From positions 192,001-256,000 of the forward strand of contig JBGARZ010000013.1 of NCBI GenBank assembly GCA_044229975.1: 64,000 bases of DNA. The letters are read 5' to 3'. Position 1 is the first letter of the stretch. Every line of letters begins with the position of its first letter. Positions 1 to 64,000 of the stretch are shown piece after piece. The position numbers and the translations under genes are program-made. This stretch comes from Polyangiales bacterium. Lineage in GTDB: Bacteria > Myxococcota_A > Polyangia > Polyangiales > Ga0077539. The notes beneath the pieces are model-generated. The model saw nothing but the letters and a program-made list of their open reading frames with translations, ran no database searches and had not been told where the DNA came from.

Positions 1-140
1 TCCTCACGCCGCGGACGAACGACCACTCACCATGGCCCCGCGACTGCGAACTGGGGCGCGATCCTAACCGAGCGCGCGGGAGAATCAACAGCGCAGCGAG
101 GCCCGCGACGACGTGCCGGATTCTCCCTCCCGGCGCGCGG

Positions 141-2888
141 ATGTGCTTGATGGCCCGCATGGCGTCCCCGCCGATGAACCTCCGCCGCGATGTGGTGCCC
201 ATGGCGCAGCCGAAGCGCCACGAGGTGGCCGGTCTGATCTTGTCGGCCCTCACCGTGCTCTCCGCGATGGCGCTCCTCAGCTTCGATGCGCGCGGAGGCG
301 CCGACTGGGCCGGGCCCTTCGGGCGCCGCGTCGCGGAGGTGCTCACCACCGCGCTCGGCACCGCGTCGCTGCTCATCCCGTGGTCCTTCGCCGTCCACGC
401 CGTGCGGATGTTTCGTCGCACGACGCGGCCCGTGGAGGTGTCTCGCGTGCTCGGCACGCTGGCCATCATCGCCACCGCCGCGACGGCACTTCACCTCTGG
501 TGGGGCGAGCGCCCGGCCCTCGGCGGACTCATGGCGGGCGGCATCCTCGGCTCGTCCCTGGGCGACGCCCTGCGCGCCTCCGTCGGAACCGCCGGCGCCC
601 ACACCCTCGTGCTCACCGCCCTGCTCGTCGCCCTCGTCGCACGCACCCGCTTGAGCGTGGTGTCCCTCGCGGCAGGCGCCCGCGCGATGGGCACCAACGG
701 TGGCCTGTGGCTGCGCGACGGCGTCGGTTCGGTGGCGCGCGCGTGGCGTGATTCGAGGCACGTCGGTCGCGACGGCAGCGCTCCTTCGCGCGAGCGCCCC
801 GAGGAGCTGGCCGAGCGCGCCGTGCGCCCCGTCATCGAGCACGACGACGCCGCGGACGAGACCGAAGAGCCCGAGGAGGATGGCCGCTCGCTCGCCGAGA
901 TCATGCTCGACGAGGAAGACCGCGCCGCGAGCGAAGCGAAGCCCGTGCGCCGACCGCGCTCGACCCGCCGCAAGCCCGAGCCCGAGCCCGAGCCCGAGGT
1001 GGACGCCGAACCCGAGCCCGAAGTCGCGCCCGCTCCGAAGGCGACGAAGGCGAGCACGCCGAAGGTTCATGCGCCGCCGAAGGTGACCACGCAGACGGCC
1101 GAGGCCCCCGCGCGCCCGTCGACCCCGCCGCCCGCGACGACCACGCCGACCACGACCCGCCGCGCGTCGACGCCCCCTCCCCCGCGCGCTGCTGCGGTGG
1201 CGGCGGAGCCCGTCGCGGCGACCGACACCGAAGAGGACACGCTGCCCGTCGAGGAGGAAGACCCCGCGGCGCCGCTCACCATCGTGTCGCACGCGCGTGA
1301 GATCGAGCAGGCGATGAAGACCGCCGCGGTGCCCGTGGAGAAGACCGCGGTGCGCGTGGTCGACGTGGTGTCGAAGCCGATGGCGCTGCCCAACACGTCG
1401 CTGCTCTCGCCGCCGCCCGCGACGCGCGTGTCGTTCGACGAGGCGCAGCTCCGCAACACGGCCGACCGGCTGGTGCGAACGCTCGCCGACTACACCATCG
1501 ACGGCCGGGTGATGGAGATCCATCCCGGGCCCGTGGTGACCACGTACGAGGTGGTTCCGGCGGCGGGGACGAAGCTCACGAAGATCTCGCGCCTGAGCGA
1601 CGACATCGCGATGAGCCTCGAAGCGAGCAAGGTGCGCATCGTGGCGCCCATCCCGGGCAAGGGCCGCGTGGGCTTCGAGATTCCCAACGCCACGCGGCAG
1701 ATGGTCAACCTCCGCGAGCTGCTCGACACCGACGCGTTTCGCTCGCTCGGCGGCGCGCTGCCGGTGGCGCTCGGCAAGGACGTCGTGGGGGCGCCGTTCT
1801 ACGCCGACCTCGCCACGATGCCGCACCTCATCGTCGCGGGCGCCACGGGTCAGGGCAAGAGCGTCGGGCTCAACGTCATGCTCACGTCGCTGCTCTACAA
1901 GCGCAGCCCCGACGAGGTGAAGATGCTGATGATCGACCCCAAGATGGTCGAGCTCAACGTCTACGACGGCATCCCCCACATGCTGCTGCCGGTGGTGACC
2001 GACATGAAGAAGGCCACCCTCGCGCTGCGCTGGGTGGTCGACGAGATGGAGCGCCGCTACTCGCTCTTCGCGCAGACCGGCTCGCGCAACATCACCAGCT
2101 ACAACGAGAAGGTCACCGACGCCGTCGCCAAGGGGAAGCCCCTGCGCGGCAGCGACGGCCCGGTGCGCCCCAAGGAGTCGGGCACGACGAAGGCGCTCGC
2201 CGAAGGCAGCGAGGCCGAGGCCCCTCCCCCACCGCGCAAGCTGCCGTACATCCTGTGCGTGGTCGACGAGTTCGCCGACCTCATCATGGTGGCGGGCAAG
2301 GACATCGAGGCCGCCGTCGCCCGCCTCGCCCAGAAGGCACGCGCCGCGGGCATCCATGTGATCCTCGCGACGCAGCGACCGAGCGTCGACGTCATCACGG
2401 GCATCATCAAGGCCAACTTCCCCGCGCGCATCGCGTTCAAGGTGAGCCAGAAGCTCGACTCGCGGGTGATCCTCGATCAGCAGGGCGCCGAGCACCTCCT
2501 CGGCAAGGGCGACATGCTCATCATGCCGCCGGGGTCGAGCGACCTGAAGCGGGTGCACTGCGCCTTCGTACACGAGGACGAGGTGCAGGCAGTGACAGAC
2601 CATTGGCGCGCGCAGGGATCACCCACCTACGACGAGGACATCCTCAAGCCGCGCGACGAGGAGGGCGAGGTCGACGAGGCCCACGAGTCGGACATCCGCG
2701 TGCCCGCCGAGAAGTACGAGAAGGCCGTGCAGCTCGTGCTGTCGCACCGGAAGTGCAGCGTGTCGTTCGTGCAGCGCTACCTGGGCATCGGCTACAACGT
2801 CGCCGCGCGCATCGTCGACAAGATGGAGCGCGAGGGCATCGTCGGCGCGCCGAAGGGCCCCGGCAAGGAGCGCGAGGTGCTCGGATGA
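141..2888 (+). CDS. ftsK: DNA translocase FtsK/SpoIIIE
   Basis: N-terminal 4TM region, Pro/Glu/Thr-rich linker, motor domain (PGPVVTTYE, PHLIVAGATGQGKS Walker A, VVDEFADL Walker B, LATQRPSVDVITG), C-terminal gamma domain (SVSFVQRYLGIGYNVAARIVD). True start may be a downstream ATG (159/174/201). Confidence 0.96.
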   Translation: MCLMARMASPPMNLRRDVVPMAQPKRHEVAGLILSALTVLSAMALLSFDARGGADWAGPFGRRVAEVLTTALGTASLLIPWSFAVHAVRMFRRTTRPVEVSRVLGTLAIIATAATALHLWWGERPALGGLMAGGILGSSLGDALRASVGTAGAHTLVLTALLVALVARTRLSVVSLAAGARAMGTNGGLWLRDGVGSVARAWRDSRHVGRDGSAPSRERPEELAERAVRPVIEHDDAADETEEPEEDGRSLAEIMLDEEDRAASEAKPVRRPRSTRRKPEPEPEPEVDAEPEPEVAPAPKATKASTPKVHAPPKVTTQTAEAPARPSTPPPATTTPTTTRRASTPPPPRAAAVAAEPVAATDTEEDTLPVEEEDPAAPLTIVSHAREIEQAMKTAAVPVEKTAVRVVDVVSKPMALPNTSLLSPPPATRVSFDEAQLRNTADRLVRTLADYTIDGRVMEIHPGPVVTTYEVVPAAGTKLTKISRLSDDIAMSLEASKVRIVAPIPGKGRVGFEIPNATRQMVNLRELLDTDAFRSLGGALPVALGKDVVGAPFYADLATMPHLIVAGATGQGKSVGLNVMLTSLLYKRSPDEVKMLMIDPKMVELNVYDGIPHMLLPVVTDMKKATLALRWVVDEMERRYSLFAQTGSRNITSYNEKVTDAVAKGKPLRGSDGPVRPKESGTTKALAEGSEAEAPPPPRKLPYILCVVDEFADLIMVAGKDIEAAVARLAQKARAAGIHVILATQRPSVDVITGIIKANFPARIAFKVSQKLDSRVILDQQGAEHLLGKGDMLIMPPGSSDLKRVHCAFVHEDEVQAVTDHWRAQGSPTYDEDILKPRDEEGEVDEAHESDIRVPAEKYEKAVQLVLSHRKCSVSFVQRYLGIGYNVAARIVDKMEREGIVGAPKGPGKEREVLG

Positions 2889-4087
2889 CCCCCGGTGGTA
2901 TATCCCCGCACCGAGCGATGACGACCCCGCGACGCCTCCGTGTTCTCGTAACGCTCGCGGCCGTCGGGCTCCTCGCCCCGGCCCTCTCCGTCGCGCAGCC
3001 CGCGCCCAACCAGCAGCCCGCCGCGCAGCGCGTGGTGGTGCTGCTCCCCATCGATGGCACGGCGACGGCCGACCTCCAGACCACCGTCGAGTCCACGCTG
3101 CGCGGCGCCCTCATCGCGCGCGGCTCGCGCCTGCCCGACCGCGCCGCCATCAACCTCGGTCTCGGGCTGTCGCCGCCGACGGAGACCACCGCCCTCGCCC
3201 GCGCGGCGCAGACCATGGGCGCCACCACCGTGCTGCGCGCGACGCTGCGCCCGTTCACCGGGCAGTACAGCCTCTCGCTCACCCTCATCGACGCGGCCTC
3301 GGGCCGCACCGCGACGCGCGACGAGATCGTCCACAACGAAGACGCCGGCGAGGTGATCGGTCGCATGCTCGACGCGCTGCTCGACCCGGCCAACTGGTCG
3401 GCGCCGCCGGTCGATCCGGCGATCGAGCGCGAGGCCGAAGCCGCGCGGCAGCGAGCCGCCGCGGAAGCCGAAGCCGCGAGGCAGCGGGCGCTCACCGACG
3501 AAGAGACGGCGCGGCGCCGGGCGGCGGAAGAAGCGCAACGGCAGCGCGAGGCCGACGAGCGGGCGCACCCGGTGCGGGGCTACGCGGACGGCGGGCCCTT
3601 CGCCATCGGCGTGTCCCTCGTCGCGGGCGGTCGGCTGTCGGGCGTGCAGCAGCCGAGCGGGATGGTGCTCTCGGGCAACGCGCCGAGCGAGGCGTCGAGC
3701 GCGGCCGTGGCGATACGCGCGGAGGGGGCCTACGCCTTCAGCGGCGTGCGCGGCCTGGAGGCGACGGCGGCGCTCATGCTGCTGACCACGCCGACCACGG
3801 CCTTCGGCATCGGCGTCGGCGGGCAGTACACGTTTCCCTCGTCGGGGCGGCTGCCGCTGCGAGGCACCGCGGGCGTGACGCTCGGGCTGTGGCAGGGGGC
3901 CTCCGGGGCGCGCGCCACGACGCTGTGGTTCAACCCGTATGTGCGGGCCGAGTGGGGCTTCACGCCGACGGTGGCGGCCTTCGTGGGGCTGTCGCTCGAC
4001 GTCGCGCCGGCCGACAACGGCGGCGTCACGGCGCTCGGGGCGATGATGGGCGTGCGCTTCCGCCTCGGGTCGACCGCCGCCCGCTGA
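2885..4087 (+). CDS. Exported hypothetical protein: signal peptide, alpha/beta domain, Ala/Glu/Arg coiled coil, probable C-terminal outer-membrane beta-barrel
   Basis: ATG overlaps the ftsK stop (ATGA at 2885-2888; alternative start 2918). Signal-peptide-like LVTLAAVGLLAPALSVAQ; alternating hydrophobic strands ending in GVRFRLG. Confidence 0.7.
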   Translation: MTPGGISPHRAMTTPRRLRVLVTLAAVGLLAPALSVAQPAPNQQPAAQRVVVLLPIDGTATADLQTTVESTLRGALIARGSRLPDRAAINLGLGLSPPTETTALARAAQTMGATTVLRATLRPFTGQYSLSLTLIDAASGRTATRDEIVHNEDAGEVIGRMLDALLDPANWSAPPVDPAIEREAEAARQRAAAEAEAARQRALTDEETARRRAAEEAQRQREADERAHPVRGYADGGPFAIGVSLVAGGRLSGVQQPSGMVLSGNAPSEASSAAVAIRAEGAYAFSGVRGLEATAALMLLTTPTTAFGIGVGGQYTFPSSGRLPLRGTAGVTLGLWQGASGARATTLWFNPYVRAEWGFTPTVAAFVGLSLDVAPADNGGVTALGAMMGVRFRLGSTAAR

Positions 4088-4108
4088 TCTGGACACGCCG
4101 CGCGGAGT

Positions 4109-5674
4109 GTGGTGATCCACCGCGCCGTGGCGAACAACGGCGAGAGCACCCCGACCAGCACCGACACCGAGACCCGCAGCGAGACCACCGCGCGTGAGTC
4201 CACCCGCGGTGTCGCCGTCATCGCGGCGGCCAAGGGATGGTTCCTGCTCACGGGCTTCGCGCAGCCGCTGCTGCTGACGCGGTTGCTGCTGGGCGAGGGC
4301 TACGGCCTCTACGGCGTGGTGCTCAACGTCGTCTCCATCCTCAACAACGTGGTCGTCGCCGGGAGCATCCAGGCGATGTCCCGCGCGGTCACCGAGTCGG
4401 GCGTCGTCGCGCTGCGCCGCGGGCTCGTCCTGCACGGCGCGCTGGGACTTCTGCTCGCGGGCGGTCTCTTCGCGGGAGCCGACGCGCTGGGCGCGGGCGT
4501 GCTGCACGACACGCGGCTGCCGGCGCTGCTCCGCATCGGCGCGATCATCGTCGCGGACTACAGCGTGTACGCGGCCCTCGTCGGCGCGCTCAACGGGCTG
4601 CAGAGGTTTCGCGCGCAGGCCGGGCTCGACATCACCTTCGCGACGCTCCGCACCGGCCTAGTGCTGGGGCTCGCCTCGACCTCGCTGCGCGTCACCGGCG
4701 CCGTGACGGGCTTCGCGATCGCGAGCGTTCTCATCCTGCTCACGGCCTTCGCGCTGCTGCGCAACGACCTCCGGGCGGCGCCCTCGACGGATGCATCGTC
4801 CGAGGGCTTCGCGAGGCGCTACGCGCGCTTCTTCGCGCCGGTGCTCGTCTACCAGTTCGCGCTCAACCTGGTGCTCCAGTCCGACCTCCTGGTGATGAAG
4901 GCCGTGCTCGCGCGGCGGCCGGGCGTCGACGAGGCGGCCGTCAACGCCCTCACCGGCGTCTACAAGGCCGTGCAGAACTTCGCGTTCCTGCCGTACCAGC
5001 TCCTGCTCGCGGTGACCTTCGTGGTGTTTCCGGTGGTGTCGAAGGCCACGCTCGACGGCGACCGCGAGGCGACCGCGGGCTTCGTCGGCGGCGCCATGCG
5101 CTTCAGCGCCATCGGGCTCGGGGCCATGGTCGCCGTCCTCGGTGGCATGCCCCGCGGCGTGCTCCACCTCGCGTACCGACCGCCCTTCGACCAGGGCATC
5201 GAGGCGCTCCGCTGGCTCTCGCTCGCGCAGGGCGCGTTCGCCCTCTCGGTCATCGGGACCACCATCGTGCTCGCGTCCGGCCGCACCGCCGCCGCGACCG
5301 CGCTCATGGCCGCGATGCTCGGCGCCGTGTTCGCGGGCGACGTGCTCGGCCTCGGCGCGTCGACCGCCGACCTCTCGGCCGTCACCCACACCGCCGTCGG
5401 AACCCTCTTCGGCTGCCTCGTCGGCCTCGCCCTCGTCGGCGCCTATGTCCGCAAGACCTTCGGGGCGTTTCTGTCGATGGGCACCGCGGCCCGCGTCGCC
5501 GCGTGCGCGCTCGGGGCGGGGGCCGTGGGGGCGTATGTTCCGTGGCCGGGGAAGGTCGGCACCCTGGTGGGCGCCGCGGTCATCGGGGTGGTCTATCTGG
5601 TGCTGCTGGTGGTGAGCCGCGAGCTCGGCGCCGCGGAGGTCGCGCGCATCCGACGGGTGCTGCTGCGCCGCTGA
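4109..5674 (+). CDS. MOP-superfamily flippase (Wzx/MurJ-like polysaccharide biosynthesis protein)
   Basis: About 14 hydrophobic segments; LTRLL..EGYGLYG start typical of Polysacc_synt flippases; VVFPVVSKA motif. Confidence 0.8.
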   Translation: MVIHRAVANNGESTPTSTDTETRSETTARESTRGVAVIAAAKGWFLLTGFAQPLLLTRLLLGEGYGLYGVVLNVVSILNNVVVAGSIQAMSRAVTESGVVALRRGLVLHGALGLLLAGGLFAGADALGAGVLHDTRLPALLRIGAIIVADYSVYAALVGALNGLQRFRAQAGLDITFATLRTGLVLGLASTSLRVTGAVTGFAIASVLILLTAFALLRNDLRAAPSTDASSEGFARRYARFFAPVLVYQFALNLVLQSDLLVMKAVLARRPGVDEAAVNALTGVYKAVQNFAFLPYQLLLAVTFVVFPVVSKATLDGDREATAGFVGGAMRFSAIGLGAMVAVLGGMPRGVLHLAYRPPFDQGIEALRWLSLAQGAFALSVIGTTIVLASGRTAAATALMAAMLGAVFAGDVLGLGASTADLSAVTHTAVGTLFGCLVGLALVGAYVRKTFGAFLSMGTAARVAACALGAGAVGAYVPWPGKVGTLVGAAVIGVVYLVLLVVSRELGAAEVARIRRVLLRR

Positions 5675-5678
5675 GCGA

Positions 5679-7730
5679 CTACGCCTCGGTCGTCGCCCCG
5701 ACGTCGACCTTCGCCTCGTCGTGCGTCGCCGCGTGCACGAGGCCCGCGGCGATCTCCAGCGCCTGGCGCGCCCGGTCGAGCAGCGCCTCGGACGACACCT
5801 GCCGACGCTCCAGCGTCGCGAGCCGCTCGCGCGCCGCGGTCAGATCGCGCGCCGCCGCCTCGGCCTTCTCGTGCGCCGCGCTGAGCTCCGACGCGAGCAC
5901 CGCGCCCTGCGAGCGCGCCGCCGACAGCTCGGACTCCAGCGCCGACAGCCGCTCGCCCTGCTCGCGCAGCGACGCCTCCGCCGCGGCCAGCGACGACTGC
6001 GCCGCCGAGTGCTCGGCCTTCGTCGAGTCGACGGCCGTCACGTAGTCCGCGCGCAGCGAGTCGACCACCTGAGCGTGCTCCGAACGCAGCGACGCGAGAG
6101 CCGCCGCGTGCTCCGACCGCGCGGACTCCAGGGCCCGCTCCAGCTCGGCGCGCGCCGAGCCTTCGCCCTGCTGCGCGAGCGCCCGGGCCTCGGCCCGAAC
6201 CTCCTCCAACGCCTGGACGTGCTCGTCGCGCAGCGCCGACTCGGCGGCCTCCCTGGCGGCGGTCAGCGCGGCCAGCGATGCACCCGCGGCCGCGGCTGCC
6301 GCCACGGCGACCTCCACCTCGCGGCGCAGGGCGTCGACCTCCCTCGCCCGCTGCGCCTCGGCCTCCGCGAGCTGTTGCCGCAGCGCGGACTCGCCCTCGC
6401 TGCCCGCGGCGCGCGCGTCGGCCAGCGCCCGCTCGAACTCCGCGCGACGCGCCGACTCGGCCTGGAGCGCCGCCTGGAGCGACTCGCTGGAGTGCCGCGC
6501 CGCCGCCGCCTCGTGCTCGCGCTCGGCCAGGCGGTCGTCCACGTCGGCCGCGGACATCTCGGCCTTCAACAGGCTGTCGCGCAGCTCGAGGATCTCCTTG
6601 TCGCGCGCGTGGATCTCCTTGTCCTTGCGGTTGAGGGTCTCTCGCAGCTCCAGAAACTCCCTCGTCGACACGGCCCCCGGCCTCGCCGGAGCCGCCGCTG
6701 CCGCAACCACCGGCACGCTCGACGCGCGGCGGGCCTCTTCAAGCTCGCGGGTGATGCGCGCGAGCTCGTCGCCCTGGGCGCGCAGCCGCTGGTTCTCCTC
6801 GGTGAGCTCGACCACGCGCTGCGTGGCGCCCTGGGCGGTGGAGAGGTCGCGTTCGAGCTCTTCGATGCGGCGGCGCATGCGATCGCCCTCCGCGGCGCTC
6901 GGGCCCACCGGCAGCGGCGGGGTCGACGGCAGCGGGGCGATGGGCGACGCGAGGCCCAGGCGCGACGACGTGCTCTGGAGCGCCGGAATCGGCGTGATGG
7001 ACACCTTCCGCAGCGGCGGAGGCGTGGTCTCCACGGCGCGCGCGATATCCTGGAGGTTGGGAGGGAGCTCCAGACCCGACGAGACCATGGTGAAGTCTTC
7101 GAAGTCGTCGGCGTTGGAGCGGTGCTCGGACTGCCCCGGGGGGAGCTCGGGCGGCGCTTCGAGCAGCGACGCCGCGGCGCTCGGGGCGAGCGAGGGCGAG
7201 CCCGGCGGGGGGTTGCTCTCGAGGATGATGGAGTCGAAGGCCGCGTTGGCGAGCAGCCCGGACATGTCGTCGTCGAGGTTGATCGGCGCGTCGTCGTCGG
7301 CCGCCTCCACGACGGCCTCCTCGTCGACCATGATCTCGCTGTCCCGCGGCGACGGAATCTCCACGAAGGCCGCGGCCCGCGCGATGAGCGCCTCCGGGTC
7401 GATGGGCTTGTGGAGGTAGTCCTCGGCGCGCGTGCGCAGCTTGCTGTGCTGCTCGAAGGTCTCCGGGGGCGAGTCCGACGACACGATGACGAGGGGGATG
7501 TCCTTCAGCTCGGGGTTTTTCTTGATGCGGTTGCACACGGCGAAGCCGTTCATCCGGGGGAGCTCGATGGCCAGCACGATGAGCCCCGGCCGGTCGTCGA
7601 GCGCGACCTCCAGGCCCTGCTGCCCGTCGTCCACCACCCGCACCGTGCACCCTCGGCGCGCGAAGGCCCGCTCCAACGCATCGGCGAAGGGTCGGTCGTA
7701 CTCGAAGATCAACACCTTCAGACCGCTCAT
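5679..7730 (-). CDS. FrzS/AglZ-like protein: atypical receiver domain, acidic/Pro linker, long coiled coil
   Basis: Receiver fold with Ala in place of the phospho-acceptor Asp (LIVLAIELP), plus CNRIKKNPELKDIP and FEQHSKLRTRAEDYLHKP, which parallel myxobacterial FrzS; C-terminal heptad-rich region. Confidence 0.8.
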   Translation of the reverse strand: MSGLKVLIFEYDRPFADALERAFARRGCTVRVVDDGQQGLEVALDDRPGLIVLAIELPRMNGFAVCNRIKKNPELKDIPLVIVSSDSPPETFEQHSKLRTRAEDYLHKPIDPEALIARAAAFVEIPSPRDSEIMVDEEAVVEAADDDAPINLDDDMSGLLANAAFDSIILESNPPPGSPSLAPSAAASLLEAPPELPPGQSEHRSNADDFEDFTMVSSGLELPPNLQDIARAVETTPPPLRKVSITPIPALQSTSSRLGLASPIAPLPSTPPLPVGPSAAEGDRMRRRIEELERDLSTAQGATQRVVELTEENQRLRAQGDELARITRELEEARRASSVPVVAAAAAPARPGAVSTREFLELRETLNRKDKEIHARDKEILELRDSLLKAEMSAADVDDRLAEREHEAAAARHSSESLQAALQAESARRAEFERALADARAAGSEGESALRQQLAEAEAQRAREVDALRREVEVAVAAAAAAGASLAALTAAREAAESALRDEHVQALEEVRAEARALAQQGEGSARAELERALESARSEHAAALASLRSEHAQVVDSLRADYVTAVDSTKAEHSAAQSSLAAAEASLREQGERLSALESELSAARSQGAVLASELSAAHEKAEAAARDLTAARERLATLERRQVSSEALLDRARQALEIAAGLVHAATHDEAKVDVGATTEA

Positions 7731-7796
7731 GATCTCTCGCGCTCCATCACCGCCCGCGCGGCGCGATTCCAGCCTACGAGGGCCGCGATCGAAAGG

Positions 7797-8486
7797 TCAA
7801 CGACGATGCGCGACCGCCCCCACGAGCGCGCCCACGGTGAGCTCTCGCACGTGCCCGGCCACGAGGTCGGCCCCCGCCGCGCGCAGCGCCGACGCGTCGT
7901 AGGTGTGCGCTACCGCCACAGCCCCGAGACCCGCCGCCCGCGCCGACTCGACGCCCGCGACGCTGTCCTCGATGGCCACGCAGCGCGCCGGGTCGAGCGA
8001 CCCGACGAGGGCCGAGAGCCGGGCGATGGCGAGGAGGTAGCCCTCCGGGTCGGGCTTGCACGCGGCGACGTCCTCGGCCGCCACGATGACCCGAACGACT
8101 CCCTCCGCTCCCATCACCCGCAGCGCGGCGTCGATTTCACCCCGCAGCGCGCCGCTCACGATGGCGACCGGAACCTCCGCGGCGACCGAGCGCAGCAGCG
8201 CCGGAGCGCCCTCGAAGACGTCGAGCGAGCGCGCGGCGAGCTCGTTGTAGACTACGCTCTTGGCGGCGATGAGCGAGGCGATGCGCTCGGGCTCGGCGGC
8301 GAGGCCGTGGTCGCCGAGCATGGCGGAGAAGGCGCCCCGGTCATCGAAGCCCAGATAGCGCTCGTTGTAGCGGTCGAGGGAGACCGAGACGCCCAGAGGC
8401 GCGAGGGCGGCATTGAAGCCCGCGAGGTGGAGGCGCTCGTCGTCGACGAGCACGCCGTTGAAGTCGAAAAACGCCGCCTGCAACAT
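7797..8486 (-). CDS. HAD-superfamily (IA) hydrolase/phosphatase
   Basis: Motif I FDFNGVLVD, motif II IVSG, KPDPEGY, IEDSVAGVESA. Confidence 0.88.
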   Translation of the reverse strand: MLQAAFFDFNGVLVDDERLHLAGFNAALAPLGVSVSLDRYNERYLGFDDRGAFSAMLGDHGLAAEPERIASLIAAKSVVYNELAARSLDVFEGAPALLRSVAAEVPVAIVSGALRGEIDAALRVMGAEGVVRVIVAAEDVAACKPDPEGYLLAIARLSALVGSLDPARCVAIEDSVAGVESARAAGLGAVAVAHTYDASALRAAGADLVAGHVRELTVGALVGAVAHRR

Positions 8487-8644
8487 CGCCGCGAACGTTG
8501 CCACAACCACGCGTGGCGGCGGTGTAGGTTCGACGTCAGGGGTTGCTCCGCGCGCAGCGGCTCTGGTATGCCCGATGGGAGACCTCGCGTTGTCGCGCTG
8601 AGTGCGCGGCGGACGCCGACCACAACGCGAGTGCTCCGGAGCCG

Positions 8645-9118
8645 ATGCCCATGAACGTGGTGATGTATGAGGACGAGCTAAACCAGATCCAGGTGGTGGT
8701 GGACAGGCTCGTCCGCGACGCGAACGCGCGGGTGGTCTGCATCGTCGACAAGAACGGTCAGCTCATCGCCGCCAGCGGGGAGACGGACAACCTCGACACC
8801 ACCTCGCTGGCCTCGCTCATCGCCGGCACCATCGCCGCGATGGGCGGCATGGCGAAGCTGCTGAAGGAAAACGAGTTCCCCACGCAGTTTCACGAGGGGG
8901 TGAAGGCCAACATCCACATCCAGCTCGTGGGCAACCGGGTGATCCTCGCCGTGATCTTCGACTCCCGCGCCACGCTCGGTCTCGTCCGCCTCCGCGTGAA
9001 GCGCGCGAGCGACGAGCTCAACACGATCTTCGAGGCCCTCGCCAAGCGACTGCCCACGGGCGATGGCCCCATCGACGGAATCACCGACGAGGACATCGAC
9101 AACCTCTTCAACGACTGA
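8645..9118 (+). CDS. mglB: Gliding-motility GTPase-activating protein MglB (Roadblock/LC7)
   Basis: VMYEDE, DANARVV, VDKNGQLI, DTTSLASL, ENEFPTQFHEG, LGLVRLRVKRASDEL and ITDEDIDNLF closely match Myxococcus MglB; directly upstream of mglA. Confidence 0.95.
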   Translation: MPMNVVMYEDELNQIQVVVDRLVRDANARVVCIVDKNGQLIAASGETDNLDTTSLASLIAGTIAAMGGMAKLLKENEFPTQFHEGVKANIHIQLVGNRVILAVIFDSRATLGLVRLRVKRASDELNTIFEALAKRLPTGDGPIDGITDEDIDNLFND

Positions 9119-9155
9119 CCCTTCAGCCCCGACCGCCCCCACCCGAGGCCCGCCG

Positions 9156-9749
9156 ATGTCCTTCATCAACTACGGTCAGCGCGAGATCAACTGCAAGATC
9201 GTCTATTACGGTCCGGGGTTGTGCGGGAAGACCACCAACCTCCAGTGGATCTACCAACGCACCGCCCCCGAGGCGAAGGGCAAGATGATCTCCCTCGCCA
9301 CGGAGCAGGACCGCACGCTCTTCTTCGACTTCCTCCCGCTCTCGCTCGGTGAGATCCGCGGCTTCAAGACACGCTTCCACCTCTACACGGTGCCGGGCCA
9401 GGTCTTCTACGACGCCTCGCGCAAGCTCATCCTGAAGGGCGTCGACGGCGTGGTCTTCGTGGCCGACTCCCAGATCGGCCGCGTCGAGGCCAACATGGAG
9501 TCGCTCGAAAACCTCCAGGGCAACCTCACCGAGCAGGGCTACACCCTGGAGAAGCTCCCGTTCATCGTGCAGTACAACAAGCGCGACCTGCCCGACATCG
9601 CGCCCGTCGAAGAACTCCGCGAGCTCCTCAACCCGGGCCACCAGCCCGACTTCGAGGCCGTCGCCAGCAAGGGCATCGGCGTCTTCGACACCCTCAAGGC
9701 CGTCGCCAAGTCCGTGCTCACCGAGCTCAAGCGCGGCGCCGGCGCGTAG
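9156..9749 (+). CDS. mglA: Gliding-motility small GTPase MglA
   Basis: MSFINY..REINCKIVYYGPGLCGKTTNL, DRTLFFDFLPL, TVPGQVFY, QYNKRDLP. Confidence 0.98.
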   Translation: MSFINYGQREINCKIVYYGPGLCGKTTNLQWIYQRTAPEAKGKMISLATEQDRTLFFDFLPLSLGEIRGFKTRFHLYTVPGQVFYDASRKLILKGVDGVVFVADSQIGRVEANMESLENLQGNLTEQGYTLEKLPFIVQYNKRDLPDIAPVEELRELLNPGHQPDFEAVASKGIGVFDTLKAVAKSVLTELKRGAGA

Positions 9750-9763
9750 AGCCCCTCCCACCC

Positions 9764-11842
9764 GTGATCGGGCCTGTGCTACTCACCCCCAACGGAGTGG
9801 CACGGTCGGCACGACACTGGGCGGTCTTCACGGCTCTGCTCGCTCACGCCAGCACCGCGTCGGCCCACGACGAGCCCGGCGCCACGGTGCGCGGCCAGGC
9901 TCCACCAAGAGCCGCGAGCGACGTCACCTTCGACCTCAACACGCTCCGTCTGATCCCCCGCGGCAGCGCGGCAGAGATGCTGATGCTGGCCCCGGGCTTC
10001 TACCTCTCGCAGCACGGCGGCGAAGGGAAGGCGGCGCAGCTCTTCCTCCGCGGCTTCGACGCGCAGCACGGCCAGGACGTGGAGTTCTCCGTCGGGGGCT
10101 TGCCCATCAACGAGGTGTCCAACGTGCACGGGCACGGGTACGCCGACCTCAACTTCGTGATTCCCGAGGTGGTCGATCGGCTGCGCGTGCAGGAGGGGCC
10201 CTTCGACCCTCGGCAGGGCGACTTCGCCGTCGCCGGGAGCGCGCGCTTCGACCTCGGCGTCGTCGACCGCGGGGCGCTCGTGCGCGGCAGCTACGGGATG
10301 TTCAACACGGCCCGCGCCGTCGCCGTCGTGGCGCCTCGGGGAGAACGTCGCGAGACCTTCTTCGCGGGTGAGCTCTACCGCACCGACGGCTACGGCGAGC
10401 AGCGCGCCGCCAGCCGCGCGTCGGCGCTCGGGCAGTACGCGAGGCAGCTCGCGGGTGGGTCCGTGCTGCGGCTCCTGGCGACGGTGTACTCGGCGCGCTT
10501 CGACAGCCCCGGCGTGGTGCGCGAGGACGACTACGAGCGCGGTGCGCGGGACTTCTTCAGCAGCTACGACCTGCGGCAGGGCGGGTTCTCGTCGCGCGCG
10601 GCGCTGCTGGGCGAGCTGGTGGTGCCGACGGCGCACGGGCGCTTCACGGTGCTGGCCCACGCGGGCCTGCGGGAGTTTCGCATTCAAGAGAACTTCACCG
10701 GCTTCGCGCTCGACCCGCGCGGCGACCGCTACGAGCAGCGCTACGACGCCATCACCGTCGGTCTGCGCGCGACGCACCGCGCGACCTTCACGCTGCTGGG
10801 CCACACACACGGCGTGGAGTTTGGCCTGAGCGCACGGCACGACCGCACCACGCAGGCCATGGGCAGGCAGCGCTTCGCCGACGACGTCACCTACGCGACG
10901 GACATCGACGCCGACGTCGACGCGACGGACATCGGCGCCTACGCCGACCTCGACCTGCACGTCTTCTCGCGCGTCCACGTTCGCGGCGGGGTGCGCGCCG
11001 ACGCGCTCGCCTATCAGATCGACGACCGCAGCACGATGCTCGTCGACCGCACCGTGCGGGTGCCGCGCGGGCGGCGCGATGCGCAGGGCTTCCAGGTGGG
11101 GCCGCGGGCGACGGTGGAGGTCGACCTCGGGCGTGGGTTCACGCTGCTGGGCGCGTACGGCAAGGGCTTCCGCTCGCCGCAGGCGCTGTCGCTGGGCGAC
11201 GGCGAGAGCGCGCCCTTCGCGGTGGTGCACGCCGGCGAAGTGGGAGCGCGCTGGCGACACCCACGGGTGCAGGTGACGGCCGCGGCCTTCCTCACGCACG
11301 TCGACCGCGACCTCATCTTCGACCCCACCCAGGGGCAAAACGTGGTGATCCCCGAGACGGCCGCCACCACCCGCGGCGGAGCGTCGCTCATGGTGCGCGC
11401 GACGCCGGTGCGCGGCTTCGAGATCATCGCCTCGGGCACCTGGGCGCGGGCGACCTTCGATGCGACGGGTTACCTGGTGCCGTATGTTCCGCCGTGGGTG
11501 GGGCGCCTCGACGTGGTGTATGCGCGCGCCGTGGGGCAGGTCTTCGGGCGGCCGTTGACGCTGTCGGGCGCCGTCGGCGCGACGACCCTCGGCGATCGTC
11601 CGCTGCCCTTCAGCGAGCGCTCGCCCGCCATCTTCCTCCTCGATGTGGCAGCGAGCGCGCGGCTCGGCCCGGTCGAGCTTGGAGTGTCGGCGCGCAACCT
11701 CACCGACGCACGCTGGCGCGACGGAGCGTTCAGCTACGTGAGCAACTTCACGCCGGGCGTGGACACCAGCCGGGTGCCGGTGCAGCACTTCACCGCGGGT
11801 CGACCGCTGACCGTGCTGGGCACCCTCACCGTGCGGTTGTAG
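9764..11842 (+). CDS. TonB-dependent receptor
   Basis: Plug domain (QHGGEGKA..LFLRGFDA.HGQD, HGHGYADLNF.IPE, GPFDPRQGDFAVAG) followed by beta-barrel strands and a C-terminal RNLTD...GRPLTV motif. Confidence 0.88.
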   Translation: MIGPVLLTPNGVARSARHWAVFTALLAHASTASAHDEPGATVRGQAPPRAASDVTFDLNTLRLIPRGSAAEMLMLAPGFYLSQHGGEGKAAQLFLRGFDAQHGQDVEFSVGGLPINEVSNVHGHGYADLNFVIPEVVDRLRVQEGPFDPRQGDFAVAGSARFDLGVVDRGALVRGSYGMFNTARAVAVVAPRGERRETFFAGELYRTDGYGEQRAASRASALGQYARQLAGGSVLRLLATVYSARFDSPGVVREDDYERGARDFFSSYDLRQGGFSSRAALLGELVVPTAHGRFTVLAHAGLREFRIQENFTGFALDPRGDRYEQRYDAITVGLRATHRATFTLLGHTHGVEFGLSARHDRTTQAMGRQRFADDVTYATDIDADVDATDIGAYADLDLHVFSRVHVRGGVRADALAYQIDDRSTMLVDRTVRVPRGRRDAQGFQVGPRATVEVDLGRGFTLLGAYGKGFRSPQALSLGDGESAPFAVVHAGEVGARWRHPRVQVTAAAFLTHVDRDLIFDPTQGQNVVIPETAATTRGGASLMVRATPVRGFEIIASGTWARATFDATGYLVPYVPPWVGRLDVVYARAVGQVFGRPLTLSGAVGATTLGDRPLPFSERSPAIFLLDVAASARLGPVELGVSARNLTDARWRDGAFSYVSNFTPGVDTSRVPVQHFTAGRPLTVLGTLTVRL

Positions 11843-11894
11843 CGACGCCGCAACCTTGACGCGACGCCCGGGTCGAGCCCCATGCTCCGCGGGC

Positions 11895-14858
11895 ATGACC
11901 TTCGAAGCTGGCGGGGGAGAGTCCCCCGACGAACCAACTCCCAGCTTCCTGCGGGGCGGCGGCGAGGCCGGCGGGCTCATCCGGGCCTTCGACTGGTCGC
12001 GCACCTGCCTCGGCGCCGTCGCGACGTGGCCGCAGTCGCTGCGAACCACCGTCGGCACCATGCTCCGGTCGCCGTTTCCCCTTGTCCTGCTCTGGGGCAG
12101 CGACCTGCTGATGCTCTACAACGACCCGTTTCGTCCCATTCTCGGGGCGAAGCATCCAGGCAGCATCGGGGCGCCCGTCCACCTCGCGCTCGCGGAGGCG
12201 TGGGACTTCGTCGGGCCGCTCATCGCCCGGGCCCTCGCGACGGGCGAGCCGCACTACGAAGAGAACCGGGTCGTCGTCATCGCGCGACGGCAAGGCGGTC
12301 TCAACGAGGAGGCGTACTTCACCTGGTCGTTCAACCCGACGGTCGGCGAGAGCGGCGAGGTCGCCGGGATCTTCACCCTCGCCTACGAGACGACGCGGCA
12401 GGTGATCGGCGATCGTCGGCTCCACACGCTGCGCGAGCTGTCGCTGCGGTCGGCCCTCGACCACGACGTCGACAGGTTCTACGGCTCGCTCGAGGAGGTG
12501 ATCGCGCAGGCCAGCGCCGACCTCCCCTTCGCGCTCCTCTACGTCATCGAGGCGGGGCGGGCGCGCCTCGTGACCTGCACCGGGGTGCAGCGCGGGTCGC
12601 GCGCGGCCCCCATCGAGCTCGGCCTCGACGACACGTCCCCGTGGCCCGTCGGCGACGTCGCGCGCTCGGGGAGAGAGACTCTCGTGGGCGACCTGGGGAG
12701 CACCATCGGACCGCTGCCGGGCGGGCCGTGGCCGGAGCCCGCGACGAGTGCCCTGCTGCTCCCGGTGACCAACGGCGCGCGCGGCGTGACGGCGGTGCTC
12801 GTCGGGGGACTGAGCCCGTGGCTCGAACTCGACGACGTCTACCGGAGCTTCCTGCAACTGCTGGCGCGGCAGATCTCCGCGAGCGTCACGAGCGCGTCGG
12901 CCTTCGAGCACGAGCGGCGTCGCGTCGCCGAGCTCGCGGAGCTCGACCGCGCCAAGACGGCGTTCTTCTCCAACGTGTCGCACGAGCTGCGCACGCCGCT
13001 GACCCTCGTGCTCGGGCCGGTGGAAGACGCGCTCGCGCAGCCGGGGCGGTCGCTCGCGGGTGAGGCACTGGAGCTCGTGCGGCGCAGCGCCCAGCGGCTC
13101 TTCAAGATGGTCAACACCCTGCTCGACTTCGCTCGCCTGGAGGCGGGCCGGGCCCAGGCGAGCTTCGCGCCGACGGACCTGGCCGCGCTCACCGCCAACG
13201 TCGCCGGGCAGTTTCGATCGGCCATCGAGGCCGCGGGGCTGACGCTCGACGTGCGCTGCGCGCCGCAGCCCGACGCGGTGCTGGTCGACGCGGAGATGTG
13301 GGAGAAGATCGTGCTCAACCTCCTCTCCAACGCGCTCAAGTACACGCTGCGCGGGTCGGTTCGCGTCGACCTCGCGTGGACCGACCGGGACGCCGTGCTC
13401 ACCGTCGAGGACAGCGGCGTGGGCATCGCTCCGTCGGAGCTGCCGCGGATCTTCGAGCGCTTCTACCGCGCGGAGACCACGCAGGGGCGCAGCCACGAGG
13501 GCACCGGCATCGGGCTCGCGCTCGTGCACGACCTCGTCCAGATGCACGGCGGCGACGTCACGGCACGCAGCACCCTGGGCGAAGGAACCACCTTCACCGT
13601 GCGCCTCCCGCGCATCACCACCACGGCCGCGGCCATCGACGACGCGCCGACCGGGAGCGCCCTCGCCGAGCAGTTCGTCGGCGAGGCGCTGCGCTGGACG
13701 CCGCAGGACGCAGAGCCCGTCGCGATGGTGCGCGACCGCGCCGCGGCCCGCATCCTCGTGGTGGACGACAACGCCGACCTGCGAAACTACGTCGCGGGGC
13801 TGCTCGGTCGGAGCTTCGCCCACGTCGAGACGGCGACCCACGGAGCCGAGGCGCTGGCGTCGGCGCGCGCCCTCCCCCCGGACCTCATTCTCTGTGACGT
13901 GATGATGCCCGTGATGGACGGCTTCGCGCTGGTGCGCGCCCTCCGCGACGACCCGCGCACGCGGACGGTGCCCATCATCCTGCTCAGCGCCCGGGCCGGC
14001 GCCGAGGCGGCGGAGCAGGGGCTCGACAGCGGCGCGGACGACTACCTCGTGAAGCCCTTCGCGGGGCGCGAGCTCCTCGCGCGGGTGCGCAGCCAGCTCG
14101 AGATGGCGAGGGTTCGCGCCGAGGCGGGGCGCGAGAGGCAACGCATCAACGAGGTGCTGAGCGACGCGGCCGCGCGCGACGAGTTCCTCGCGATGACGTC
14201 GCACGAGCTCCGCACGCCCCTCACGGCGCTCAAGCTACAGCTCGAGATCATGGGGCACACGGCCACCGCGGAGGGGCGCGGCTCGGAGCGCATGGGCGTC
14301 GCGCGCCGCCAGGTCGACCGCCTGGCCGCGCTGGTCGAGGCCATGCTCGACGCATCGCGGGCCTCCACGGGCACGCTCACCCTCGCGCCCACCGACCTCG
14401 ACCTGACCTCGCTCGCGCGCTCCGTCGCGGCGCGCTTCACCGACGACGCGGGCGCGACCGGGTCGACCATCCACGTCGAGGGCGCGCCGGTGCACGGCCG
14501 CTGGGACCGGGCGCGCATCGAGCAGGTGCTGAGCAGCCTCCTGTCCAACGCGGTGAAGTACGCGCCGGGGACGCCCATCACGCTCCGCGTCGAGGGCGAC
14601 GGGGAGACGGTGAGGATCGTGGTCCGCGACCTCGGCATCGGCATCCCGACCGAGGCGCTCCACCGGGTGTTTGAGCGCTACGAGCGGGCGGTTCCGGCGG
14701 AAAACTACGGCGGGCTGGGCCTCGGGCTGTACCTCGCGCGCCGCATCGTCGAGGCCCACGGCGGCGACATTGGGGTCGAGAGCGTCGGCGACGGGGCCAC
14801 GTTTACGGTTACGCTCCCGCGGATGACCGCGAGGACATTGGATCGCGACGAGGGTTGA
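11895..14858 (+). CDS. Hybrid sensor histidine kinase (PAS/GAF-like input, HisKA-HATPase, receiver, second HisKA-HATPase)
   Basis: DWSRTCLG..WPQSL input region; two H-boxes (SHELRTPL); N/G boxes (NLLSNALKY, GTGIGL; SNAVKY, GLGLGL); receiver ILVVDDN..DVMMP..KPF. Confidence 0.93.
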   Translation: MTFEAGGGESPDEPTPSFLRGGGEAGGLIRAFDWSRTCLGAVATWPQSLRTTVGTMLRSPFPLVLLWGSDLLMLYNDPFRPILGAKHPGSIGAPVHLALAEAWDFVGPLIARALATGEPHYEENRVVVIARRQGGLNEEAYFTWSFNPTVGESGEVAGIFTLAYETTRQVIGDRRLHTLRELSLRSALDHDVDRFYGSLEEVIAQASADLPFALLYVIEAGRARLVTCTGVQRGSRAAPIELGLDDTSPWPVGDVARSGRETLVGDLGSTIGPLPGGPWPEPATSALLLPVTNGARGVTAVLVGGLSPWLELDDVYRSFLQLLARQISASVTSASAFEHERRRVAELAELDRAKTAFFSNVSHELRTPLTLVLGPVEDALAQPGRSLAGEALELVRRSAQRLFKMVNTLLDFARLEAGRAQASFAPTDLAALTANVAGQFRSAIEAAGLTLDVRCAPQPDAVLVDAEMWEKIVLNLLSNALKYTLRGSVRVDLAWTDRDAVLTVEDSGVGIAPSELPRIFERFYRAETTQGRSHEGTGIGLALVHDLVQMHGGDVTARSTLGEGTTFTVRLPRITTTAAAIDDAPTGSALAEQFVGEALRWTPQDAEPVAMVRDRAAARILVVDDNADLRNYVAGLLGRSFAHVETATHGAEALASARALPPDLILCDVMMPVMDGFALVRALRDDPRTRTVPIILLSARAGAEAAEQGLDSGADDYLVKPFAGRELLARVRSQLEMARVRAEAGRERQRINEVLSDAAARDEFLAMTSHELRTPLTALKLQLEIMGHTATAEGRGSERMGVARRQVDRLAALVEAMLDASRASTGTLTLAPTDLDLTSLARSVAARFTDDAGATGSTIHVEGAPVHGRWDRARIEQVLSSLLSNAVKYAPGTPITLRVEGDGETVRIVVRDLGIGIPTEALHRVFERYERAVPAENYGGLGLGLYLARRIVEAHGGDIGVESVGDGATFTVTLPRMTARTLDRDEG

Positions 14859-14883
14859 ACGACCTTCGGTCGGAGGTGTTGTG

Positions 14884-15267
14884 ATGGCAGGTGGTGGTTC
14901 GGTTCTACTGGTCGAGGACGATCGCGATATCCGGGAGTCCATCCAGGACGCGCTCGAGAGCTTCGAATACGAGGTCGTCGCGGCCCACGACGGCATCGAG
15001 GCGCTGGAGCGGCTGCGCGGGGGCCACGCGCTCCCCAGGCTCATCCTCCTCGACATGATGATGCCGCGGATGAACGGCGCGCAGTTCCGCGCAGAGCTGT
15101 TGAAGCACGAGGCGTGGGCGGCCATCCCCGTGGTCGTGCTCACGGCCGACTCCAGCGCGCGGCGCAACGTCGAGGCCCTCCGGGTGGCGGCCTTCCTCCA
15201 GAAGCCGGTGAGCCTCGAAGACCTGCTCGACATCGTGGCCCACCTCATGGGCGGACGGACGTCGTAG
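14884..15267 (+). CDS. Single-domain response regulator (CheY-like)
   Basis: LLVEDD, LLDMMMPRMNG, VVVLTA, QKPV. Confidence 0.9.
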   Translation: MAGGGSVLLVEDDRDIRESIQDALESFEYEVVAAHDGIEALERLRGGHALPRLILLDMMMPRMNGAQFRAELLKHEAWAAIPVVVLTADSSARRNVEALRVAAFLQKPVSLEDLLDIVAHLMGGRTS

Positions 15268-15294
15268 CGGCGACGGCGGCAATCGCCGCCTCCG

Positions 15295-16995
15295 TCAGTA
15301 GTCGAAGGAGCCGAGGAAGTACGGCGACTCGCGGGTGCACACCGCGCTGCTATCGCTGGCGGTGCGCGTCCCCGGCCAGGTGTATCGCACCGTCGTCCCC
15401 TGGTTGACGGTCACCGTCACGGCCGTCGGGCCCGTGATGCGAAACGGCACCGCGCACACGAGGTACGTCCCGCGCTCGGGCGCCGCCGCCCAGAAGACGT
15501 TCTCGGGCCCGGTGCCCGAGGTGTCGTCGCGATCGAGCTGACCCCCGCACCGGCTCGTCGCCCGAAACGAGATCGCCTGCATGCACGGCGGAACCACGTG
15601 CAGGTCCATGTCCCCCGCGCGGTCCCAGGTCATCGTCACGCGCAGCATCCCGCTGCCCACGCAGACCCCGTTGGCGCACGCCTGCCCGGCCGCGCACACG
15701 TTGCCGCAACGGCCGCAGTTGGCCACGTCGCTCCGCACGTCGATGCACCGACCCGCGCACAACACCGAGCCCGCCGCGCAGGCCGCGCAGCCCTCGTCGA
15801 CCATGCCGCTACAGTTGTCGTCGACCGCGTTGCCGCACACCTCCGCGGCCCCCGGCAACGTCTGTCCCAAGCACGCGCCCCACACCGACGTGAGCGTCCC
15901 GTCCGGGCGCACCAGCGCGTTGCATCGCCGCGTGCCCGCGCGACACGGCGCGACGGTGCGCGTCGCCGCGGGACCCGTGTAGCAGGCCTCCGACGCGTCG
16001 ATGGTGCACGCGCACCCGGTGTTGGGGTTGCCATCACAGTTGCGATCGACGCCGTTGCAGACGTCCACCGCCGGGACCACCTCGCCCGCGCACGGTCCCC
16101 ACACCGTCCCGGTGCCCGAGATCGTCGCCACGCAGGTCTGCATCCCGTTGCGGCACAGCCCGCGGCCCGCGGTGCCCGCCGGGCCCGAGTAGCAGCTCCG
16201 CGTCTGTCCCCGCGTGCAGCCGCACCCGGTGTTGGGCACCCCGTCGCAGTCCGTGTCGCGACCGTCGCAGGTGTCCGCGCTCGGCCGAACCTCCCCCGCG
16301 CACGCGCCCCACGCCGACCCCGTCGCGGTCGCCGCGCAGGTCTGCATCCCCGCGCGACACAGCCCGCGCCCCTGCGTGCCCGTCGGGCCCGTGTAGCAGG
16401 CGCGCGACGTCCCCACGGGACACAGGCAGCCCGCGCCCGGGTTGCCATCACACGCGCGGTCGACCGTGGGCATGCGACAGTCCACCGGCTGCGGCGTGCC
16501 GAAGCCCGTGCACGCGCTCCAGGTGCCAAACTCCCCGACGCCGTTGCACCGCTGCATCCCGTAGGTGCAGACCCCGCGCCCGGCCCGCAGCGGGTCGCCC
16601 GGGTAGCACCGCTGCATCGCCCCTGGGACGCACGCGCACTCCTCGTCGGTCATCCCGTTGCAGTCGTCGTCGATGCCGTTGCCGCAGCGCTCGCGCGGGC
16701 CGCACGCCGTCACCCCGCCGTCCGGGAGCATCATCACGGGCAGCACGTCGGCCACGTCGACGCCGCCGTCACCGAGCGCCCCGTCACCACCGAGACCGGG
16801 CACGTCGAAGCTCGGTGTACCAAACGCATCGAGCATCAATCCGCCGTCGCCGATGGGTCGGTCGGCGCTCGCTGCGCGGTCGCCCGTCGCGCCGTCCCTC
16901 GCCCCGGTGGTGGCGCCCTCGGAGCCGCATCCGACCATGGCGGTCGCGAGGCCACACCAGACGACGGACCACTGCCACGAGCGGAGAGCGCGCAT
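15295..16995 (-). CDS. Cys-rich repeat lipoprotein with C-terminal YfaP/DUF2135-like domain
   Basis: Lipobox MVGC; CGNGIDDDCNG..DE motifs; repeated CY.GP.GT.GRG.CR.G.Q.C...WG.C.GE units; C-terminal LRVTMTWD..DMDLHV...LDRDD..GTGPENVFW. Confidence 0.8.
   Translation of the reverse strand: MRALRSWQWSVVWCGLATAMVGCGSEGATTGARDGATGDRAASADRPIGDGGLMLDAFGTPSFDVPGLGGDGALGDGGVDVADVLPVMMLPDGGVTACGPRERCGNGIDDDCNGMTDEECACVPGAMQRCYPGDPLRAGRGVCTYGMQRCNGVGEFGTWSACTGFGTPQPVDCRMPTVDRACDGNPGAGCLCPVGTSRACYTGPTGTQGRGLCRAGMQTCAATATGSAWGACAGEVRPSADTCDGRDTDCDGVPNTGCGCTRGQTRSCYSGPAGTAGRGLCRNGMQTCVATISGTGTVWGPCAGEVVPAVDVCNGVDRNCDGNPNTGCACTIDASEACYTGPAATRTVAPCRAGTRRCNALVRPDGTLTSVWGACLGQTLPGAAEVCGNAVDDNCSGMVDEGCAACAAGSVLCAGRCIDVRSDVANCGRCGNVCAAGQACANGVCVGSGMLRVTMTWDRAGDMDLHVVPPCMQAISFRATSRCGGQLDRDDTSGTGPENVFWAAAPERGTYLVCAVPFRITGPTAVTVTVNQGTTVRYTWPGTRTASDSSAVCTRESPYFLGSFDY
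15830..16640 (-). repeat. Intragenic degenerate tandem repeats (about four Cys-rich units of roughly 70 aa)
   Basis: Recurrent CYTGPTGTQGRGLCRAGMQTC, CYSGPAGTAGRGLCRNGMQTC, CYTGPAATRTVAPCRAG and CYPGDP...GRGVC..GMQRC. Boundaries are approximate. Confidence 0.75.
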
Positions 16996-17068
16996 AGACC
17001 TCAGGAGAGTGGATGGCGGGACGGGGAAGGGCAGCGACTCTAACACCACACGCCGTGTGGAGGCGGTG

Positions 17069-18481
17069 TCAGTGCGCGGGCGCAGCGGCAGGAGCGGGGC
17101 GGCGGATGATCGGCGCGGCCTGGAGGGCGGCGGGCGACGGCATCACGATGCCAGGACCACCAGCGCCCTGACCAGCGGCGCCGAGCGCAGCGACGGGGAC
17201 GGCCGTGGGGCCGCCGGGCGCTGCGGGGACTTCGCCGCCGAGGGTGATGCGGCCGAAGCGTTCGAGGGTGTGAAAGTCGCCGCGGCGCGGGGCGCTCCAG
17301 GCGGCGCTGCGCTGACCGCCGGTCTTGGGCTCGTCCATCACGAAGAGGTTGAGCCGCACCTGATCGCCCGCCTGCGGGGGCGTGTGGGCGAGGCCGTCGT
17401 TGATGGCGGTCCACGGAATGGCGAGCTCGACGTCGTAGCCGGTGTCGGTGTCGTCGGCGTTGCCCACGGTGCCGGTCACGTTGACGCCGGAGCGGGTCTC
17501 CGGGTTGAAGTCGGCGTGGCCGATGGGAGCAGGCACGCGCGCCTGGTCGTACCGCGTATCAAACCGCTGGTTGCGCGGCGACACCTGGAACTCGTAGTAG
17601 TTGTTGCCGTCCCCGTTGGGGTCGATCATCACCTCGACGGCGTCGTGCTCCCAGAGGTGGTTGTCGCGCTCGGTGGAGGGGTCGAGCACGTTGTCGTCAG
17701 TCACGTGGAAGGCCACGTAGAGGTTGGTGTCGTCCCACAGCATCTGCGCCGTGGCGCGCGCCTCGGTGGCGCCCGCGGGGCTGCCGTTGGCCGGGTTGAC
17801 CAGCGGGCCGGTGCGCGCCGCGTTGGCCCACGCGGGCTCGTCGAGCCGACCGTCGGCCGTGATGGCCCCGGTGGTGCGCGGAACGTTGGCTTCGGTGAGC
17901 TGCACCGCGACGCCCGTGTCGAGCGAGAGCACGCGCGCGCGGCGGTCGCCGTCGGTGCGATCGGCGGGCGTCACCGGGAGGCGCGTGGCGTCCTTCCAGA
18001 GGCCGACGTGGATGCGAACCGTGGGCGAGTCCCACTCCGCCGGGAGCTCGAAGCTCTGCACGTCGCGGATGAACTCACCGGCGTGCCAGCGCTCGGGCTG
18101 GTAGGCGCGGCGCACGTCGCCGACGTTGTCCTGGTTGGTGCGCGGGCCGTTGCTGTCGTCGAGGTGCGTAAACAACCGCCAGCCGTCGCCGGTGGGGGCG
18201 CGGCACTTCCAGTACCAGGTGACGGTGACGCTCTGGCCGGGGCGCAGCGTGTTGCCCGTGATGTTGATGTCGTAGCCGAGCAGCTCGACCTTGTTGTCGA
18301 AGTTGAAGCTCAGCGGGTGCTGCGGCGTCGGGGCCGTGCGCGTCACGACCTGACGCCGGATCCGATCGAGCTCCGCCTGCGAAGCCCCATTGCGGTTGGG
18401 CTGCGTCGGCTGCTCCACGCACGCCCCGCCCAGAGCCAGACACACCACCCACGGCATCCACGTCTTCATCGATGTCCTCAT
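17069..18481 (-). CDS. Lipoprotein with CBM9-like (carbohydrate-binding family 9/DOMON-like) domain
   Basis: Lipobox LGGAC; ITADGRLDEPAW, MLWDDTNLYVAF, LWEHDAVEVMIDP, YYEFQVSP, VELAIPW. Start could be 18469. Confidence 0.82.
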   Translation of the reverse strand: MRTSMKTWMPWVVCLALGGACVEQPTQPNRNGASQAELDRIRRQVVTRTAPTPQHPLSFNFDNKVELLGYDINITGNTLRPGQSVTVTWYWKCRAPTGDGWRLFTHLDDSNGPRTNQDNVGDVRRAYQPERWHAGEFIRDVQSFELPAEWDSPTVRIHVGLWKDATRLPVTPADRTDGDRRARVLSLDTGVAVQLTEANVPRTTGAITADGRLDEPAWANAARTGPLVNPANGSPAGATEARATAQMLWDDTNLYVAFHVTDDNVLDPSTERDNHLWEHDAVEVMIDPNGDGNNYYEFQVSPRNQRFDTRYDQARVPAPIGHADFNPETRSGVNVTGTVGNADDTDTGYDVELAIPWTAINDGLAHTPPQAGDQVRLNLFVMDEPKTGGQRSAAWSAPRRGDFHTLERFGRITLGGEVPAAPGGPTAVPVAALGAAGQGAGGPGIVMPSPAALQAAPIIRRPAPAAAPAH

Positions 18482-18494
18482 TGGAGTCTATTCG

Positions 18495-20204
18495 TCACTT
18501 CTTGCGGTTCTTGCGGCGCGCGTCGCGCTCCTGCTTGCGCTTGTCCTTGGGCTTGCCGAGCACCGCCGTGCGCGGCCGCGCCGCCGGGGCGCCGCCCATC
18601 ATCCCGCTGGGATCGCCGCCGCCCATGAGGGCGCGCATCAGCTCGTTGGGGTCGCCCATTCCGGGGAAGCCACCCATGCCGCCGGGCATTCCGGGGAAGC
18701 CACCGGGCATCCCGGGGAAGCCGCCGCGACCGCCGCCGCCGCCCGCCACCGCGGACTCCAGCATCTCCTGCGCGATCTGCGCGATGGCCGCGTCGTCCCC
18801 CTGGACCTTGACCATGTCCTTGAGCTTGCGCGCCATGGCGAGCTGCTTCGCGCCCGGCATCTTCTGGAGGAAGCTCGCCTGCTGGCCGATGTTGCCCATC
18901 ATGTCGCGCATCATCACGAACTTCGCGACGAGCTCGGCCACCGCCTCGGGCTGATACCCCGAGCCCTTCGAGACACGCTGAACGCGCCCCGGCTGGGTCT
19001 TGAAGAGGTCGGCGTCGCGGCGCTCCTGCTTCGTCATCGAGGCGACGATGACCTTGGCCTTGTCGAGCTCGCGGTCGTCGACCTTCGCGTCGGGCGGGAG
19101 CATGCCGCTGAAGAAGGGCATGCGATCGAAGAGGTCTTGCAGCGGACCCATCTTCTGGATGGTCTCGATCTGCGCGACGAAGTCATCGAGGGTGAACTGC
19201 CCACCCAGCATCCGCATCGCGTCTTCTTCGGCGCGCTTCTCGTCGACGACCTTCTTGAAGTCGTTGACCACCGAGACGATGTCGCCCATCCCGAGGATGC
19301 GCGACGCCATGCCGTCGGGGCGAAACGCTTCGAGCTTGTCGAGCGACTCACCGACACCCGCGTAGCGGATGGGGATGCCCGTCACTTCGCGGATGGAGAG
19401 CGCCGCGCCGCCGCGGGCGTCGCCGTCGAGCATGGTGAGCGCGATGCCCGTGAGCCCGAGCGTGTCGTGGAAGGCCGTCGCCGTGGCGAGGGCGTTTTGC
19501 CCGATGGCCGCGTTGACCACGAGCAGGATGTTGTTGGGTTTCGTCTCGCTCTTGATGGACCGGAGTTCGTCCATCAGCACCATGTCGATGGCGAGGCGGC
19601 CCGCGGTGTCGAAGATCACCACGTCCTTCTTCTGGACCTTGGCGACCGCGAGCGCGCGCTTGCACACCTCGACGGGGCTGCTGCCGGGCACCGAGAAGAC
19701 CGGGACGTTGATCTTCTGCCCGAGCACGTTGAGCTGCTCGATGGCGGCCGGGCGCTGGAGGTCGGCGGCGACCAGCAGCACCTTCTTGCCCTCGTCGGTG
19801 AGGAGCTTGGCGAGCTTGGCGCTGGTGGTGGTCTTCCCCTGCCCCTGGAGGCCGACCATCATCACGAGGGTGGGCGTTCCCTTCGGGGCCTCGGTGAGCG
19901 AGGCGTTGTCGGGCGAGGCCATCATGGCGATGAGCTCGTCCTGGCAGGCCTTCACGAAGAGCTGATCGGGGGTGACGGTGGCCTTCTTGCCCTGCGCCTC
20001 GGCGCGGAGCTTCACCACCTGCCCGAGGAGCTTCTCCTTCACCCGCGCCAGGAAGCGCTTGGTGACGTTGAGCTCGACGTCGGCTTCGAGGAGCGCCAGC
20101 CGCACGTCGCGGAGGGCCTGCTCGATGTCGGCCTCGGTCAGCTCGGCGACCCCGGTGAGCTTCTGCCTCGCCTTGCGAAACCCTTCGGTCAACGTCTTGA
20201 ACAT
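18495..20204 (-). CDS. ffh: Signal recognition particle protein Ffh
   Basis: VRLALLEADV, GLQGQGKTTT, AADLQRPAAIEQL, DTAGRL, DGDARGGAALS, RILGMGD, M-domain FTLDDF and SMTKQER. Confidence 0.97.
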   Translation of the reverse strand: MFKTLTEGFRKARQKLTGVAELTEADIEQALRDVRLALLEADVELNVTKRFLARVKEKLLGQVVKLRAEAQGKKATVTPDQLFVKACQDELIAMMASPDNASLTEAPKGTPTLVMMVGLQGQGKTTTSAKLAKLLTDEGKKVLLVAADLQRPAAIEQLNVLGQKINVPVFSVPGSSPVEVCKRALAVAKVQKKDVVIFDTAGRLAIDMVLMDELRSIKSETKPNNILLVVNAAIGQNALATATAFHDTLGLTGIALTMLDGDARGGAALSIREVTGIPIRYAGVGESLDKLEAFRPDGMASRILGMGDIVSVVNDFKKVVDEKRAEEDAMRMLGGQFTLDDFVAQIETIQKMGPLQDLFDRMPFFSGMLPPDAKVDDRELDKAKVIVASMTKQERRDADLFKTQPGRVQRVSKGSGYQPEAVAELVAKFVMMRDMMGNIGQQASFLQKMPGAKQLAMARKLKDMVKVQGDDAAIAQIAQEMLESAVAGGGGGRGGFPGMPGGFPGMPGGMGGFPGMGDPNELMRALMGGGDPSGMMGGAPAARPRTAVLGKPKDKRKQERDARRKNRKK

Positions 20205-20290
20205 GGTCCTCTTTGCTAGGGCCGCGCTGCTACCACGGCGGCGGGGATTCCATCAACCCCGGCCGAGCGGGCCAGGGATTCGAAGTCGGT

Positions 20291-20493
20291 GATGGCGGCG
20301 GTGCCAGGCAAAAGGGGCCGCAAGGGCGCGAGGGTCGCAAGGGGGGGAGTGTTTCTGGAGGAGATGGGGACGAGCGCAATGTAGGTGAGGGTGTTGGCTC
20401 GAAAGATTGCTGGCCTACCCGTCCGCCCTCTTGAATCACCACCCCTTGCGACCCTCGCGCCCTTGCGGCCCTTCGCCTCTCCCCGCCGCCATC
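20291..20493. repeat. About 200-bp long inverted-repeat element (MITE/REP-like)
   Basis: Perfect 30-bp inverted repeat GGGCCGCAAGGGCGCGAGGGTCGCAAGGGG (20315-20344 vs 20442-20471) plus an outer 11-bp inverted repeat GATGGCGGCGG (20291-20301 vs 20483-20493). Confidence 0.75.
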
Positions 20494-20590
20494 GCCTGCC
20501 CCGTCCATCAGGTCCTGCGGGTGAGCTCGTGACCGACCATGGTGGGACCTTCTGATCGACGCGGACGGCCCGGGCGGACGTCGCTCACGA

Positions 20591-20682
20591 CGACTGGCAA
20601 GCGCAGACGTGCGCGGCACCGTCCCGCTCGACCCGACTGGCAGGCGCGGACGCGCCCGGCGCCGTCCCCTTCGACCCGACTG
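20591..20682. repeat. Degenerate 43-bp tandem repeat (just over two copies)
   Basis: CGACTG recurs at 20591, 20634 and 20677 with similar intervening sequence (GCGC.GACG.GC.CGGC.CCGTCCC..TCGACC). Confidence 0.65.
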
Positions 20683-20720
20683 AAAGGCCCGGGTGACTCC
20701 GACGGCAGGCGACGGATGCG

Positions 20721-21443
20721 TTACGCAGTGACGGGACGTGCAGGCGACGGGACGTCCGGCTCGGGAGGCGCCTCGGTGACCTGGGCGTCCGCCGGAACGG
20801 CGAGGTCGTAGAAGATCAGCGGGAGCTGGTTGAGCCGCCCCGTGAGGCGCAGCACGCACTCCACCCCGGTGCGCGCCGCGGTGTAGACCTGGAGCCACGC
20901 CATGCGCGCGGCCTCCACCTCCGGGGTGGCCTGGGAGCGATCGGTGCGCGCGTCGTGTGAGTGGTCGACCACGGGCGCGAGCTGGCGGGCCGCGCGCGAG
21001 AACTCGCTGCGCCAGGTGGCGGCATCGCTCACGGGGGTCCCCGCGGCGCCGAGCTTCGCGGAGATGTGGCCCAGCGCCAACAGCACGCGCGCGGCGCTGC
21101 GGCCGACGCCCCCGGCCGTTCCGTCGGCGGTGAAGAAGGTCTTGCGGTCGACGGAGCCGCGGGCGTGACCGTCGAGGTGACGGCTGAAGCGCCCGAGCAG
21201 CTCGATCGACTGCGCCAGCGCCGACACCTTGCCCTGCGATCCCTGGCGCAGCTTCGCGTCGGCGGCCCGCGCGCTGTCGACGGCGGCCTTCACGGCGGCG
21301 GTGGCGTCGGTGATCTCGACGGCCAGATGCTCCATGCCGTCATCGAACGCGGGCACCAGCCCCACGGCCAGCTTGCGGATCATCTTCGCGGCGTAGTCCC
21401 CATAGATCTTCGTCTCGTCGTGATCGATGTAGCGATCCGTCAT
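20721..21443 (-). CDS. Hypothetical helical protein
   Basis: 240-aa ORF with strong GC3 bias and an RBS-like GAAGGGG upstream; no recognised motif. Confidence 0.75.
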   Translation of the reverse strand: MTDRYIDHDETKIYGDYAAKMIRKLAVGLVPAFDDGMEHLAVEITDATAAVKAAVDSARAADAKLRQGSQGKVSALAQSIELLGRFSRHLDGHARGSVDRKTFFTADGTAGGVGRSAARVLLALGHISAKLGAAGTPVSDAATWRSEFSRAARQLAPVVDHSHDARTDRSQATPEVEAARMAWLQVYTAARTGVECVLRLTGRLNQLPLIFYDLAVPADAQVTEAPPEPDVPSPARPVTA

Positions 21444-21578
21444 CGTGCGTCCCCTTCGCATGGGCCTCGCGGGACACTCCGCGAGCCATGACAGACGTTA
21501 ACCGGGCCGTGAGGACGGCGACAAGACTCGTCGAACTCGACGGGGGAGAAGGGGCGTAGTAGCGGTCTCTTCGCGACG

Positions 21579-22120
21579 ATGGTCACTGCCTCGACAACGG
21601 TCCCCGCCGCGAACGACACGCCGGATGACGTGAGGGCGCTCTACGGGATCTGGCTGGAAAACTTCCTCTCCTTTAGAGGGCGGACGGACTTCGAGTTGCG
21701 TCCGCTCAACCTCCTCAGCGAGGACCTCGTCGACCCGCGCCACCGCGCCAACCCCTGGGAGCACCTCGCGAAGCGCGAAGGGATCTCTGGCCCCAACCCG
21801 ACGGCACCACGCCCGAGCAGGCGCAGTTGATGGTGGTCTATGTCGAGAGCTGGATCGCGTCCGATCCGCGGGCCCTCGCGAGCTACTACGGCAAGGACTT
21901 CCAGCCGAGCGCTCTCCCGCAGGCGAACGACTTCGAGACGCTTCCCAAGCCCGTCGTGCTCGACTCGCTCAAGAAGGCGACCCGCGCCACGAAGAAGGGC
22001 GAGTACGGCAAGTCCCACGCGTTCGATCTGGTCGGCCTCATCGACCCGCACGAGGTCGTGAAGCGCTGCCGGTACTTCGCGCCGCGCTTCCACCGACTCG
22101 TCGAGGAGCGCTGCGGGTAA
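21579..22120 (+). pseudogene. Deletion-fused relic of an AAA/ABC ATPase (N-terminus only) and a DUF4276-family protein (C-terminal part, frameshifted)
   Basis: IWLENFLSF...FELRPLNLL is the pre-Walker-A start of AAA_15/AAA_21 ATPases. At about 21716 it jumps to SED..PWEHLAKREG. After a frameshift near 21785 it continues WPQPDGTTPEQAQLMVVYVESWIASD..YYGKDF...KGEYGKSHAFDL..IDP, typical of DUF4276. Confidence 0.7.
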
Positions 22121-22125
22121 GGGGG

Positions 22126-22980
22126 TCAGAGCGGCGGGCACTCGCTCCCGAGCGCCGGGTCGGGGTTGCAGTAGATGAACCCCGCCCCCCGCGTGACGGT
22201 CACCAGCACGATGGTGTCGGCCCGCGTCGCGGCGTCGATGCCCGCCCACGCGCGCGCCACCGCCTGCCCGGCCGCCGCGTCCACCGCGAAGACGTGCAGG
22301 ATCTGCTTCACCCACCGCTGCGCCGGGAGCACCCGCACCGAGCTGCGGTTGATGCCCGCGAGCTTGCCGAGGAGCAGGTCGCGCGCGTTGGCCTCGGTGA
22401 GCACCATCGGCAGCGGCCGGTACGCGCGCGTGACGCTGACCCCCACGCGCTCTCCCCCGATGGACACCACGAGGTCGGTGATGGAGTTGGCGCCCGCGTC
22501 GTCGGGCGGCGCATACATCACCTCGGTCTCCGTCGCGACCAGCGCGGCGTCTTCACAGCGATGCAGCACCTCGTAGCTCATCACCTCGGACTCGGCCGAG
22601 CTGCCCCCGGCGTTGGGCGTGTCGTAGAGGCGCTGACCGCCCGGCGAGAGTGACGCTCGGTCGTAGCGCTCACCTGCCATGAAGGAGAGCCCATCCTCGA
22701 CCAGCGAGGGGGTCGGGCTGCGGAGCATGGCGCGGAGGGTTCCGCACGAGCCGGTGTGGGCGCCGAGGCCAGGGAGCGGGCCATCGCGGGTCGCGACGAC
22801 GTCGGTCGGAAGGCCGACATCGATGACCGATGGAGCGTCGAGACGATTGCCCACATCCGTCGGCGTCGGGATGTCGATGGGCGCCCCGGCGTCGGCGCAG
22901 GTGCACACAGCCGGCGAATCGCTGCACCCGAAGAGGCCGAGCGCGAGCAGCACGAAGGGAACGATGAAGCGGCGCATCAC
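22126..22980 (-). CDS. Lipoprotein with AAC4-like, restriction-endonuclease-fold-like C-terminal domain
   Basis: Lipobox LFGC; motifs PNAGGSS..SE..SYEVL, TETEV.Y, ITD, GVSVTRA, KL.GI..SS, W.KQILH. Confidence 0.7.
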   Translation of the reverse strand: MMRRFIVPFVLLALGLFGCSDSPAVCTCADAGAPIDIPTPTDVGNRLDAPSVIDVGLPTDVVATRDGPLPGLGAHTGSCGTLRAMLRSPTPSLVEDGLSFMAGERYDRASLSPGGQRLYDTPNAGGSSAESEVMSYEVLHRCEDAALVATETEVMYAPPDDAGANSITDLVVSIGGERVGVSVTRAYRPLPMVLTEANARDLLLGKLAGINRSSVRVLPAQRWVKQILHVFAVDAAAGQAVARAWAGIDAATRADTIVLVTVTRGAGFIYCNPDPALGSECPPL

Positions 22981-23098
22981 GCGCGGACCCTACCAAAACC
23001 GCGGCGCGTCATGGCAACCGCTATGGCCACCGCGGCGGAGCTGTGGCAGGAGTCGGCGGCGCCCGGCGGTGATCGTGCGCTGCGAGGAGTGCGCCCCG

Positions 23099-24274
23099 AT
23101 GACAGACAAGACCCCCGCCACCCTGGTCAAGGCGAAGCCCATCTGGCTCCAGGCGTCGCTCATCGGCTTCGCGAGCATCCACGTCCTCGCCCTCGCCCTC
23201 CCCTTCGTGGTGGGCGTCAGCGTGAAGAGCCTCGTCCTCGCGTTTGCCCTGTACTGGCTGCGCATGTGGGGCATCACGGCGGGCTACCACCGCTACTTCG
23301 CGCACCGGGCCTACAAGACCTCGCGGTGGTTTCAGTTCGTGCTGGCGTGGGTGGGCGCGAGCTCGCTCCAGAAGGGTCCGCTCTGGTGGGCCGGGCTGCA
23401 CCGCACGCACCATCGCTGGAGCGACCAGCCGCGGGACATCCACTCGCCCAGGCAGCGCGGGTTCTGGTACTCGCACGTCGGCTGGATCACCGCGCCCGAC
23501 CACGACGGCACCGACCTCGCGCTCATCCCCGACTTCGCGAAGTACCCCGAGCTGCGCTGGGTCGACCGCTTTCACTGGGTTCCGTTTGCGTCGCTGGTGG
23601 CGCTGTGTGTGGCGGTCGATGGCGCGCGCGGGCTCGTGTGGGGTGGCTTCGTCAGCACCGTCTTCGGCTGGCACTGCACCTTCTTCATCAACTCCCTCGC
23701 CCACGTCTGGGGGTCGCGCCGCTACGAGACCACCGACACCTCGCGCAACAACCCCCTCCTCGCGCTCATCACGCTCGGTGAGGGCTGGCACAACAACCAC
23801 CACCACTACATGAACAGCGCCAACCAGGGCTTCTTCTGGTGGGAGGTGGACGTCAGCTACTACACGCTCCGCGCGCTCGCCCTCGTCGGCGTCGTGCGCG
23901 ACCTGCGCCGCCCGCCCGCCCACGTCCTGCGCGAGAAGCTCGTCGGCGCGGCCGAGGGCGCCGTCCAGAAGCTCGCCGACGCGAAGGCCAGCGCCGAGCT
24001 CAAGCTCATCGAGGCGCGCACCGCCGTCGGCCACGCCGTCGAGAGCGCCGAGCTCAAGCTGTCTGAAGCGCGCACCTCGCTGGAGCACGCCGCGAGCGAA
24101 GCCCGCACCGCCGTCGGCACCGCCGTCGAGCAGGTGACCCAGGCCGCCGAGACGCGGCTCACCGAGGCCCGCACCGCCGTGGAGCACGCCGCCAGCGAAG
24201 CCCGCGACGCCGTCGAGAGCGCCGTCGAGAGCGCCTCGCAGGCGGTCGACGCGACGGCCCCCATCAAGAACTGA
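23099..24274 (+). CDS. Acyl-CoA (delta-9-type) fatty acid desaturase with C-terminal amphipathic repeat tail
   Basis: His boxes GYHRYFAH, HRTHH and GEGWHNNHH; DIHSP; INSLAHVWG; WWEVDVSYY. Confidence 0.93.
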   Translation: MTDKTPATLVKAKPIWLQASLIGFASIHVLALALPFVVGVSVKSLVLAFALYWLRMWGITAGYHRYFAHRAYKTSRWFQFVLAWVGASSLQKGPLWWAGLHRTHHRWSDQPRDIHSPRQRGFWYSHVGWITAPDHDGTDLALIPDFAKYPELRWVDRFHWVPFASLVALCVAVDGARGLVWGGFVSTVFGWHCTFFINSLAHVWGSRRYETTDTSRNNPLLALITLGEGWHNNHHHYMNSANQGFFWWEVDVSYYTLRALALVGVVRDLRRPPAHVLREKLVGAAEGAVQKLADAKASAELKLIEARTAVGHAVESAELKLSEARTSLEHAASEARTAVGTAVEQVTQAAETRLTEARTAVEHAASEARDAVESAVESASQAVDATAPIKN

Positions 24275-24287
24275 AAGAGGCAGAGCC

Positions 24288-24695
24288 ATGGCCGTGTCGA
24301 TGAGCGGAACGATGCTGGGCGCCACGCACGGCGTGGTGGTTCATGGGCCGTCGGGGACGGAGCTGCGGGTGATGGCCCCGCAGGACAACGGCGGCGACGG
24401 CAGCAGCTTCTCGCCGACGGACCTGTGCGCGGTCTCGCTGGGCGCCTGCGCCGCGATGACCATGAGCCTCTACGCGGGGCGCAACGACATCGACGCGCGC
24501 ATCACCTTCGACGTCACCAAGGAGATGAACCCCTCGCCGCGGCGCATCGGCAAGCTCACGGTGCGCATCACCGTGGCGGGCCCGGTGACCGATGAGCAGT
24601 TCGAGAAGCTCAAGGCGGCCGCGCACACCTGCCCGGTGCGCCGCTCGCTGCACCCCGACGTGGTCATCGACGAGACCTTCGAGCGGGTGGGCTGA
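24288..24695 (+). CDS. OsmC family protein
   Basis: APQDNGGDGSSFSPTDL...LGAC and AHTCPVRRSLHPD. Confidence 0.9.
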   Translation: MAVSMSGTMLGATHGVVVHGPSGTELRVMAPQDNGGDGSSFSPTDLCAVSLGACAAMTMSLYAGRNDIDARITFDVTKEMNPSPRRIGKLTVRITVAGPVTDEQFEKLKAAAHTCPVRRSLHPDVVIDETFERVG

Positions 24696-24696
24696 G

Positions 24697-26097
24697 CTAC
24701 TCCGGCTCGTTGTCGGTGCTGCGCAGCCCGTAGCGCTTGCACAGCTCGCGCAGGTGGTAGCGCGTGAGCCCCGCCGCCGCCGCGCTGCGGGTGATGTTGT
24801 CGCCGTGGCGCTTGAGCATCGCGGCCAGGTACTGCGGCTCGAAGCCCTCCAGCAGCCGCGTCTTGGCGTCCTTGAAGGGCATCGCCAGCAGCTCGTCGGA
24901 CAGCGCGCCAGCGCCCGGGTCCGACGCCCGCGCGGGTACTGCGAGCAGCCGCGACGCGCTCGCCGGGAGCATGTCGTCGGCGGTGATCTCCGCGCCGTCG
25001 GCCAGCGAGGCCGCGCGCTCGATGACGTTGCGGAGCTCGCGCACGTTGCCCGGGAAGGGTAAGCCCGAGAGGCGATCGAGGGCGTTGTCCGAGAAGCTCC
25101 GCGCGCCCAGGTCGGGGTTGCGCTGGCAGAACCCCTCCAACAGATGACGCGCGAGCAACGGGATGTCCTCGCGCCGCGACCGCAGCGGCGGCAGCTCGAT
25201 GGTTAGCACACCGAGGCGATAGAAGAGGTCTTCGCGAAACGTCCCCGCGGCGGCCATCGCGCGCAGGTCGCGGTGCGTCGCGGCGATGACCCGCACGTCC
25301 ACCGGGATCACCTGCGTCCCACCAAGACGGCGCACCTCGCGGCCTTCGAGCACCCGCAAGAGCTTCGGTTGCAGCCCCTGCTCCAGCTCACCCACCTCGT
25401 CGAGAAACACCGTGCCCTTGTGGGCCTGCTCGAAGCACCCCGGGCGGCGCTCGTTGGCGCCCGTAAACGCCCCGCGCTCGTGGCCGAAGAGGATGCTCTC
25501 GGTGAGGTCCTTCGGGAGCGACGAGCAGTCCTGCACCACCATCGGGCCCGACGCGCGCTTGGACACCCGATGGATGGCGCGCGCGACGAGCTCCTTGCCC
25601 GTCCCCGTCTCGCCCGTCACCAGCACCGTGACGTCGAGCGGCGCGATCTTGTCGAGCTCGGCGAACACCTGCCGCATCGCCACCGAGCGCCCCACCAGCT
25701 CCTGCCAGCGGTCGCCCTCCAGCAGCGGAATCTCGATGGCCCCGTCGCCGGGGTCGATCTGCAACAGCGTCGCGCCCACGCGGAAGCGCGCGCCGAGCGG
25801 CAGCACCACCTCGCGCACCTTGATGTCGCCGAGGAAGGTTCCGTTGGTGCTGCCGCCATCGCGCAGCACCCAGCCCTCCTCGACGGCCTCGATCTCGGCG
25901 TGCGTGCCCGACACCGATCGGTCGTTGAGGCACACCTCGCACACGGCGCTGCGACCCACCACGCAGCGCGCCTTGTCCATCGCCCAGCTCTTGCCGCGGT
26001 CGGGCCCGTCGATGGCCGTCAGCCGCGCCTTGCGCAGCCGCCGCGCCGTCGCCCGACCCGCGATGAACAACGTCTCCAGCGGCGCAGCGTCGCTCAC
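24697..26097 (-). CDS. FHA-domain sigma-54-dependent transcriptional activator
   Basis: FHA motifs (VGRS, SVSGTHA, STNGT), [39 protein letters not shown], Fis-type HTH. GTG start inferred. Confidence 0.93.
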   Translation of the reverse strand: MSDAAPLETLFIAGRATARRLRKARLTAIDGPDRGKSWAMDKARCVVGRSAVCEVCLNDRSVSGTHAEIEAVEEGWVLRDGGSTNGTFLGDIKVREVVLPLGARFRVGATLLQIDPGDGAIEIPLLEGDRWQELVGRSVAMRQVFAELDKIAPLDVTVLVTGETGTGKELVARAIHRVSKRASGPMVVQDCSSLPKDLTESILFGHERGAFTGANERRPGCFEQAHKGTVFLDEVGELEQGLQPKLLRVLEGREVRRLGGTQVIPVDVRVIAATHRDLRAMAAAGTFREDLFYRLGVLTIELPPLRSRREDIPLLARHLLEGFCQRNPDLGARSFSDNALDRLSGLPFPGNVRELRNVIERAASLADGAEITADDMLPASASRLLAVPARASDPGAGALSDELLAMPFKDAKTRLLEGFEPQYLAAMLKRHGDNITRSAAAAGLTRYHLRELCKRYGLRSTDNEPE

Positions 26098-26101
26098 GGC
26101 C

Positions 26102-26764
26102 TTACGCCTCCACCCGCAGCGCCTTGATGGCCGCCGCATAGTCCTTGTGGCCGAACACCGCCGAGCCCGCGACGAAGACATCGGCCCCCGCCGCGCGCAC
26201 CGCCGGCGCCGTCTCGGCCGTGATGCCGCCGTCCACCTGGAGGTCGATGTCACGCCCGGTCGCGTCGATCATCGCGCGCAGCGCCCTCACCTTCGGCAGC
26301 ACCGCGGGAATGAACGACTGCCCGCCAAACCCCGGGTTGACGCTCATCACGAGGATGAGGTCACAGCAGTGCATGACGTACTTGAGCGTGTCCTCGGACG
26401 TGGACGGGTTGAGCACGGCGCCCGCGCGACAGCCGAGCGCGCGAATCGCCTGGAGGGTGCGTTCGAGGTGGGGCGACGCCTCGACGTGCACGGCGATGCC
26501 GTCGGCGCCCGCCTTCGCGAAGTCGGCGATGTAGCGCTCGGGCTCGACGATCATCAGGTGGCAGTCGACGAAGCGCTTCGTCACCTTGCGCACGGCGCCC
26601 GCCACCAGCGGGCCGATGGTGAGGTTGGGCACGAAGCGCCCGTCCATCACGTCGACGTGTATCCAGTCCGCGCCCGCGGCGTCGATGGCGCGGACCTCGT
26701 CGCCGAGGCGCGAGAAGTCCGCCGAAAGAATGGACGGCGCGATGCGGAGATCTTTGCGGCTCAC
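26102..26764 (-). CDS. rpe: Ribulose-phosphate 3-epimerase
   Basis: IAPSILSADF, HVDVMDGRFVPN, DCHLMI, MSVNPGFGGQSF, QVDGGI, VAGSAVF. Confidence 0.97.
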   Translation of the reverse strand: MSRKDLRIAPSILSADFSRLGDEVRAIDAAGADWIHVDVMDGRFVPNLTIGPLVAGAVRKVTKRFVDCHLMIVEPERYIADFAKAGADGIAVHVEASPHLERTLQAIRALGCRAGAVLNPSTSEDTLKYVMHCCDLILVMSVNPGFGGQSFIPAVLPKVRALRAMIDATGRDIDLQVDGGITAETAPAVRAAGADVFVAGSAVFGHKDYAAAIKALRVEA

Positions 26765-26889
26765 GCGGGCAGCGACACCACAGCGCCGCGGAGGTGTCAA
26801 CGACGGCAATGAATGGTACTGCACCCGACGTTCGCTGCGCACGTCGCTGAACCAAGAACTTTTACCCTGCAACGCACGACCTGATCACG

Positions 26890-28008
26890 ATGCGCGTCCT
26901 GCATGTCATCAACTCCATGCGCCGTTCGGGCGCCGAGCGTCACCTCGCCAACATCCTCGAACCGCTGGCCGCTCTCGGGGTCGAAAACCACCTGGTCACG
27001 CTGGTCTCCGGCAACGCCTTCGAGCCGCAGGTGACGCCCTGGACGAGCCGCAGCGAGTTCGCCGTCGAAGACCGGCTCGGGCCCCTCACCATCCCGCACC
27101 TCGCCTCTCTCGCCCGTGAGGTCGACCTCGTGCACACGCAGCTCACCCGCTCGGATGTCTTCGGTCGCGCCGCGGCGGCCCTCGCCGGTCGCCCCTCGGT
27201 CACGACGCTCCAGGTCGCCCGCTACACCCCGCTCGAAGCTGACGCCCTGCCCCTCCCGCGGCGCCTGCGCACCTCCCTGGAGAAGGTCATCGAGCGCGCC
27301 ACCATGCGCCCGTCGTGTCGCTTCATTGCGGTCTCCAACGCCGCGCGCGACGCCTACGTGCGCCACGTCCACTTCGACCCGAACCTCATCGAGGTCATCC
27401 CCAACTCGGTCGATCTCCGCGCCTTCGACCCGAGCGTGCGCGACGACCGCGACGCGCTCCGCGCGAAGTTCGGCTTCGACCCGAACACCTTCTGCGTCGT
27501 GATGGTCGCGCGCTTCGAGTCACAGAAGGCCCACGAGGTCGCCATCCGCGCCGTCACCGCGGCGGCCCGCGAGGCGCCGGTGCACCTCTACTTCGCCGGC
27601 CACGGGTCGACCGAAGCCTCGATGCGCGCGCTCGCCGCGTCGATCTCGGCCCCGGTCACCTTCCTCGGTCTCTGCGAGGACGTGGTCTCCCTCCTCGGCG
27701 CCGCCGACCTCTTCCTCCTGCCATCGCGCTTCGAGGGCATGCCGCTCGCGCTCATCGAGGCCCTCGCCGCGGGCACCCCGAGCCTCTGCTCGGACATCCC
27801 CGAAAACCTCGAGACCGCCGGCCCCGCGGCCGAGTACTTCCCCGTCGACGACGAAGCGGCCCTCACCCGCAGCTTCCTCCAGCTCCGCGCCAACGACGAC
27901 CACCGGCGCGACCTCGGCGAGCGCGGCCGCGTCCGGGTCGCCGACTACGACGCGCGCCGGGTGGCGGCCCGCGTCGCGCGGGTGTTTACAGAAGCCCTCC
28001 GCTCCTGA
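26890..28008 (+). CDS. Glycosyltransferase family 4 (GT-B)
   Basis: MRVLHVI..SGAER, VIPNSVD, ADLFLLPSRFEGMPLALIEALAAG (EX7E motif). Confidence 0.92.
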   Translation: MRVLHVINSMRRSGAERHLANILEPLAALGVENHLVTLVSGNAFEPQVTPWTSRSEFAVEDRLGPLTIPHLASLAREVDLVHTQLTRSDVFGRAAAALAGRPSVTTLQVARYTPLEADALPLPRRLRTSLEKVIERATMRPSCRFIAVSNAARDAYVRHVHFDPNLIEVIPNSVDLRAFDPSVRDDRDALRAKFGFDPNTFCVVMVARFESQKAHEVAIRAVTAAAREAPVHLYFAGHGSTEASMRALAASISAPVTFLGLCEDVVSLLGAADLFLLPSRFEGMPLALIEALAAGTPSLCSDIPENLETAGPAAEYFPVDDEAALTRSFLQLRANDDHRRDLGERGRVRVADYDARRVAARVARVFTEALRS

Positions 28009-28957
28009 GCCGACGCATCAGCTCGCCCCCGTTGGCCTGCACGTAGGCGAGCACCTCGGGACCCACGAGCCCGGCGCCCACGACGACCCAGAGCCGCTTC
28101 ATGCGCCACGTCGAGCGCGGGGCGCTGCGAACGAGCCTCAGCGCCGCGGCGCGCTGCCCGGCCAGGAGCCGATGCATCACCGCCGTCTGGATGAAGCGGT
28201 TGTGGAGCGCAGGCGAGACGCGCGCCATCACCTCGCCGTGGCGTTGCAGCGTGCGCTCGAAGTCATCGGCGCTGTCGCGGGCGTCGCGCAGGAGCCTCCG
28301 CGCCGTGGCGGCGGGCGGCGACGCGGTGATGCGGTTGTTGGCGTCGGTGTGGATGAGCACGAAGCGCTGCCGGGTCAGCGAGAAGCGGTGGGTGCGCGCC
28401 ATCTCGAGGTGAAAGCCGCCCTCGTAGGCGCGGCCCTCGGGGTACCGCAGCGTCTCGAACACCGACCGCCGGATGCAGTTGAACGACTCCGGGATGCGCA
28501 GCGCGCCCCAGTACCGGACGTAGCCCTCGTAGTCGTAGACCGCGTCCTCCGACGGGGGGGGAATGGGCGTGTCCGGGCCGTTGTCCCAGGTGCACATGGA
28601 GGCGACGTTGCCGACGTCGGGCGCTGCCTCCGCGCAGAGCTTCGCGAGTCCCGACAGCGCGCCGTCGAGCAGCTCGAAGTCGCTGTCGAGCATGATGCAC
28701 CACGCGCCGCGCGCCGCGTCGATGGCGGTGTTGCGGGCCGCGCACACCCCGCGGTTGACCGGGTGCCGCAGCAGCGTGACGCGCGGGTCGTTGTAGGAGG
28801 CGACCCGCTCGCTGGTGTGGTCGCTGGAGGCGTCGTCGACGATGATGACTTCGAAGCTGGGGTAGTCCTGCCGGAGACAGCTCTCCAGCGCCCGACCGAT
28901 CATCCCGGCGCGGTTGTAGACCGGGATGATGATCGAGAAGGTCGGCGCCTCACCCAA
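27986..28957 (-). CDS. Glycosyltransferase family 2 (GT-A)
   Basis: SIIIPVYN, EVIIVDDASSD, NRGVCAARN, LDSD. Confidence 0.92.
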   Translation of the reverse strand: MGEAPTFSIIIPVYNRAGMIGRALESCLRQDYPSFEVIIVDDASSDHTSERVASYNDPRVTLLRHPVNRGVCAARNTAIDAARGAWCIMLDSDFELLDGALSGLAKLCAEAAPDVGNVASMCTWDNGPDTPIPPPSEDAVYDYEGYVRYWGALRIPESFNCIRRSVFETLRYPEGRAYEGGFHLEMARTHRFSLTRQRFVLIHTDANNRITASPPAATARRLLRDARDSADDFERTLQRHGEVMARVSPALHNRFIQTAVMHRLLAGQRAAALRLVRSAPRSTWRMKRLWVVVGAGLVGPEVLAYVQANGGELMRRLRSGGLL

Positions 28958-29870
28958 GGCGCTCGCCCTTCGTGGCGGCGAGGTGCTCGCGGAAGAGCCG
29001 CGTCAGGTCGAGCATGCCGTCTTCGATGGACATTGTCGAACGCCACCCGAGGAGCTTCTCGGCCCGCGTGGTGTCGCCGTAGAAGCGCGCCACGTCGTAG
29101 CTGCGCGAGGGGCCCTGCACGACCTTGCCGCCGTTGTTCGCACAACGGAGCGCGAGCGCGGCGAGCTGACCGAGGGTGGTCCCGCGGCCCGTGAGGAAGT
29201 GGATCGGCGGCAGCGCGCGCTCGCCCCCGATCAGCGCCTGGGCGGTGGCCACGAGGCCGCGCACGGTGTCGCCGACGTGGGTGAAGTCGAAGGTGTGCTC
29301 CTCGCCGTCGACCCGGAGGTCTTGACCCTCCACCGCGCCGCGCGCGAAGGCCGGGATGACCCGGTCGACGTGGTCGTGGACGCTGCCGTAGACGTTGGAC
29401 AGGCGCACCACCGCCGTCGCGATGCCCGCGTCGCGAGCCGCCAGCGTGTGCTGCTCGCCCATCAGCTTCGAGCGGCCGTACACGTTGATCGGAACCACCG
29501 GGTCGTCTTCCTTCACGGGCAGCCCGTGGGGCTCGCCGTAGACCTCGCGGCTGCTCGACAGGATCACCCAGGGCTTGCGCTTGGACTCGACGGCGCACTT
29601 CAGCACGTTGTCGACGCCGCCGACGTTGACCTGCATGCAGCGCTCGGGGTCACGCTCGCCCCAGACGACGCGCGAGACCGCGGCCAGGTGCACGATGCCG
29701 TCGACGTTGGCCACCACCTCGCGCACCCGATCGAGGTCGAGGACGTCGATGCGCTCGGAGGGGCTCTCGGCCCGGACGTCGATCTTCGAGACGACGTGAC
29801 CGAGCGCAGTGAACGCAGCAGCGAGAGGGACGCCGATGAGCCCCGACGAACCCGTGATGAGGATGTTCAT
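28950..29870 (-). CDS. NAD-dependent epimerase/dehydratase (extended SDR)
   Basis: ILITGSSGLIG, HLAA, SSREVYG, YGRSK (YxxxK), RLSNVYG, DFTHVGD. Confidence 0.92.
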   Translation of the reverse strand: MNILITGSSGLIGVPLAAAFTALGHVVSKIDVRAESPSERIDVLDLDRVREVVANVDGIVHLAAVSRVVWGERDPERCMQVNVGGVDNVLKCAVESKRKPWVILSSSREVYGEPHGLPVKEDDPVVPINVYGRSKLMGEQHTLAARDAGIATAVVRLSNVYGSVHDHVDRVIPAFARGAVEGQDLRVDGEEHTFDFTHVGDTVRGLVATAQALIGGERALPPIHFLTGRGTTLGQLAALALRCANNGGKVVQGPSRSYDVARFYGDTTRAEKLLGWRSTMSIEDGMLDLTRLFREHLAATKGERLG

Positions 29871-30151
29871 GATCTGGCCTTCGATCTAGAGGATGCCTTC
29901 GTTCGGTGGAGAGGCGCTCTCTCCACCCACCAGCGATGCCCGCGACTCACGTCCGCTGCCCCGCCAAGGGGCACCAGTGTCGCCAGGCACGACGTGCGTT
30001 CAAGAACTACTTTCGAATCGCGGATTTTCTCCCCGAAATCACCGTCGCCACCCCCGTCATGGACCGCGGTGATCATGGGGCCGCGCGCGTAGGTTCCATT
30101 TTCGCGGCACATGGGGTTGCAGCTCCGCAGCGAGACCACCGTCGCTCGTCG

Positions 30152-32065
30152 TCAGCGCTCGCCGCCGCTCTTGCGCCAGGTGCTGCGCGGCGGCGGACGG
30201 CGGGGTGCCTGTTCGTCCATCGGCATGGCGCGCAGCGTCGGGTCGAGGCGGTCGGGCATCGAGGTACGCGCCTGGAAGGTGCCGGCCGCGCGGCCGAGAA
30301 TCTCCACGCGGGTCTCGCGGTCCATCACGCGGATGACCCCGATGTCCTCCTTCTGGAGGCCGCCCCAGCGGCAGAGCACCGGGATGAGCCACCGCGGGTC
30401 GGCCCGCTTCTCCCGCCCCACGTTGAGCACGAACCACGTCCCCGCGCCGCCCTGCCGCTCGTCCGGGCGCGCCGGGTAGCGCTCCTCCGGCCTCGGCACG
30501 AAGCGCTCCTCCTGCCGCGGAGCGAACTCCTGCCGCGGAGCGAACTCCTGCCGCGGGGCGAACTCCTGCCGCGGGGCGAAGCGCTCCTCGGTCCTCGGGG
30601 GGAAGCGCGGATCGACCCTCGGCCCGCGCGGGTCACCGCGGAACTCGTTGCGCTCGTAGCGCGGCCCGCCGACGGGCATCGGCCGCTCGTACCGCTGCTG
30701 CGGCGGACCGTTGACCTGCGCGAGCAGCTTGTGCGCGAAGGACACCGTCATCGGCAGCTCTTCGGGCTCCGGAAACTCTCCCCGCGTCATCGTCACCAGC
30801 GCCGCGACGAGCTCCTCCGCGGGGCGCTTGTCGAGCAGCCGACGGGCCACCGCGCGATCTTCCTCCGACGGCGTCACCCCCGTCGCTTCGAGCTTCGCCA
30901 CGAGCCGGTCGTCGTCGAAGCCGCGGATGGCCTCCGCCGTCGGGCACGGCTCCCACGACGCCGTCTGCACGTTGGACGTCCGCAGCATGCGCGCGACCAC
31001 CTGCCGGCGGTCGGGCGACACCAGCAGCACCGCCGTGCCCTTGCGGCCCGCGCGGCCCGTGCGCCCGCTGCGGTGCTGCAAGGTCATCGCGTCGCGCGGC
31101 GGGTCGGCGTGGATCACCAGCGAGACGTCCGGCAGGTCGAGACCGCGCGCCGCCACGTCCGTCGCCACGAGCACCTTCGCGTGCCCGTCGCGCAGCATCT
31201 GTAGCGCGCGCGCCCGCTCGGGCTGCGTCAGCTCGCCGCTCAGGCCCACGCAGCGGAAGCCCCGCTCGCGCAGCGTCGACTGCATCCGCGAGACCTCCTC
31301 GCGCGTCGCGCAGAACACGATCGCCCCCGGCGCGTCGTGGGCCCGCAGCACGTTGACCACCGCGTGCTCGCGTTCGCGAAACGCCACGATGTGCACCACG
31401 TACTTGATGTCCCGGTGCTGCTCCTGCGCCGGGGTCGCCGCCACGCGCGCCGCGTCGGGCAGCCACTTGCCCGCGAGCGACACCACCTCGCGCGGCAGCG
31501 TCGCCGAGAACCACAGCGACCGGTGCCCCTTCGGCGCCACGGCCAGCACCCGGTCGAGCTCGTCGCGGAAGCCCATGTCGAGCATCTCGTCGGCCTCGTC
31601 GAGCACCAGCGCCTGCATGTCGTCGAGCTTCAGCGTCCCGCGCTCGATGTGATCGCAGACGCGCCCGGGCGTCCCCACCACCAGGTGGACCCCGTCGGCC
31701 AGCGCCCGGAGCTGCTGCGCCAGCGGCGCCCCGCCCACGCACGCCACGCTCCGCATGCCCGTCGAGCCATAGAGCCACGACAGCTCCTGCTGCACCTGGA
31801 GCGCGAGCTCGCGCGTGGGCGCCAGCACCAGCGCCTTCGGGGTCGTCGCCCGCGGAAACGAGGTGGCCTCGCCGAGCAGCGTGTGGGCGAGCGCGAGCCC
31901 GAAGGCCACGGTCTTTCCGGAGCCGGTCTCGGCCGACACGAGGAGGTCGCGACCGAGCAGCGTGGGGTCGAGCACCGACGCCTGCACGGGGGTCGGGGTG
32001 ACGAACTGCTTCGCCTCCAGGGCCTGGAGCAACGTCGGGTGCGCACCGAGATCAGCGAAGGACAT
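30152..32065 (-). CDS. DEAD-box RNA helicase with C-terminal DbpA-type RNA-binding domain
   Basis: Q motif TPVQ, ETGSGKT, PTRELA, GTPGR, DEADEM, SAT, ATDVAARGLD, HRSGRTGRAG; WFVLNVGR..ADPRWL. Confidence 0.95.
   Translation of the reverse strand: MSFADLGAHPTLLQALEAKQFVTPTPVQASVLDPTLLGRDLLVSAETGSGKTVAFGLALAHTLLGEATSFPRATTPKALVLAPTRELALQVQQELSWLYGSTGMRSVACVGGAPLAQQLRALADGVHLVVGTPGRVCDHIERGTLKLDDMQALVLDEADEMLDMGFRDELDRVLAVAPKGHRSLWFSATLPREVVSLAGKWLPDAARVAATPAQEQHRDIKYVVHIVAFREREHAVVNVLRAHDAPGAIVFCATREEVSRMQSTLRERGFRCVGLSGELTQPERARALQMLRDGHAKVLVATDVAARGLDLPDVSLVIHADPPRDAMTLQHRSGRTGRAGRKGTAVLLVSPDRRQVVARMLRTSNVQTASWEPCPTAEAIRGFDDDRLVAKLEATGVTPSEEDRAVARRLLDKRPAEELVAALVTMTRGEFPEPEELPMTVSFAHKLLAQVNGPPQQRYERPMPVGGPRYERNEFRGDPRGPRVDPRFPPRTEERFAPRQEFAPRQEFAPRQEFAPRQEERFVPRPEERYPARPDERQGGAGTWFVLNVGREKRADPRWLIPVLCRWGGLQKEDIGVIRVMDRETRVEILGRAAGTFQARTSMPDRLDPTLRAMPMDEQAPRRPPPRSTWRKSGGER
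30509..30580. repeat. 18-bp coding tandem repeat x4 (FAPRQE)
   Basis: CTCCTGCCGCGG(A/G)GCGAA repeated four times in the helicase linker. Confidence 0.9.
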
Positions 32066-32138
32066 GGGCGCGCCGCTACCAGATTCAGCGGCGGAGCGCC
32101 ATCGCAGCCCGCACGAATGATCCCGCCGGGTCCGCGGG

Positions 32139-33404
32139 TTACGACGCTCCGCGCAGTGCCGAGCCGCGCAGGGCGGTAATGATGAGCGCGCCGTTGTAGA
32201 GCGTGTGCACCAGCCACGGCGCGGCAACGCCCCCCGACCTGTGCCGCAGCCAGCCATTGACCAGCGCGACCGCCGCGATGGGGCACAGACCCAGCAGCGC
32301 GCCCTTGAGCTGGATCGCGTGCAACGAGGTGAATACCAGCGCCTGTAAGAGAACGGCCACGGCAGGCCCCGCGCGCCCGAGCACCCGCTGCGCCGCACCG
32401 CGGTAGAACAGCTCCTCCGAGAGCGGCGCGAGCAGCGCCGTGAAGAGCAGCACGAGGCACCGCGGCGACGACGCGAACTCCCGCGCGACGGGGCTCTCGG
32501 AGGTGTCGGTGATCCAGAGGCTCGTGGCCATGGCGAAGCCCACCAGCGCCGCGGCGATGGGCACCGCCGCCAGCAGCCATCGCGACGAGGTGCGCCCGAG
32601 GCCGAGCGCCTCACGCAGCGGTGGACCGTCGGCGTCGAGTCCGCCGAGCAACCACGCCGCGGAGAGACAGAAGCCGGCACTCTGCGCGAGCTGCGCCGCG
32701 AGCACCGTAAACGGCGACGCGGGCAGCGCGCTGACCACCAGCAGCGGAAGGAAGAAGCTGCACCCGACGAGCGCACCGAGGAGCGCGAGCACGGCGCCCG
32801 GTCGATCGGCGACGGGGCGGAAGATGGAGGAGCGCAGCGACGGATCGGGGCGCGACGGCGCGGCGGTGAACGACGGCGAGAGCACCAGCAGGGCGAGCGC
32901 GATCACCAGCGCAGCGAGCGGCCACACGACGCGCGCGTGGAGCATCGGCCCCGCGTAGAGCGAGAGGCGACGCAGCGGGGTCGCGGGCGCGGCGTCGAAG
33001 GACAGGTCGAGCGGGGTGGAGCGCGGAGCGGTCCAGCGGAAGCCGACGCAGCGACGGGCGTCGGAGAGCGCGGCGGTGAGCGGGCGATCGAAGACGAGCT
33101 GCCCGGCGGGCGAGCGCGCGTCGAGTCGGAGCAGCGGGTCAGCGCCCGAGACGCTGCACGCGGTGACGCGGATCACGTCGCCCGCGCGGAGGTCGAAGCG
33201 GCCGAGCGGGTGTGGCGTGGTGCGCCACTCAGCGGACGATGGGTCGCTCACGACGAGCGAGCGCTCTGCGTGGGAGAGCTGTCGCGCGTGATGAACGACA
33301 CCGACGAGACTTGCGGCGACGAGGGCCCACGCGAGTGCGACGAAGGGGCCGCGCGGCGGAGCGCTCCGGGGCGTGCGAGCGCTTGCAGGCAACACGGGCC
33401 ACAT
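32139..33404 (-). CDS. CPBP (CAAX protease/Abi) family intramembrane glutamic endopeptidase
   Basis: [16 protein letters not shown] and HTLYN motifs; multiple TM segments. Start uncertain. Confidence 0.85.
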
Positions 33405-33463
33405 TGTACGAGGATCGCCGAGTCGGGTCGTCAAACCTTCTACCGCTGCGTCGGTGTTCGTGG

Positions 33464-34156
33464 GTGCTTCGGGTGCGTCGCTGGTGCAAAGAACTCTGCT
33501 GGGTCGCATCGCTCGGCGCGTTCACCGGGTTCGCGCTGCCTCGCATGATGCTCCCCGGGCAGTACGCCCGCGCGCAGCGGATGCCCTGGGTGGCGCCGCG
33601 ACACGTCGACGCCGACGCGGGCGCGCGGTCGTCACCGGGTCCCGCGGAGGAGATCCGGCTCACCGACCTGCCCGAGAGCCCGATGCCACCGGGCGTCGCG
33701 ACGAGGGACGCGGGCGCCGCGGCGTTGAGCGTCGAGGAAGACGACGACGCCGCCACGACAGCCAGCGTGCGCGAGCCGTCGCCCGCCGAGGCCGCCGCCC
33801 GTCGTGAGCGCGACCGACTGCTGCATCGTGAGCGCGACCGCTGGGTGCTCGACCTCACCGGCGTGGAGCGTCCGCGCACGCTGCTGTCGGGCGCGCGCGT
33901 GCGCTGGCTGGGCGAGGACGACTCGGGCGAGGGCTACGAGATCACCGGGCTCGATCGCAACGGGCTCATGGCGCGCGCGGGCATCCGCCCCGGCGACAAG
34001 CTGGTCTCGCTCAACGGCACGCCGCTGCGCAACCCCGACGAGGCGCTCGACGCGTACGTGCGGGCGCGCAACGCCACGCGCTTCGACCTCACGCTCTCGC
34101 GGCGCGGGAGCAACTACACGGTGCCGGTGACGGTGCGCGGAAACCGGGGGCTGTGA
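33464..34156 (+). CDS. PDZ-domain membrane protein (GspC C-terminal-like)
   Basis: N-terminal hydrophobic anchor; [35 protein letters not shown]. Start uncertain. Confidence 0.72.
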
Positions 34157-35010
34157 GGCCGGGTCTGGCCGCGCTGATCGTTGTTCTCTTCGCCCGCACG
34201 GCGCTCGCCCAGGACGCGGGCGCACCTCCCGACGCCACCCCCGTCGCAGACGCAGACGCTGCCACGACCGACGACGCCGCGACGCCCGTCCCCGACGACG
34301 ACGACCCGGCCCGCGCCACGCCCGCCGAGGACGAGGCCGCCGCCCGCGCGCTCGGCCCCGACGACGACGACGGCACGCCCGAAGGAGACGCCCTCCCCGA
34401 CGTGCCCGCCGTCGCCTCGGAGATCGCCGCGATGTCGTCGCGCACCTGCCTGCGCGCGATGGTTCGCGCCCACATCGACTTCGAGCGCCCGCGGCAGTTT
34501 CCCGTCGGCGTCGGCACGCCCGTCATCGTGCGCGGGCCCATCCGCGGCGTGACCTTCCACGGCTCGCGCGACACCGCCGTGCGTGAGCTCATGGACTGCC
34601 GCCTCGCCGTGGTGCTCGTGCGCTACGCGACCTTCCTGCGCGCGCATCACATCCGCGAGGTGCGCCACCTGTCGCTGTGGCGCATCGCCGGTCGCAGCGA
34701 GCCCATGGCCAACGGGCTCTATCCGCGACACCCGGGCGGCATGGCCATCGACGCCGGGGTGTTCGTTCGCGACGACGGGACGCAGCTCAACGTGCTGCGC
34801 GACTACCATGGCCGCCGCGGTCGGCCGCCGTGCGGGCCCAACGCGCGCGTGACGCCGTCACCCGCAGCGCGAGAGCTGCGAACGCTCCACTGCGAGCCCG
34901 CGCGGCGCGGCTGGTTTCACGTCGCGCTGGGGCCCAACTTCAACTTCGAGCACCGCAACCACCTCCACCTGGAGGTGACCCGCAACGTGAGCTGGAACTT
35001 TATTCGTTAG
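34153..35010 (+). CDS. Extensin-like C-terminal domain protein (secreted)
   Basis: Signal peptide; [43 protein letters not shown]. Confidence 0.82.
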
Positions 35011-36254
35011 GCGGTGGGGACGGTCGTCGCGCGGTGGGCGTCGACGACGGCGAGGATGGTGGCGGTGTCGAGGATGTGGCCCGCGTTCTTGGCGTGCTGG
35101 AGGATGGCCTGCACCATCCCGGCGTCGGGCTCGACCTTGTGGGTCTTCAGCCAGTGATGGACGTTGCTGGCGCCGCTCATGGGGCCGATCTCGATGGACT
35201 GACCGCGGCCGAACATACCCGCGGGCACGCCCGAGTAGATGCGGTCGGCGAGCCAGGCGTCGCCCTTGTTCTGGGCCTTGATGATCGCGGCCGCGTGCAC
35301 ACCGGTGGACGTGCGAAACGCGTCGGCGCCGACCAGCGGGTAGTTCACCGGAACGGGCAACCCGACGGCCTTCGAGGTGAGCTCGCAGTAGCGGATGAGG
35401 TCGGTGAGGTCTTGATGTTCGAGGGCGCCCGCGAGCTTGAGGTTGAGGAGGATGAACTCCATCGCCGTGTTGCCCACGCGCTCGCCGATGCCGAGCGCGG
35501 CGCCGTGCACGCGGTCGATGCCCTCTTCGACGGCGGTGAGCGCGTTGACGAGGCCGAGGCCGCGGTCGTTGTGGTTGTGGTAGTCGAGCTTCACGTGCGT
35601 GGCGCCGTACCCCTTGAGGAGGTTCTGCGTGAAGCGGATGAGGTTGCGCGTGCCATCGGGCGTGGCGTGACCGACCGTGTCGCAGAGCACCAGGCGCTCG
35701 GCGCCGTGGTCGATGGCGTTCTTGAAGAGCGCGGCGAGCACCTCGGGGCGCGAGCGTGTGGTGTCCTCGGTGACGTAGGCCACCGGGAGGCCGTTCTTCA
35801 CGGCGACGTCGATGGCGTCGGCGCTGTGCTTGAGCAGCGTCGCGACGTCCCAGCTCTCGGCGAAGAGGCGGATCGGCGAGCTCCCGATGAAGGTGTAGAC
35901 CTCCACCGGGATGCCCGCCTTCTGGGAGATGTCCACCATCGGGAGGATGTCCGCCGCGACGGTGCGGCCCGCGCACGCCGGGCGGAGCTTCATCTTCGTG
36001 GCGACGATCTCCTGGCACATGCGCAGCACGTCATCGAAGGCGCGCTTCGTCGAACCGGGCAACCCGATGTCGGCGGCGTGGATGCCGAGCGACTCCATGA
36101 GGTGGAGCAGCTCCAGCTTCTGCTCGATGGTGGGGTCCTGCACTGACGGGTTCTGGAGCCCGTCGCGCAGGGTCTCGTCGAAGAACTCCACCGGCCCGAA
36201 CGGCGGGTGACGTCGGTCGACCTCGTTCCAGTCGTAGATGAGCTCTTCGTCCAT
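35007..36254 (-). CDS. LeuA-family (2-isopropylmalate/homocitrate synthase-like) protein lacking the C-terminal regulatory domain
   Basis: FDETLRDGLQ, EDTTRS, CDTVG, HNHNDRGL, GIGERVGN, GVHAAA, GPMSG. Confidence 0.88.
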   Translation of the reverse strand: MDEELIYDWNEVDRRHPPFGPVEFFDETLRDGLQNPSVQDPTIEQKLELLHLMESLGIHAADIGLPGSTKRAFDDVLRMCQEIVATKMKLRPACAGRTVAADILPMVDISQKAGIPVEVYTFIGSSPIRLFAESWDVATLLKHSADAIDVAVKNGLPVAYVTEDTTRSRPEVLAALFKNAIDHGAERLVLCDTVGHATPDGTRNLIRFTQNLLKGYGATHVKLDYHNHNDRGLGLVNALTAVEEGIDRVHGAALGIGERVGNTAMEFILLNLKLAGALEHQDLTDLIRYCELTSKAVGLPVPVNYPLVGADAFRTSTGVHAAAIIKAQNKGDAWLADRIYSGVPAGMFGRGQSIEIGPMSGASNVHHWLKTHKVEPDAGMVQAILQHAKNAGHILDTATILAVVDAHRATTVPTA

Positions 36255-36262
36255 GGCGCGAC

Positions 36263-37456
36263 TCAGATGCGCTCGATGAGGACCGCGAGCCCCTGGCCGC
36301 CGCCGATGCAGGCCGAGCCCACGGCGGTCTTCAGGTTGCGCTTGCGGAGCGCGTGGACGAGGTGCGCCGTGATGCGCGCGCCCGACGCGCCGAGCGGGTG
36401 ACCGATGGCGATGGCGCCGCCGTCGACGTTGGTCTTGTTGCGGTCGAGGCCGAGCTCCTTCTCGACGGCGAGGTACTGCGCCGCGAAGGCCTCGTTGACC
36501 TCGACGAGGTCGATCTGGTCGAGCGTGGTGTCCGCGCGACGCAGCACCGACTGGATCGCCGGAACCGGCCCGATGCCCATGATGCTCGGCTCTACCGCGG
36601 CGACGCCCCACTGCACCAGGCGAGCGAGCGGCTTGAGCCCACGCGAGCGCGCGAAGTCGGCGCTGGCGAGCACGAGCGCCGCGGCGCCGTCGTTGATGCC
36701 CGAGGCGTTGCCGGCCGTGACGACGCCGTCCTTCTTGAAGGCGGGGTTGAGCTTCGCGAGCGTCTCCAGGGTGGTCTGGGGCCGCGGGTGCTCGTCGCGC
36801 GAGAAGACGACCGAGCCCTTCTTGCCCGCGATCTCGACGGTGGTGAGCTCGTCGTTGAAGGCGCCGGCCTCGCTCGCCGCGGCCCAGCGCTGCTGCGAGA
36901 GGAGCGCGAACTTGTCGCAGTCCTCGCGGGTGAGGCCGTACTTCTGCGCGAGGTTCTCGGCCGTGATGGCCATCGGGGTGTTGCAGTAGGAGTCGGTGAG
37001 CGCAGCGGCGAGGGAGTCTTCGAGGGCGGGCGCGCGGCCGAAGGCGAAGCCGTCGCGGGCGCCGCGGATGATGTGCGGCGCCTGGGTCATGTTCTCGGTG
37101 CCGCCGACGAGGACGCACTCGGTCTCGCCGAGGAGGATCTGCTCGGCGCCGTTGATGACGGCCTGGAAGCCGGAGCCGCAGAGGCGGTTGACGGTGAGGG
37201 CGGGCGTGGTGATCGGCAGGCCGGACTTCAGGCCGACGTGGCGGGCGAGGTAGATGGCGTCGGCGCTGGTCTGCTGGACGTTGCCGAAGATGACGTGGCC
37301 GACATCCTCGTTGGCGACGTTGGCGTCGACGAGGGCGGCCTTCGAGGCGTTGACCGCGAGGTCGGTGGCCGAGACGCTCTTGAGCGCGCCCGAGAGGGTG
37401 CCGAAGGGGGTACGACGGGCCGAGAGGATCACGATCTCGCGCGAGAGCTTCGCCAT
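36263..37456 (-). CDS. Acetyl-CoA C-acetyltransferase (thiolase)
   Basis: RTPFG, NRLCGSG (catalytic Cys), TAGNASGINDGA, EVNEAFA, GAIAIGHPLGASG, CIGGGQG. Confidence 0.96.
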   Translation of the reverse strand: MAKLSREIVILSARRTPFGTLSGALKSVSATDLAVNASKAALVDANVANEDVGHVIFGNVQQTSADAIYLARHVGLKSGLPITTPALTVNRLCGSGFQAVINGAEQILLGETECVLVGGTENMTQAPHIIRGARDGFAFGRAPALEDSLAAALTDSYCNTPMAITAENLAQKYGLTREDCDKFALLSQQRWAAASEAGAFNDELTTVEIAGKKGSVVFSRDEHPRPQTTLETLAKLNPAFKKDGVVTAGNASGINDGAAALVLASADFARSRGLKPLARLVQWGVAAVEPSIMGIGPVPAIQSVLRRADTTLDQIDLVEVNEAFAAQYLAVEKELGLDRNKTNVDGGAIAIGHPLGASGARITAHLVHALRKRNLKTAVGSACIGGGQGLAVLIERI

Positions 37457-37565
37457 GGGGAGTATCTCCGTTGGGGGTATGAGCGGCGGGGTGTGGTGGC
37501 CGCTCGGGCGGGAGTTATGGCGGCTCGACGGGCCGGGCACAAGGGCGCCGGTGACGCCGCAGGGT

Positions 37566-39305
37566 TCAGTGCTGCGGCACGCGCTCGGGGCCGCCGCGGG
37601 TGCCCAGCGGCTGCTCGTCGTAGTGCACGTACACCCGCGTCCCCGGGCGCTGCGCGCTGGCGTACGCGCCGCTCCACCCCGGCGGCACGTGCGGTTCGGT
37701 CCAGTTGTAGAGCCAGCGCGCGTCGGGCGGGCTCATGTTGACGCAGCCGTGCGAGTGCATCGCGCCGAAGCCGTTGTGCCAGAACGCTCCGTGCAGCGCG
37801 AACGACCCCTCGAAGTACATCACCCAGGGCACGTCCTCGATGCTGTACGGGCCGTCGTTGGCGCTGTTGCCATCCATGGTCGTCGCGACGTGCTTCGACA
37901 GGATGCGATAGCCGCCTTGGATGGTCTCGTAGTTCTCCTCGGGGTTGCTCCGGTTGCGACGGCCGGTGCTCACCACGGTCACGTACACGGGCCGCGCGCC
38001 GACGTAGGCCACCACGCTCTGGTGGTCGAGGTTCACGTCGATCCACTTCTCGTCGACGCCGAGGTCCGTCGGCGGGTCGTGGCGGGTCACCACGCGCACC
38101 TGCCGCGAGCGCAGGAAGTACCCGTCGGCCGTGTGGTAGTACTGCTCGTTGCCGACCGTCACCGGGGGCTCGTCGGCGAGCTGGATGATGGTCAGCCGCG
38201 GCGTGCGACCCAGCGGCGACATGGTGCGCCCGGTGGCCTGGTACGTCGTCGCCTGCGAGCTCAACACGAACGCGATCGGCAGGTGGCGCTGCTCGTCGAT
38301 GGCGACGCCCTGGAAGTACCCCGGGTCGCGCAGCGTCGAGAGCGAGCCCGACCGGATGTAACCGCCCGACTGCGTGTGCCAGAAGTTGGTGCCCGCGTCG
38401 GAGCGCATCTCGCGGTGCAGCGAGACGTACATCCCTCGCAGCATCCTGCGCATCACGGCGGTGCCCGAGGCGCCCTCCAGGTCTTCGATGCGCACCTGTC
38501 CCCCCGCGTCGGGCCGACCCCCATCGGCGCCGTTGATCGCCGCGACCGCCGCGACCGCCGCGACCGCCGCGTCGTCGAGGGTCCCGCCGTCCGCGTTCGT
38601 GTTCGCGTTCTCACGCGGGGCGAAGCGCTCGGGCTCCGCGGCGCGCTCCTCGTCGTCCGAGGGCATCCATCGGTACACGACGCCGTTGCGGGTGCTGCGC
38701 GCGTAGGTGAAGGGCATCGACGCGTCGACGTCGGGCGGATTGGGCAGCCGCCGCGTCATCGCCGTGTTGCCCATCGTCGCGCTGAAGGCCGCCAGCGGAC
38801 CGACGCACACGAAGCCGCCGCCTTCGACCTCGTACCAGCCGGCGCCGCGCATGTCGCGACGCACCGGGCAGCCGTCGTTGCCGACGGGACCACGCACGAC
38901 GGCGATCTGTCCGCCCGCGCGGATGTACCCGATCCAGTGGGCGTTGGACTGCGGCGCCTCGACGACGCCGGTGCGCCAGCCGAGGGCGGTGATCATCGTG
39001 CGAGGGCCCGCGTCGACCGCACCCGCTTCGGCCGTAGCATCGTCGGGCTGCGCCGTGCCGGCGTCGTCGTGGGGGTTGGGCTCCAGGGCTGATCCGCCCG
39101 TGTCGTCGGTGGCGCTCGGAGGGAGGCTCGGGTCGACGGGCAGCGTGAGCGCGCCATCGAGCGGAGGCGACGCGGAGTCGGGCGCGGTGGCGCGGCTCCA
39201 GAGGTTGTCGAGGCGCGAGCAGCCGCCCGTCGAGGCGAGCGCCGCCGAAGCGGCGCAGGCGAAGAAGAAGCGGCGAGAGGTGCGGTTCGTAGCGGGGTGG
39301 CTCAT
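37566..39305 (-). CDS. L,D-transpeptidase (YkuD) family protein, probable Tat-exported lipoprotein
   Basis: SRRFF twin-arginine motif plus TGGC; VSTG, DVPWVMYF, ALHGAFWH..FG..HSHGCVNMS. Confidence 0.9.
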   Translation of the reverse strand: MSHPATNRTSRRFFFACAASAALASTGGCSRLDNLWSRATAPDSASPPLDGALTLPVDPSLPPSATDDTGGSALEPNPHDDAGTAQPDDATAEAGAVDAGPRTMITALGWRTGVVEAPQSNAHWIGYIRAGGQIAVVRGPVGNDGCPVRRDMRGAGWYEVEGGGFVCVGPLAAFSATMGNTAMTRRLPNPPDVDASMPFTYARSTRNGVVYRWMPSDDEERAAEPERFAPRENANTNADGGTLDDAAVAAVAAVAAINGADGGRPDAGGQVRIEDLEGASGTAVMRRMLRGMYVSLHREMRSDAGTNFWHTQSGGYIRSGSLSTLRDPGYFQGVAIDEQRHLPIAFVLSSQATTYQATGRTMSPLGRTPRLTIIQLADEPPVTVGNEQYYHTADGYFLRSRQVRVVTRHDPPTDLGVDEKWIDVNLDHQSVVAYVGARPVYVTVVSTGRRNRSNPEENYETIQGGYRILSKHVATTMDGNSANDGPYSIEDVPWVMYFEGSFALHGAFWHNGFGAMHSHGCVNMSPPDARWLYNWTEPHVPPGWSGAYASAQRPGTRVYVHYDEQPLGTRGGPERVPQH

Positions 39306-39471
39306 GGCGACTCCGAGGCGGCGGTCCCGGGTGCGCTACCACAGCGCGGGGGACCATTGTCCAATTGACCGTCTCTGCGACAACCGCACCAACGGGTCTA
39401 CGGCGTCGAAGCGGCGGCGCGCGGAGGGCTTTGCTGGTAGAGGGAGCGCGAGGTTGTTGCTGGCCCACGTG

Positions 39472-41109
39472 ATGACACGCCGCGGAACGACGCACACGCC
39501 CCCATGGCACCAGAGACTCACGCTCTACCTCGCTGCGTCCTTCGCGCTGCACGGTGCGGTGCTTGTGGTTCGTCCCCCGGCGGTGCGGCTCCCGACGATC
39601 CCGGTGGTCATCAACCAGACCGTCGAACTCGGCCTGGAGACCGCGCGCCCCGCGACCGCGCCGACCCCGACTCCTGCCCCGCCGACACCCGCGCCACCCG
39701 CCGAGCCCGCGCGTCCGACGCCCCCGCGGCCGCGCGCTGAGCCACGCCCGCCGCGGGTCATCGCGCCTCGCCCCGTCGCGCTCCCGGAGCCTCCTCCGAC
39801 CAACCTGCACGAGCCCACGCTCATCCGCGAGCCCGACCAGATGCTGGTGGTGCGAGACCGCGATGCGGACGTTGATGTGTTGCTCGCGAGCGCCGACGCG
39901 GGCTCGATGGAAGACGTCGCGCTGGCCAGCGCCGACGCTGGATCGATGGACGACGTCGCCCTCGCGCTCGCCGACGCGGGCCTGACGGAAGACGCTCCGA
40001 GCGCGCTCGCGCTCAACGACGCGGGCACTGCGGCCGACGTCGAGCCGGGCGCCCTGCCGACGATGGCCGAGGCCGCAGGCGCGATGGCGGCGGCGGTACC
40101 CGAGGGAGCGGTGGTGACGCTGCTGCTGCGCACCGATCGACTGCGCGAGAGCCCGCACGCGGCGCGGGTGTCGGGCCTGCTCGAAGGCATCCGCGACTGG
40201 CAGGCCGTGCTCGGCGGAACGGAGCTCGACCCCATCCGTGACTTCAACGCCGTGCTGCTCGCGAGCGCCAACCCCATCGGCACGCGGGGCTCACCGCCCG
40301 ACCTCATGGCCATCGTCCGCACCCACGCGCGGCGCGACTTCCTGCGGGCCTCGGTCGAGCAGATGGCGGGCGTTCGCACCAACACCCCGTCGGGCCAGCT
40401 CCCCTCTGACGCCGGAACGCTCCGCGACCACTTCTCGCGTCCCGACGCGAGCGCACTGCCCCGCCCCACGCGCTCCATCTGGACGCGTCGCAACGGCGTC
40501 GAGACCACCACCGTCGACCGCTACATCGGTCCGACCTCGGTGGCGCTTCTGCAGGACGACCTCGCGGTCTTCGCGTCGCCCAACCGCCTCCCAACGTTGC
40601 TCTCGGTGCTCGGCGGACAGACCGCCATCGCGAGCGCCCTCCCCCGCACCGACGACGCTGGTCACGGCCCTCGCCTCGTCGCGCTGCTCACGGCCCACGG
40701 CGTCCGCAACCTGATGTCCGTCCCGACGGCAGCGGGTCGCGGCAACCCCGTCCCGACGGCCGTCGACCTCTCGCTACAGGCCACGCGCAACGCCAGCGGA
40801 ACCGACGATGGCGGCGCCATCCTGCGCTCGACCTGGCGCTACGACTCGCCCGAGCAGGCGGCCTCGGCGCGACGGCTCGTCGAGGTGTTCATCCTCGACG
40901 TGCAGGACACCATCAACCAGTTTGCAGGAACGGTGCAGGGCCGCCTCGCGACGAGCACGGGCATCGTGCGACTGCCGCTGCTGCGCCGCGCGCTCACCCG
41001 CCTGTCGGCGACGACGGAGGGGTCGACGGTGCGCCTCGACGCGACGCTCGACCGCGACGAGGTGGGCGAGCTGCTCAACGTCCAACGATTCTCGGGGCTG
41101 CTCCAATGA
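39472..41109 (+). CDS. Membrane-anchored hypothetical protein with Pro-rich linker and short ADAG repeats
   Basis: N-terminal TM segment (LYLAASFALHGAVLVV), Pro-rich stretch, repeats VALASADAGSM, globular C-terminus; overlaps the next gene (ATGA). Confidence 0.7.
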   Translation: MTRRGTTHTPPWHQRLTLYLAASFALHGAVLVVRPPAVRLPTIPVVINQTVELGLETARPATAPTPTPAPPTPAPPAEPARPTPPRPRAEPRPPRVIAPRPVALPEPPPTNLHEPTLIREPDQMLVVRDRDADVDVLLASADAGSMEDVALASADAGSMDDVALALADAGLTEDAPSALALNDAGTAADVEPGALPTMAEAAGAMAAAVPEGAVVTLLLRTDRLRESPHAARVSGLLEGIRDWQAVLGGTELDPIRDFNAVLLASANPIGTRGSPPDLMAIVRTHARRDFLRASVEQMAGVRTNTPSGQLPSDAGTLRDHFSRPDASALPRPTRSIWTRRNGVETTTVDRYIGPTSVALLQDDLAVFASPNRLPTLLSVLGGQTAIASALPRTDDAGHGPRLVALLTAHGVRNLMSVPTAAGRGNPVPTAVDLSLQATRNASGTDDGGAILRSTWRYDSPEQAASARRLVEVFILDVQDTINQFAGTVQGRLATSTGIVRLPLLRRALTRLSATTEGSTVRLDATLDRDEVGELLNVQRFSGLLQ

Positions 41110-41483
41110 CGAAGACGGTGGTGCGGTGGTTGGTCGCGATCGCGATGGTGGTGGTCGGCGTGATGCACTTCGTCGACCCGACGCCCTTCGTGCGCATCGT
41201 GCCGGCGGTGCTTCCGGCGAAGCTCTGGCTGGTGTGGATCAGCGGCGTCGCGGAGATCGCGGGCGGCCTCGGGCTGCTGGTTCCGCGCACGCGACGATGG
41301 GCGGGCTACGGGCTCATCGCGCTCTACGTCGCGGTGTTTCCGGCCAACATCAACATGGCGATCAACCACATCCAGATGGGCGAGCAGCCGCTGCCCGCGT
41401 GGGCGCCGTGGGCGCGGCTACCGTTCCAGGCGGTGTTCATCGCGCTGGTGTGGTGGGTGTCGCGCGACGACGAGAAGCGCTGA
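41106..41483 (+). CDS. DoxX-like membrane protein
   Basis: GVMHF, SGVAEIAGG, VFPANINMA, WARLPFQ. Confidence 0.85.
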   Translation: MTKTVVRWLVAIAMVVVGVMHFVDPTPFVRIVPAVLPAKLWLVWISGVAEIAGGLGLLVPRTRRWAGYGLIALYVAVFPANINMAINHIQMGEQPLPAWAPWARLPFQAVFIALVWWVSRDDEKR

Positions 41484-41488
41484 CGGTT

Positions 41489-42574
41489 TCAGCCGGGGCG
41501 TAGCGATTCGAGCACGCGGAGGAAGTTGCCGCCGAGCACCTTGCGGATGCGGGTGTCGGACCATCCGCGGTCGAGCATGGCCTGCACGAGCTTGGGGAGT
41601 TCGAGGCAGGTGCGCATGTCGACGGGCGGAACGATCATCCCGTCCCAGTCGCTGCCGAGCGAGACGTGGTCTTCGCCGACGGTGTCGACGACGTGCGCGA
41701 TGTGCTTCACCACGGAGCTCATCTTCCCGCTGAAGTTCGGGTCTCCGAGGAAGCTCGACTGGTACATGATGCCGACGGTTCCGCCGAGGTCGGCGATGGC
41801 GCGGAGCTGCTCGTCGTCGAGGTTGCGCCAATGCGGCGTGACGCCCGTGACGCCCGTGTGCGTGACGATGGGCGACTGGGTCTTGTCGTGCACCGCGAGC
41901 GCGTCGAAGAAGCCCTTGCGCGAGATGTGCGCGAGGTCGACGAAGATCTTCCGCGCGTTGAGGGCGCGGACGTAATCGCGACCGCGGTCGGTGAGCCCGG
42001 TGTCGCCACCGACGCCGAGCGGTGAACTCGTCACGCCGAGCGGTGACGTCGACAGGTGCACCAGCGTGACGCGAAGCACGAGGTCGTCGGGGATGAGGTC
42101 GAGCGCGCTGCCGTCGGCGGCGTGATCGAGGGCGTTGCCCCCTTGGATGCCGATGAAGGCGGCGTGCTTTCCCTCGGCGCGGGCGGCGCGATACTCGCGG
42201 GCGTTGCGAACGACGGCGACGTCGTCGGAGGCGCGGGCGAGCTCGTCGCGCAGGCGGTTGATGTTGCGGACGAAGGTGTGCGCGCGGTCTTCGGACGATC
42301 GCGCGGGGTTGGTGGTGATGACCCAGGTGGCGCCGCTGACCTGGGCCTCACGGATGCGCGGGAGGTCGACCTGGCGGGCGAAGGCGGCGTTGAGGGGACC
42401 GGGCGTGTGCCGACGGGTGAGGTCGTAGCCGAAGATGCGGGTCCAGATGAACGAGTCGACGTGGAGGTCGACGACCTCCGAGTCGAGGTACAGCTGGATG
42501 GCTTCGGGGGAGATTCCGAGCGAGCGCGCCCAGGCCGCTGGGTCCTGGCGATGGTCGGTAAACGCTAGGCCCAT
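41489..42574 (-). CDS. Membrane dipeptidase (peptidase M19) family
   Basis: DLHVD, VDLPRIRE, VDLAH, THTG, RNLDDEQL, LGSDWDG, KVLGGNFLRVL. Confidence 0.9.
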   Translation of the reverse strand: MGLAFTDHRQDPAAWARSLGISPEAIQLYLDSEVVDLHVDSFIWTRIFGYDLTRRHTPGPLNAAFARQVDLPRIREAQVSGATWVITTNPARSSEDRAHTFVRNINRLRDELARASDDVAVVRNAREYRAARAEGKHAAFIGIQGGNALDHAADGSALDLIPDDLVLRVTLVHLSTSPLGVTSSPLGVGGDTGLTDRGRDYVRALNARKIFVDLAHISRKGFFDALAVHDKTQSPIVTHTGVTGVTPHWRNLDDEQLRAIADLGGTVGIMYQSSFLGDPNFSGKMSSVVKHIAHVVDTVGEDHVSLGSDWDGMIVPPVDMRTCLELPKLVQAMLDRGWSDTRIRKVLGGNFLRVLESLRPG

Positions 42575-42592
42575 GGTGGTGTTCTCGGTAGG

Positions 42593-43615
42593 TCAGCCCG
42601 CGGACTCGGGTGCGTCGGCCGGACCGTCGTCGGGTCCGTCATCGGGACCGTCGTCTGAGCCGCCCTCACCGCCCTCGGCGGAGGCTCCTTCGGCGGCGGC
42701 GCCGGGCTCGCCGGGCTTGCCATCGTGGTTCTTGCGACGACGACGGCGGCGCCGCTTGCGCTTGGGTGCATCACCCGTGGCGGCGTCCCCCGCAGCGGCG
42801 GGCGCGTCCCCCGCGGTCGCGTCGGTGGCGGCGGGCGCGTCGACGGCGGGCGCCTCGCTCGCGGCCGGAGCGGCGGGCGCAGCGTGGCGCTGCTCGTGCT
42901 GACCGCGGCCGGGATGGTTGTTGTTGTTGCGGCGCGGGCCGTCGTCGCTGGGGAAGTGGATGCGCGACCAGACGTCGGACGCGGGGAAGTTGCGGGCGAG
43001 CGCCTGGAGGGCGCGGCGCGAGCGAAACTTGTTGCGCGGGTTCCAGGTGTTGACCCACTCGGCGAAGCGGCGGAGCGCGTCGCGGTCGCGGTGGAGGTCG
43101 AGGGCGTTCCACCCGAGGAGGTCGCCGAGGCGCTGCACGAACGACTCGCGCTGGAAGGCTGCGGGCGTGGTGTGCAGGCTGCCGAAGGACTTCGGGTGGC
43201 GCAGCCAGGCGGCGAGGAGCTCGTCGACCATGGCGCTGTCGGTGCTGAGTTCGAGGAGGTTGGCGACCAGCACGGTCATGTGCGCGTGGAGCGCGGGCGT
43301 GGGGTCGGACACGAGCGCGATGGCCTGCACGACGACGCGCACGGCATCGATCCACGCGGGCTTGACGGCGGGGTCGCGGATGAGGGCGAAGACCGTGTTG
43401 AGGGTCTCGACGGCCGTCTCTTCGGCGGGGTGTTCGCCGCACCAGACGAGGGCGTCGAGGGCGATGGCGCGCTCCTGCGCAGGGTCGGGCGGCGCGGCGG
43501 GCTCGGCGTTGGCGGACTCGGCGACGGGCTCGGATGCGGCGTCGGCGTCGGGCTCGACGACGGGCTCGTTGGCGTCGGTGGTGGGGTCCGTCGGATCGGT
43601 GGGATCAGTGTGCAT
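42593..43615 (-). CDS. Hypothetical protein with acidic termini and a poly-Arg motif
   Basis: Strong GC3 bias, helical core, KRKRRRRRRRK low-complexity tail. Confidence 0.72.
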   Translation of the reverse strand: MHTDPTDPTDPTTDANEPVVEPDADAASEPVAESANAEPAAPPDPAQERAIALDALVWCGEHPAEETAVETLNTVFALIRDPAVKPAWIDAVRVVVQAIALVSDPTPALHAHMTVLVANLLELSTDSAMVDELLAAWLRHPKSFGSLHTTPAAFQRESFVQRLGDLLGWNALDLHRDRDALRRFAEWVNTWNPRNKFRSRRALQALARNFPASDVWSRIHFPSDDGPRRNNNNHPGRGQHEQRHAAPAAPAASEAPAVDAPAATDATAGDAPAAAGDAATGDAPKRKRRRRRRRKNHDGKPGEPGAAAEGASAEGGEGGSDDGPDDGPDDGPADAPESAG

Positions 43616-43659
43616 AAGGTCCTGAGTGGGGGGACGCAGGGTGCGGAACGGCGGGACGC

Positions 43660-43665
43660 TTGACA
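43660..43665 (+). promoter_or_regulatory. Candidate sigma70 -35 box for tRNA-Gly
   Basis: Perfect TTGACA about 55 bp upstream of the tRNA; no clear -10 box. Confidence 0.35.
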
Positions 43666-43720
43666 AGCGCCGAAACGCCGTGACACAAGGTTTGTCCCTC
43701 GGCGCTCTGCTTCGAGGGCC

Positions 43721-43792
43721 GCGGGCGTAATTCAGCGGTAGAATGTCAGCTTCCCAAGCTGAACGTCGCCGGTTCGATCCCGGTCGCCCGCT
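43721..43792 (+). tRNA. tRNA-Gly (anticodon CCC)
   Basis: Acceptor stem GCGGGCG/CGCCCGC, anticodon stem TCAGC-TTCCCAA-GCTGA, T-loop GTTCGATCC, U discriminator; followed by CCG rather than CCA. Confidence 0.96.
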
Positions 43793-43806
43793 CCGAAGAT
43801 TCCTCT

Positions 43807-45117
43807 CTACTTTCGGCCCGTTGCGAGCTTAGCTCCAGCGGGCCGATCTTGGTTCTGGGGGTTCTTCACACCCCGCTTCACACCCCGACGGCCGTCGGGG
43901 CGAGCCATCGCCTCGCGCGCCCCGGCGAGGTCGACCACCTTCGCCAAGCCCGCGCGCTGCTCGGCCTCGGCGGGGCTGCTGTAGTGCTCCTGCATCGCCT
44001 CGGTGTGGTGCCCCGAGATCGACCGCGTGACCACGTTGGTGATCTCGGCGGCGCGCGCCAGGTCCTGGAACGTCCGCCGCATCGCGCGCGGCGTGATCTT
44101 CTTCCTCAGCCCCAGCGCCTTGTGGACGGCGGCGAAGGGCTTGGCCAGCACCGACGCGGCGCGGAACTTCCCCTGGCGCGACGGGAAGAGCAGTTCGCTC
44201 TCCTCCATCTTGCCCTCGGGCAGTTCGTCGGCGTGGCGGCGCAGGATGTCGACCAGCTCCTTCGGCACCGCGATGCGCTGCCGGTTGCCGGTCTTGGTGG
44301 TGTTCATCACCTCGTCGGTGCGGGTGTGCGAGCGGCGAACCAGCAGCACCCCCTCGTCCCACAGGACGTCGGCGTTGGGGCCCTGGCGGCGCAAGGCCCG
44401 CAACGACGAGGGCCTGAGCCCCGTCGCGAGGCCCAACACCACCATGGCGAAGTGCTGCGGGTAGAGCTCGTTCATCTTCTTGAGGAACGCCCGCCCCTCC
44501 TCCACGGTGAGCGCGTTGGGCTCCTCGTGGGTGTAGGCCGGGTGCTCCGAGGTGTCGAAGGGCTCGACCCCGGCGATGGGGTTCCGCTCCAGCTCGAACT
44601 CGTGCACCGCGGCGTTGAGGATCGACCGCAGCGCGCTGAACCAACTGTTGGCCGTGTGCGGGCTCAACGTGTCGGCCTTGATCCGCTTGGCGACGTCCGC
44701 CTTCCAGGCGATCACGTCCGCCCGGCGGATCGCGTCGACCTGGAGCCGGCCGAAGGTCGGGAAGAGGTGCTTCCTCATCACCGACGCGAACACCACGCGG
44801 CTGTGGGCGCCCTTCATGGTGCCGTCAGCGATCTTTCGTTCCATGAGCGAGACGCTGTAGACGCTGAAGGACGGCAGGGTCTGCACCTGCGTCCCCTGCC
44901 GGAGGCGCTGCTGCTCGTCCTCCAACCACGCCCGCGCTTCGAGGGCCGTGGCCACGTCGAGCGCCTTGAGGATCTGGTGCTGCTTGCCGGTGCGCGGGTC
45001 GGTCACCTTCCCGCGCACGACGAAGCCCAGGCTTTCCTCCCTCTTCCACACGCCGGGCAGCACCGGCTTCGCGCTGATCTTGAACCGCCATCGAGTCACC
45101 CACTTCGTTGCAGTCAT
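43807..45117 (-). CDS. Tyrosine recombinase/phage-type integrase
   Basis: TGLRPSSL (R), TKTG (K), PRAMRRTF (R), ISGH (H), MQEHY (Y); SAM-like core-binding domain; RBS GGAGG before ATG 45117. Confidence 0.92.
   Translation of the reverse strand: MTATKWVTRWRFKISAKPVLPGVWKREESLGFVVRGKVTDPRTGKQHQILKALDVATALEARAWLEDEQQRLRQGTQVQTLPSFSVYSVSLMERKIADGTMKGAHSRVVFASVMRKHLFPTFGRLQVDAIRRADVIAWKADVAKRIKADTLSPHTANSWFSALRSILNAAVHEFELERNPIAGVEPFDTSEHPAYTHEEPNALTVEEGRAFLKKMNELYPQHFAMVVLGLATGLRPSSLRALRRQGPNADVLWDEGVLLVRRSHTRTDEVMNTTKTGNRQRIAVPKELVDILRRHADELPEGKMEESELLFPSRQGKFRAASVLAKPFAAVHKALGLRKKITPRAMRRTFQDLARAAEITNVVTRSISGHHTEAMQEHYSSPAEAEQRAGLAKVVDLAGAREAMARPDGRRGVKRGVKNPQNQDRPAGAKLATGRK
43864..43887. repeat. 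Tandem 12-bp direct repeat, candidate integrase arm-type sites
   Basis: CTTCACACCCCG at 43864-43875 and 43876-43887. Confidence 0.6.
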
Positions 45118-45376
45118 CGGCTCGTCCTCCGTCGTCGTTGGAGGGCGCCGCCGTTGGTCCGGCGGGCACCATAGCGTCCGGCGAGGCGCCGCGCATGAAG
45201 GCCAGGACGGCCGATCGCTCGAAGACCATCGTGCCCTTGCCGCCGCGGCGGCCGGCGGGCACGAGGCGCTTCTCCATGACGGCCTTGCGGATCGCGCCGG
45301 TCGTCTTGTAGCGGCAGATATCCGCTGCCTCGCGGGTTGTGAGCAGCGCGGCGACCGTCTCGATGGGCTCACTCAT
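44825..45376 (-). CDS. Excisionase-like HTH protein (HTH_17/MerR-like N-terminus)
   Basis: LLTTREAADICRY..TGAIRKAV..KRL..AGRRGG...VFERSAVLAFM. Immediately upstream of the integrase; its tail overlaps the integrase in another frame. Confidence 0.72.
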   Translation of the reverse strand: MSEPIETVAALLTTREAADICRYKTTGAIRKAVMEKRLVPAGRRGGKGTMVFERSAVLAFMRGASPDAMVPAGPTAAPSNDDGGRADDCNEVGDSMAVQDQREAGAARRVEEGGKPGLRRAREGDRPAHRQAAPDPQGARRGHGPRSAGVVGGRAAAPPAGDAGADPAVLQRLQRLAHGTKDR

Positions 45377-45940
45377 CGAAGCCCTCGTCCGGCGTCGAGG
45401 GTGGCCCCGCGGTCGCTCGGTCGGATGCAGCGCACCCTCGCTGGCACGGCCCCAGGGACCTCACTGAAGCGAGCCGTCTGCCCCGCGCGCTGACGATGGG
45501 CTCACCTCAACGCGGTTGTCGTAGACCCCATGCCGCCGGCGGGGCTTGGAGGGGTCGCGCGACGCCTTCGCGTCGCCCGACGACTCTGGGCCTCCTGGGC
45601 CGTCGTCGTACGGCGCAGCCACAGAGTTTGTCTCGGTGCCGGGGGTGATCGAGTCCTGCCTGTTCTTGGTCATCGGGTGCCCTGTGAGATGAGAGATAGC
45701 GTTCCCAGCGAGATCGCGTGCCGGCCCACCGCACCGTGCGTTGAGGGTGTAGGGGGCTCGGTGTCGGCCGCAGTGCCGACGTGGCGCGGGGGGCGCCACA
45801 AATCGCATGGGGTGACATCTCACGCCGCCGGACGCCGGCACGCCCTCGATCGCGCTGCTTTCCCTCCGTTGGCAGGGTTTCTCTGCTCGGATGAAATCGA
45901 CGACCACCCCGAGAATCTCTCCGGAGCCGTGGGCGGCGAT

Positions 45941-45955
45941 TTGTAACCGTTACAA
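45941..45955. promoter_or_regulatory. AT-rich palindrome, candidate operator
   Basis: TTGTAAC-C-GTTACAA, upstream of the xis-int genes. Confidence 0.5.
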
Positions 45956-45969
45956 TCGAGGCTGCGGCC

Positions 45970-47550
45970 TCACTCGACCTTGAACACAGGCAGCCACGCT
46001 CCCTGGCCGGCGTCGAACTTGATGCCGTCCGGCTCCAGGTCGAAGAACCGCGCCAAATCCCGCCGTAGACCGTAGACCGGTGCAGAATCCCTGGGCTCCA
46101 TCAGCACTCCCTCGCCGAGCAGTTTGGCCAACAGATCCTCCGACGCGACCGAGGTGACCACCGCCTTCAAGCGGAAGACCTCCCCAGCCCCCTGCGTCTC
46201 CGGCGTGCGTCCGCTGGCTGCGTCCTGTCGACCCTCGTCGTGCGGATGCCGAACCGTGACCTCGATCATTTCCTCCCACGCGCTCCGCTGAAGCCGGACA
46301 ATCAGGTCTGACCACGTCACCCCTACCGGCGTCCGGAAGCACGGGTCTGGGAGAGAGGTGATCTGAAACCGGAACCGGTAGGCCCTACCGTTGTTGGCGA
46401 TGCGCTGGGGCCCCTTCGGCACGCTTAAGATGGGGTCGCACTTCGTGCTCGGGACCGAGGGGAAGAGCCGTCGCAGGCGGGGGCGGAGCCGGCTCATCGG
46501 CTCCCTCGACATCGCTGGCGGTTTCCCCGCCGGACGGCCGCGCCCCCCGCTCGTGCCCTCGGTCGATGGCGATGGCGACGCAGCGCTCGCGACTTCCACC
46601 AGCAGTCTCCACAGTTTCGTGACCTCACCGGAACCCTCGTCCCGTCGGCCGTCAGCGAAGCCCGCCTCCGCGAAGTGCCGCCAGTGCCGCTCGCCTTGGA
46701 TCCGGGCGCACAAGTGCTTCTCGCCGACTCGAACATGGATGGCCTCCCACACGGTTCCTTCGGGAGTCGGGATGGGCCGGACGCGGCCCCGCGGCTGGGG
46801 GGCCGCAATCGCCGGGGTCACCGTGAGCGACGGCGATGGGGTGCCCCCCTCGCGTCTCACGAAGCCCGCCCCTGTCCACTGGAGCAGGTCGTTAAGCAGC
46901 AGCATCTCCGAACTGCGCGCGGTTGCGAGATCCGGCGCCACGGTGCCGAGCACCACCCCGACGACGCGGTCGAACCCCCCGGCGGCGTGCCCCGCCGTGT
47001 TCATGATGCGGTCAGCACCCTCCCAGGCGGGCCCGCGGATCAGAAATACGTCACGGTGCGGCGGCCCCGGCTCGGTGCCGAGGTGGAACAACCTCCCAGG
47101 GTCGAGCTCCCTCACCCGCCCGCGGGTCCCCAGGAGCGTTGCGGTCACCTTCGCCAACACTGGGAGGTCCACCTCCCAGAGCCGCACGAGGTTCGGCGTG
47201 ATCTCGCGGGTCTCTCCGTTGCGAGGACAGTGCGCAACCGCGCTCACGATGACGCCATCCGCCCGGTCGAGCACCACTGTGGCCCAGCACCAATCGCGGT
47301 CTGGATCCTCGGCGTACGGCTGGTACACCCCGCCCGGATCCCGTTGCTGCAACAACTGCGTGAGCTGCTTGTCGTACCGTGGGCGGCACACGGGGCAGTG
47401 AATCTTGCCGAGAGGCTCGACTTCGCGAACGACGCGTAGCGCGGCCCAGTGATTGAGGATGTTGAGGCCGACGTGAACTGCATCCTCGGGCCAGATCCGG
47501 GGGTCGTGCTCAGCGGCGCATCGACAGAGTAGGGCGGCGGCGTCGACCAT
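45970..47550 (-). CDS. Hypothetical element protein with N-terminal Cys cluster and duplicated TP.G..W domain
   Basis: Long ORF; HCPVC...WC...HCP; repeated PTPEGTVWEAIHVRV / RTPVGVTWSDLIVRL. Start could be 47592. Confidence 0.7.
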   Translation of the reverse strand: MVDAAALLCRCAAEHDPRIWPEDAVHVGLNILNHWAALRVVREVEPLGKIHCPVCRPRYDKQLTQLLQQRDPGGVYQPYAEDPDRDWCWATVVLDRADGVIVSAVAHCPRNGETREITPNLVRLWEVDLPVLAKVTATLLGTRGRVRELDPGRLFHLGTEPGPPHRDVFLIRGPAWEGADRIMNTAGHAAGGFDRVVGVVLGTVAPDLATARSSEMLLLNDLLQWTGAGFVRREGGTPSPSLTVTPAIAAPQPRGRVRPIPTPEGTVWEAIHVRVGEKHLCARIQGERHWRHFAEAGFADGRRDEGSGEVTKLWRLLVEVASAASPSPSTEGTSGGRGRPAGKPPAMSREPMSRLRPRLRRLFPSVPSTKCDPILSVPKGPQRIANNGRAYRFRFQITSLPDPCFRTPVGVTWSDLIVRLQRSAWEEMIEVTVRHPHDEGRQDAASGRTPETQGAGEVFRLKAVVTSVASEDLLAKLLGEGVLMEPRDSAPVYGLRRDLARFFDLEPDGIKFDAGQGAWLPVFKVE

Positions 47551-47762
47551 CGGCGTAGAGATCCTCGCGGCGGGGCCGACGATCGCTCTCACGGCCAGTG
47601 CACGATCGCAACCGCCGTCGCGGGCGACCGGTCCTCCGCGCCGTCGTTACCGGCCCTATGGCGGATGTCGCCGGACCAGAAACCCTCTGGTATTCCGGGT
47701 AAAAGAACATGGAGCGCAACGAGCGGCCCGCTGCCGCCCGCGCTCTAGAAGGAGCCCATCCC

Positions 47763-47897
47763 ATGAAGGACCTCGTCGAGTTCGTCCGCGCCGCCGTGGC
47801 CAACCACGGCCTCACCCTCACCAAGACCGTTCTCCGCTTCGGCGGCAAGACGGTCCGCCTCACGCTCCGCGTCGGCATCACCGACGACGCGGGCTGA
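47763..47897 (+). CDS. Small hypothetical protein (44 aa)
   Basis: RBS AAGGAG upstream; nearly all codons end in G/C. Confidence 0.55.
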   Translation: MKDLVEFVRAAVANHGLTLTKTVLRFGGKTVRLTLRVGITDDAG

Positions 47898-48021
47898 CCC
47901 ACCGACCGCCCGTCGCGCTCGGCCCGCCGCCCTACAGAAGTACGCCGTATTCCAGGCGTCTTGGGGGCGTCGTGCGTCCGCGGGCTCGGGCCCCAACCCA
48001 TTCACCCAGGAGTCCACAACC

Positions 48022-49179
48022 ATGCTCACGTTGCCCTCTCACGCCTCTCCGTCCGGCGCCTCCTCGCGCTTCGCCGCCGTCGCCCGCGACAAGCTCGGCG
48101 CCCTGATCGAGCGCGGTCGCACCCGCGCCGCCGCCGTGCTCGACCACGTCGAGCGCCACCAGCCCCGCGACCTCCTCGTCACCGCCGGGGAGCTCGCCTT
48201 CGAGCCCGACGCGGCGCGCCCCGGCGGGATCGTCGTCGTGCCCGACGAGGGCGTGACGATGCCGCTGCACCGCTTCGCGCTCGGCCAGGCCGCCGCCAAG
48301 GTGGGTCTGCCCCACGCCTACCTCGGGCGCCTGCTCGACCCCGAGCACCGGGCCTTCGGGCCCGAGCTGCTCGCCCACAGCCTGACGCGCCTCTACCGCG
48401 AGGGCCGCGCCGTCGCCGACGAGGAGGACGCGGGAGGCACCTTCCTCCTGCGCGCGCTCTCGCTCCCCGACCGCCGCGAGGTGCGGGGCTTCGTGAGCTC
48501 GCGCTTCCGGCGCCTCGACTCGCGCCCCGTCGTGGGGGCCTTCGCCCACGCCTGCCAGCAGATCGGCGCGGTGCCCGTCGAGGGCTACGCGCTCGACACC
48601 AAGATCGCGATCAAGGCCATCCTCGCGAAGGTCTACGAGCCCGTGCCCAACGAGGTGATGGTGTTCGGCATGGCGCTGGAGAACAGCGACTACGGCAACG
48701 GCGCCCTCCAGGTGTCGTTCTACTCGCTCCGGTTGGCCTGCGAGAACGGCCTCTTGATGGAGCGCTCGCTGCGTCGGGTCCACCTCGGAACCCGCCTCAC
48801 GGGTGACGTCGCGTGGAGCGCCCGCACGCTCGCGGCGGAGACCGAGGCGACGGCGGGCGCGGTGCACGATCTCGTCACGCGCCGCCTCAACGACCGCAAC
48901 ATCGCCGTCCTCCAGGACGGCATCCGCCGCGCGAACGACGAGCGAATCGAGCCCGCCCGCGTGCAGGACTTCCTCAAGAAGCACCTGCTCAAGGGGGAGG
49001 CCGAGGCCGTCGTCGCGGCGTTCAACTCGCCCGACGTCGAGAACATGCCCGCCGGGCAGACCCGCTGGCGCCTCGCGCAGGCGGTGAGCTGGATCGCGGG
49101 CAAGACCGAGGACGAGGAGCGCCGTCTCGACCTCATGCGCGTCGCGGGCAACCTCGTGCCGATGCCGGAGGCGGCGTGA
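48022..49179 (+). CDS. DUF932/DUF945-like (phage/plasmid LGT-associated) protein
   Basis: RGFVSSRFRRLD and FGMALENSDYGNGALQV...LRLACENGL...RRVHLG match the NS.DG..RL.C.NG pattern of this family; RBS AGGAG. Confidence 0.75.
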   Translation: MLTLPSHASPSGASSRFAAVARDKLGALIERGRTRAAAVLDHVERHQPRDLLVTAGELAFEPDAARPGGIVVVPDEGVTMPLHRFALGQAAAKVGLPHAYLGRLLDPEHRAFGPELLAHSLTRLYREGRAVADEEDAGGTFLLRALSLPDRREVRGFVSSRFRRLDSRPVVGAFAHACQQIGAVPVEGYALDTKIAIKAILAKVYEPVPNEVMVFGMALENSDYGNGALQVSFYSLRLACENGLLMERSLRRVHLGTRLTGDVAWSARTLAAETEATAGAVHDLVTRRLNDRNIAVLQDGIRRANDERIEPARVQDFLKKHLLKGEAEAVVAAFNSPDVENMPAGQTRWRLAQAVSWIAGKTEDEERRLDLMRVAGNLVPMPEAA

Positions 49180-49556
49180 TGAAGTACGCCGGACTCCTGC
49201 GGATCAAGGGCCTCCTCGACGGGTACTTGGCCGCACTCGCCGATGAGGGTCGGCAGGCCATGCAGGACGCGCTCGGGGAGTTCCTGGGCGAACACCCCGA
49301 GGTGCTGGCGATCGCCTGGTACCAGGGCGCGGGACTGAGCCACCTCACGTTCGAGTTGCGCGGCGGCGTGCGCTACCTCGCCGCCGAGGATCAGATCGTC
49401 GGCGCCGCAATGGACGACACCTTCGACACGTCGGCCTACGCGGCCTTCGCCGACGTCCTCTGGAACGCGCTCGACGTGCTCGTGGCGAAGTTCGGCTTCG
49501 ACGTGAACCTGCGCGCGACCCGCGAGGACATCACGGCGCTGCCGATCGCCGCGTAG
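49179..49556 (+). CDS. Hypothetical protein
   Basis: TGATG coupling to the upstream gene; GC3-biased 125-aa ORF. Confidence 0.7.
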   Translation: MKYAGLLRIKGLLDGYLAALADEGRQAMQDALGEFLGEHPEVLAIAWYQGAGLSHLTFELRGGVRYLAAEDQIVGAAMDDTFDTSAYAAFADVLWNALDVLVAKFGFDVNLRATREDITALPIAA

Positions 49557-49576
49557 GCGCCCACCTCCCAGCCCGA

Positions 49577-49702
49577 CGTGCGGCGCCCGGTGCCCTCGCT
49601 CTCGGAGCGGGCGCCGGGCGCCGCACGCCCCTCCCGCACCTGCCCTCGGAGCGACGACGAAGCCCCCGCGGTGACCCCCGGTGTGCTTCGTCGTCGCTCC
49701 GA
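49577..49702 (+). other. Two long intergenic hairpins
   Basis: 19-bp stem at 49577-49627 (one G-T pair) and perfect 18-bp stem TCGGAGCGACGACGAAGC at 49646-49702. Confidence 0.8.
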
Positions 49703-49746
49703 CCTTCCCGCTCGCCAGCGCCCCTTCCACCAAAGGAACCCTCACG

Positions 49747-50847
49747 ATGAACCTCGACACCCGACTCGCGCCCGAGCGCGAGCAGTCCGCTCCGGCGCCC
49801 GACGACGGCGCGCCGAGTCGCCTCTCCGTGGCGCCCGTCGACCCCTTCGCAGCGGTCGGCCTCGTCGGCACGTCACGACCCATGCAGCGCGTGCGAGCCG
49901 ACGTTCTGCGGTACGCCCGCTCGTCCGCGCCGGTGCTAGTCACGGGCGAGACCGGGACCGGCAAGGAGCTGGTCGCCCGCGCCCTCCACCTCGCGTCGCC
50001 GCGGGCCCGCGGGCCGCTCGTGACCGTCAACGTCGCGACCCTGCGGACCGAACTCGTCGCCTCGGAACTGTTCGGCCACGAGCGCGGCGCGTTCACCGGC
50101 GCCCTCACCCGGCGCCGGGGCGTCTTCGAGCAGGCCCACGGCGGCACGCTCTTCCTCGACGAGCTGGGCGAGCTCGACGCCCGCACCCAGGCCGACCTGC
50201 TGCGCGCGCTGGAGACCGGCGAGGTGCGTCCGCTGGGCTGCGAGCGCCCGCGCGCCGTCGACGTCCGCATCATCGCCGCCACCCACCGGGACCTCGGCGC
50301 GATGGTCACGGCGGGGTGCTTCCGCGCCGACCTCTACTACCGGCTGAACGTGCTGACCGTGGGGCTGCCCGCCCTGCGGGAGCGCCGCGCGGACCTCCCC
50401 GCGCTGGTCGAGCACCTCCTCGGTCGGCTCCGCCCCGAGGTCGGCGACCGTCGCCTCACCAGCGATGCGCTCGCCCTCCTCGTCCGCCACCCGTTCCCGG
50501 GCAACATCCGCCAGCTCTTCAACGTGCTGCGCCGTGCCCTGGTGCGCGACGAAGGTCTCGTCCTCGACGCCGCGGCCGTGGCCGACGCGTTGGCCGACGA
50601 GCCCGGCACGCCGGTCCCCTACCAGACGCCCGCCCGAGACCTCTCGGTCCCCGCCGTCGCCGAGGCCATGCAGGCGAGCGGCGGCTCCATCTCGGCCGCC
50701 GCGCGGCGCCTCGGCATCGCGCGGTCGACGCTGCGCGAGCGGCTGAACGCGAGCCGCCGCAGCGACGTCACGCAGATCCAAGGCGGCGGGCTTCCGCCCG
50801 TGGCGTGGGTCGCGGGCGCCGCCGCGCGCCCTACGGGGGACCCGTGA
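49747..50847 (+). CDS. Sigma-54-dependent activator (AAA+ and Fis HTH) without an N-terminal sensor domain
   Basis: [66 protein letters not shown]; only about 35 aa precede the AAA+ domain; RBS AAAGGA. Confidence 0.9.
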
Positions 50848-51191
50848 GCACCGCGCCCCCGCGGGCGTGGTCGCTCGGCCACAAGCTCGGCACGATCGAG
50901 CAGGCCGTCGAGGGCTCCGCCTCGGTGCTCGCGCGCATCCAGGACGCGCAGGGCGACCTGCACGCCATGCAAGCGTGGGCGTCGCAGGCGGAGGGCATGC
51001 TCGCGCTCGCGCACCGCCGTCTCCACGATCTCGGCCGGGTGTTGCGCGGCGAGCTCGCCCCAGCGCTTCTCGCGGCACCCCACAACGTCGTCGCCCCCGG
51101 CGCCGAGCCCCTGAACTCCGGCGAGGACGTCCTGTTCCCCGCACGGCTCGACGTCCGCGCGAGCCGCTCCGCGCGACCGCCCCATCGCTGA
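50844..51191 (+). CDS. Hypothetical helical protein translationally coupled to the sigma-54 activator
   Basis: GTGA overlap; heptad-like [46 protein letters not shown]. Confidence 0.6.
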
Positions 51192-51302
51192 CCAACCGCC
51201 TCGCTCGCTGCCCCGCCGCCGACCCGACTTCGGGGCGATGCCGGGTGCGCGGGCGCTCTCTCTTCCCCCAACGCTCACCCCAACCATCGTCACGAGGAAC
51301 CC

Positions 51303-52421
51303 ATGAACGCAGCACTCGCCATCGTCACCACCCTGACCACGTCTCTCTGCGCGTCGCTCGACCGCCGCGCCCTCGCCCTCGCCCTCACGCGCCTCAAGCA
51401 CGTCGTCGACCGCCGCGCCTCGCTGCCCGCGCTGGAGGCGGTGCTCCTCGCGGGCACCGGCGACGCCCTCCACCTCACCGCCACGGACGGCAGCGTCTTC
51501 GTGCGGGTCGTTGTGCCCGCGACGGTGACCTCGTCCTGGGCGTCGCTCCTGGTGCCCCTGCACCGCATCCTGGCGGTCGCCAAGGGGCCCGCCGGCCTGC
51601 TCCAGCTCGCCGGGGACCAGATCACCGCCAGGGGCGCCACGCACCGCCTCTCGGCCCTCCCCACGACGACCTTCCCGGCGGTGCCGCCGCCGGGCGGAGC
51701 GGTGCTCTTCACCCTCATGCGTCCGACGCTGGCGCGGGTGCTCCGGCAGGCCAGCTACGCGATGAGCTGCGACGACACCCGGCCGCACCTGGCGTCGATG
51801 CTCATCGAGCGTCGCCGCGGGGAGCTGCTGTTCGTGGCGACCGACGGCCACCGGCTCGCGCGGGTGAGCGTGCCCGACGACGGCGCCGAGTTCGCGGTGC
51901 TCGTCGGGCGCCGCACGGTCGAGTCCGTCGAGCGCATGCTGGCGGTGGACGGCGGGCTCGTCCGCCTCCGGCGCGAGAGCGACCGCGTGTGGTTCACCTC
52001 GGGCGACGAATGGGTCTCCGGGCCCGTCGTCGACGCGGTGTTCCCCAGCTACGAGCAGGTCATCCCGGCGCGCGCGGGAGGGAACCTCACGATGACCACG
52101 ACGGAACTCGCCGCCGCGATCCGCGCGGTGGCAGCGAAGGGGACGCCGACCGTGCGGCTGCGGCTCGACGGCGCCGCGTCGTCGGTCACGCTCTCCGTCG
52201 ACGACGGCGAGGGCAACGCCGCCGAGGCGGCCGTCGCCGCGACCTTCGAGGGCGCCGTACCCGAGGCCATCGGCATCAACGGGCAGTACCTGCGGGAGAT
52301 GGTCACGGCCCTCGCGGACGAGGGCGCGACGGTCACGATGCAGGTGACCGGCGAGCTCGACCCCGTGCGGGTGGACGGCACGCACGGCACGACGGCTGTG
52401 GCGATGCCGCTACGGGTGTAG
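51303..52421 (+). CDS. dnaN: DNA polymerase III beta sliding clamp homologue (element-encoded, divergent)
   Basis: RASLPALEAVLL, LTATD, DDTRPHL, VATDGHRLA, FPSYEQVIP, INGQYL, C-terminal AMPLRV; 372 aa. Confidence 0.88.
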   Translation: MNAALAIVTTLTTSLCASLDRRALALALTRLKHVVDRRASLPALEAVLLAGTGDALHLTATDGSVFVRVVVPATVTSSWASLLVPLHRILAVAKGPAGLLQLAGDQITARGATHRLSALPTTTFPAVPPPGGAVLFTLMRPTLARVLRQASYAMSCDDTRPHLASMLIERRRGELLFVATDGHRLARVSVPDDGAEFAVLVGRRTVESVERMLAVDGGLVRLRRESDRVWFTSGDEWVSGPVVDAVFPSYEQVIPARAGGNLTMTTTELAAAIRAVAAKGTPTVRLRLDGAASSVTLSVDDGEGNAAEAAVAATFEGAVPEAIGINGQYLREMVTALADEGATVTMQVTGELDPVRVDGTHGTTAVAMPLRV

Positions 52422-52436
52422 ATCTGGGCGAAAGTG

Positions 52437-52484
52437 GCGGGTGTGCGCTGGCGCGACCGAGACGTTGCGCCGGTGCACATCCGC
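52437..52484 (+). terminator. 21-bp stem hairpin after the clamp gene (terminator or 3' stabiliser)
   Basis: GCGGGTGTGCGCTGGCGCGAC pairs fully with GTTGCGCCGGTGCACATCCGC using 4 G-U pairs; lies between convergent genes. Confidence 0.55.
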
Positions 52485-52538
52485 GGCCGCCTTCTTTCGG
52501 TTCCCCTCCAGGCGGCAGAGATGGGGCGCGTCGGACAG

Positions 52539-52895
52539 TCAGGTCCGAGCGACCGAAAGAAGCACGCGCACGAGCTTCTCCGCCGCGTCCTGGACCTCGT
52601 CAGGCTGTGACGCCAACTGCGCGACGATGCGCTGCACCGGCGGCTTGAACCGCGCCGGCGGCAGGGCCTCGGTCCGAACCAGATCGCCCACCTCGACGCC
52701 GAGCGCCGCGGCCAGATTGGCCAGCGTGGCGATCGTCGGCACGCGCGTACCGTTCTCGATGCGGTTCACGGCGTCCAGGCTCACGCCCGCGCTCTCGCAG
52801 AGTTGCTCCTGGGTGAGCCCCCGGGACGCGCGGAGCTCGCGCAGTCGGGCGCGCACGACCTCCTCGATCGTCTGACGGCGGACTCGACGCGGCAT
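52539..52895 (-). CDS. XRE-family HTH transcriptional regulator
   Basis: RLRELRASRGLTQEQL...VSLDAVNRIENGTRVPTIATLANLAAALGV. Confidence 0.9.
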   Translation of the reverse strand: MPRRVRRQTIEEVVRARLRELRASRGLTQEQLCESAGVSLDAVNRIENGTRVPTIATLANLAAALGVEVGDLVRTEALPPARFKPPVQRIVAQLASQPDEVQDAAEKLVRVLLSVART

Positions 52896-52911
52896 GCAGT
52901 GGGCATGGCGT

Positions 52912-52963
52912 GGAGCACAGCCTCGCGACAGTGACAGGAGCACATGAACGAGTTATGTGCTCC
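52912..52963. promoter_or_regulatory. Candidate XRE operator
   Basis: GGAGCACAT-N9-ATGTGCTCC (52937-52963) plus an extra half-site GGAGCACA (52912-52919), between divergent genes. Confidence 0.6.
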
Positions 52964-53022
52964 GGCACAGAACCGACGGGTCGTGCCGCTGTCGGCCGTC
53001 GTCGGGGCGTAGGGGACCAGGG

Positions 53023-55467
53023 ATGATGGGACAGATCACAGGCAGGGCATGGGCACCGATCGGCAGACCGTTCGCGGCTGCGGGCCTCCTCGCGATGTCC
53101 GTCGCGGGCGGCGCGAGCGCGCAAACCTCACAAGCGTTCGCTAACCTCGCGTCCCGCGCGACCGACGCGCCCGGAGAGCCCGCGCGCTTGACGGCCCCGT
53201 TCTTCCAGACGTGCGAGGATCTCGGAGACGACGCGCGCCTCGCCGCGTGCCAGCGGTCGCTCGACGCACTGCGGGCGCAGCGTCGTGCCGCGACGTATCG
53301 GATGCGCCTGCGGGGCCGTGCCGCTGTGGGGACGAACTACCTGGTGCGCGTGGGCGCGTACAACCCGATCGACCACCGCGTGCCGATCGAAGTCGGCCCG
53401 CTGGTCTTCGGCGCGTTGTTCCACACCCCGGGCCACTCCAGCGGCGCGCTGAGCACCGTTCCGAGCGTGCGCGGGGCCTTTCCCAGCACCCCAGTTCTCC
53501 AGGGCGGCTATCGCGTTCAGGACGACCAGGCAGGGCTCGACTTCACGAACCGTCACCACCTCGGCGCCGGCTTCGGGGTCGACGTCGTCTTTCGGTTGGC
53601 GACGCCGTGGGAAGATCATGTGGGGGCCGGAGCATCGGCCGAGGTGCGCGAGGGCGTCACGCTGGACGTCTTGGCGATTCGCGTCGTCGAGTTGAACGAC
53701 GGCTTGGAGGTGCGCGGGACACTCGATCGCCTCTACGACGCCACCTTCGACGCGGCCGCTGGCGAGCCGGTCATCATGGAGCGCGTGGGCTCGGGGCGCG
53801 ACGCCCAGCCTTCGACCGCGCCTGCGGTCGAGTCGAGAGGTGATGCGGCCGCGCCAACGGAGGTCGGCACGCCCCCGGCGGGAGAGCCCTCCTGGCGCGC
53901 GCCGCTGTCGAGCGCCGCGCTCCAGCACCTCGGCGGCTCCCGAGAGGCAGTCCTGGCCCAGCTCGCCCGCGAGGGCGGCTCCTGCCGTGAGATCGCGGGT
54001 GGGTTCCGAGGGCAGCCCGCGTCGGTCTGCCGGGGCCTCGGCGCGACGACCGGCCTGGAGCGCGAGTCGCCGGAGGTGACGCTCGTCTTCGACGGCGACC
54101 ACCTGCGCAGCCTCATGGTGCTCCTCGGTCGGGACGCCGCTCAGTCCGAGGCGGTCGACGCGTATCGGCGGGACGCTGCCTTCTGGTCGGCGCGGTTCGG
54201 CCAGCAGCCGCCCCCAGGGCCCCACGACCGGCCCGAGATCATTCGCTACGAGGTGGGCGGCGCGACCATCCGAATCGTCCTCACCGCCGCGCAGGGGAGC
54301 GGCGGCGGATTCCTGCGCATGCTCCTGGTCGAAGAGAGGGACTTCGCCCTGCGACAGGACGCGATCTCGCGCGGCTACGTGCCCAACGTGACCTGCGGGC
54401 TCCGGGGCACGCTCGACGAACGCGCGCTCGACTGCGCCCGCCCCGTCGCACAGGGAGGAGCCGGGCCGGCGGCGGTGCGATCCTTCGAGGTCACGGAGTC
54501 AGGCCAGCCGCGACGATTCCTGAGGTACCGATTGATCCGCCAGGAACCCGACGGGACGCGCGTCTGGCTGACAGGGCACAGCGGCGCGTTGGCGGCGGTG
54601 ATGCGCCCGGCGCGGCGCGAGGAGGCGCTCCGTCACTGCGCCCAGATGCCGCAATGGGCAGAGCTGGGCGCCGTGCCTCCCGGTACGATGCACGCGTTGC
54701 AGCAAGGGCAGGACTCCGCCCGCGAGCTCGCCGAGCTCTTCCCCGACGTCGTCTCCCCCATGCGGTCGGAGTGGTTCTGGGCGGGCACCCAGTGGGGGCG
54801 GGAGGTGTCGATCCAACTCGGCGACGGCTACGGCACCGGGCGGCGAACGCCGTTCATCCGGGCCAACCAAGGGGCGCCGTCGAGCGAGCCGCTGAGGTAC
54901 TTCTGCCAGGCATCGACGACCACGGACACACGGGCGCCTGCGGGGCGTGCAATCTTCGCGGAGTCCGAGGTCGACTCCGACGCCCCGTGCGGCCTGTCCG
55001 GCAGCGTCGAGGAGCGACAGAGCGACTGCGCGCAACGGCTCGGCGAGGCCGCCAACTACCCCCTTCACGCACCCGCCGGAACGGCCCCTTGGCGGATCGT
55101 CTCCCAGACCGTGCAGGGCGAGCGTGTATGGCGCGAGCCTGGGTCCAATCGTGTCTGGTTCTACGTGCCGGAATCGGCCCGCCTGAACGACGCTTCCGCC
55201 GTCTGCGCCGTGCCTGCCCGGGCACAAGGCCGCCGCGCCTACCTGCCGCTCCCGGCGCGGCTGCCGACGGGCGCGGAGTTTCGCGACGCGGCGGTGCTCG
55301 GACTCAACCGGGTGCTCCTGACGGACCCTCCACAGTATTGGAGCGCGTCCTCGCGGCCCGGGCGACTCCTCGTGTTGGGTTGGGAGGGCGCCGCGAGGTG
55401 GTATGAACCCCACTCGCCTGGACTCCCTGCGGAGCTGCCATTCTTCTGCGTCGCAGACGCACCTTGA
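53023..55467 (+). CDS. Secreted multidomain protein with two C-terminal DUF1566/Lcl-like (C-type-lectin-fold) repeats
   Basis: Signal-like AAAGLLAMSVAGGASAQ; repeats CGLRGTLDERALDC and CGLSGSVEERQSDC; last repeat has RLPTGAEF..YWSAS..FFCV. Confidence 0.65.
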   Translation: MMGQITGRAWAPIGRPFAAAGLLAMSVAGGASAQTSQAFANLASRATDAPGEPARLTAPFFQTCEDLGDDARLAACQRSLDALRAQRRAATYRMRLRGRAAVGTNYLVRVGAYNPIDHRVPIEVGPLVFGALFHTPGHSSGALSTVPSVRGAFPSTPVLQGGYRVQDDQAGLDFTNRHHLGAGFGVDVVFRLATPWEDHVGAGASAEVREGVTLDVLAIRVVELNDGLEVRGTLDRLYDATFDAAAGEPVIMERVGSGRDAQPSTAPAVESRGDAAAPTEVGTPPAGEPSWRAPLSSAALQHLGGSREAVLAQLAREGGSCREIAGGFRGQPASVCRGLGATTGLERESPEVTLVFDGDHLRSLMVLLGRDAAQSEAVDAYRRDAAFWSARFGQQPPPGPHDRPEIIRYEVGGATIRIVLTAAQGSGGGFLRMLLVEERDFALRQDAISRGYVPNVTCGLRGTLDERALDCARPVAQGGAGPAAVRSFEVTESGQPRRFLRYRLIRQEPDGTRVWLTGHSGALAAVMRPARREEALRHCAQMPQWAELGAVPPGTMHALQQGQDSARELAELFPDVVSPMRSEWFWAGTQWGREVSIQLGDGYGTGRRTPFIRANQGAPSSEPLRYFCQASTTTDTRAPAGRAIFAESEVDSDAPCGLSGSVEERQSDCAQRLGEAANYPLHAPAGTAPWRIVSQTVQGERVWREPGSNRVWFYVPESARLNDASAVCAVPARAQGRRAYLPLPARLPTGAEFRDAAVLGLNRVLLTDPPQYWSASSRPGRLLVLGWEGAARWYEPHSPGLPAELPFFCVADAP

Positions 55468-55715
55468 ACCCTGCCTCACCAGCGCGAACGAGATCCCCGG
55501 TCGGCACCGCACATCGGGCGGTGTCGATCGTCATGCGAGGTCGACGATCAGCGCGGCTTGGTCGACTACACTGGGCCCGGGACGTCCCCTCCCACCCTTT
55601 GGGCCCCCTGCAACTCGTACTGCGCCTGCGACCTGCTTCACCGAGCACGTGATCACCAACTCGCGCCGTGAGTTGCCCGAATTCGTCAGTAGCACCCGCA
55701 TCCGCCATTGGTCGC

Positions 55716-56032
55716 GTGAGCGATGATCTTCTGCGTCGTCGCAATACGGCGTACCGCAGTCTGGGCGCGAGACACCTAGGAAGCCCTCGCCGAGCGCAGC
55801 GAACTGTCGGGTGACGCGATCTGCCGCATCGAACTTGGTGGGTTCTCGCCATCGTTGAACACCGTCGCCTCGCGCGCGGGGTCTCGACGTGTCGCTCGCC
55901 ACGCTCTTCGCCGTCCTCGATCACGCGCAACGCACCGACGCGGCCGAGGTCGCCGACCATCTCAGCACGCGCACGGCCCGCGAGGTGCGCATGGCGTGGC
56001 GAGTCATGCGGGCTCTCTTCGAGGAAGAGTAA
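55716..56032 (+). pseudogene. Degraded XRE-family HTH regulator
   Basis: T*EALAERSELSGDAICRIELGGFSPSLNTV with in-frame TAG at 55777-55779 where Q is expected; then a frameshift to RGLDVSLATLF...VMRALFEEE*. Confidence 0.72.
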
Positions 56033-56152
56033 GTAAGCAGAGTCCGCTCACGCCGCATTCGCCCGAGGGAGAGATCATCCCACAGCGAGCGGGTCGGGCT
56101 CTAGAGTAGGCTAGCGTGCCTTTCTATTGCCTCAACACCACTATCAAATTCG

Positions 56153-57763
56153 CTATCGGTGTCGAAGGAACGACTTATGAACCCTCAGAGTCACCCTCCC
56201 ATCGGGTAGCACGTGAAGTCGTGCGCCGAGCTGACCGAACTTCACCACGCTCCACATCGAATAGAAGCGCTTGAGCACGCCGATTTCCCAGTAGCTCCTC
56301 AACCGCCTCCATTCAACGGATTCAACGTCAGGCGGCATGAGTTGCCATCCAAGAGATATGGCGCGATCGCCGACCCCCGCTTTGACCTCCTGAAGTGGGA
56401 CACTCCAGTTCGGCGGCAACAGTGGTCCCCCGACAATCCTTAGACACGCTGCGATCAAGCGCATTGCGATCGCGGATGCAACCTCTGAGCTTTCAACGAG
56501 AACACTCGTCCACCACTCGCGCGACATTAGACGAAAATACAGGAAGTCCTTCCAAAGAGTCACGGTCATCGACTCCGGGAGCGGCAACTGGATCGACGCG
56601 CTGAACGGCAGAGTGTCCGCGCCCTGTGCCAACCAGGCGCTGACACCTTCCTCGGTCGACTCGCGAGCTACTGGTTCTGCCAGTGGGACTGACTCCCATT
56701 CGACGCCATATTCGCGAGGGTCAATTTCAGCCAAAGGCCCAGGCAGCTCGATGTCGAGGCCTTTTGCTCTAGTCGCGAAACGCAAGTATGCACTCCAGAA
56801 AGCTCTCACCGCATCGCTGCCAGGCTCGGTCCGTCGCGCAAGCCATGCCACGGTAAGCTCGCAAAGGCGCGACAATCTGTCTCTTGCCGAGAAGATATCA
56901 CGTGCTGCCAATGCCTGCGCCCAGCCCCGGTATGCAAGAAACCAAGTCTGGTCGCCGTCGTATCCTCCTCCTAGCGCGAGAAACCCGGGGGCATTGGGCA
57001 TTGTCACAAGCACGATGTGACAGCCAACAGGCACGCAAGTCCAGCAGGCACGGCCTGCGGTGCGGCACTGCCTCGGCGTCCTGTATCGACTATCGCTTCT
57101 GAGGGAATCAATCCGACCGTCGAGGGCAAGGAAGGCAATGGCGACTCCGCCGCTGACAGGGAATGGAACGATCGTACCCTTTGGAAGGACAAGCGAGTGC
57201 TGCTGAGGAGCGAAGCTCTGTCCTACATACGCCAGTTGAGGCAGCGCTCGCGCTCTACAGACAGCAGCGGAGGTACATGGCTGCAACCAAGTCCACTTCG
57301 CCACCTTGTCCCGCAAGTCCAAGAAATCAAACACCTCGGTCGACTTCACCTCGACCGCAGAAATTGCACCCGCAGCACGGACTAGGAAATCGGGCTGCGG
57401 AAACACCGCCCCTTTGACGACCTGTCCTTTGCCGTGCTGCCACGAGACGACTCGCACGATATCCTGGCCTCGGCTGCGACCCACGACGAACGACAAGACC
57501 TCTCCCAACTCCCCCAGTCGGGATCCGCTCATGCCGCGCGCTTTGCTGCGATAGAGACCTTGCACATAACGTTCGGCATCGGCAAGGAGCCCCTCTGCGT
57601 CTAACTCGATCTCGTCAGCAATAATGTCGAGAGCGTGGTCGTCGATAGACACCGTCACCAAACTGCTTGCAGCGGAGAACGTACTCAGCCACGGCGACTG
57701 ATTGGGCGCCTCCACTACACCGAACAATGGCGCTTGCACTTGCTTGATCTGGAATGTGTGCAT
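56153..57763 (-). CDS. Putative PD-(D/E)XK nuclease-domain protein (candidate defence gene)
   Basis: GELGE helix, QPDFLV and AVEVKS; Cys cluster CRTAGRACWTC...CH; visibly lower GC than the flanks. Confidence 0.72.
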   Translation of the reverse strand: MHTFQIKQVQAPLFGVVEAPNQSPWLSTFSAASSLVTVSIDDHALDIIADEIELDAEGLLADAERYVQGLYRSKARGMSGSRLGELGEVLSFVVGRSRGQDIVRVVSWQHGKGQVVKGAVFPQPDFLVRAAGAISAVEVKSTEVFDFLDLRDKVAKWTWLQPCTSAAVCRARALPQLAYVGQSFAPQQHSLVLPKGTIVPFPVSGGVAIAFLALDGRIDSLRSDSRYRTPRQCRTAGRACWTCVPVGCHIVLVTMPNAPGFLALGGGYDGDQTWFLAYRGWAQALAARDIFSARDRLSRLCELTVAWLARRTEPGSDAVRAFWSAYLRFATRAKGLDIELPGPLAEIDPREYGVEWESVPLAEPVARESTEEGVSAWLAQGADTLPFSASIQLPLPESMTVTLWKDFLYFRLMSREWWTSVLVESSEVASAIAMRLIAACLRIVGGPLLPPNWSVPLQEVKAGVGDRAISLGWQLMPPDVESVEWRRLRSYWEIGVLKRFYSMWSVVKFGQLGARLHVLPDGRVTLRVHKSFLRHR

Positions 57764-58033
57764 GCCTGATGCGTCCTACCAACCGCCCTCGCAGCCGGGT
57801 GAAAATCATCACTTAGAGAGCCATTGATTCAGTGGCCTCCAACGCAATCGTCAGCGAAGTCGTGTTCCGCCACATTGTGATACGAGAGGGTCGACGACGA
57901 ATCTGTAGCGAACATCACACGCTCAGTGCCCACGACACCCCGCAAGAGATCGCGTGGCCGGTAGATGGCAATCAGCGCATCATCTTGGCTCGCCGTTGTC
58001 ATCGAGCCCCGGCCCTTCTCGGGTCGTTCCTCA

Positions 58034-58870
58034 TCACAAAACGGGCTCGCCGGTCTTGAACGCCTGGACGCGCAGCGCGAACGTCCGCAGCGCCGCCACC
58101 AGCCCCGCGTCGTCCACGCGGGCGACTTGGATGACCGAGGCCACCTGGCCTCCATCGTCGACGTCGATGAGGTGATGGTCGAAGGCGGCGTGGACCTCCG
58201 CCTTGGTGACCCGCCTGCCCGTCGCGGTGAGCCTTGTGCCCCGGTGCAGCAGCCAGAGGCCATCCTCGGCATCCCGCCCGAAGCAGCCGTTGATGCCCCG
58301 TTCGGGCCGAACCGTGGTGGTCGGCACGTTGACCTCGACCACCGGGCAGATTCTTGGCACGGCCGGCGAGGGCGCGATCAGGATCGGCGTCCGGTTGCCC
58401 CAGTCCCCTTCGGCGCCAACGCCAACCGCGATCGCGCTCGCACCGCCCCGTGACCAGGTTCTCACCCCCTTGCCGGTGGAACCGTGGCCGGGAAAGCTCC
58501 AGTGCAGGGAGACCGTCTTCGGCATCTCCTGCTTCAGCGCCGAGCGGAGTTCGCGGAAGGCAGCGCTCACCTCCCGGGCCTTGAACAACACCCGCATGCC
58601 CGCTTCCTCATCGACGCGTTCGGAGGGCGAGCCGTCGTCCACCCCGCCGAACTGTTCGGTGCAGTTCGCGCAGTAGTCGAGGCCCGACCAGGGGCCGAAT
58701 CCCTGCTCACCCACACAGCCCTCGCAATGGGCCCCTCCACAGTTATTGCAATGGCTGGCCTCGTCGGCGCTCAGCTGTTCACCGCACACCACGCATGGCA
58801 CAGTGGCATCCCTGTCGGACCCGGCCCGCCCTGTCTTCCGCCTCGCCTTCGTCGATCCACGCTTGCTCAC
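58034..58870 (-). CDS. Hypothetical protein with N-terminal Cys-rich zinc finger
   Basis: CVVC..CNNC..HCEGC..CANC; C-terminal VEVNVP...GINGCFGRD...WLLHRG domain; RBS GGAGGGGAGG before GTG. Confidence 0.72.
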   Translation of the reverse strand: MSKRGSTKARRKTGRAGSDRDATVPCVVCGEQLSADEASHCNNCGGAHCEGCVGEQGFGPWSGLDYCANCTEQFGGVDDGSPSERVDEEAGMRVLFKAREVSAAFRELRSALKQEMPKTVSLHWSFPGHGSTGKGVRTWSRGGASAIAVGVGAEGDWGNRTPILIAPSPAVPRICPVVEVNVPTTTVRPERGINGCFGRDAEDGLWLLHRGTRLTATGRRVTKAEVHAAFDHHLIDVDDGGQVASVIQVARVDDAGLVAALRTFALRVQAFKTGEPVL

Positions 58871-58897
58871 AGACGCCTCCCCTCCACCGGTGGACCA

Positions 58898-61106
58898 TCA
58901 CTCCGTGACCGGAGTCTTCACCAACAACAACCACTGGAACACAGCCTCCACCCCACGCGCGTAGGCCTCGTCGGACACGTCCTCCGGCAGCCCCCCCAGC
59001 GCCCGCTTCACGCGCGCCCGCACCTTGTCCCGGAGTTGCTGGTGGAGCTTCCAGTCGAGGGACATCACCTTCGCGACCTCGCCCGGCAGCGCCTTCGCCA
59101 CAGCGGTGAGCGCCTCCTTGGGCGCGTCGCCCACGGCCCGCGCGAGGACGTCGCGGAACGCCAACTCATGCTCCGAGAGGCCCTCGCGCTCGGCGCGCGT
59201 CGACTCCGTCTTCAGCGTGCCGAGCAGCTTCACCAACTCCGCGAAGAAGGCCTCGGCGTTGTCGATGCCCTCGTTGTACCGCGCCACCAGCGCCTCGAAG
59301 CGCGCCTGGAGCTCGTCCCGCGTCGGGTTCGCCTGGAGGAGGTTGTTGAGCGCCCGCCGCACGACGGTCTGGAGGCTCATCGCGCTGGCGTTGGGCGTCT
59401 TCTGCTGCTGCGCGATCGCGTTCGCCAGGCCGTCCACGTCCAGGCGGCGCAGGTCGAGCGGCGCGCGTTCGTAACCCGGCGACCAGCCCTCGGTCACGCG
59501 GTGGACGACCACCGACTCGGCCAACATCGCCCGCACGCGGTCGACGTACTCGCTCACGTCGGGGCGGTCGATGGTGGCCCGGATGTAGCCCGCCACGTCT
59601 GTCAGGAACCCGTGCCGGAGCGCGAAGGGCTTCACCACGTCGTCGAGCACCATCGCCGAGAAGATCCGGTCGACGAGGTTCACCTGGGCCAGGAAGTTCC
59701 GCCGCCGATCGTCCGGGTGGATCAGCGCCTCCTTGGCTGCGTTGCGCAGCGCGAGCCGGTCGGCGAGCGAGACGTTCGGCGGCTCGCGTGGGTCGACGCC
59801 CGCGTCGCGCACCATGGTCTCGGCCGCGTCGATGGACCGCGCGAGCGCCGCGATCAGCGCCTTACGGGGTTGCACCGGGGTCGCGCCCGCCGGGGCGCCG
59901 GGCCGGTTGGCGTAGATCGACAGCGCGCTCCGCAGGTCATGGAACACCCCCGCGTAGTCGACGATCATCCCGCACGCCTTGCCCGCGTCGACGCGGTTGG
60001 CGCGCGCGATGGTCTGCATGAGCGTGTGGTTGCGCATCGGCTTGTCGAGGTAGATGACGTCGCAGCTCGGCACGTCGAAGCCCGTCATCCACATGCCGCA
60101 GACGAACACGATCCGCAGCGGGTGTTTCGGGTCCTTGAAGCAGGCGTCCAGGGCCGGCGGCTCGTTGATCCGCTTGCGGATGGGCACGATGTCCAGGGGG
60201 AAGCCCTGGAGGTTCGTGGTCGTGACCTTGTGGTTCTTGAAGTCGTCGACCTCGCCCTGCGACTCCGAGATCACCGGCGCCATCTCGGTCGCGCGCATCC
60301 AGGCGATGAGCTCGGCCAGGTCGTCCCGGCGCGTGGACCCCTCGGGCAGCGCCGCGTGCTCGGCCTCCAGCGCCACGAGCCGGGCGTCCCAGTGGCGCTT
60401 CACTCGCACCGACATTTCGACGGCGGTGAAGCGGTCGATCGAGACCACCATCGCCTTGCCGCGCGAGGTGCGCGACGTGTAGTGCTCGACCAGATCGCGG
60501 GCGACCTCGTCGAGCCGCGCGTCGTCCGTGATGAGGCTGTAGAGCTTCGCAAGCTCGCGCCGCAGCACCCGCGCCTCGTCGGGGTCGAGCGTCGCAGCCT
60601 CCAGCATCTTGTAGACGCGCTCGCCCAGCTCGGCGTCGGCGAGCTCGATGCGGGGCAGGCGGTTCTCGTAGTAGAGCGGAACCGTGGCCTCGTCGGCGAT
60701 CGCCTCCTCGAAGGGGTAGATCGAGAGGTAGTCGCCGAACTTGACCTTCGTCTCCCCGTCGGCGGACTTCGACGGCCCGTGAGCCCTGTCCACGTCGACC
60801 AGCGGCGTGCCCGTGAAGGCGAGGTAGCGCGCGTTGGGGAGGGCGTCGCGCATGTTGCTCGCGAAGGTGTCGTACTGCGAGCGGTGCGCCTCATCGGCCA
60901 TCACGACCACGTCGTCGCGGGTCGAGAGCGTGGGGTAGGTGGTGCCCTTCACCTCGGTCGAGAACTTCTGGATGAGCGTAAACACGTAGCGCTGGTCACC
61001 TCGGAGCAGCTCGCGCAGGTGGTCGCGCCCCTGGGCCTGCACGAGCACCTTACGCCCCTGCTTCGCGTCGGGCGCCCGCACGGCCCCGGCCGACACGAAA
61101 GTCTTA
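58898..61106 (-). pseudogene. hsdR: Type I restriction enzyme HsdR, C-terminal part (interrupted by IS)
   Basis: TLIQKF, DEAHRSQY, FTGTP, GKAMVV, MWMTGFDVP, YLDKPM..HTLMQTIARANRV, IVDY. Confidence 0.92.
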
Positions 61107-62441
61107 GGGCGTCGCAGTTTTCTCGTCGGGGTGCTGGTGCGTTCAGTGCGCTCCGTCGCCCCGCACGGCCTTCGGCGCGCAGAGGATCTCCACGAACCAC
61201 GCTTCCAAGCCCGCGAGACGCTGGACCTGCGCCTCGACTTTCGCCATCGCCGCACGCGTGAGCGAGATCCCCTTGGCGTACGTCGTGGTGACCAGTTGCA
61301 CGACGGGCGCGACCCCTTTCCAGGTCATGGTCTGAGCGAAGTTCACGACCGTCTCCACGGTGTCCAAGATGCTCCCATTCCAGTGCTGTTCGAGGACGCC
61401 CCAGCAGCGCTCCACGGGGTTGTACTTGCTGTGGTACGGCGGGTAGTAGGCGAGGCGTACGTTGATCCGATGGGCCTGCGCAAAGGCCACGATCCGCGAC
61501 AGAAACTGTGTGCGACGGCTCTGGTTTTCGGGCCCGTTGTCCTGAAGCAAAAGGAGCGTATCGACCTCCGGAAAGCGCGCCCGGTGAGCGCACCACCACG
61601 CCTCGATCCGATCGACGATGAAGTCCGCCGTGACGGGCCCCGTCGCCAGAGACACCGTCAGCTCGTTGTGGGCTGTGAGCAGGATGCCGTACGGCGTCAC
61701 CTTCGCCTCGGCCCCGTGGTCGTGATCGAGCGCAAACACCAGCACGCGACTGACGCCGTACCGAGAGAACTCCCCCACCTTGATGACGGCCTTGGCGTCC
61801 ATCGACAGTTCCAGCACGTTGGGCGAACGCGCGGCCGTCGCCCGCTCACGACTCATCTGTTCGAAGATGGCGTCCGTCGCGGCGACCTTTTTTTCGGCTT
61901 GGTCTTGGCCACGGCGCGCAGCCCATATCCCAGGTCGTTGAGCTTGACGCGGATCGTCTCCTCACACGGCAACTCCTCGTCCGTGTACCCCTTCTGCGCG
62001 ATGAGTTGCCGACGGACTTCGGCCGACGTGATGCGTGTGTAGAGCCGCTGCGTTTGAAAGCGCGGATCGGTCTGACTCTGACCATCGACGAGGTCGCGCA
62101 GATCCCGCATCAGGTTCGGCAGTCGCGATTGCGCCGTCGGACGTCCGCCGCCGGAGCGACCGTCGAGGCACTCGATCCCGGAGCGCAGCTCGTTCTTGCC
62201 TTTGCGCAACGTCCGCTCGTCCCAGTCGAGCGCGCGAACGGCTCGGTTCATCACGCCGTCGAACAGGTCGCGCACCGTCCGCGCCATGAACCGCCGACGT
62301 TCGCTGCCCTTCAAGGCGGCGGCCGTCTCCTTCAACACCTTCGTCACGTTGGTCGCGAGTTGCATGCCCGACTGCCTGGGAGCTCTGGCGAGCGCTGGAC
62401 ACCCTACGCCCGTTCAGCCCGAGCACTTTGCTGCGGCGCCC
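61107..62441 (-). mobile_element. ISAzo13-family insertion sequence (1335 bp)
   Basis: Terminal inverted repeats GGGCGTCGCAG / CTGCGGCGCCC (1 mismatch in 11); 3-bp target duplication TTA at 61104-61106 and 62442-62444; excision restores the hsdR frame (DDQIYKTFVSAG). Confidence 0.92.
61143..62365 (-). CDS. ISAzo13-family (Rhodopirellula-type DDE) transposase, two ORFs joined by a -1 frameshift
   Basis: OrfA LKGSERRRFMA..SQTDPRF..LYTRIT; A7G tract at 61887-61894; OrfB TDAIF..LSMDAKA..DHD..DNGPEN..YYPPYHSKYNPVERCWG.LE.HWNG. Confidence 0.92.
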
Positions 62442-63493
62442 TTATAGATCTGGTCGTCGAGGTCGTCGCGATCGGTGATCACCACGAAGGTCCAGTTGCC
62501 CGGCACCTTCCGCAGCGCCTTCTGCGAGAAGAACACCATCGAGTAGCTCTTGCCCGAGCCCTGCGTGTGCCAGAAGACGCCGAGGGGCGTACCCTTGGAC
62601 GGCGCCCCCACTCGGCGCGACGGGGCTTGGGTCTTCGATCGGCGTAGCGCCTCGACGGCGTTGTTCACGCCGAGGAACTGGTGGTTCTGCGCGACGATCT
62701 TCGCGAGGCCGCCGGGCACCTCCACGAAGAGCGTGAAGTTCTCGATCAGGTCGAGCATCCGCGCCGGGTCGCAGACGGCGCGCAGGAGGGTCGCCTGCCC
62801 GGGTGCCGGTGGCTCATCCTCGCGGGCGACGCGCTTCCAGGGCTTGAAGTGCTCCCAGCCGCTGGTGAGCGTTCCCAGGCGCGCATCGCTCCCCTGCGCG
62901 AACATCACGAGCGCGTTGAAGAGGAAGAGGCGCGGGATGGTCACGCGGTAGTCGGTGAAGTTCTCGTCGAAGGCCGCGCGCAGCGGGACGTCGGGAGACT
63001 TGAGCTCTACGAAGAGCAGCGGCAGACCGTTGACGAAGCCCACGAGGTCCGCCCGGCGGGTGTACACGTCGCCCCGCAGCTCGAACTCGCGCACGGCCAC
63101 GTAGCTGTTGCGCGCAGGCGTGTCCCAGTCGATCACGCGCACCCGCACCGTTTCGGTGCCGCTGTCGTCGGTCTTCACCTCCACCGGCACGCCGTCGCGC
63201 AGGAGCGCGTAGAGTTCCTGGTTGGCGCGTTCGAGCGAGAGTGCGCTGCGGTCGCGCAGGAGCTCGTTGAGCGCGGCCTCACGCGCCCCTGCGGGGACCG
63301 TGGGGTTCAGCACCTCGACCGCCTCGCGCAGTCGTCGCGGGAGCACGTGCTCGGTGTTGCTGCCCCGGCCGTAGGTCGACACCGCCCCACCGAAGGTCTC
63401 CTTGAAGCCGTTGTCGACGGTCCAGTGGAGCGCTTCGAGCTGCCCTTGGAAGACTGTGGCGACCGCCTGCTCCTTAAGGTTCGCGGAGGTCAT
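62414..63493 (-). pseudogene. hsdR: Type I restriction enzyme HsdR, N-terminal part (truncated by IS)
   Basis: RRADLVGFVNGLPLLFVELK nuclease motif, NHQFLGVN, FWHTQGSGKS Walker A, VITDRDDLDDQI; the frame ends inside the IS. Confidence 0.92.
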
Positions 63494-64000
63494 GCGAGTT
63501 CCTTCTTGCGACGCCCGTGACGCGGCGAGTTGGCGGATGGCAAGTCGGGTGGTGTGTCGTCAACGGCCTCAGGGGGCGGCAGCGGCAACCGCGAGACGTC
63601 AACCTCGCCCGATAGCAACTTGGGAAGGAGAAACCCGCGTAGCTTTCGGAGGGTCGCATTGCGAGTCCCAAGGGACTGCAATAGGGCGATGCAGGGTTCC
63701 AAGATCTCGTTGAGTGCGAGACGCTCGCTCTCGGTGCCGAGCGGAACTGCATACGTTGCCATGTCTTCCCACCGCGCACGCGGCATCTTCGACCCATTCG
63801 CTTTATTGCTGATTTCGGCAACGAAGTCATCGCTCGACGCGCACATCAACACGGCCAAGCGATCTAGCGCGCTGCGCGCGCGCATTACAATCGCGTCCGC
63901 AGAGGTTACGCCATCGAAAGCTACCGGGCCGACTTTGTGAAAGTAGGGCCGGATCTTCCCAAACAGGAGATCGCCAGCTTCGAACGGAATCTTCGAACTC
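63490..64000 (-). CDS. hsdS: Type I R-M specificity subunit HsdS, 3' part (runs off the window)
   Basis: Frame open to the edge: SSKIPFEAGDLLFGKIRPYFHKV..GSKMPRARW..LRKLRGFLLPKLLSGEVDV; ATGA overlap with hsdR. Confidence 0.9.
   Translation of the reverse strand, partial: SSKIPFEAGDLLFGKIRPYFHKVGPVAFDGVTSADAIVMRARSALDRLAVLMCASSDDFVAEISNKANGSKMPRARWEDMATYAVPLGTESERLALNEILEPCIALLQSLGTRNATLRKLRGFLLPKLLSGEVDVSRLPLPPPEAVDDTPPDLPSANSPRHGRRKKELA

Follow-up and report, generated by a model that had tools for sequence, protein, structure and literature searches.

A conserved six-gene operon linking a sensor-less sigma54 activator, a DUF932-like protein and a second sliding clamp in a tRNA-integrated element of a Polyangiales bacterium

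Several described systems share parts with the locus reported here. Second sliding clamps on phages are already known, and an extra DnaN of the GriR type gives antibiotic self-resistance, the clamp pocket being the drug-binding site. PICI, like PICMI, are phage satellites of the integrase, AlpA and primase type, while HrpR/S with HrpV is, beside PspF with PspA, a further example of a sensor-less activator and its inhibitor in trans. For DUF932 proteins we know of no demonstrated activity. The family (YubP/YafZ/DUF945) is among the top ones of plasmid leading regions (PMC11541004), which supports the view, expressed in an earlier note on this DNA, that such genes typify leading regions. A literature search that covered few subscription papers found no published description of a DUF932-type gene, a sensor-less activator and a clamp in combination. 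Our best explanation of the locus, held with middling confidence, is that a satellite-like integrative element carries it as a conserved early operon, likely to aid establishment and copying of the element by borrowing host machinery.

The window analysed is the whole 64,000 nt stretch of Polyangiales bacterium GCA_044229975.1, contig JBGARZ010000013.1, positions 192,001-256,000 of the forward strand; G000 denotes its own genome, other G-numbers the genomes compared, and C-numbers their contigs. The element lies at a tRNA-Gly(CCC) gene (43721..43794, + strand, ARAGORN), a site occupied by a different element in G004. An attL core of 47 bp (43751..43797, +), corresponding to the 3' 47 bp of the tRNA, has an exact second copy, attR, at G000:C15:206625-206579; the element, which crosses a gap in the assembly, measures 39 kb or more. 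Next to attL are a tyrosine integrase (43807..45117, -; PF00589 E 2e-9, phrog_1 E 2e-37) and an HTH_17 ORF resembling excisionase or AlpA (44825..45376, -; PF12728 E 1.8e-4, 22.2 bits, below the Pfam cut-off), and a D5-type primase-helicase (PF19263) lies at the C15 end, completing the integrase/AlpA/primase set of PICMI. No structural genes were seen among the ORFs scanned, and one query each for relaxase and coupling protein gave no match in G000, a genome 93% complete in which the element spans a gap; both are present on elements of a sister family.

Within this element, as the earlier note had it, six co-oriented ORFs lie on the + strand (47763-52421), and a purine-rich ribosome-binding site precedes each of the four genes that have spacers, in keeping with the strong sites it reported. 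The first gene (47763..47897, +), which opens the operon in 8/8 operon starts, encodes a 44-aa protein with no family match (omega ~0.2, 2dL 38). Purifying selection acts on all six genes, with omega between 0.07 and 0.23 and 2dL of at least 38 in every likelihood-ratio test against 1, and the genes are thus not decaying. For the 44-aa gene, an omega of 1.000 from IQ-TREE was set aside as an unmoved start value, the grid optimum being ~0.2, and Nei-Gojobori ratios were discarded because a GC3 of 0.91-0.97 deflates dS. The pieces present in RNA libraries were likewise rejected as evidence of expression: fewer than 10% of words matched in 17 sequencing runs, and what 4 runs contained were short fragments of relatives only.

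The genes also occur together elsewhere. The operon was found in seven elements of six genomes, all of one family (f1), with fragments also in G044, and from one element to the next the integrases beside it, the replication genes and the defence cargo vary; a primase and/or a PolA-type polymerase is present in 4/7, within the stretch examined. The six genes do recur as a block, as proposed, but they do not form an inseparable unit. One of the seven operons (G007) lacks the activator and continues into a recombination-type pair with a PD-(D/E)XK nuclease, and in G041:C61 the activator is fused to the start of its neighbour. Gene order varies between genera, the DUF932-like gene has been exchanged between genera for a subfamily only 23-25% identical, and the 125-aa gene has similarly been replaced by a distant subfamily. 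Since the activator is missing in G007 and the clamp from all loci of the relaxase type, the genes need not act together. This flexibility is what would be expected of a slot-like array in which a single strong promoter serves early genes that are each useful on their own, activator, clamp and DUF932-like protein being uncoupled, and it agrees with the wider distribution of the parts: a second DUF932 subfamily lacks the activator at 9/20 loci examined, and the first has a clamp at 0/80 viral and 2/80 metagenome loci and a convincing activator at none of either. We nonetheless regard such an array as quite unlikely, as the small ORF, the DUF932-like gene, the 125-aa gene and the clamp are retained in 7/7 operons, and the activator is nearly always found with a DUF932-like neighbour.

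The latter association is close. The activator (49747..50847, +; 366 aa, omega 0.16) matches Sigma54_activat at E 4e-64 and consists only of an AAA domain with its lid and a Fis HTH; its AAA domain begins at residue 39, leaving no sensor domain, as previously noted. Walker A, GAFTGA, Walker B, YYRL, sensor II and the Fis HTH are intact, and GAFTGA is invariant in 11/11 activators. Its clade (support 0.93) contains no host member among the 52 host activators in the tree; the host encodes rpoN and 61 other activator matches. A QADLL sequence, which resembles the consensus of clamp-binding motifs, was rejected as such a motif, as it sits in a core AAA helix. In a search of 401 genomes of the order, 17 of the 18 top matches had a co-oriented DUF932-like gene within 2.2 kb, including 12 of the 13 that were found by activator similarity alone, and the linkage persists despite the subfamily swap and reversed gene order. 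Altogether 15 genomes have the pair, at 23 loci, in many cases on elements with relaxase and coupling-protein genes: at 8 loci it lies after a Replic_Relax relaxase and a TrwB-like coupling protein (four recognized by Pfam, four by BLAST), on elements of the sort where DUF932 ranks among the top genes of the leading region (PMC11541004), and ParB-like and PD-(D/E)XK genes are among the neighbours of relatives. The pair is mostly without a clamp and is the older core of the operon. The gene that the earlier note took for the activator's partner, orf115 (50844..51191, +), encodes a helical protein, 115 aa long, whose family is linked to elements (46 clusters; omega 0.21). A partner role finds no support: the gene adjoins the activator in only 3/7 elements, lies several kb off on the opposite strand in two, was not found in two others, and was not found near the activator at any relaxase-type locus.

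The DUF932-like protein itself (48022..49179, +; 385 aa, omega 0.10) falls just short of the PF06067 gathering cut-off of 23 bits (22.8 bits, E 8.8e-5; relatives 19.6-22.7 bits) and clearly matches phrog_1362 (E 3e-31). Its structure model is confident (pLDDT 90.5), and a Foldseek search with it gave no match at E 0.001; residues 47-161 resemble RPA-type OB folds (best, VIA Z 6.0; rmsd 3.8, 89 aligned) below a meaningful level. A viral scan with this single protein as query found no match. The 125-aa protein that follows (49179..49556, +; omega 0.07) is, by profile search, a distant member of the phage family phrog_9564/10375 (E 1e-7 to 1e-3) that has lost the QYTPxFNDGD motif, and atlas searches with it and with the 115-aa protein gave no usable match.

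Upstream of the operon is a conserved two-box motif (GAAA, 14-15 bases, GGGTA; 47677..47705, +), present in 7/7 aligned elements and at G044 L219, which is a putative promoter rather than a sigma54 -24/-12 site. It has 40 matches genome-wide, 17 of them intergenic, among which no regulon was recognisable. It is followed by a conserved leader hairpin (47710..47754, +) that ends at the GAAGGAG ribosome-binding site, with an RNAalifold consensus of -15.9 kcal/mol over 11 pairs and single-sequence z of only -1.3 to -2.5; two seemingly compensatory pairs were not counted, being the product of a 2-base indel. The structured spacers reported earlier were borne out ahead of the activator but not ahead of the DUF932-like gene (z -1.2) or the clamp (z -0.04), where folding does not exceed that of shuffles. 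Before the activator, two long hairpins (49577..49703, +), a predicted attenuator or RNA-processing site, fold far beyond shuffled sequences (z -8.9; in a second run z -7.55, equalled by 0/200 shuffles), and all five elements with such a spacer reach z -3.9 to -8.9; of the host control spacers, 9/40 reached z < -2. There was no conserved sigma54 site in the operon spacers, and a scan of nine element stretches gave two weak matches, neither ahead of a gene; because the scan is insensitive (12 matches in 1.1 Mb of host DNA), sigma54 promoters of the elements could escape notice.

The last gene (51303..52421, +; 372 aa, omega 0.23) encodes the second, private beta clamp of the earlier note: it has three DNA_pol3_beta domains (TIGR00663, 144 bits against a cut-off of 137.65), its model is the full three-domain fold (pLDDT 90, TM 0.8-0.87 to solved clamps), and it belongs to a clade of its own with 43 sequences, the host dnaN on contig C23 being 29% identical. 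Its rate of evolution is about four times that of chromosomal DnaN (omega 0.05). The peptide-binding pocket (TDGHRL, FPxY, MPxR) is 86-100% conserved in the 43 clade members, except for M/L at position 370, and at 10/16 positions tested in the inner helices, which face DNA in solved clamps, 91-100% of residues are R/K. The ring-closing surface is different. His replaces F106 in 43/43, the R103/R105 and E304 equivalents are gone together, and invariant-like N305 and E308 appear; the domain III interface segment is three residues shorter in 43/43 and domain I five to six shorter. A normal-length interface is found in 22/22 chromosomal clamps of the family, 30/34 other cellular and 65/78 phage clamps, and the remodelled one in no chromosomal and few phage clamps among those compared. 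So concerted and conserved a replacement speaks for a new interface more than for the loss of one, and the clamp is likely to form a self-selective ring.

The three-residue deletion also removes the turn that holds the I272/L273 equivalents, and according to PMC12269063 mutation of these residues weakens E. coli clamp dimers, while the delta subunit of the clamp loader has a higher affinity for monomeric and I272A/L273A beta than for the dimer. The loss of this turn fits a decoy equally well, and the main rival to the preferred reading is that the clamp, as a weak dimer or monomer, uses its pocket to soak up delta, polymerase III or Hda, slowing replication of the host or of an invading phage while the activator reprogrammes sigma54 transcription, in which case the operon would be a module for host takeover or interference. 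Several elements would also not need host polymerase III, since they encode their own PolA-type polymerase. A decoy would require domains II-III only, yet all three domains, the basic inner helices and the new interface residues themselves are conserved, and we think this role unlikely. Against the preferred reading, the polymerases and primases that the elements encode showed no convincing clamp-binding motif.

Downstream of the operon lie an XRE-family regulator (52539..52886, -), with a 76% identical copy in the G041:C5 element, and defence cargo, a type I restriction hsdR gene split by an ISAzo13-family insertion (58898..63493, -). Type I RM, DISARM (DrmD, DrmMI) and DUF499/HmaC-like genes are carried as cargo by the elements, and it could be supposed that the operon is itself an anti-phage system of a defence island, with the clamp or the DUF932-like protein sensing phage replication and the activator triggering the response. 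The best PADLOC match of the activator, to the CARF-lacking part of RtcR_PspF2 (339 bits), would agree with this, as would a DUF932 gene on an integrated plasmid of Variovorax that was mutated after phage exposure (10.1101/2025.06.20.660599). The PADLOC match, however, reflects a common AAA-HTH architecture, the other five proteins have no PADLOC match, no operon protein has an effector domain, and a location by the elements' core genes and relaxase/coupling genes suits a backbone role, making a defence function improbable.

Under the preferred explanation, an early operon for establishment and copying, the operon would have a non-sigma54 promoter of its own that switches it on when the element excises or enters a host. 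The activator, having no sensor domain, would be controlled by its amount, limited by the hairpins ahead of its gene, and since the elements showed no conserved sigma54 site it would act on host promoters, which it likely drives in trans. A bare AAA domain switches on nearly all sigma54 promoters in Salmonella (PMC3844500). The clamp would form homodimers by way of its altered interface and not mix with host DnaN, the host loader would place it on DNA by binding the conserved pocket, and it would recruit polymerase III or repair enzymes of the host to element DNA on which the element's primase has laid primers. The DUF932-like protein likely acts on the DNA of the element and would protect or process it, a role that has been suggested for its homologues in plasmid leading regions. 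A bolder version, possible but doubtful, is a two-armed takeover in which an orthogonal clamp (or decoy) captures host clamp-binding enzymes without mixing with the host ring and an always-on activator rewires the large sigma54 regulon of the host, built on an undescribed partnership of activator and DUF932-like protein across two element families.

The clamp hub is a target of antibiotics and a tool for synthetic replication systems; clamps that keep the pocket intact but have their ring-closing surface rebuilt would represent either an orthogonal clamp made by nature or a natural inhibitor of that hub. A sensor-less activator on mobile elements, in hosts with some 60 such activators, would offer a parasite a route into developmental and stress programmes, and its tight linkage to DUF932-like genes provides a handle on one of the commonest families of plasmid leading-region genes.

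Compared with known systems, the locus shares with the GriR type a divergent second dnaN in one genome, but there is no biosynthetic cluster at the window and the clamp pocket is unchanged. Phage beta clamps (phrog_947; Corndog cluster O mycobacteriophages, PMC4351075) are also second clamps on mobile genomes; 118 viral loci were found, but 0/80 kept viral clamps fall in the operon clamp's clade (24-33% identity), most have a normal-length interface, and neither a DUF932-like gene nor an activator lies near any of them. Group IV activators such as PspF, which is inhibited in trans by PspA (PMC6003685), similarly combine AAA and Fis HTH without a sensor, whereas the operon activator belongs to a clade of its own that is carried by mobile elements, scores far less than the PspF cut-off demands (227 against 444 bits), and has no evident conserved trans-inhibitor as a neighbour. 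PICMI satellites (PMC10803314) resemble the window's element in the integrase, HTH and primase-helicase families, att repeat, defence cargo and lack of structural genes among the ORFs scanned, but have a small co-localised core downstream of fis, while the element is far longer, sits at tRNA-Gly with its primase at the far end, carries an activator and a clamp, and has no known helper phage. Plasmid leading regions differ in that the searched supplements of PMC11541004 hold no sigma-54 or clamp term and in that the genome of the window's element has no detectable relaxase or coupling protein, but they too have an early gene array with a DUF932-type gene close to its start, and relatives of the activator-DUF932 pair sit behind relaxase and coupling-protein genes.

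The six co-oriented ORFs of the operon, which encode in order a 44-aa protein, a DUF932-like protein, a 125-aa protein, a sigma54 activator, the 115-aa orf115 and a second DnaN (clamp), were all confirmed, and are coding by a codon model trained on the host. The families guessed in the earlier note were borne out by profile matches: the DUF932-like protein (P0001) falls just below the Pfam cut-off and matches phrog_1362 (E 3e-31), and the second DnaN lies above the TIGR00663 cut-off, with 29% identity to the host DnaN. The activator is indeed sensor-less, its AAA domain beginning at residue 39. The 125-aa protein reaches phage families phrog_9564/10375, of unknown function, without having their motif, and the 44-aa protein matched no known family. 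Residues 47-161 of P0001, the first domain of its predicted model, repeatedly match RPA/CST-type OB folds (Z 5.5-6.0), a weak hint of single-stranded DNA binding.

The source genome (G000; 10 Mb, 71% GC), whose contig C10 supplies the window (192001-256000), has one rpoN, 62 activator matches, counting that of the operon, and its chromosomal dnaN on contig C23. Integration at a tRNA, as had been claimed, holds, with the element starting at tRNA-Gly(CCC). Since its 47-bp att core recurs on contig C15, its length, across the assembly gap, is no less than 33 kb on C10 plus 5.8 kb on C15. Besides an integrase, an HTH_17 gene and an XRE regulator, it has a type I RM system, a UvrD-PD-(D/E)XK protein and, at its C15 end, a D5/DUF5906 primase-helicase. 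The element ORFs that were compared with PHROGs include no structural phage genes, and in the genome neither a relaxase nor a coupling protein was detected with one query each. An ISAzo13-family insertion (window 61104-62444) splits hsdR and has identical copies on C19 (one) and C36 (two), so the restriction subunit was probably inactivated by a recent jump. Four element ORFs lack a family match: 45970-47592 (minus), 52957-55467 (plus), 56153-57763 (minus, in a 58% GC dip) and 58034-58870 (minus, with a 46% identical homologue in a relaxase-type element of G011). The tRNA-Gly locus is a hotspot for mobile elements. In G014 (L209:7561-11706, C46) the host genes that flank tRNA-Gly in the window neighbour a protein of 794 aa that includes a clamp-like domain, adjoining an integrase 49% identical to that of the window, and in G020 (L385:1960-5657, C29) the locus holds another element, whose DUF932-like gene is accompanied by a different integrase and, within the fetched stretch, by no clamp or activator. 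A second integrated element of the source genome (L380; C26:140000-158000) has neither activator nor clamp, and its DUF932-like gene belongs to the other subfamily.

The operon is real, conserved and under selection. It occurs elsewhere, in G004:C152, G002:C177 and G007:C1085 of the same genus and in G012:C4, G041:C61 and G041:C5 of a second; with G044, where two short contigs carry the operon start (promoter, small ORF, DUF932-like gene) and a clamp fragment, 7/31 family genomes have it or its fragments. A small-ORF profile run on the remaining 370 genomes of the order sample found no real member; its lone match (E 4e-4) was an unrelated gene. The small ORF, DUF932-like gene, 125-aa family and clamp are present in all seven operons and the activator in six. 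The idea that orf115 is a partner of the activator was unsupported, as it occurs in five of seven elements, adjacent in only three and distant on the opposite strand in two; it belongs to a 46-cluster family, similar in size to the clamp clade. Decay was not seen: every gene rejects an omega of 1 (2dL at least 38), with estimates (MG+F3X4 codon models, 3-8 sequences per set) of about 0.2 for the 44-aa gene, 0.10-0.12 for DUF932-like, 0.07-0.13 for 125-aa, 0.16 for the activator, 0.21 for orf115 and 0.23 for the clamp, compared with 0.05 for chromosomal DnaN. The G002 copy has frameshifts which, since nearby host genes on the same contig are also split, are likely assembly errors or, less probably, decay. 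Between genera, identity is 62-65% for the activator, 53-58% for the clamp, 23-25% for the DUF932-like protein and 25-29% for the 125-aa protein. As the last two are nevertheless the slowest-evolving within a genus, they were replaced by distant subfamilies. That the six genes are an uncoupled array of early genes seems to us improbable. Their surroundings vary: flanking integrases differ, a PolA-type polymerase is found in the G004, G002 and G041:C5 elements and Prim-Pol plus D5 in that of G041:C61, and cargo includes DISARM (G012) and a DUF499/HmaC-like gene (G004). A defence role for the operon itself is judged very unlikely.

Upstream of the small ORF, all seven aligned elements have the motif GAAA-N14-15-GGGTA (CAAA in one), a leader hairpin and a GGAG site, and the motif is also present at the operon start of G044. 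The motif resembles a two-box, sigma70-family-like pattern rather than -24/-12. Commonly known consensus sequences were used for sigma54, DnaA boxes and clamp motifs. No conserved sigma54 site was found in operon spacers, and a scan of nine element stretches gave two matches, neither ahead of genes; the scan is insensitive, because it gave just 12 matches in 1.1 Mb of host DNA. Of the structured spacers described earlier, that before the activator stood, being strongly folded (z -3.9 to -8.9) in all five elements where it exists, while the other two of the window did not. At five of 14 non-clamp loci (L324, L325, L326, L394, L395) a DnaA box matched with one mismatch or none lies 117-147 bases upstream of the activator (chance below 3% each), followed, by eye, by a sigmaA-like -10 box; none was seen in the seven clamp-operon promoters. 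From these sites, relaxase-type operons may respond to DnaA.

An activator-only search of 401 order genomes, in which just five candidates were scored per genome, revealed further sensor-less members. Eighteen matches, spread over 12 genomes, reached E 1e-118 or better. A DUF932-like gene in the same orientation lies no more than 2.2 kb from the activator in 17 of them; the exception, L367, comes from a contig of 3.4 kb and is longer at its N-terminus by about 110 residues. DUF932 or the clamp had first led to five of these 18 loci, and among the remaining 13 the neighbour is present in 12. Five more pairs from the DUF932 side and one from G002 bring the total to 23 loci in 15 genomes and three families, counts that include non-independent kin and are not a statistical test. 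The activator-DUF932 pair is taken as the older core of the operon, and Replic_Relax and TrwB-like genes precede it in eight loci. The 19 sensor-less proteins tested and L367 form one clade (FastTree support 0.93) containing none of 52 host activators. No further high-scoring member came from a sample of 401 genomes of the phylum, though distant true members, whose scores are no higher than those of ordinary activators, would have escaped it. The link is one-sided: the activator is absent at 9/20 fetched second-subfamily DUF932 loci, several of which end at contig edges. At 160 distant first-subfamily loci (the best 80 of 116 viral and best 80 of 389 metagenomic, just 31 of the latter being at least 10 kb) there was no convincing activator and a clamp at two; recurrent neighbours, read by eye, resemble ParB, primase, RecA and nuclease genes. 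In G043 (L394:7939-10182, C7) the activator precedes a tandem pair of DUF932-like genes that belong to different subfamilies. A phrog_22961-like protein and a PD-(D/E)XK-type nuclease adjoin the operon or pair in both element families (L014:4208-5622; L388:4567-6395; L398:5694-7302), together with a small 68-78 aa ORF, and are likely a recombination cassette. Among plasmid leading-region families, DUF945/YubP is reported to rank third, with 4661 members and a median position of 1 from oriT; one structural match underlies the anti-restriction label given to it there (PMC11541004).

Relatives of the clamp with identities of 42% or higher fill about 48 database clusters, set off from ordinary clamps, whose identity is about 30%; genomic context was seen for a minority. 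The 43 near-full-length members group as one clade (support 1.0, stem 0.76) apart from 22 family chromosomal clamps and including none of 80 viral clamps compared. The predicted model is a complete three-domain clamp, and the clade conserves pocket residues and many basic residues of the helices, which in clamps face DNA. Residues 266-284 span 19 positions in 43/43 members, against 22 in 22/22 family, 30/34 other cellular and 65/78 phage clamps; domain I is also shorter by 5-6, all 43 have His at the position of F106, and the equivalents of R103, R105 and E304 are lost together. The E. coli dimer is reported to be stabilised by I272/L273 and by R103-E304 and R105-E301/E303 contacts, and delta to prefer the monomer (PMC12269063). 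The shortened interface helix would suit a decoy clamp, with the operon a true takeover module, a reading we find rather doubtful; the concerted loss of both ion-pair halves, with conserved replacements, instead favours a new self-selective interface. A prophage-like recombination region in G024 (L208:388-7336, C192) has an unrelated second clamp (29% identity).

The likeliest reading of the six genes is, in our view, an establishment operon, at about even odds. In such an operon, its own promoter would turn on at excision or entry, the activator, limited by its amount, would act on host sigma54 promoters, the private clamp ring would bring host clamp-binding enzymes to element DNA, and the DUF932-like protein would act on that DNA. 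A bare AAA domain is reported to activate sigma54 promoters promiscuously (PMC3844500). Literature searches agreed with the earlier note in finding no described system with this gene combination, and neither the activator-DUF932 pairing nor the interface-remodelled clamp clade was found in print. GriR, PICI and HrpV are generally known systems for comparison. Taken singly, the parts of the operon all belong to known kinds, and early-gene arrays on mobile DNA have precedents; in phage Mu, it is the host clamp that is reported to be used for late transcription (PMC12867686).
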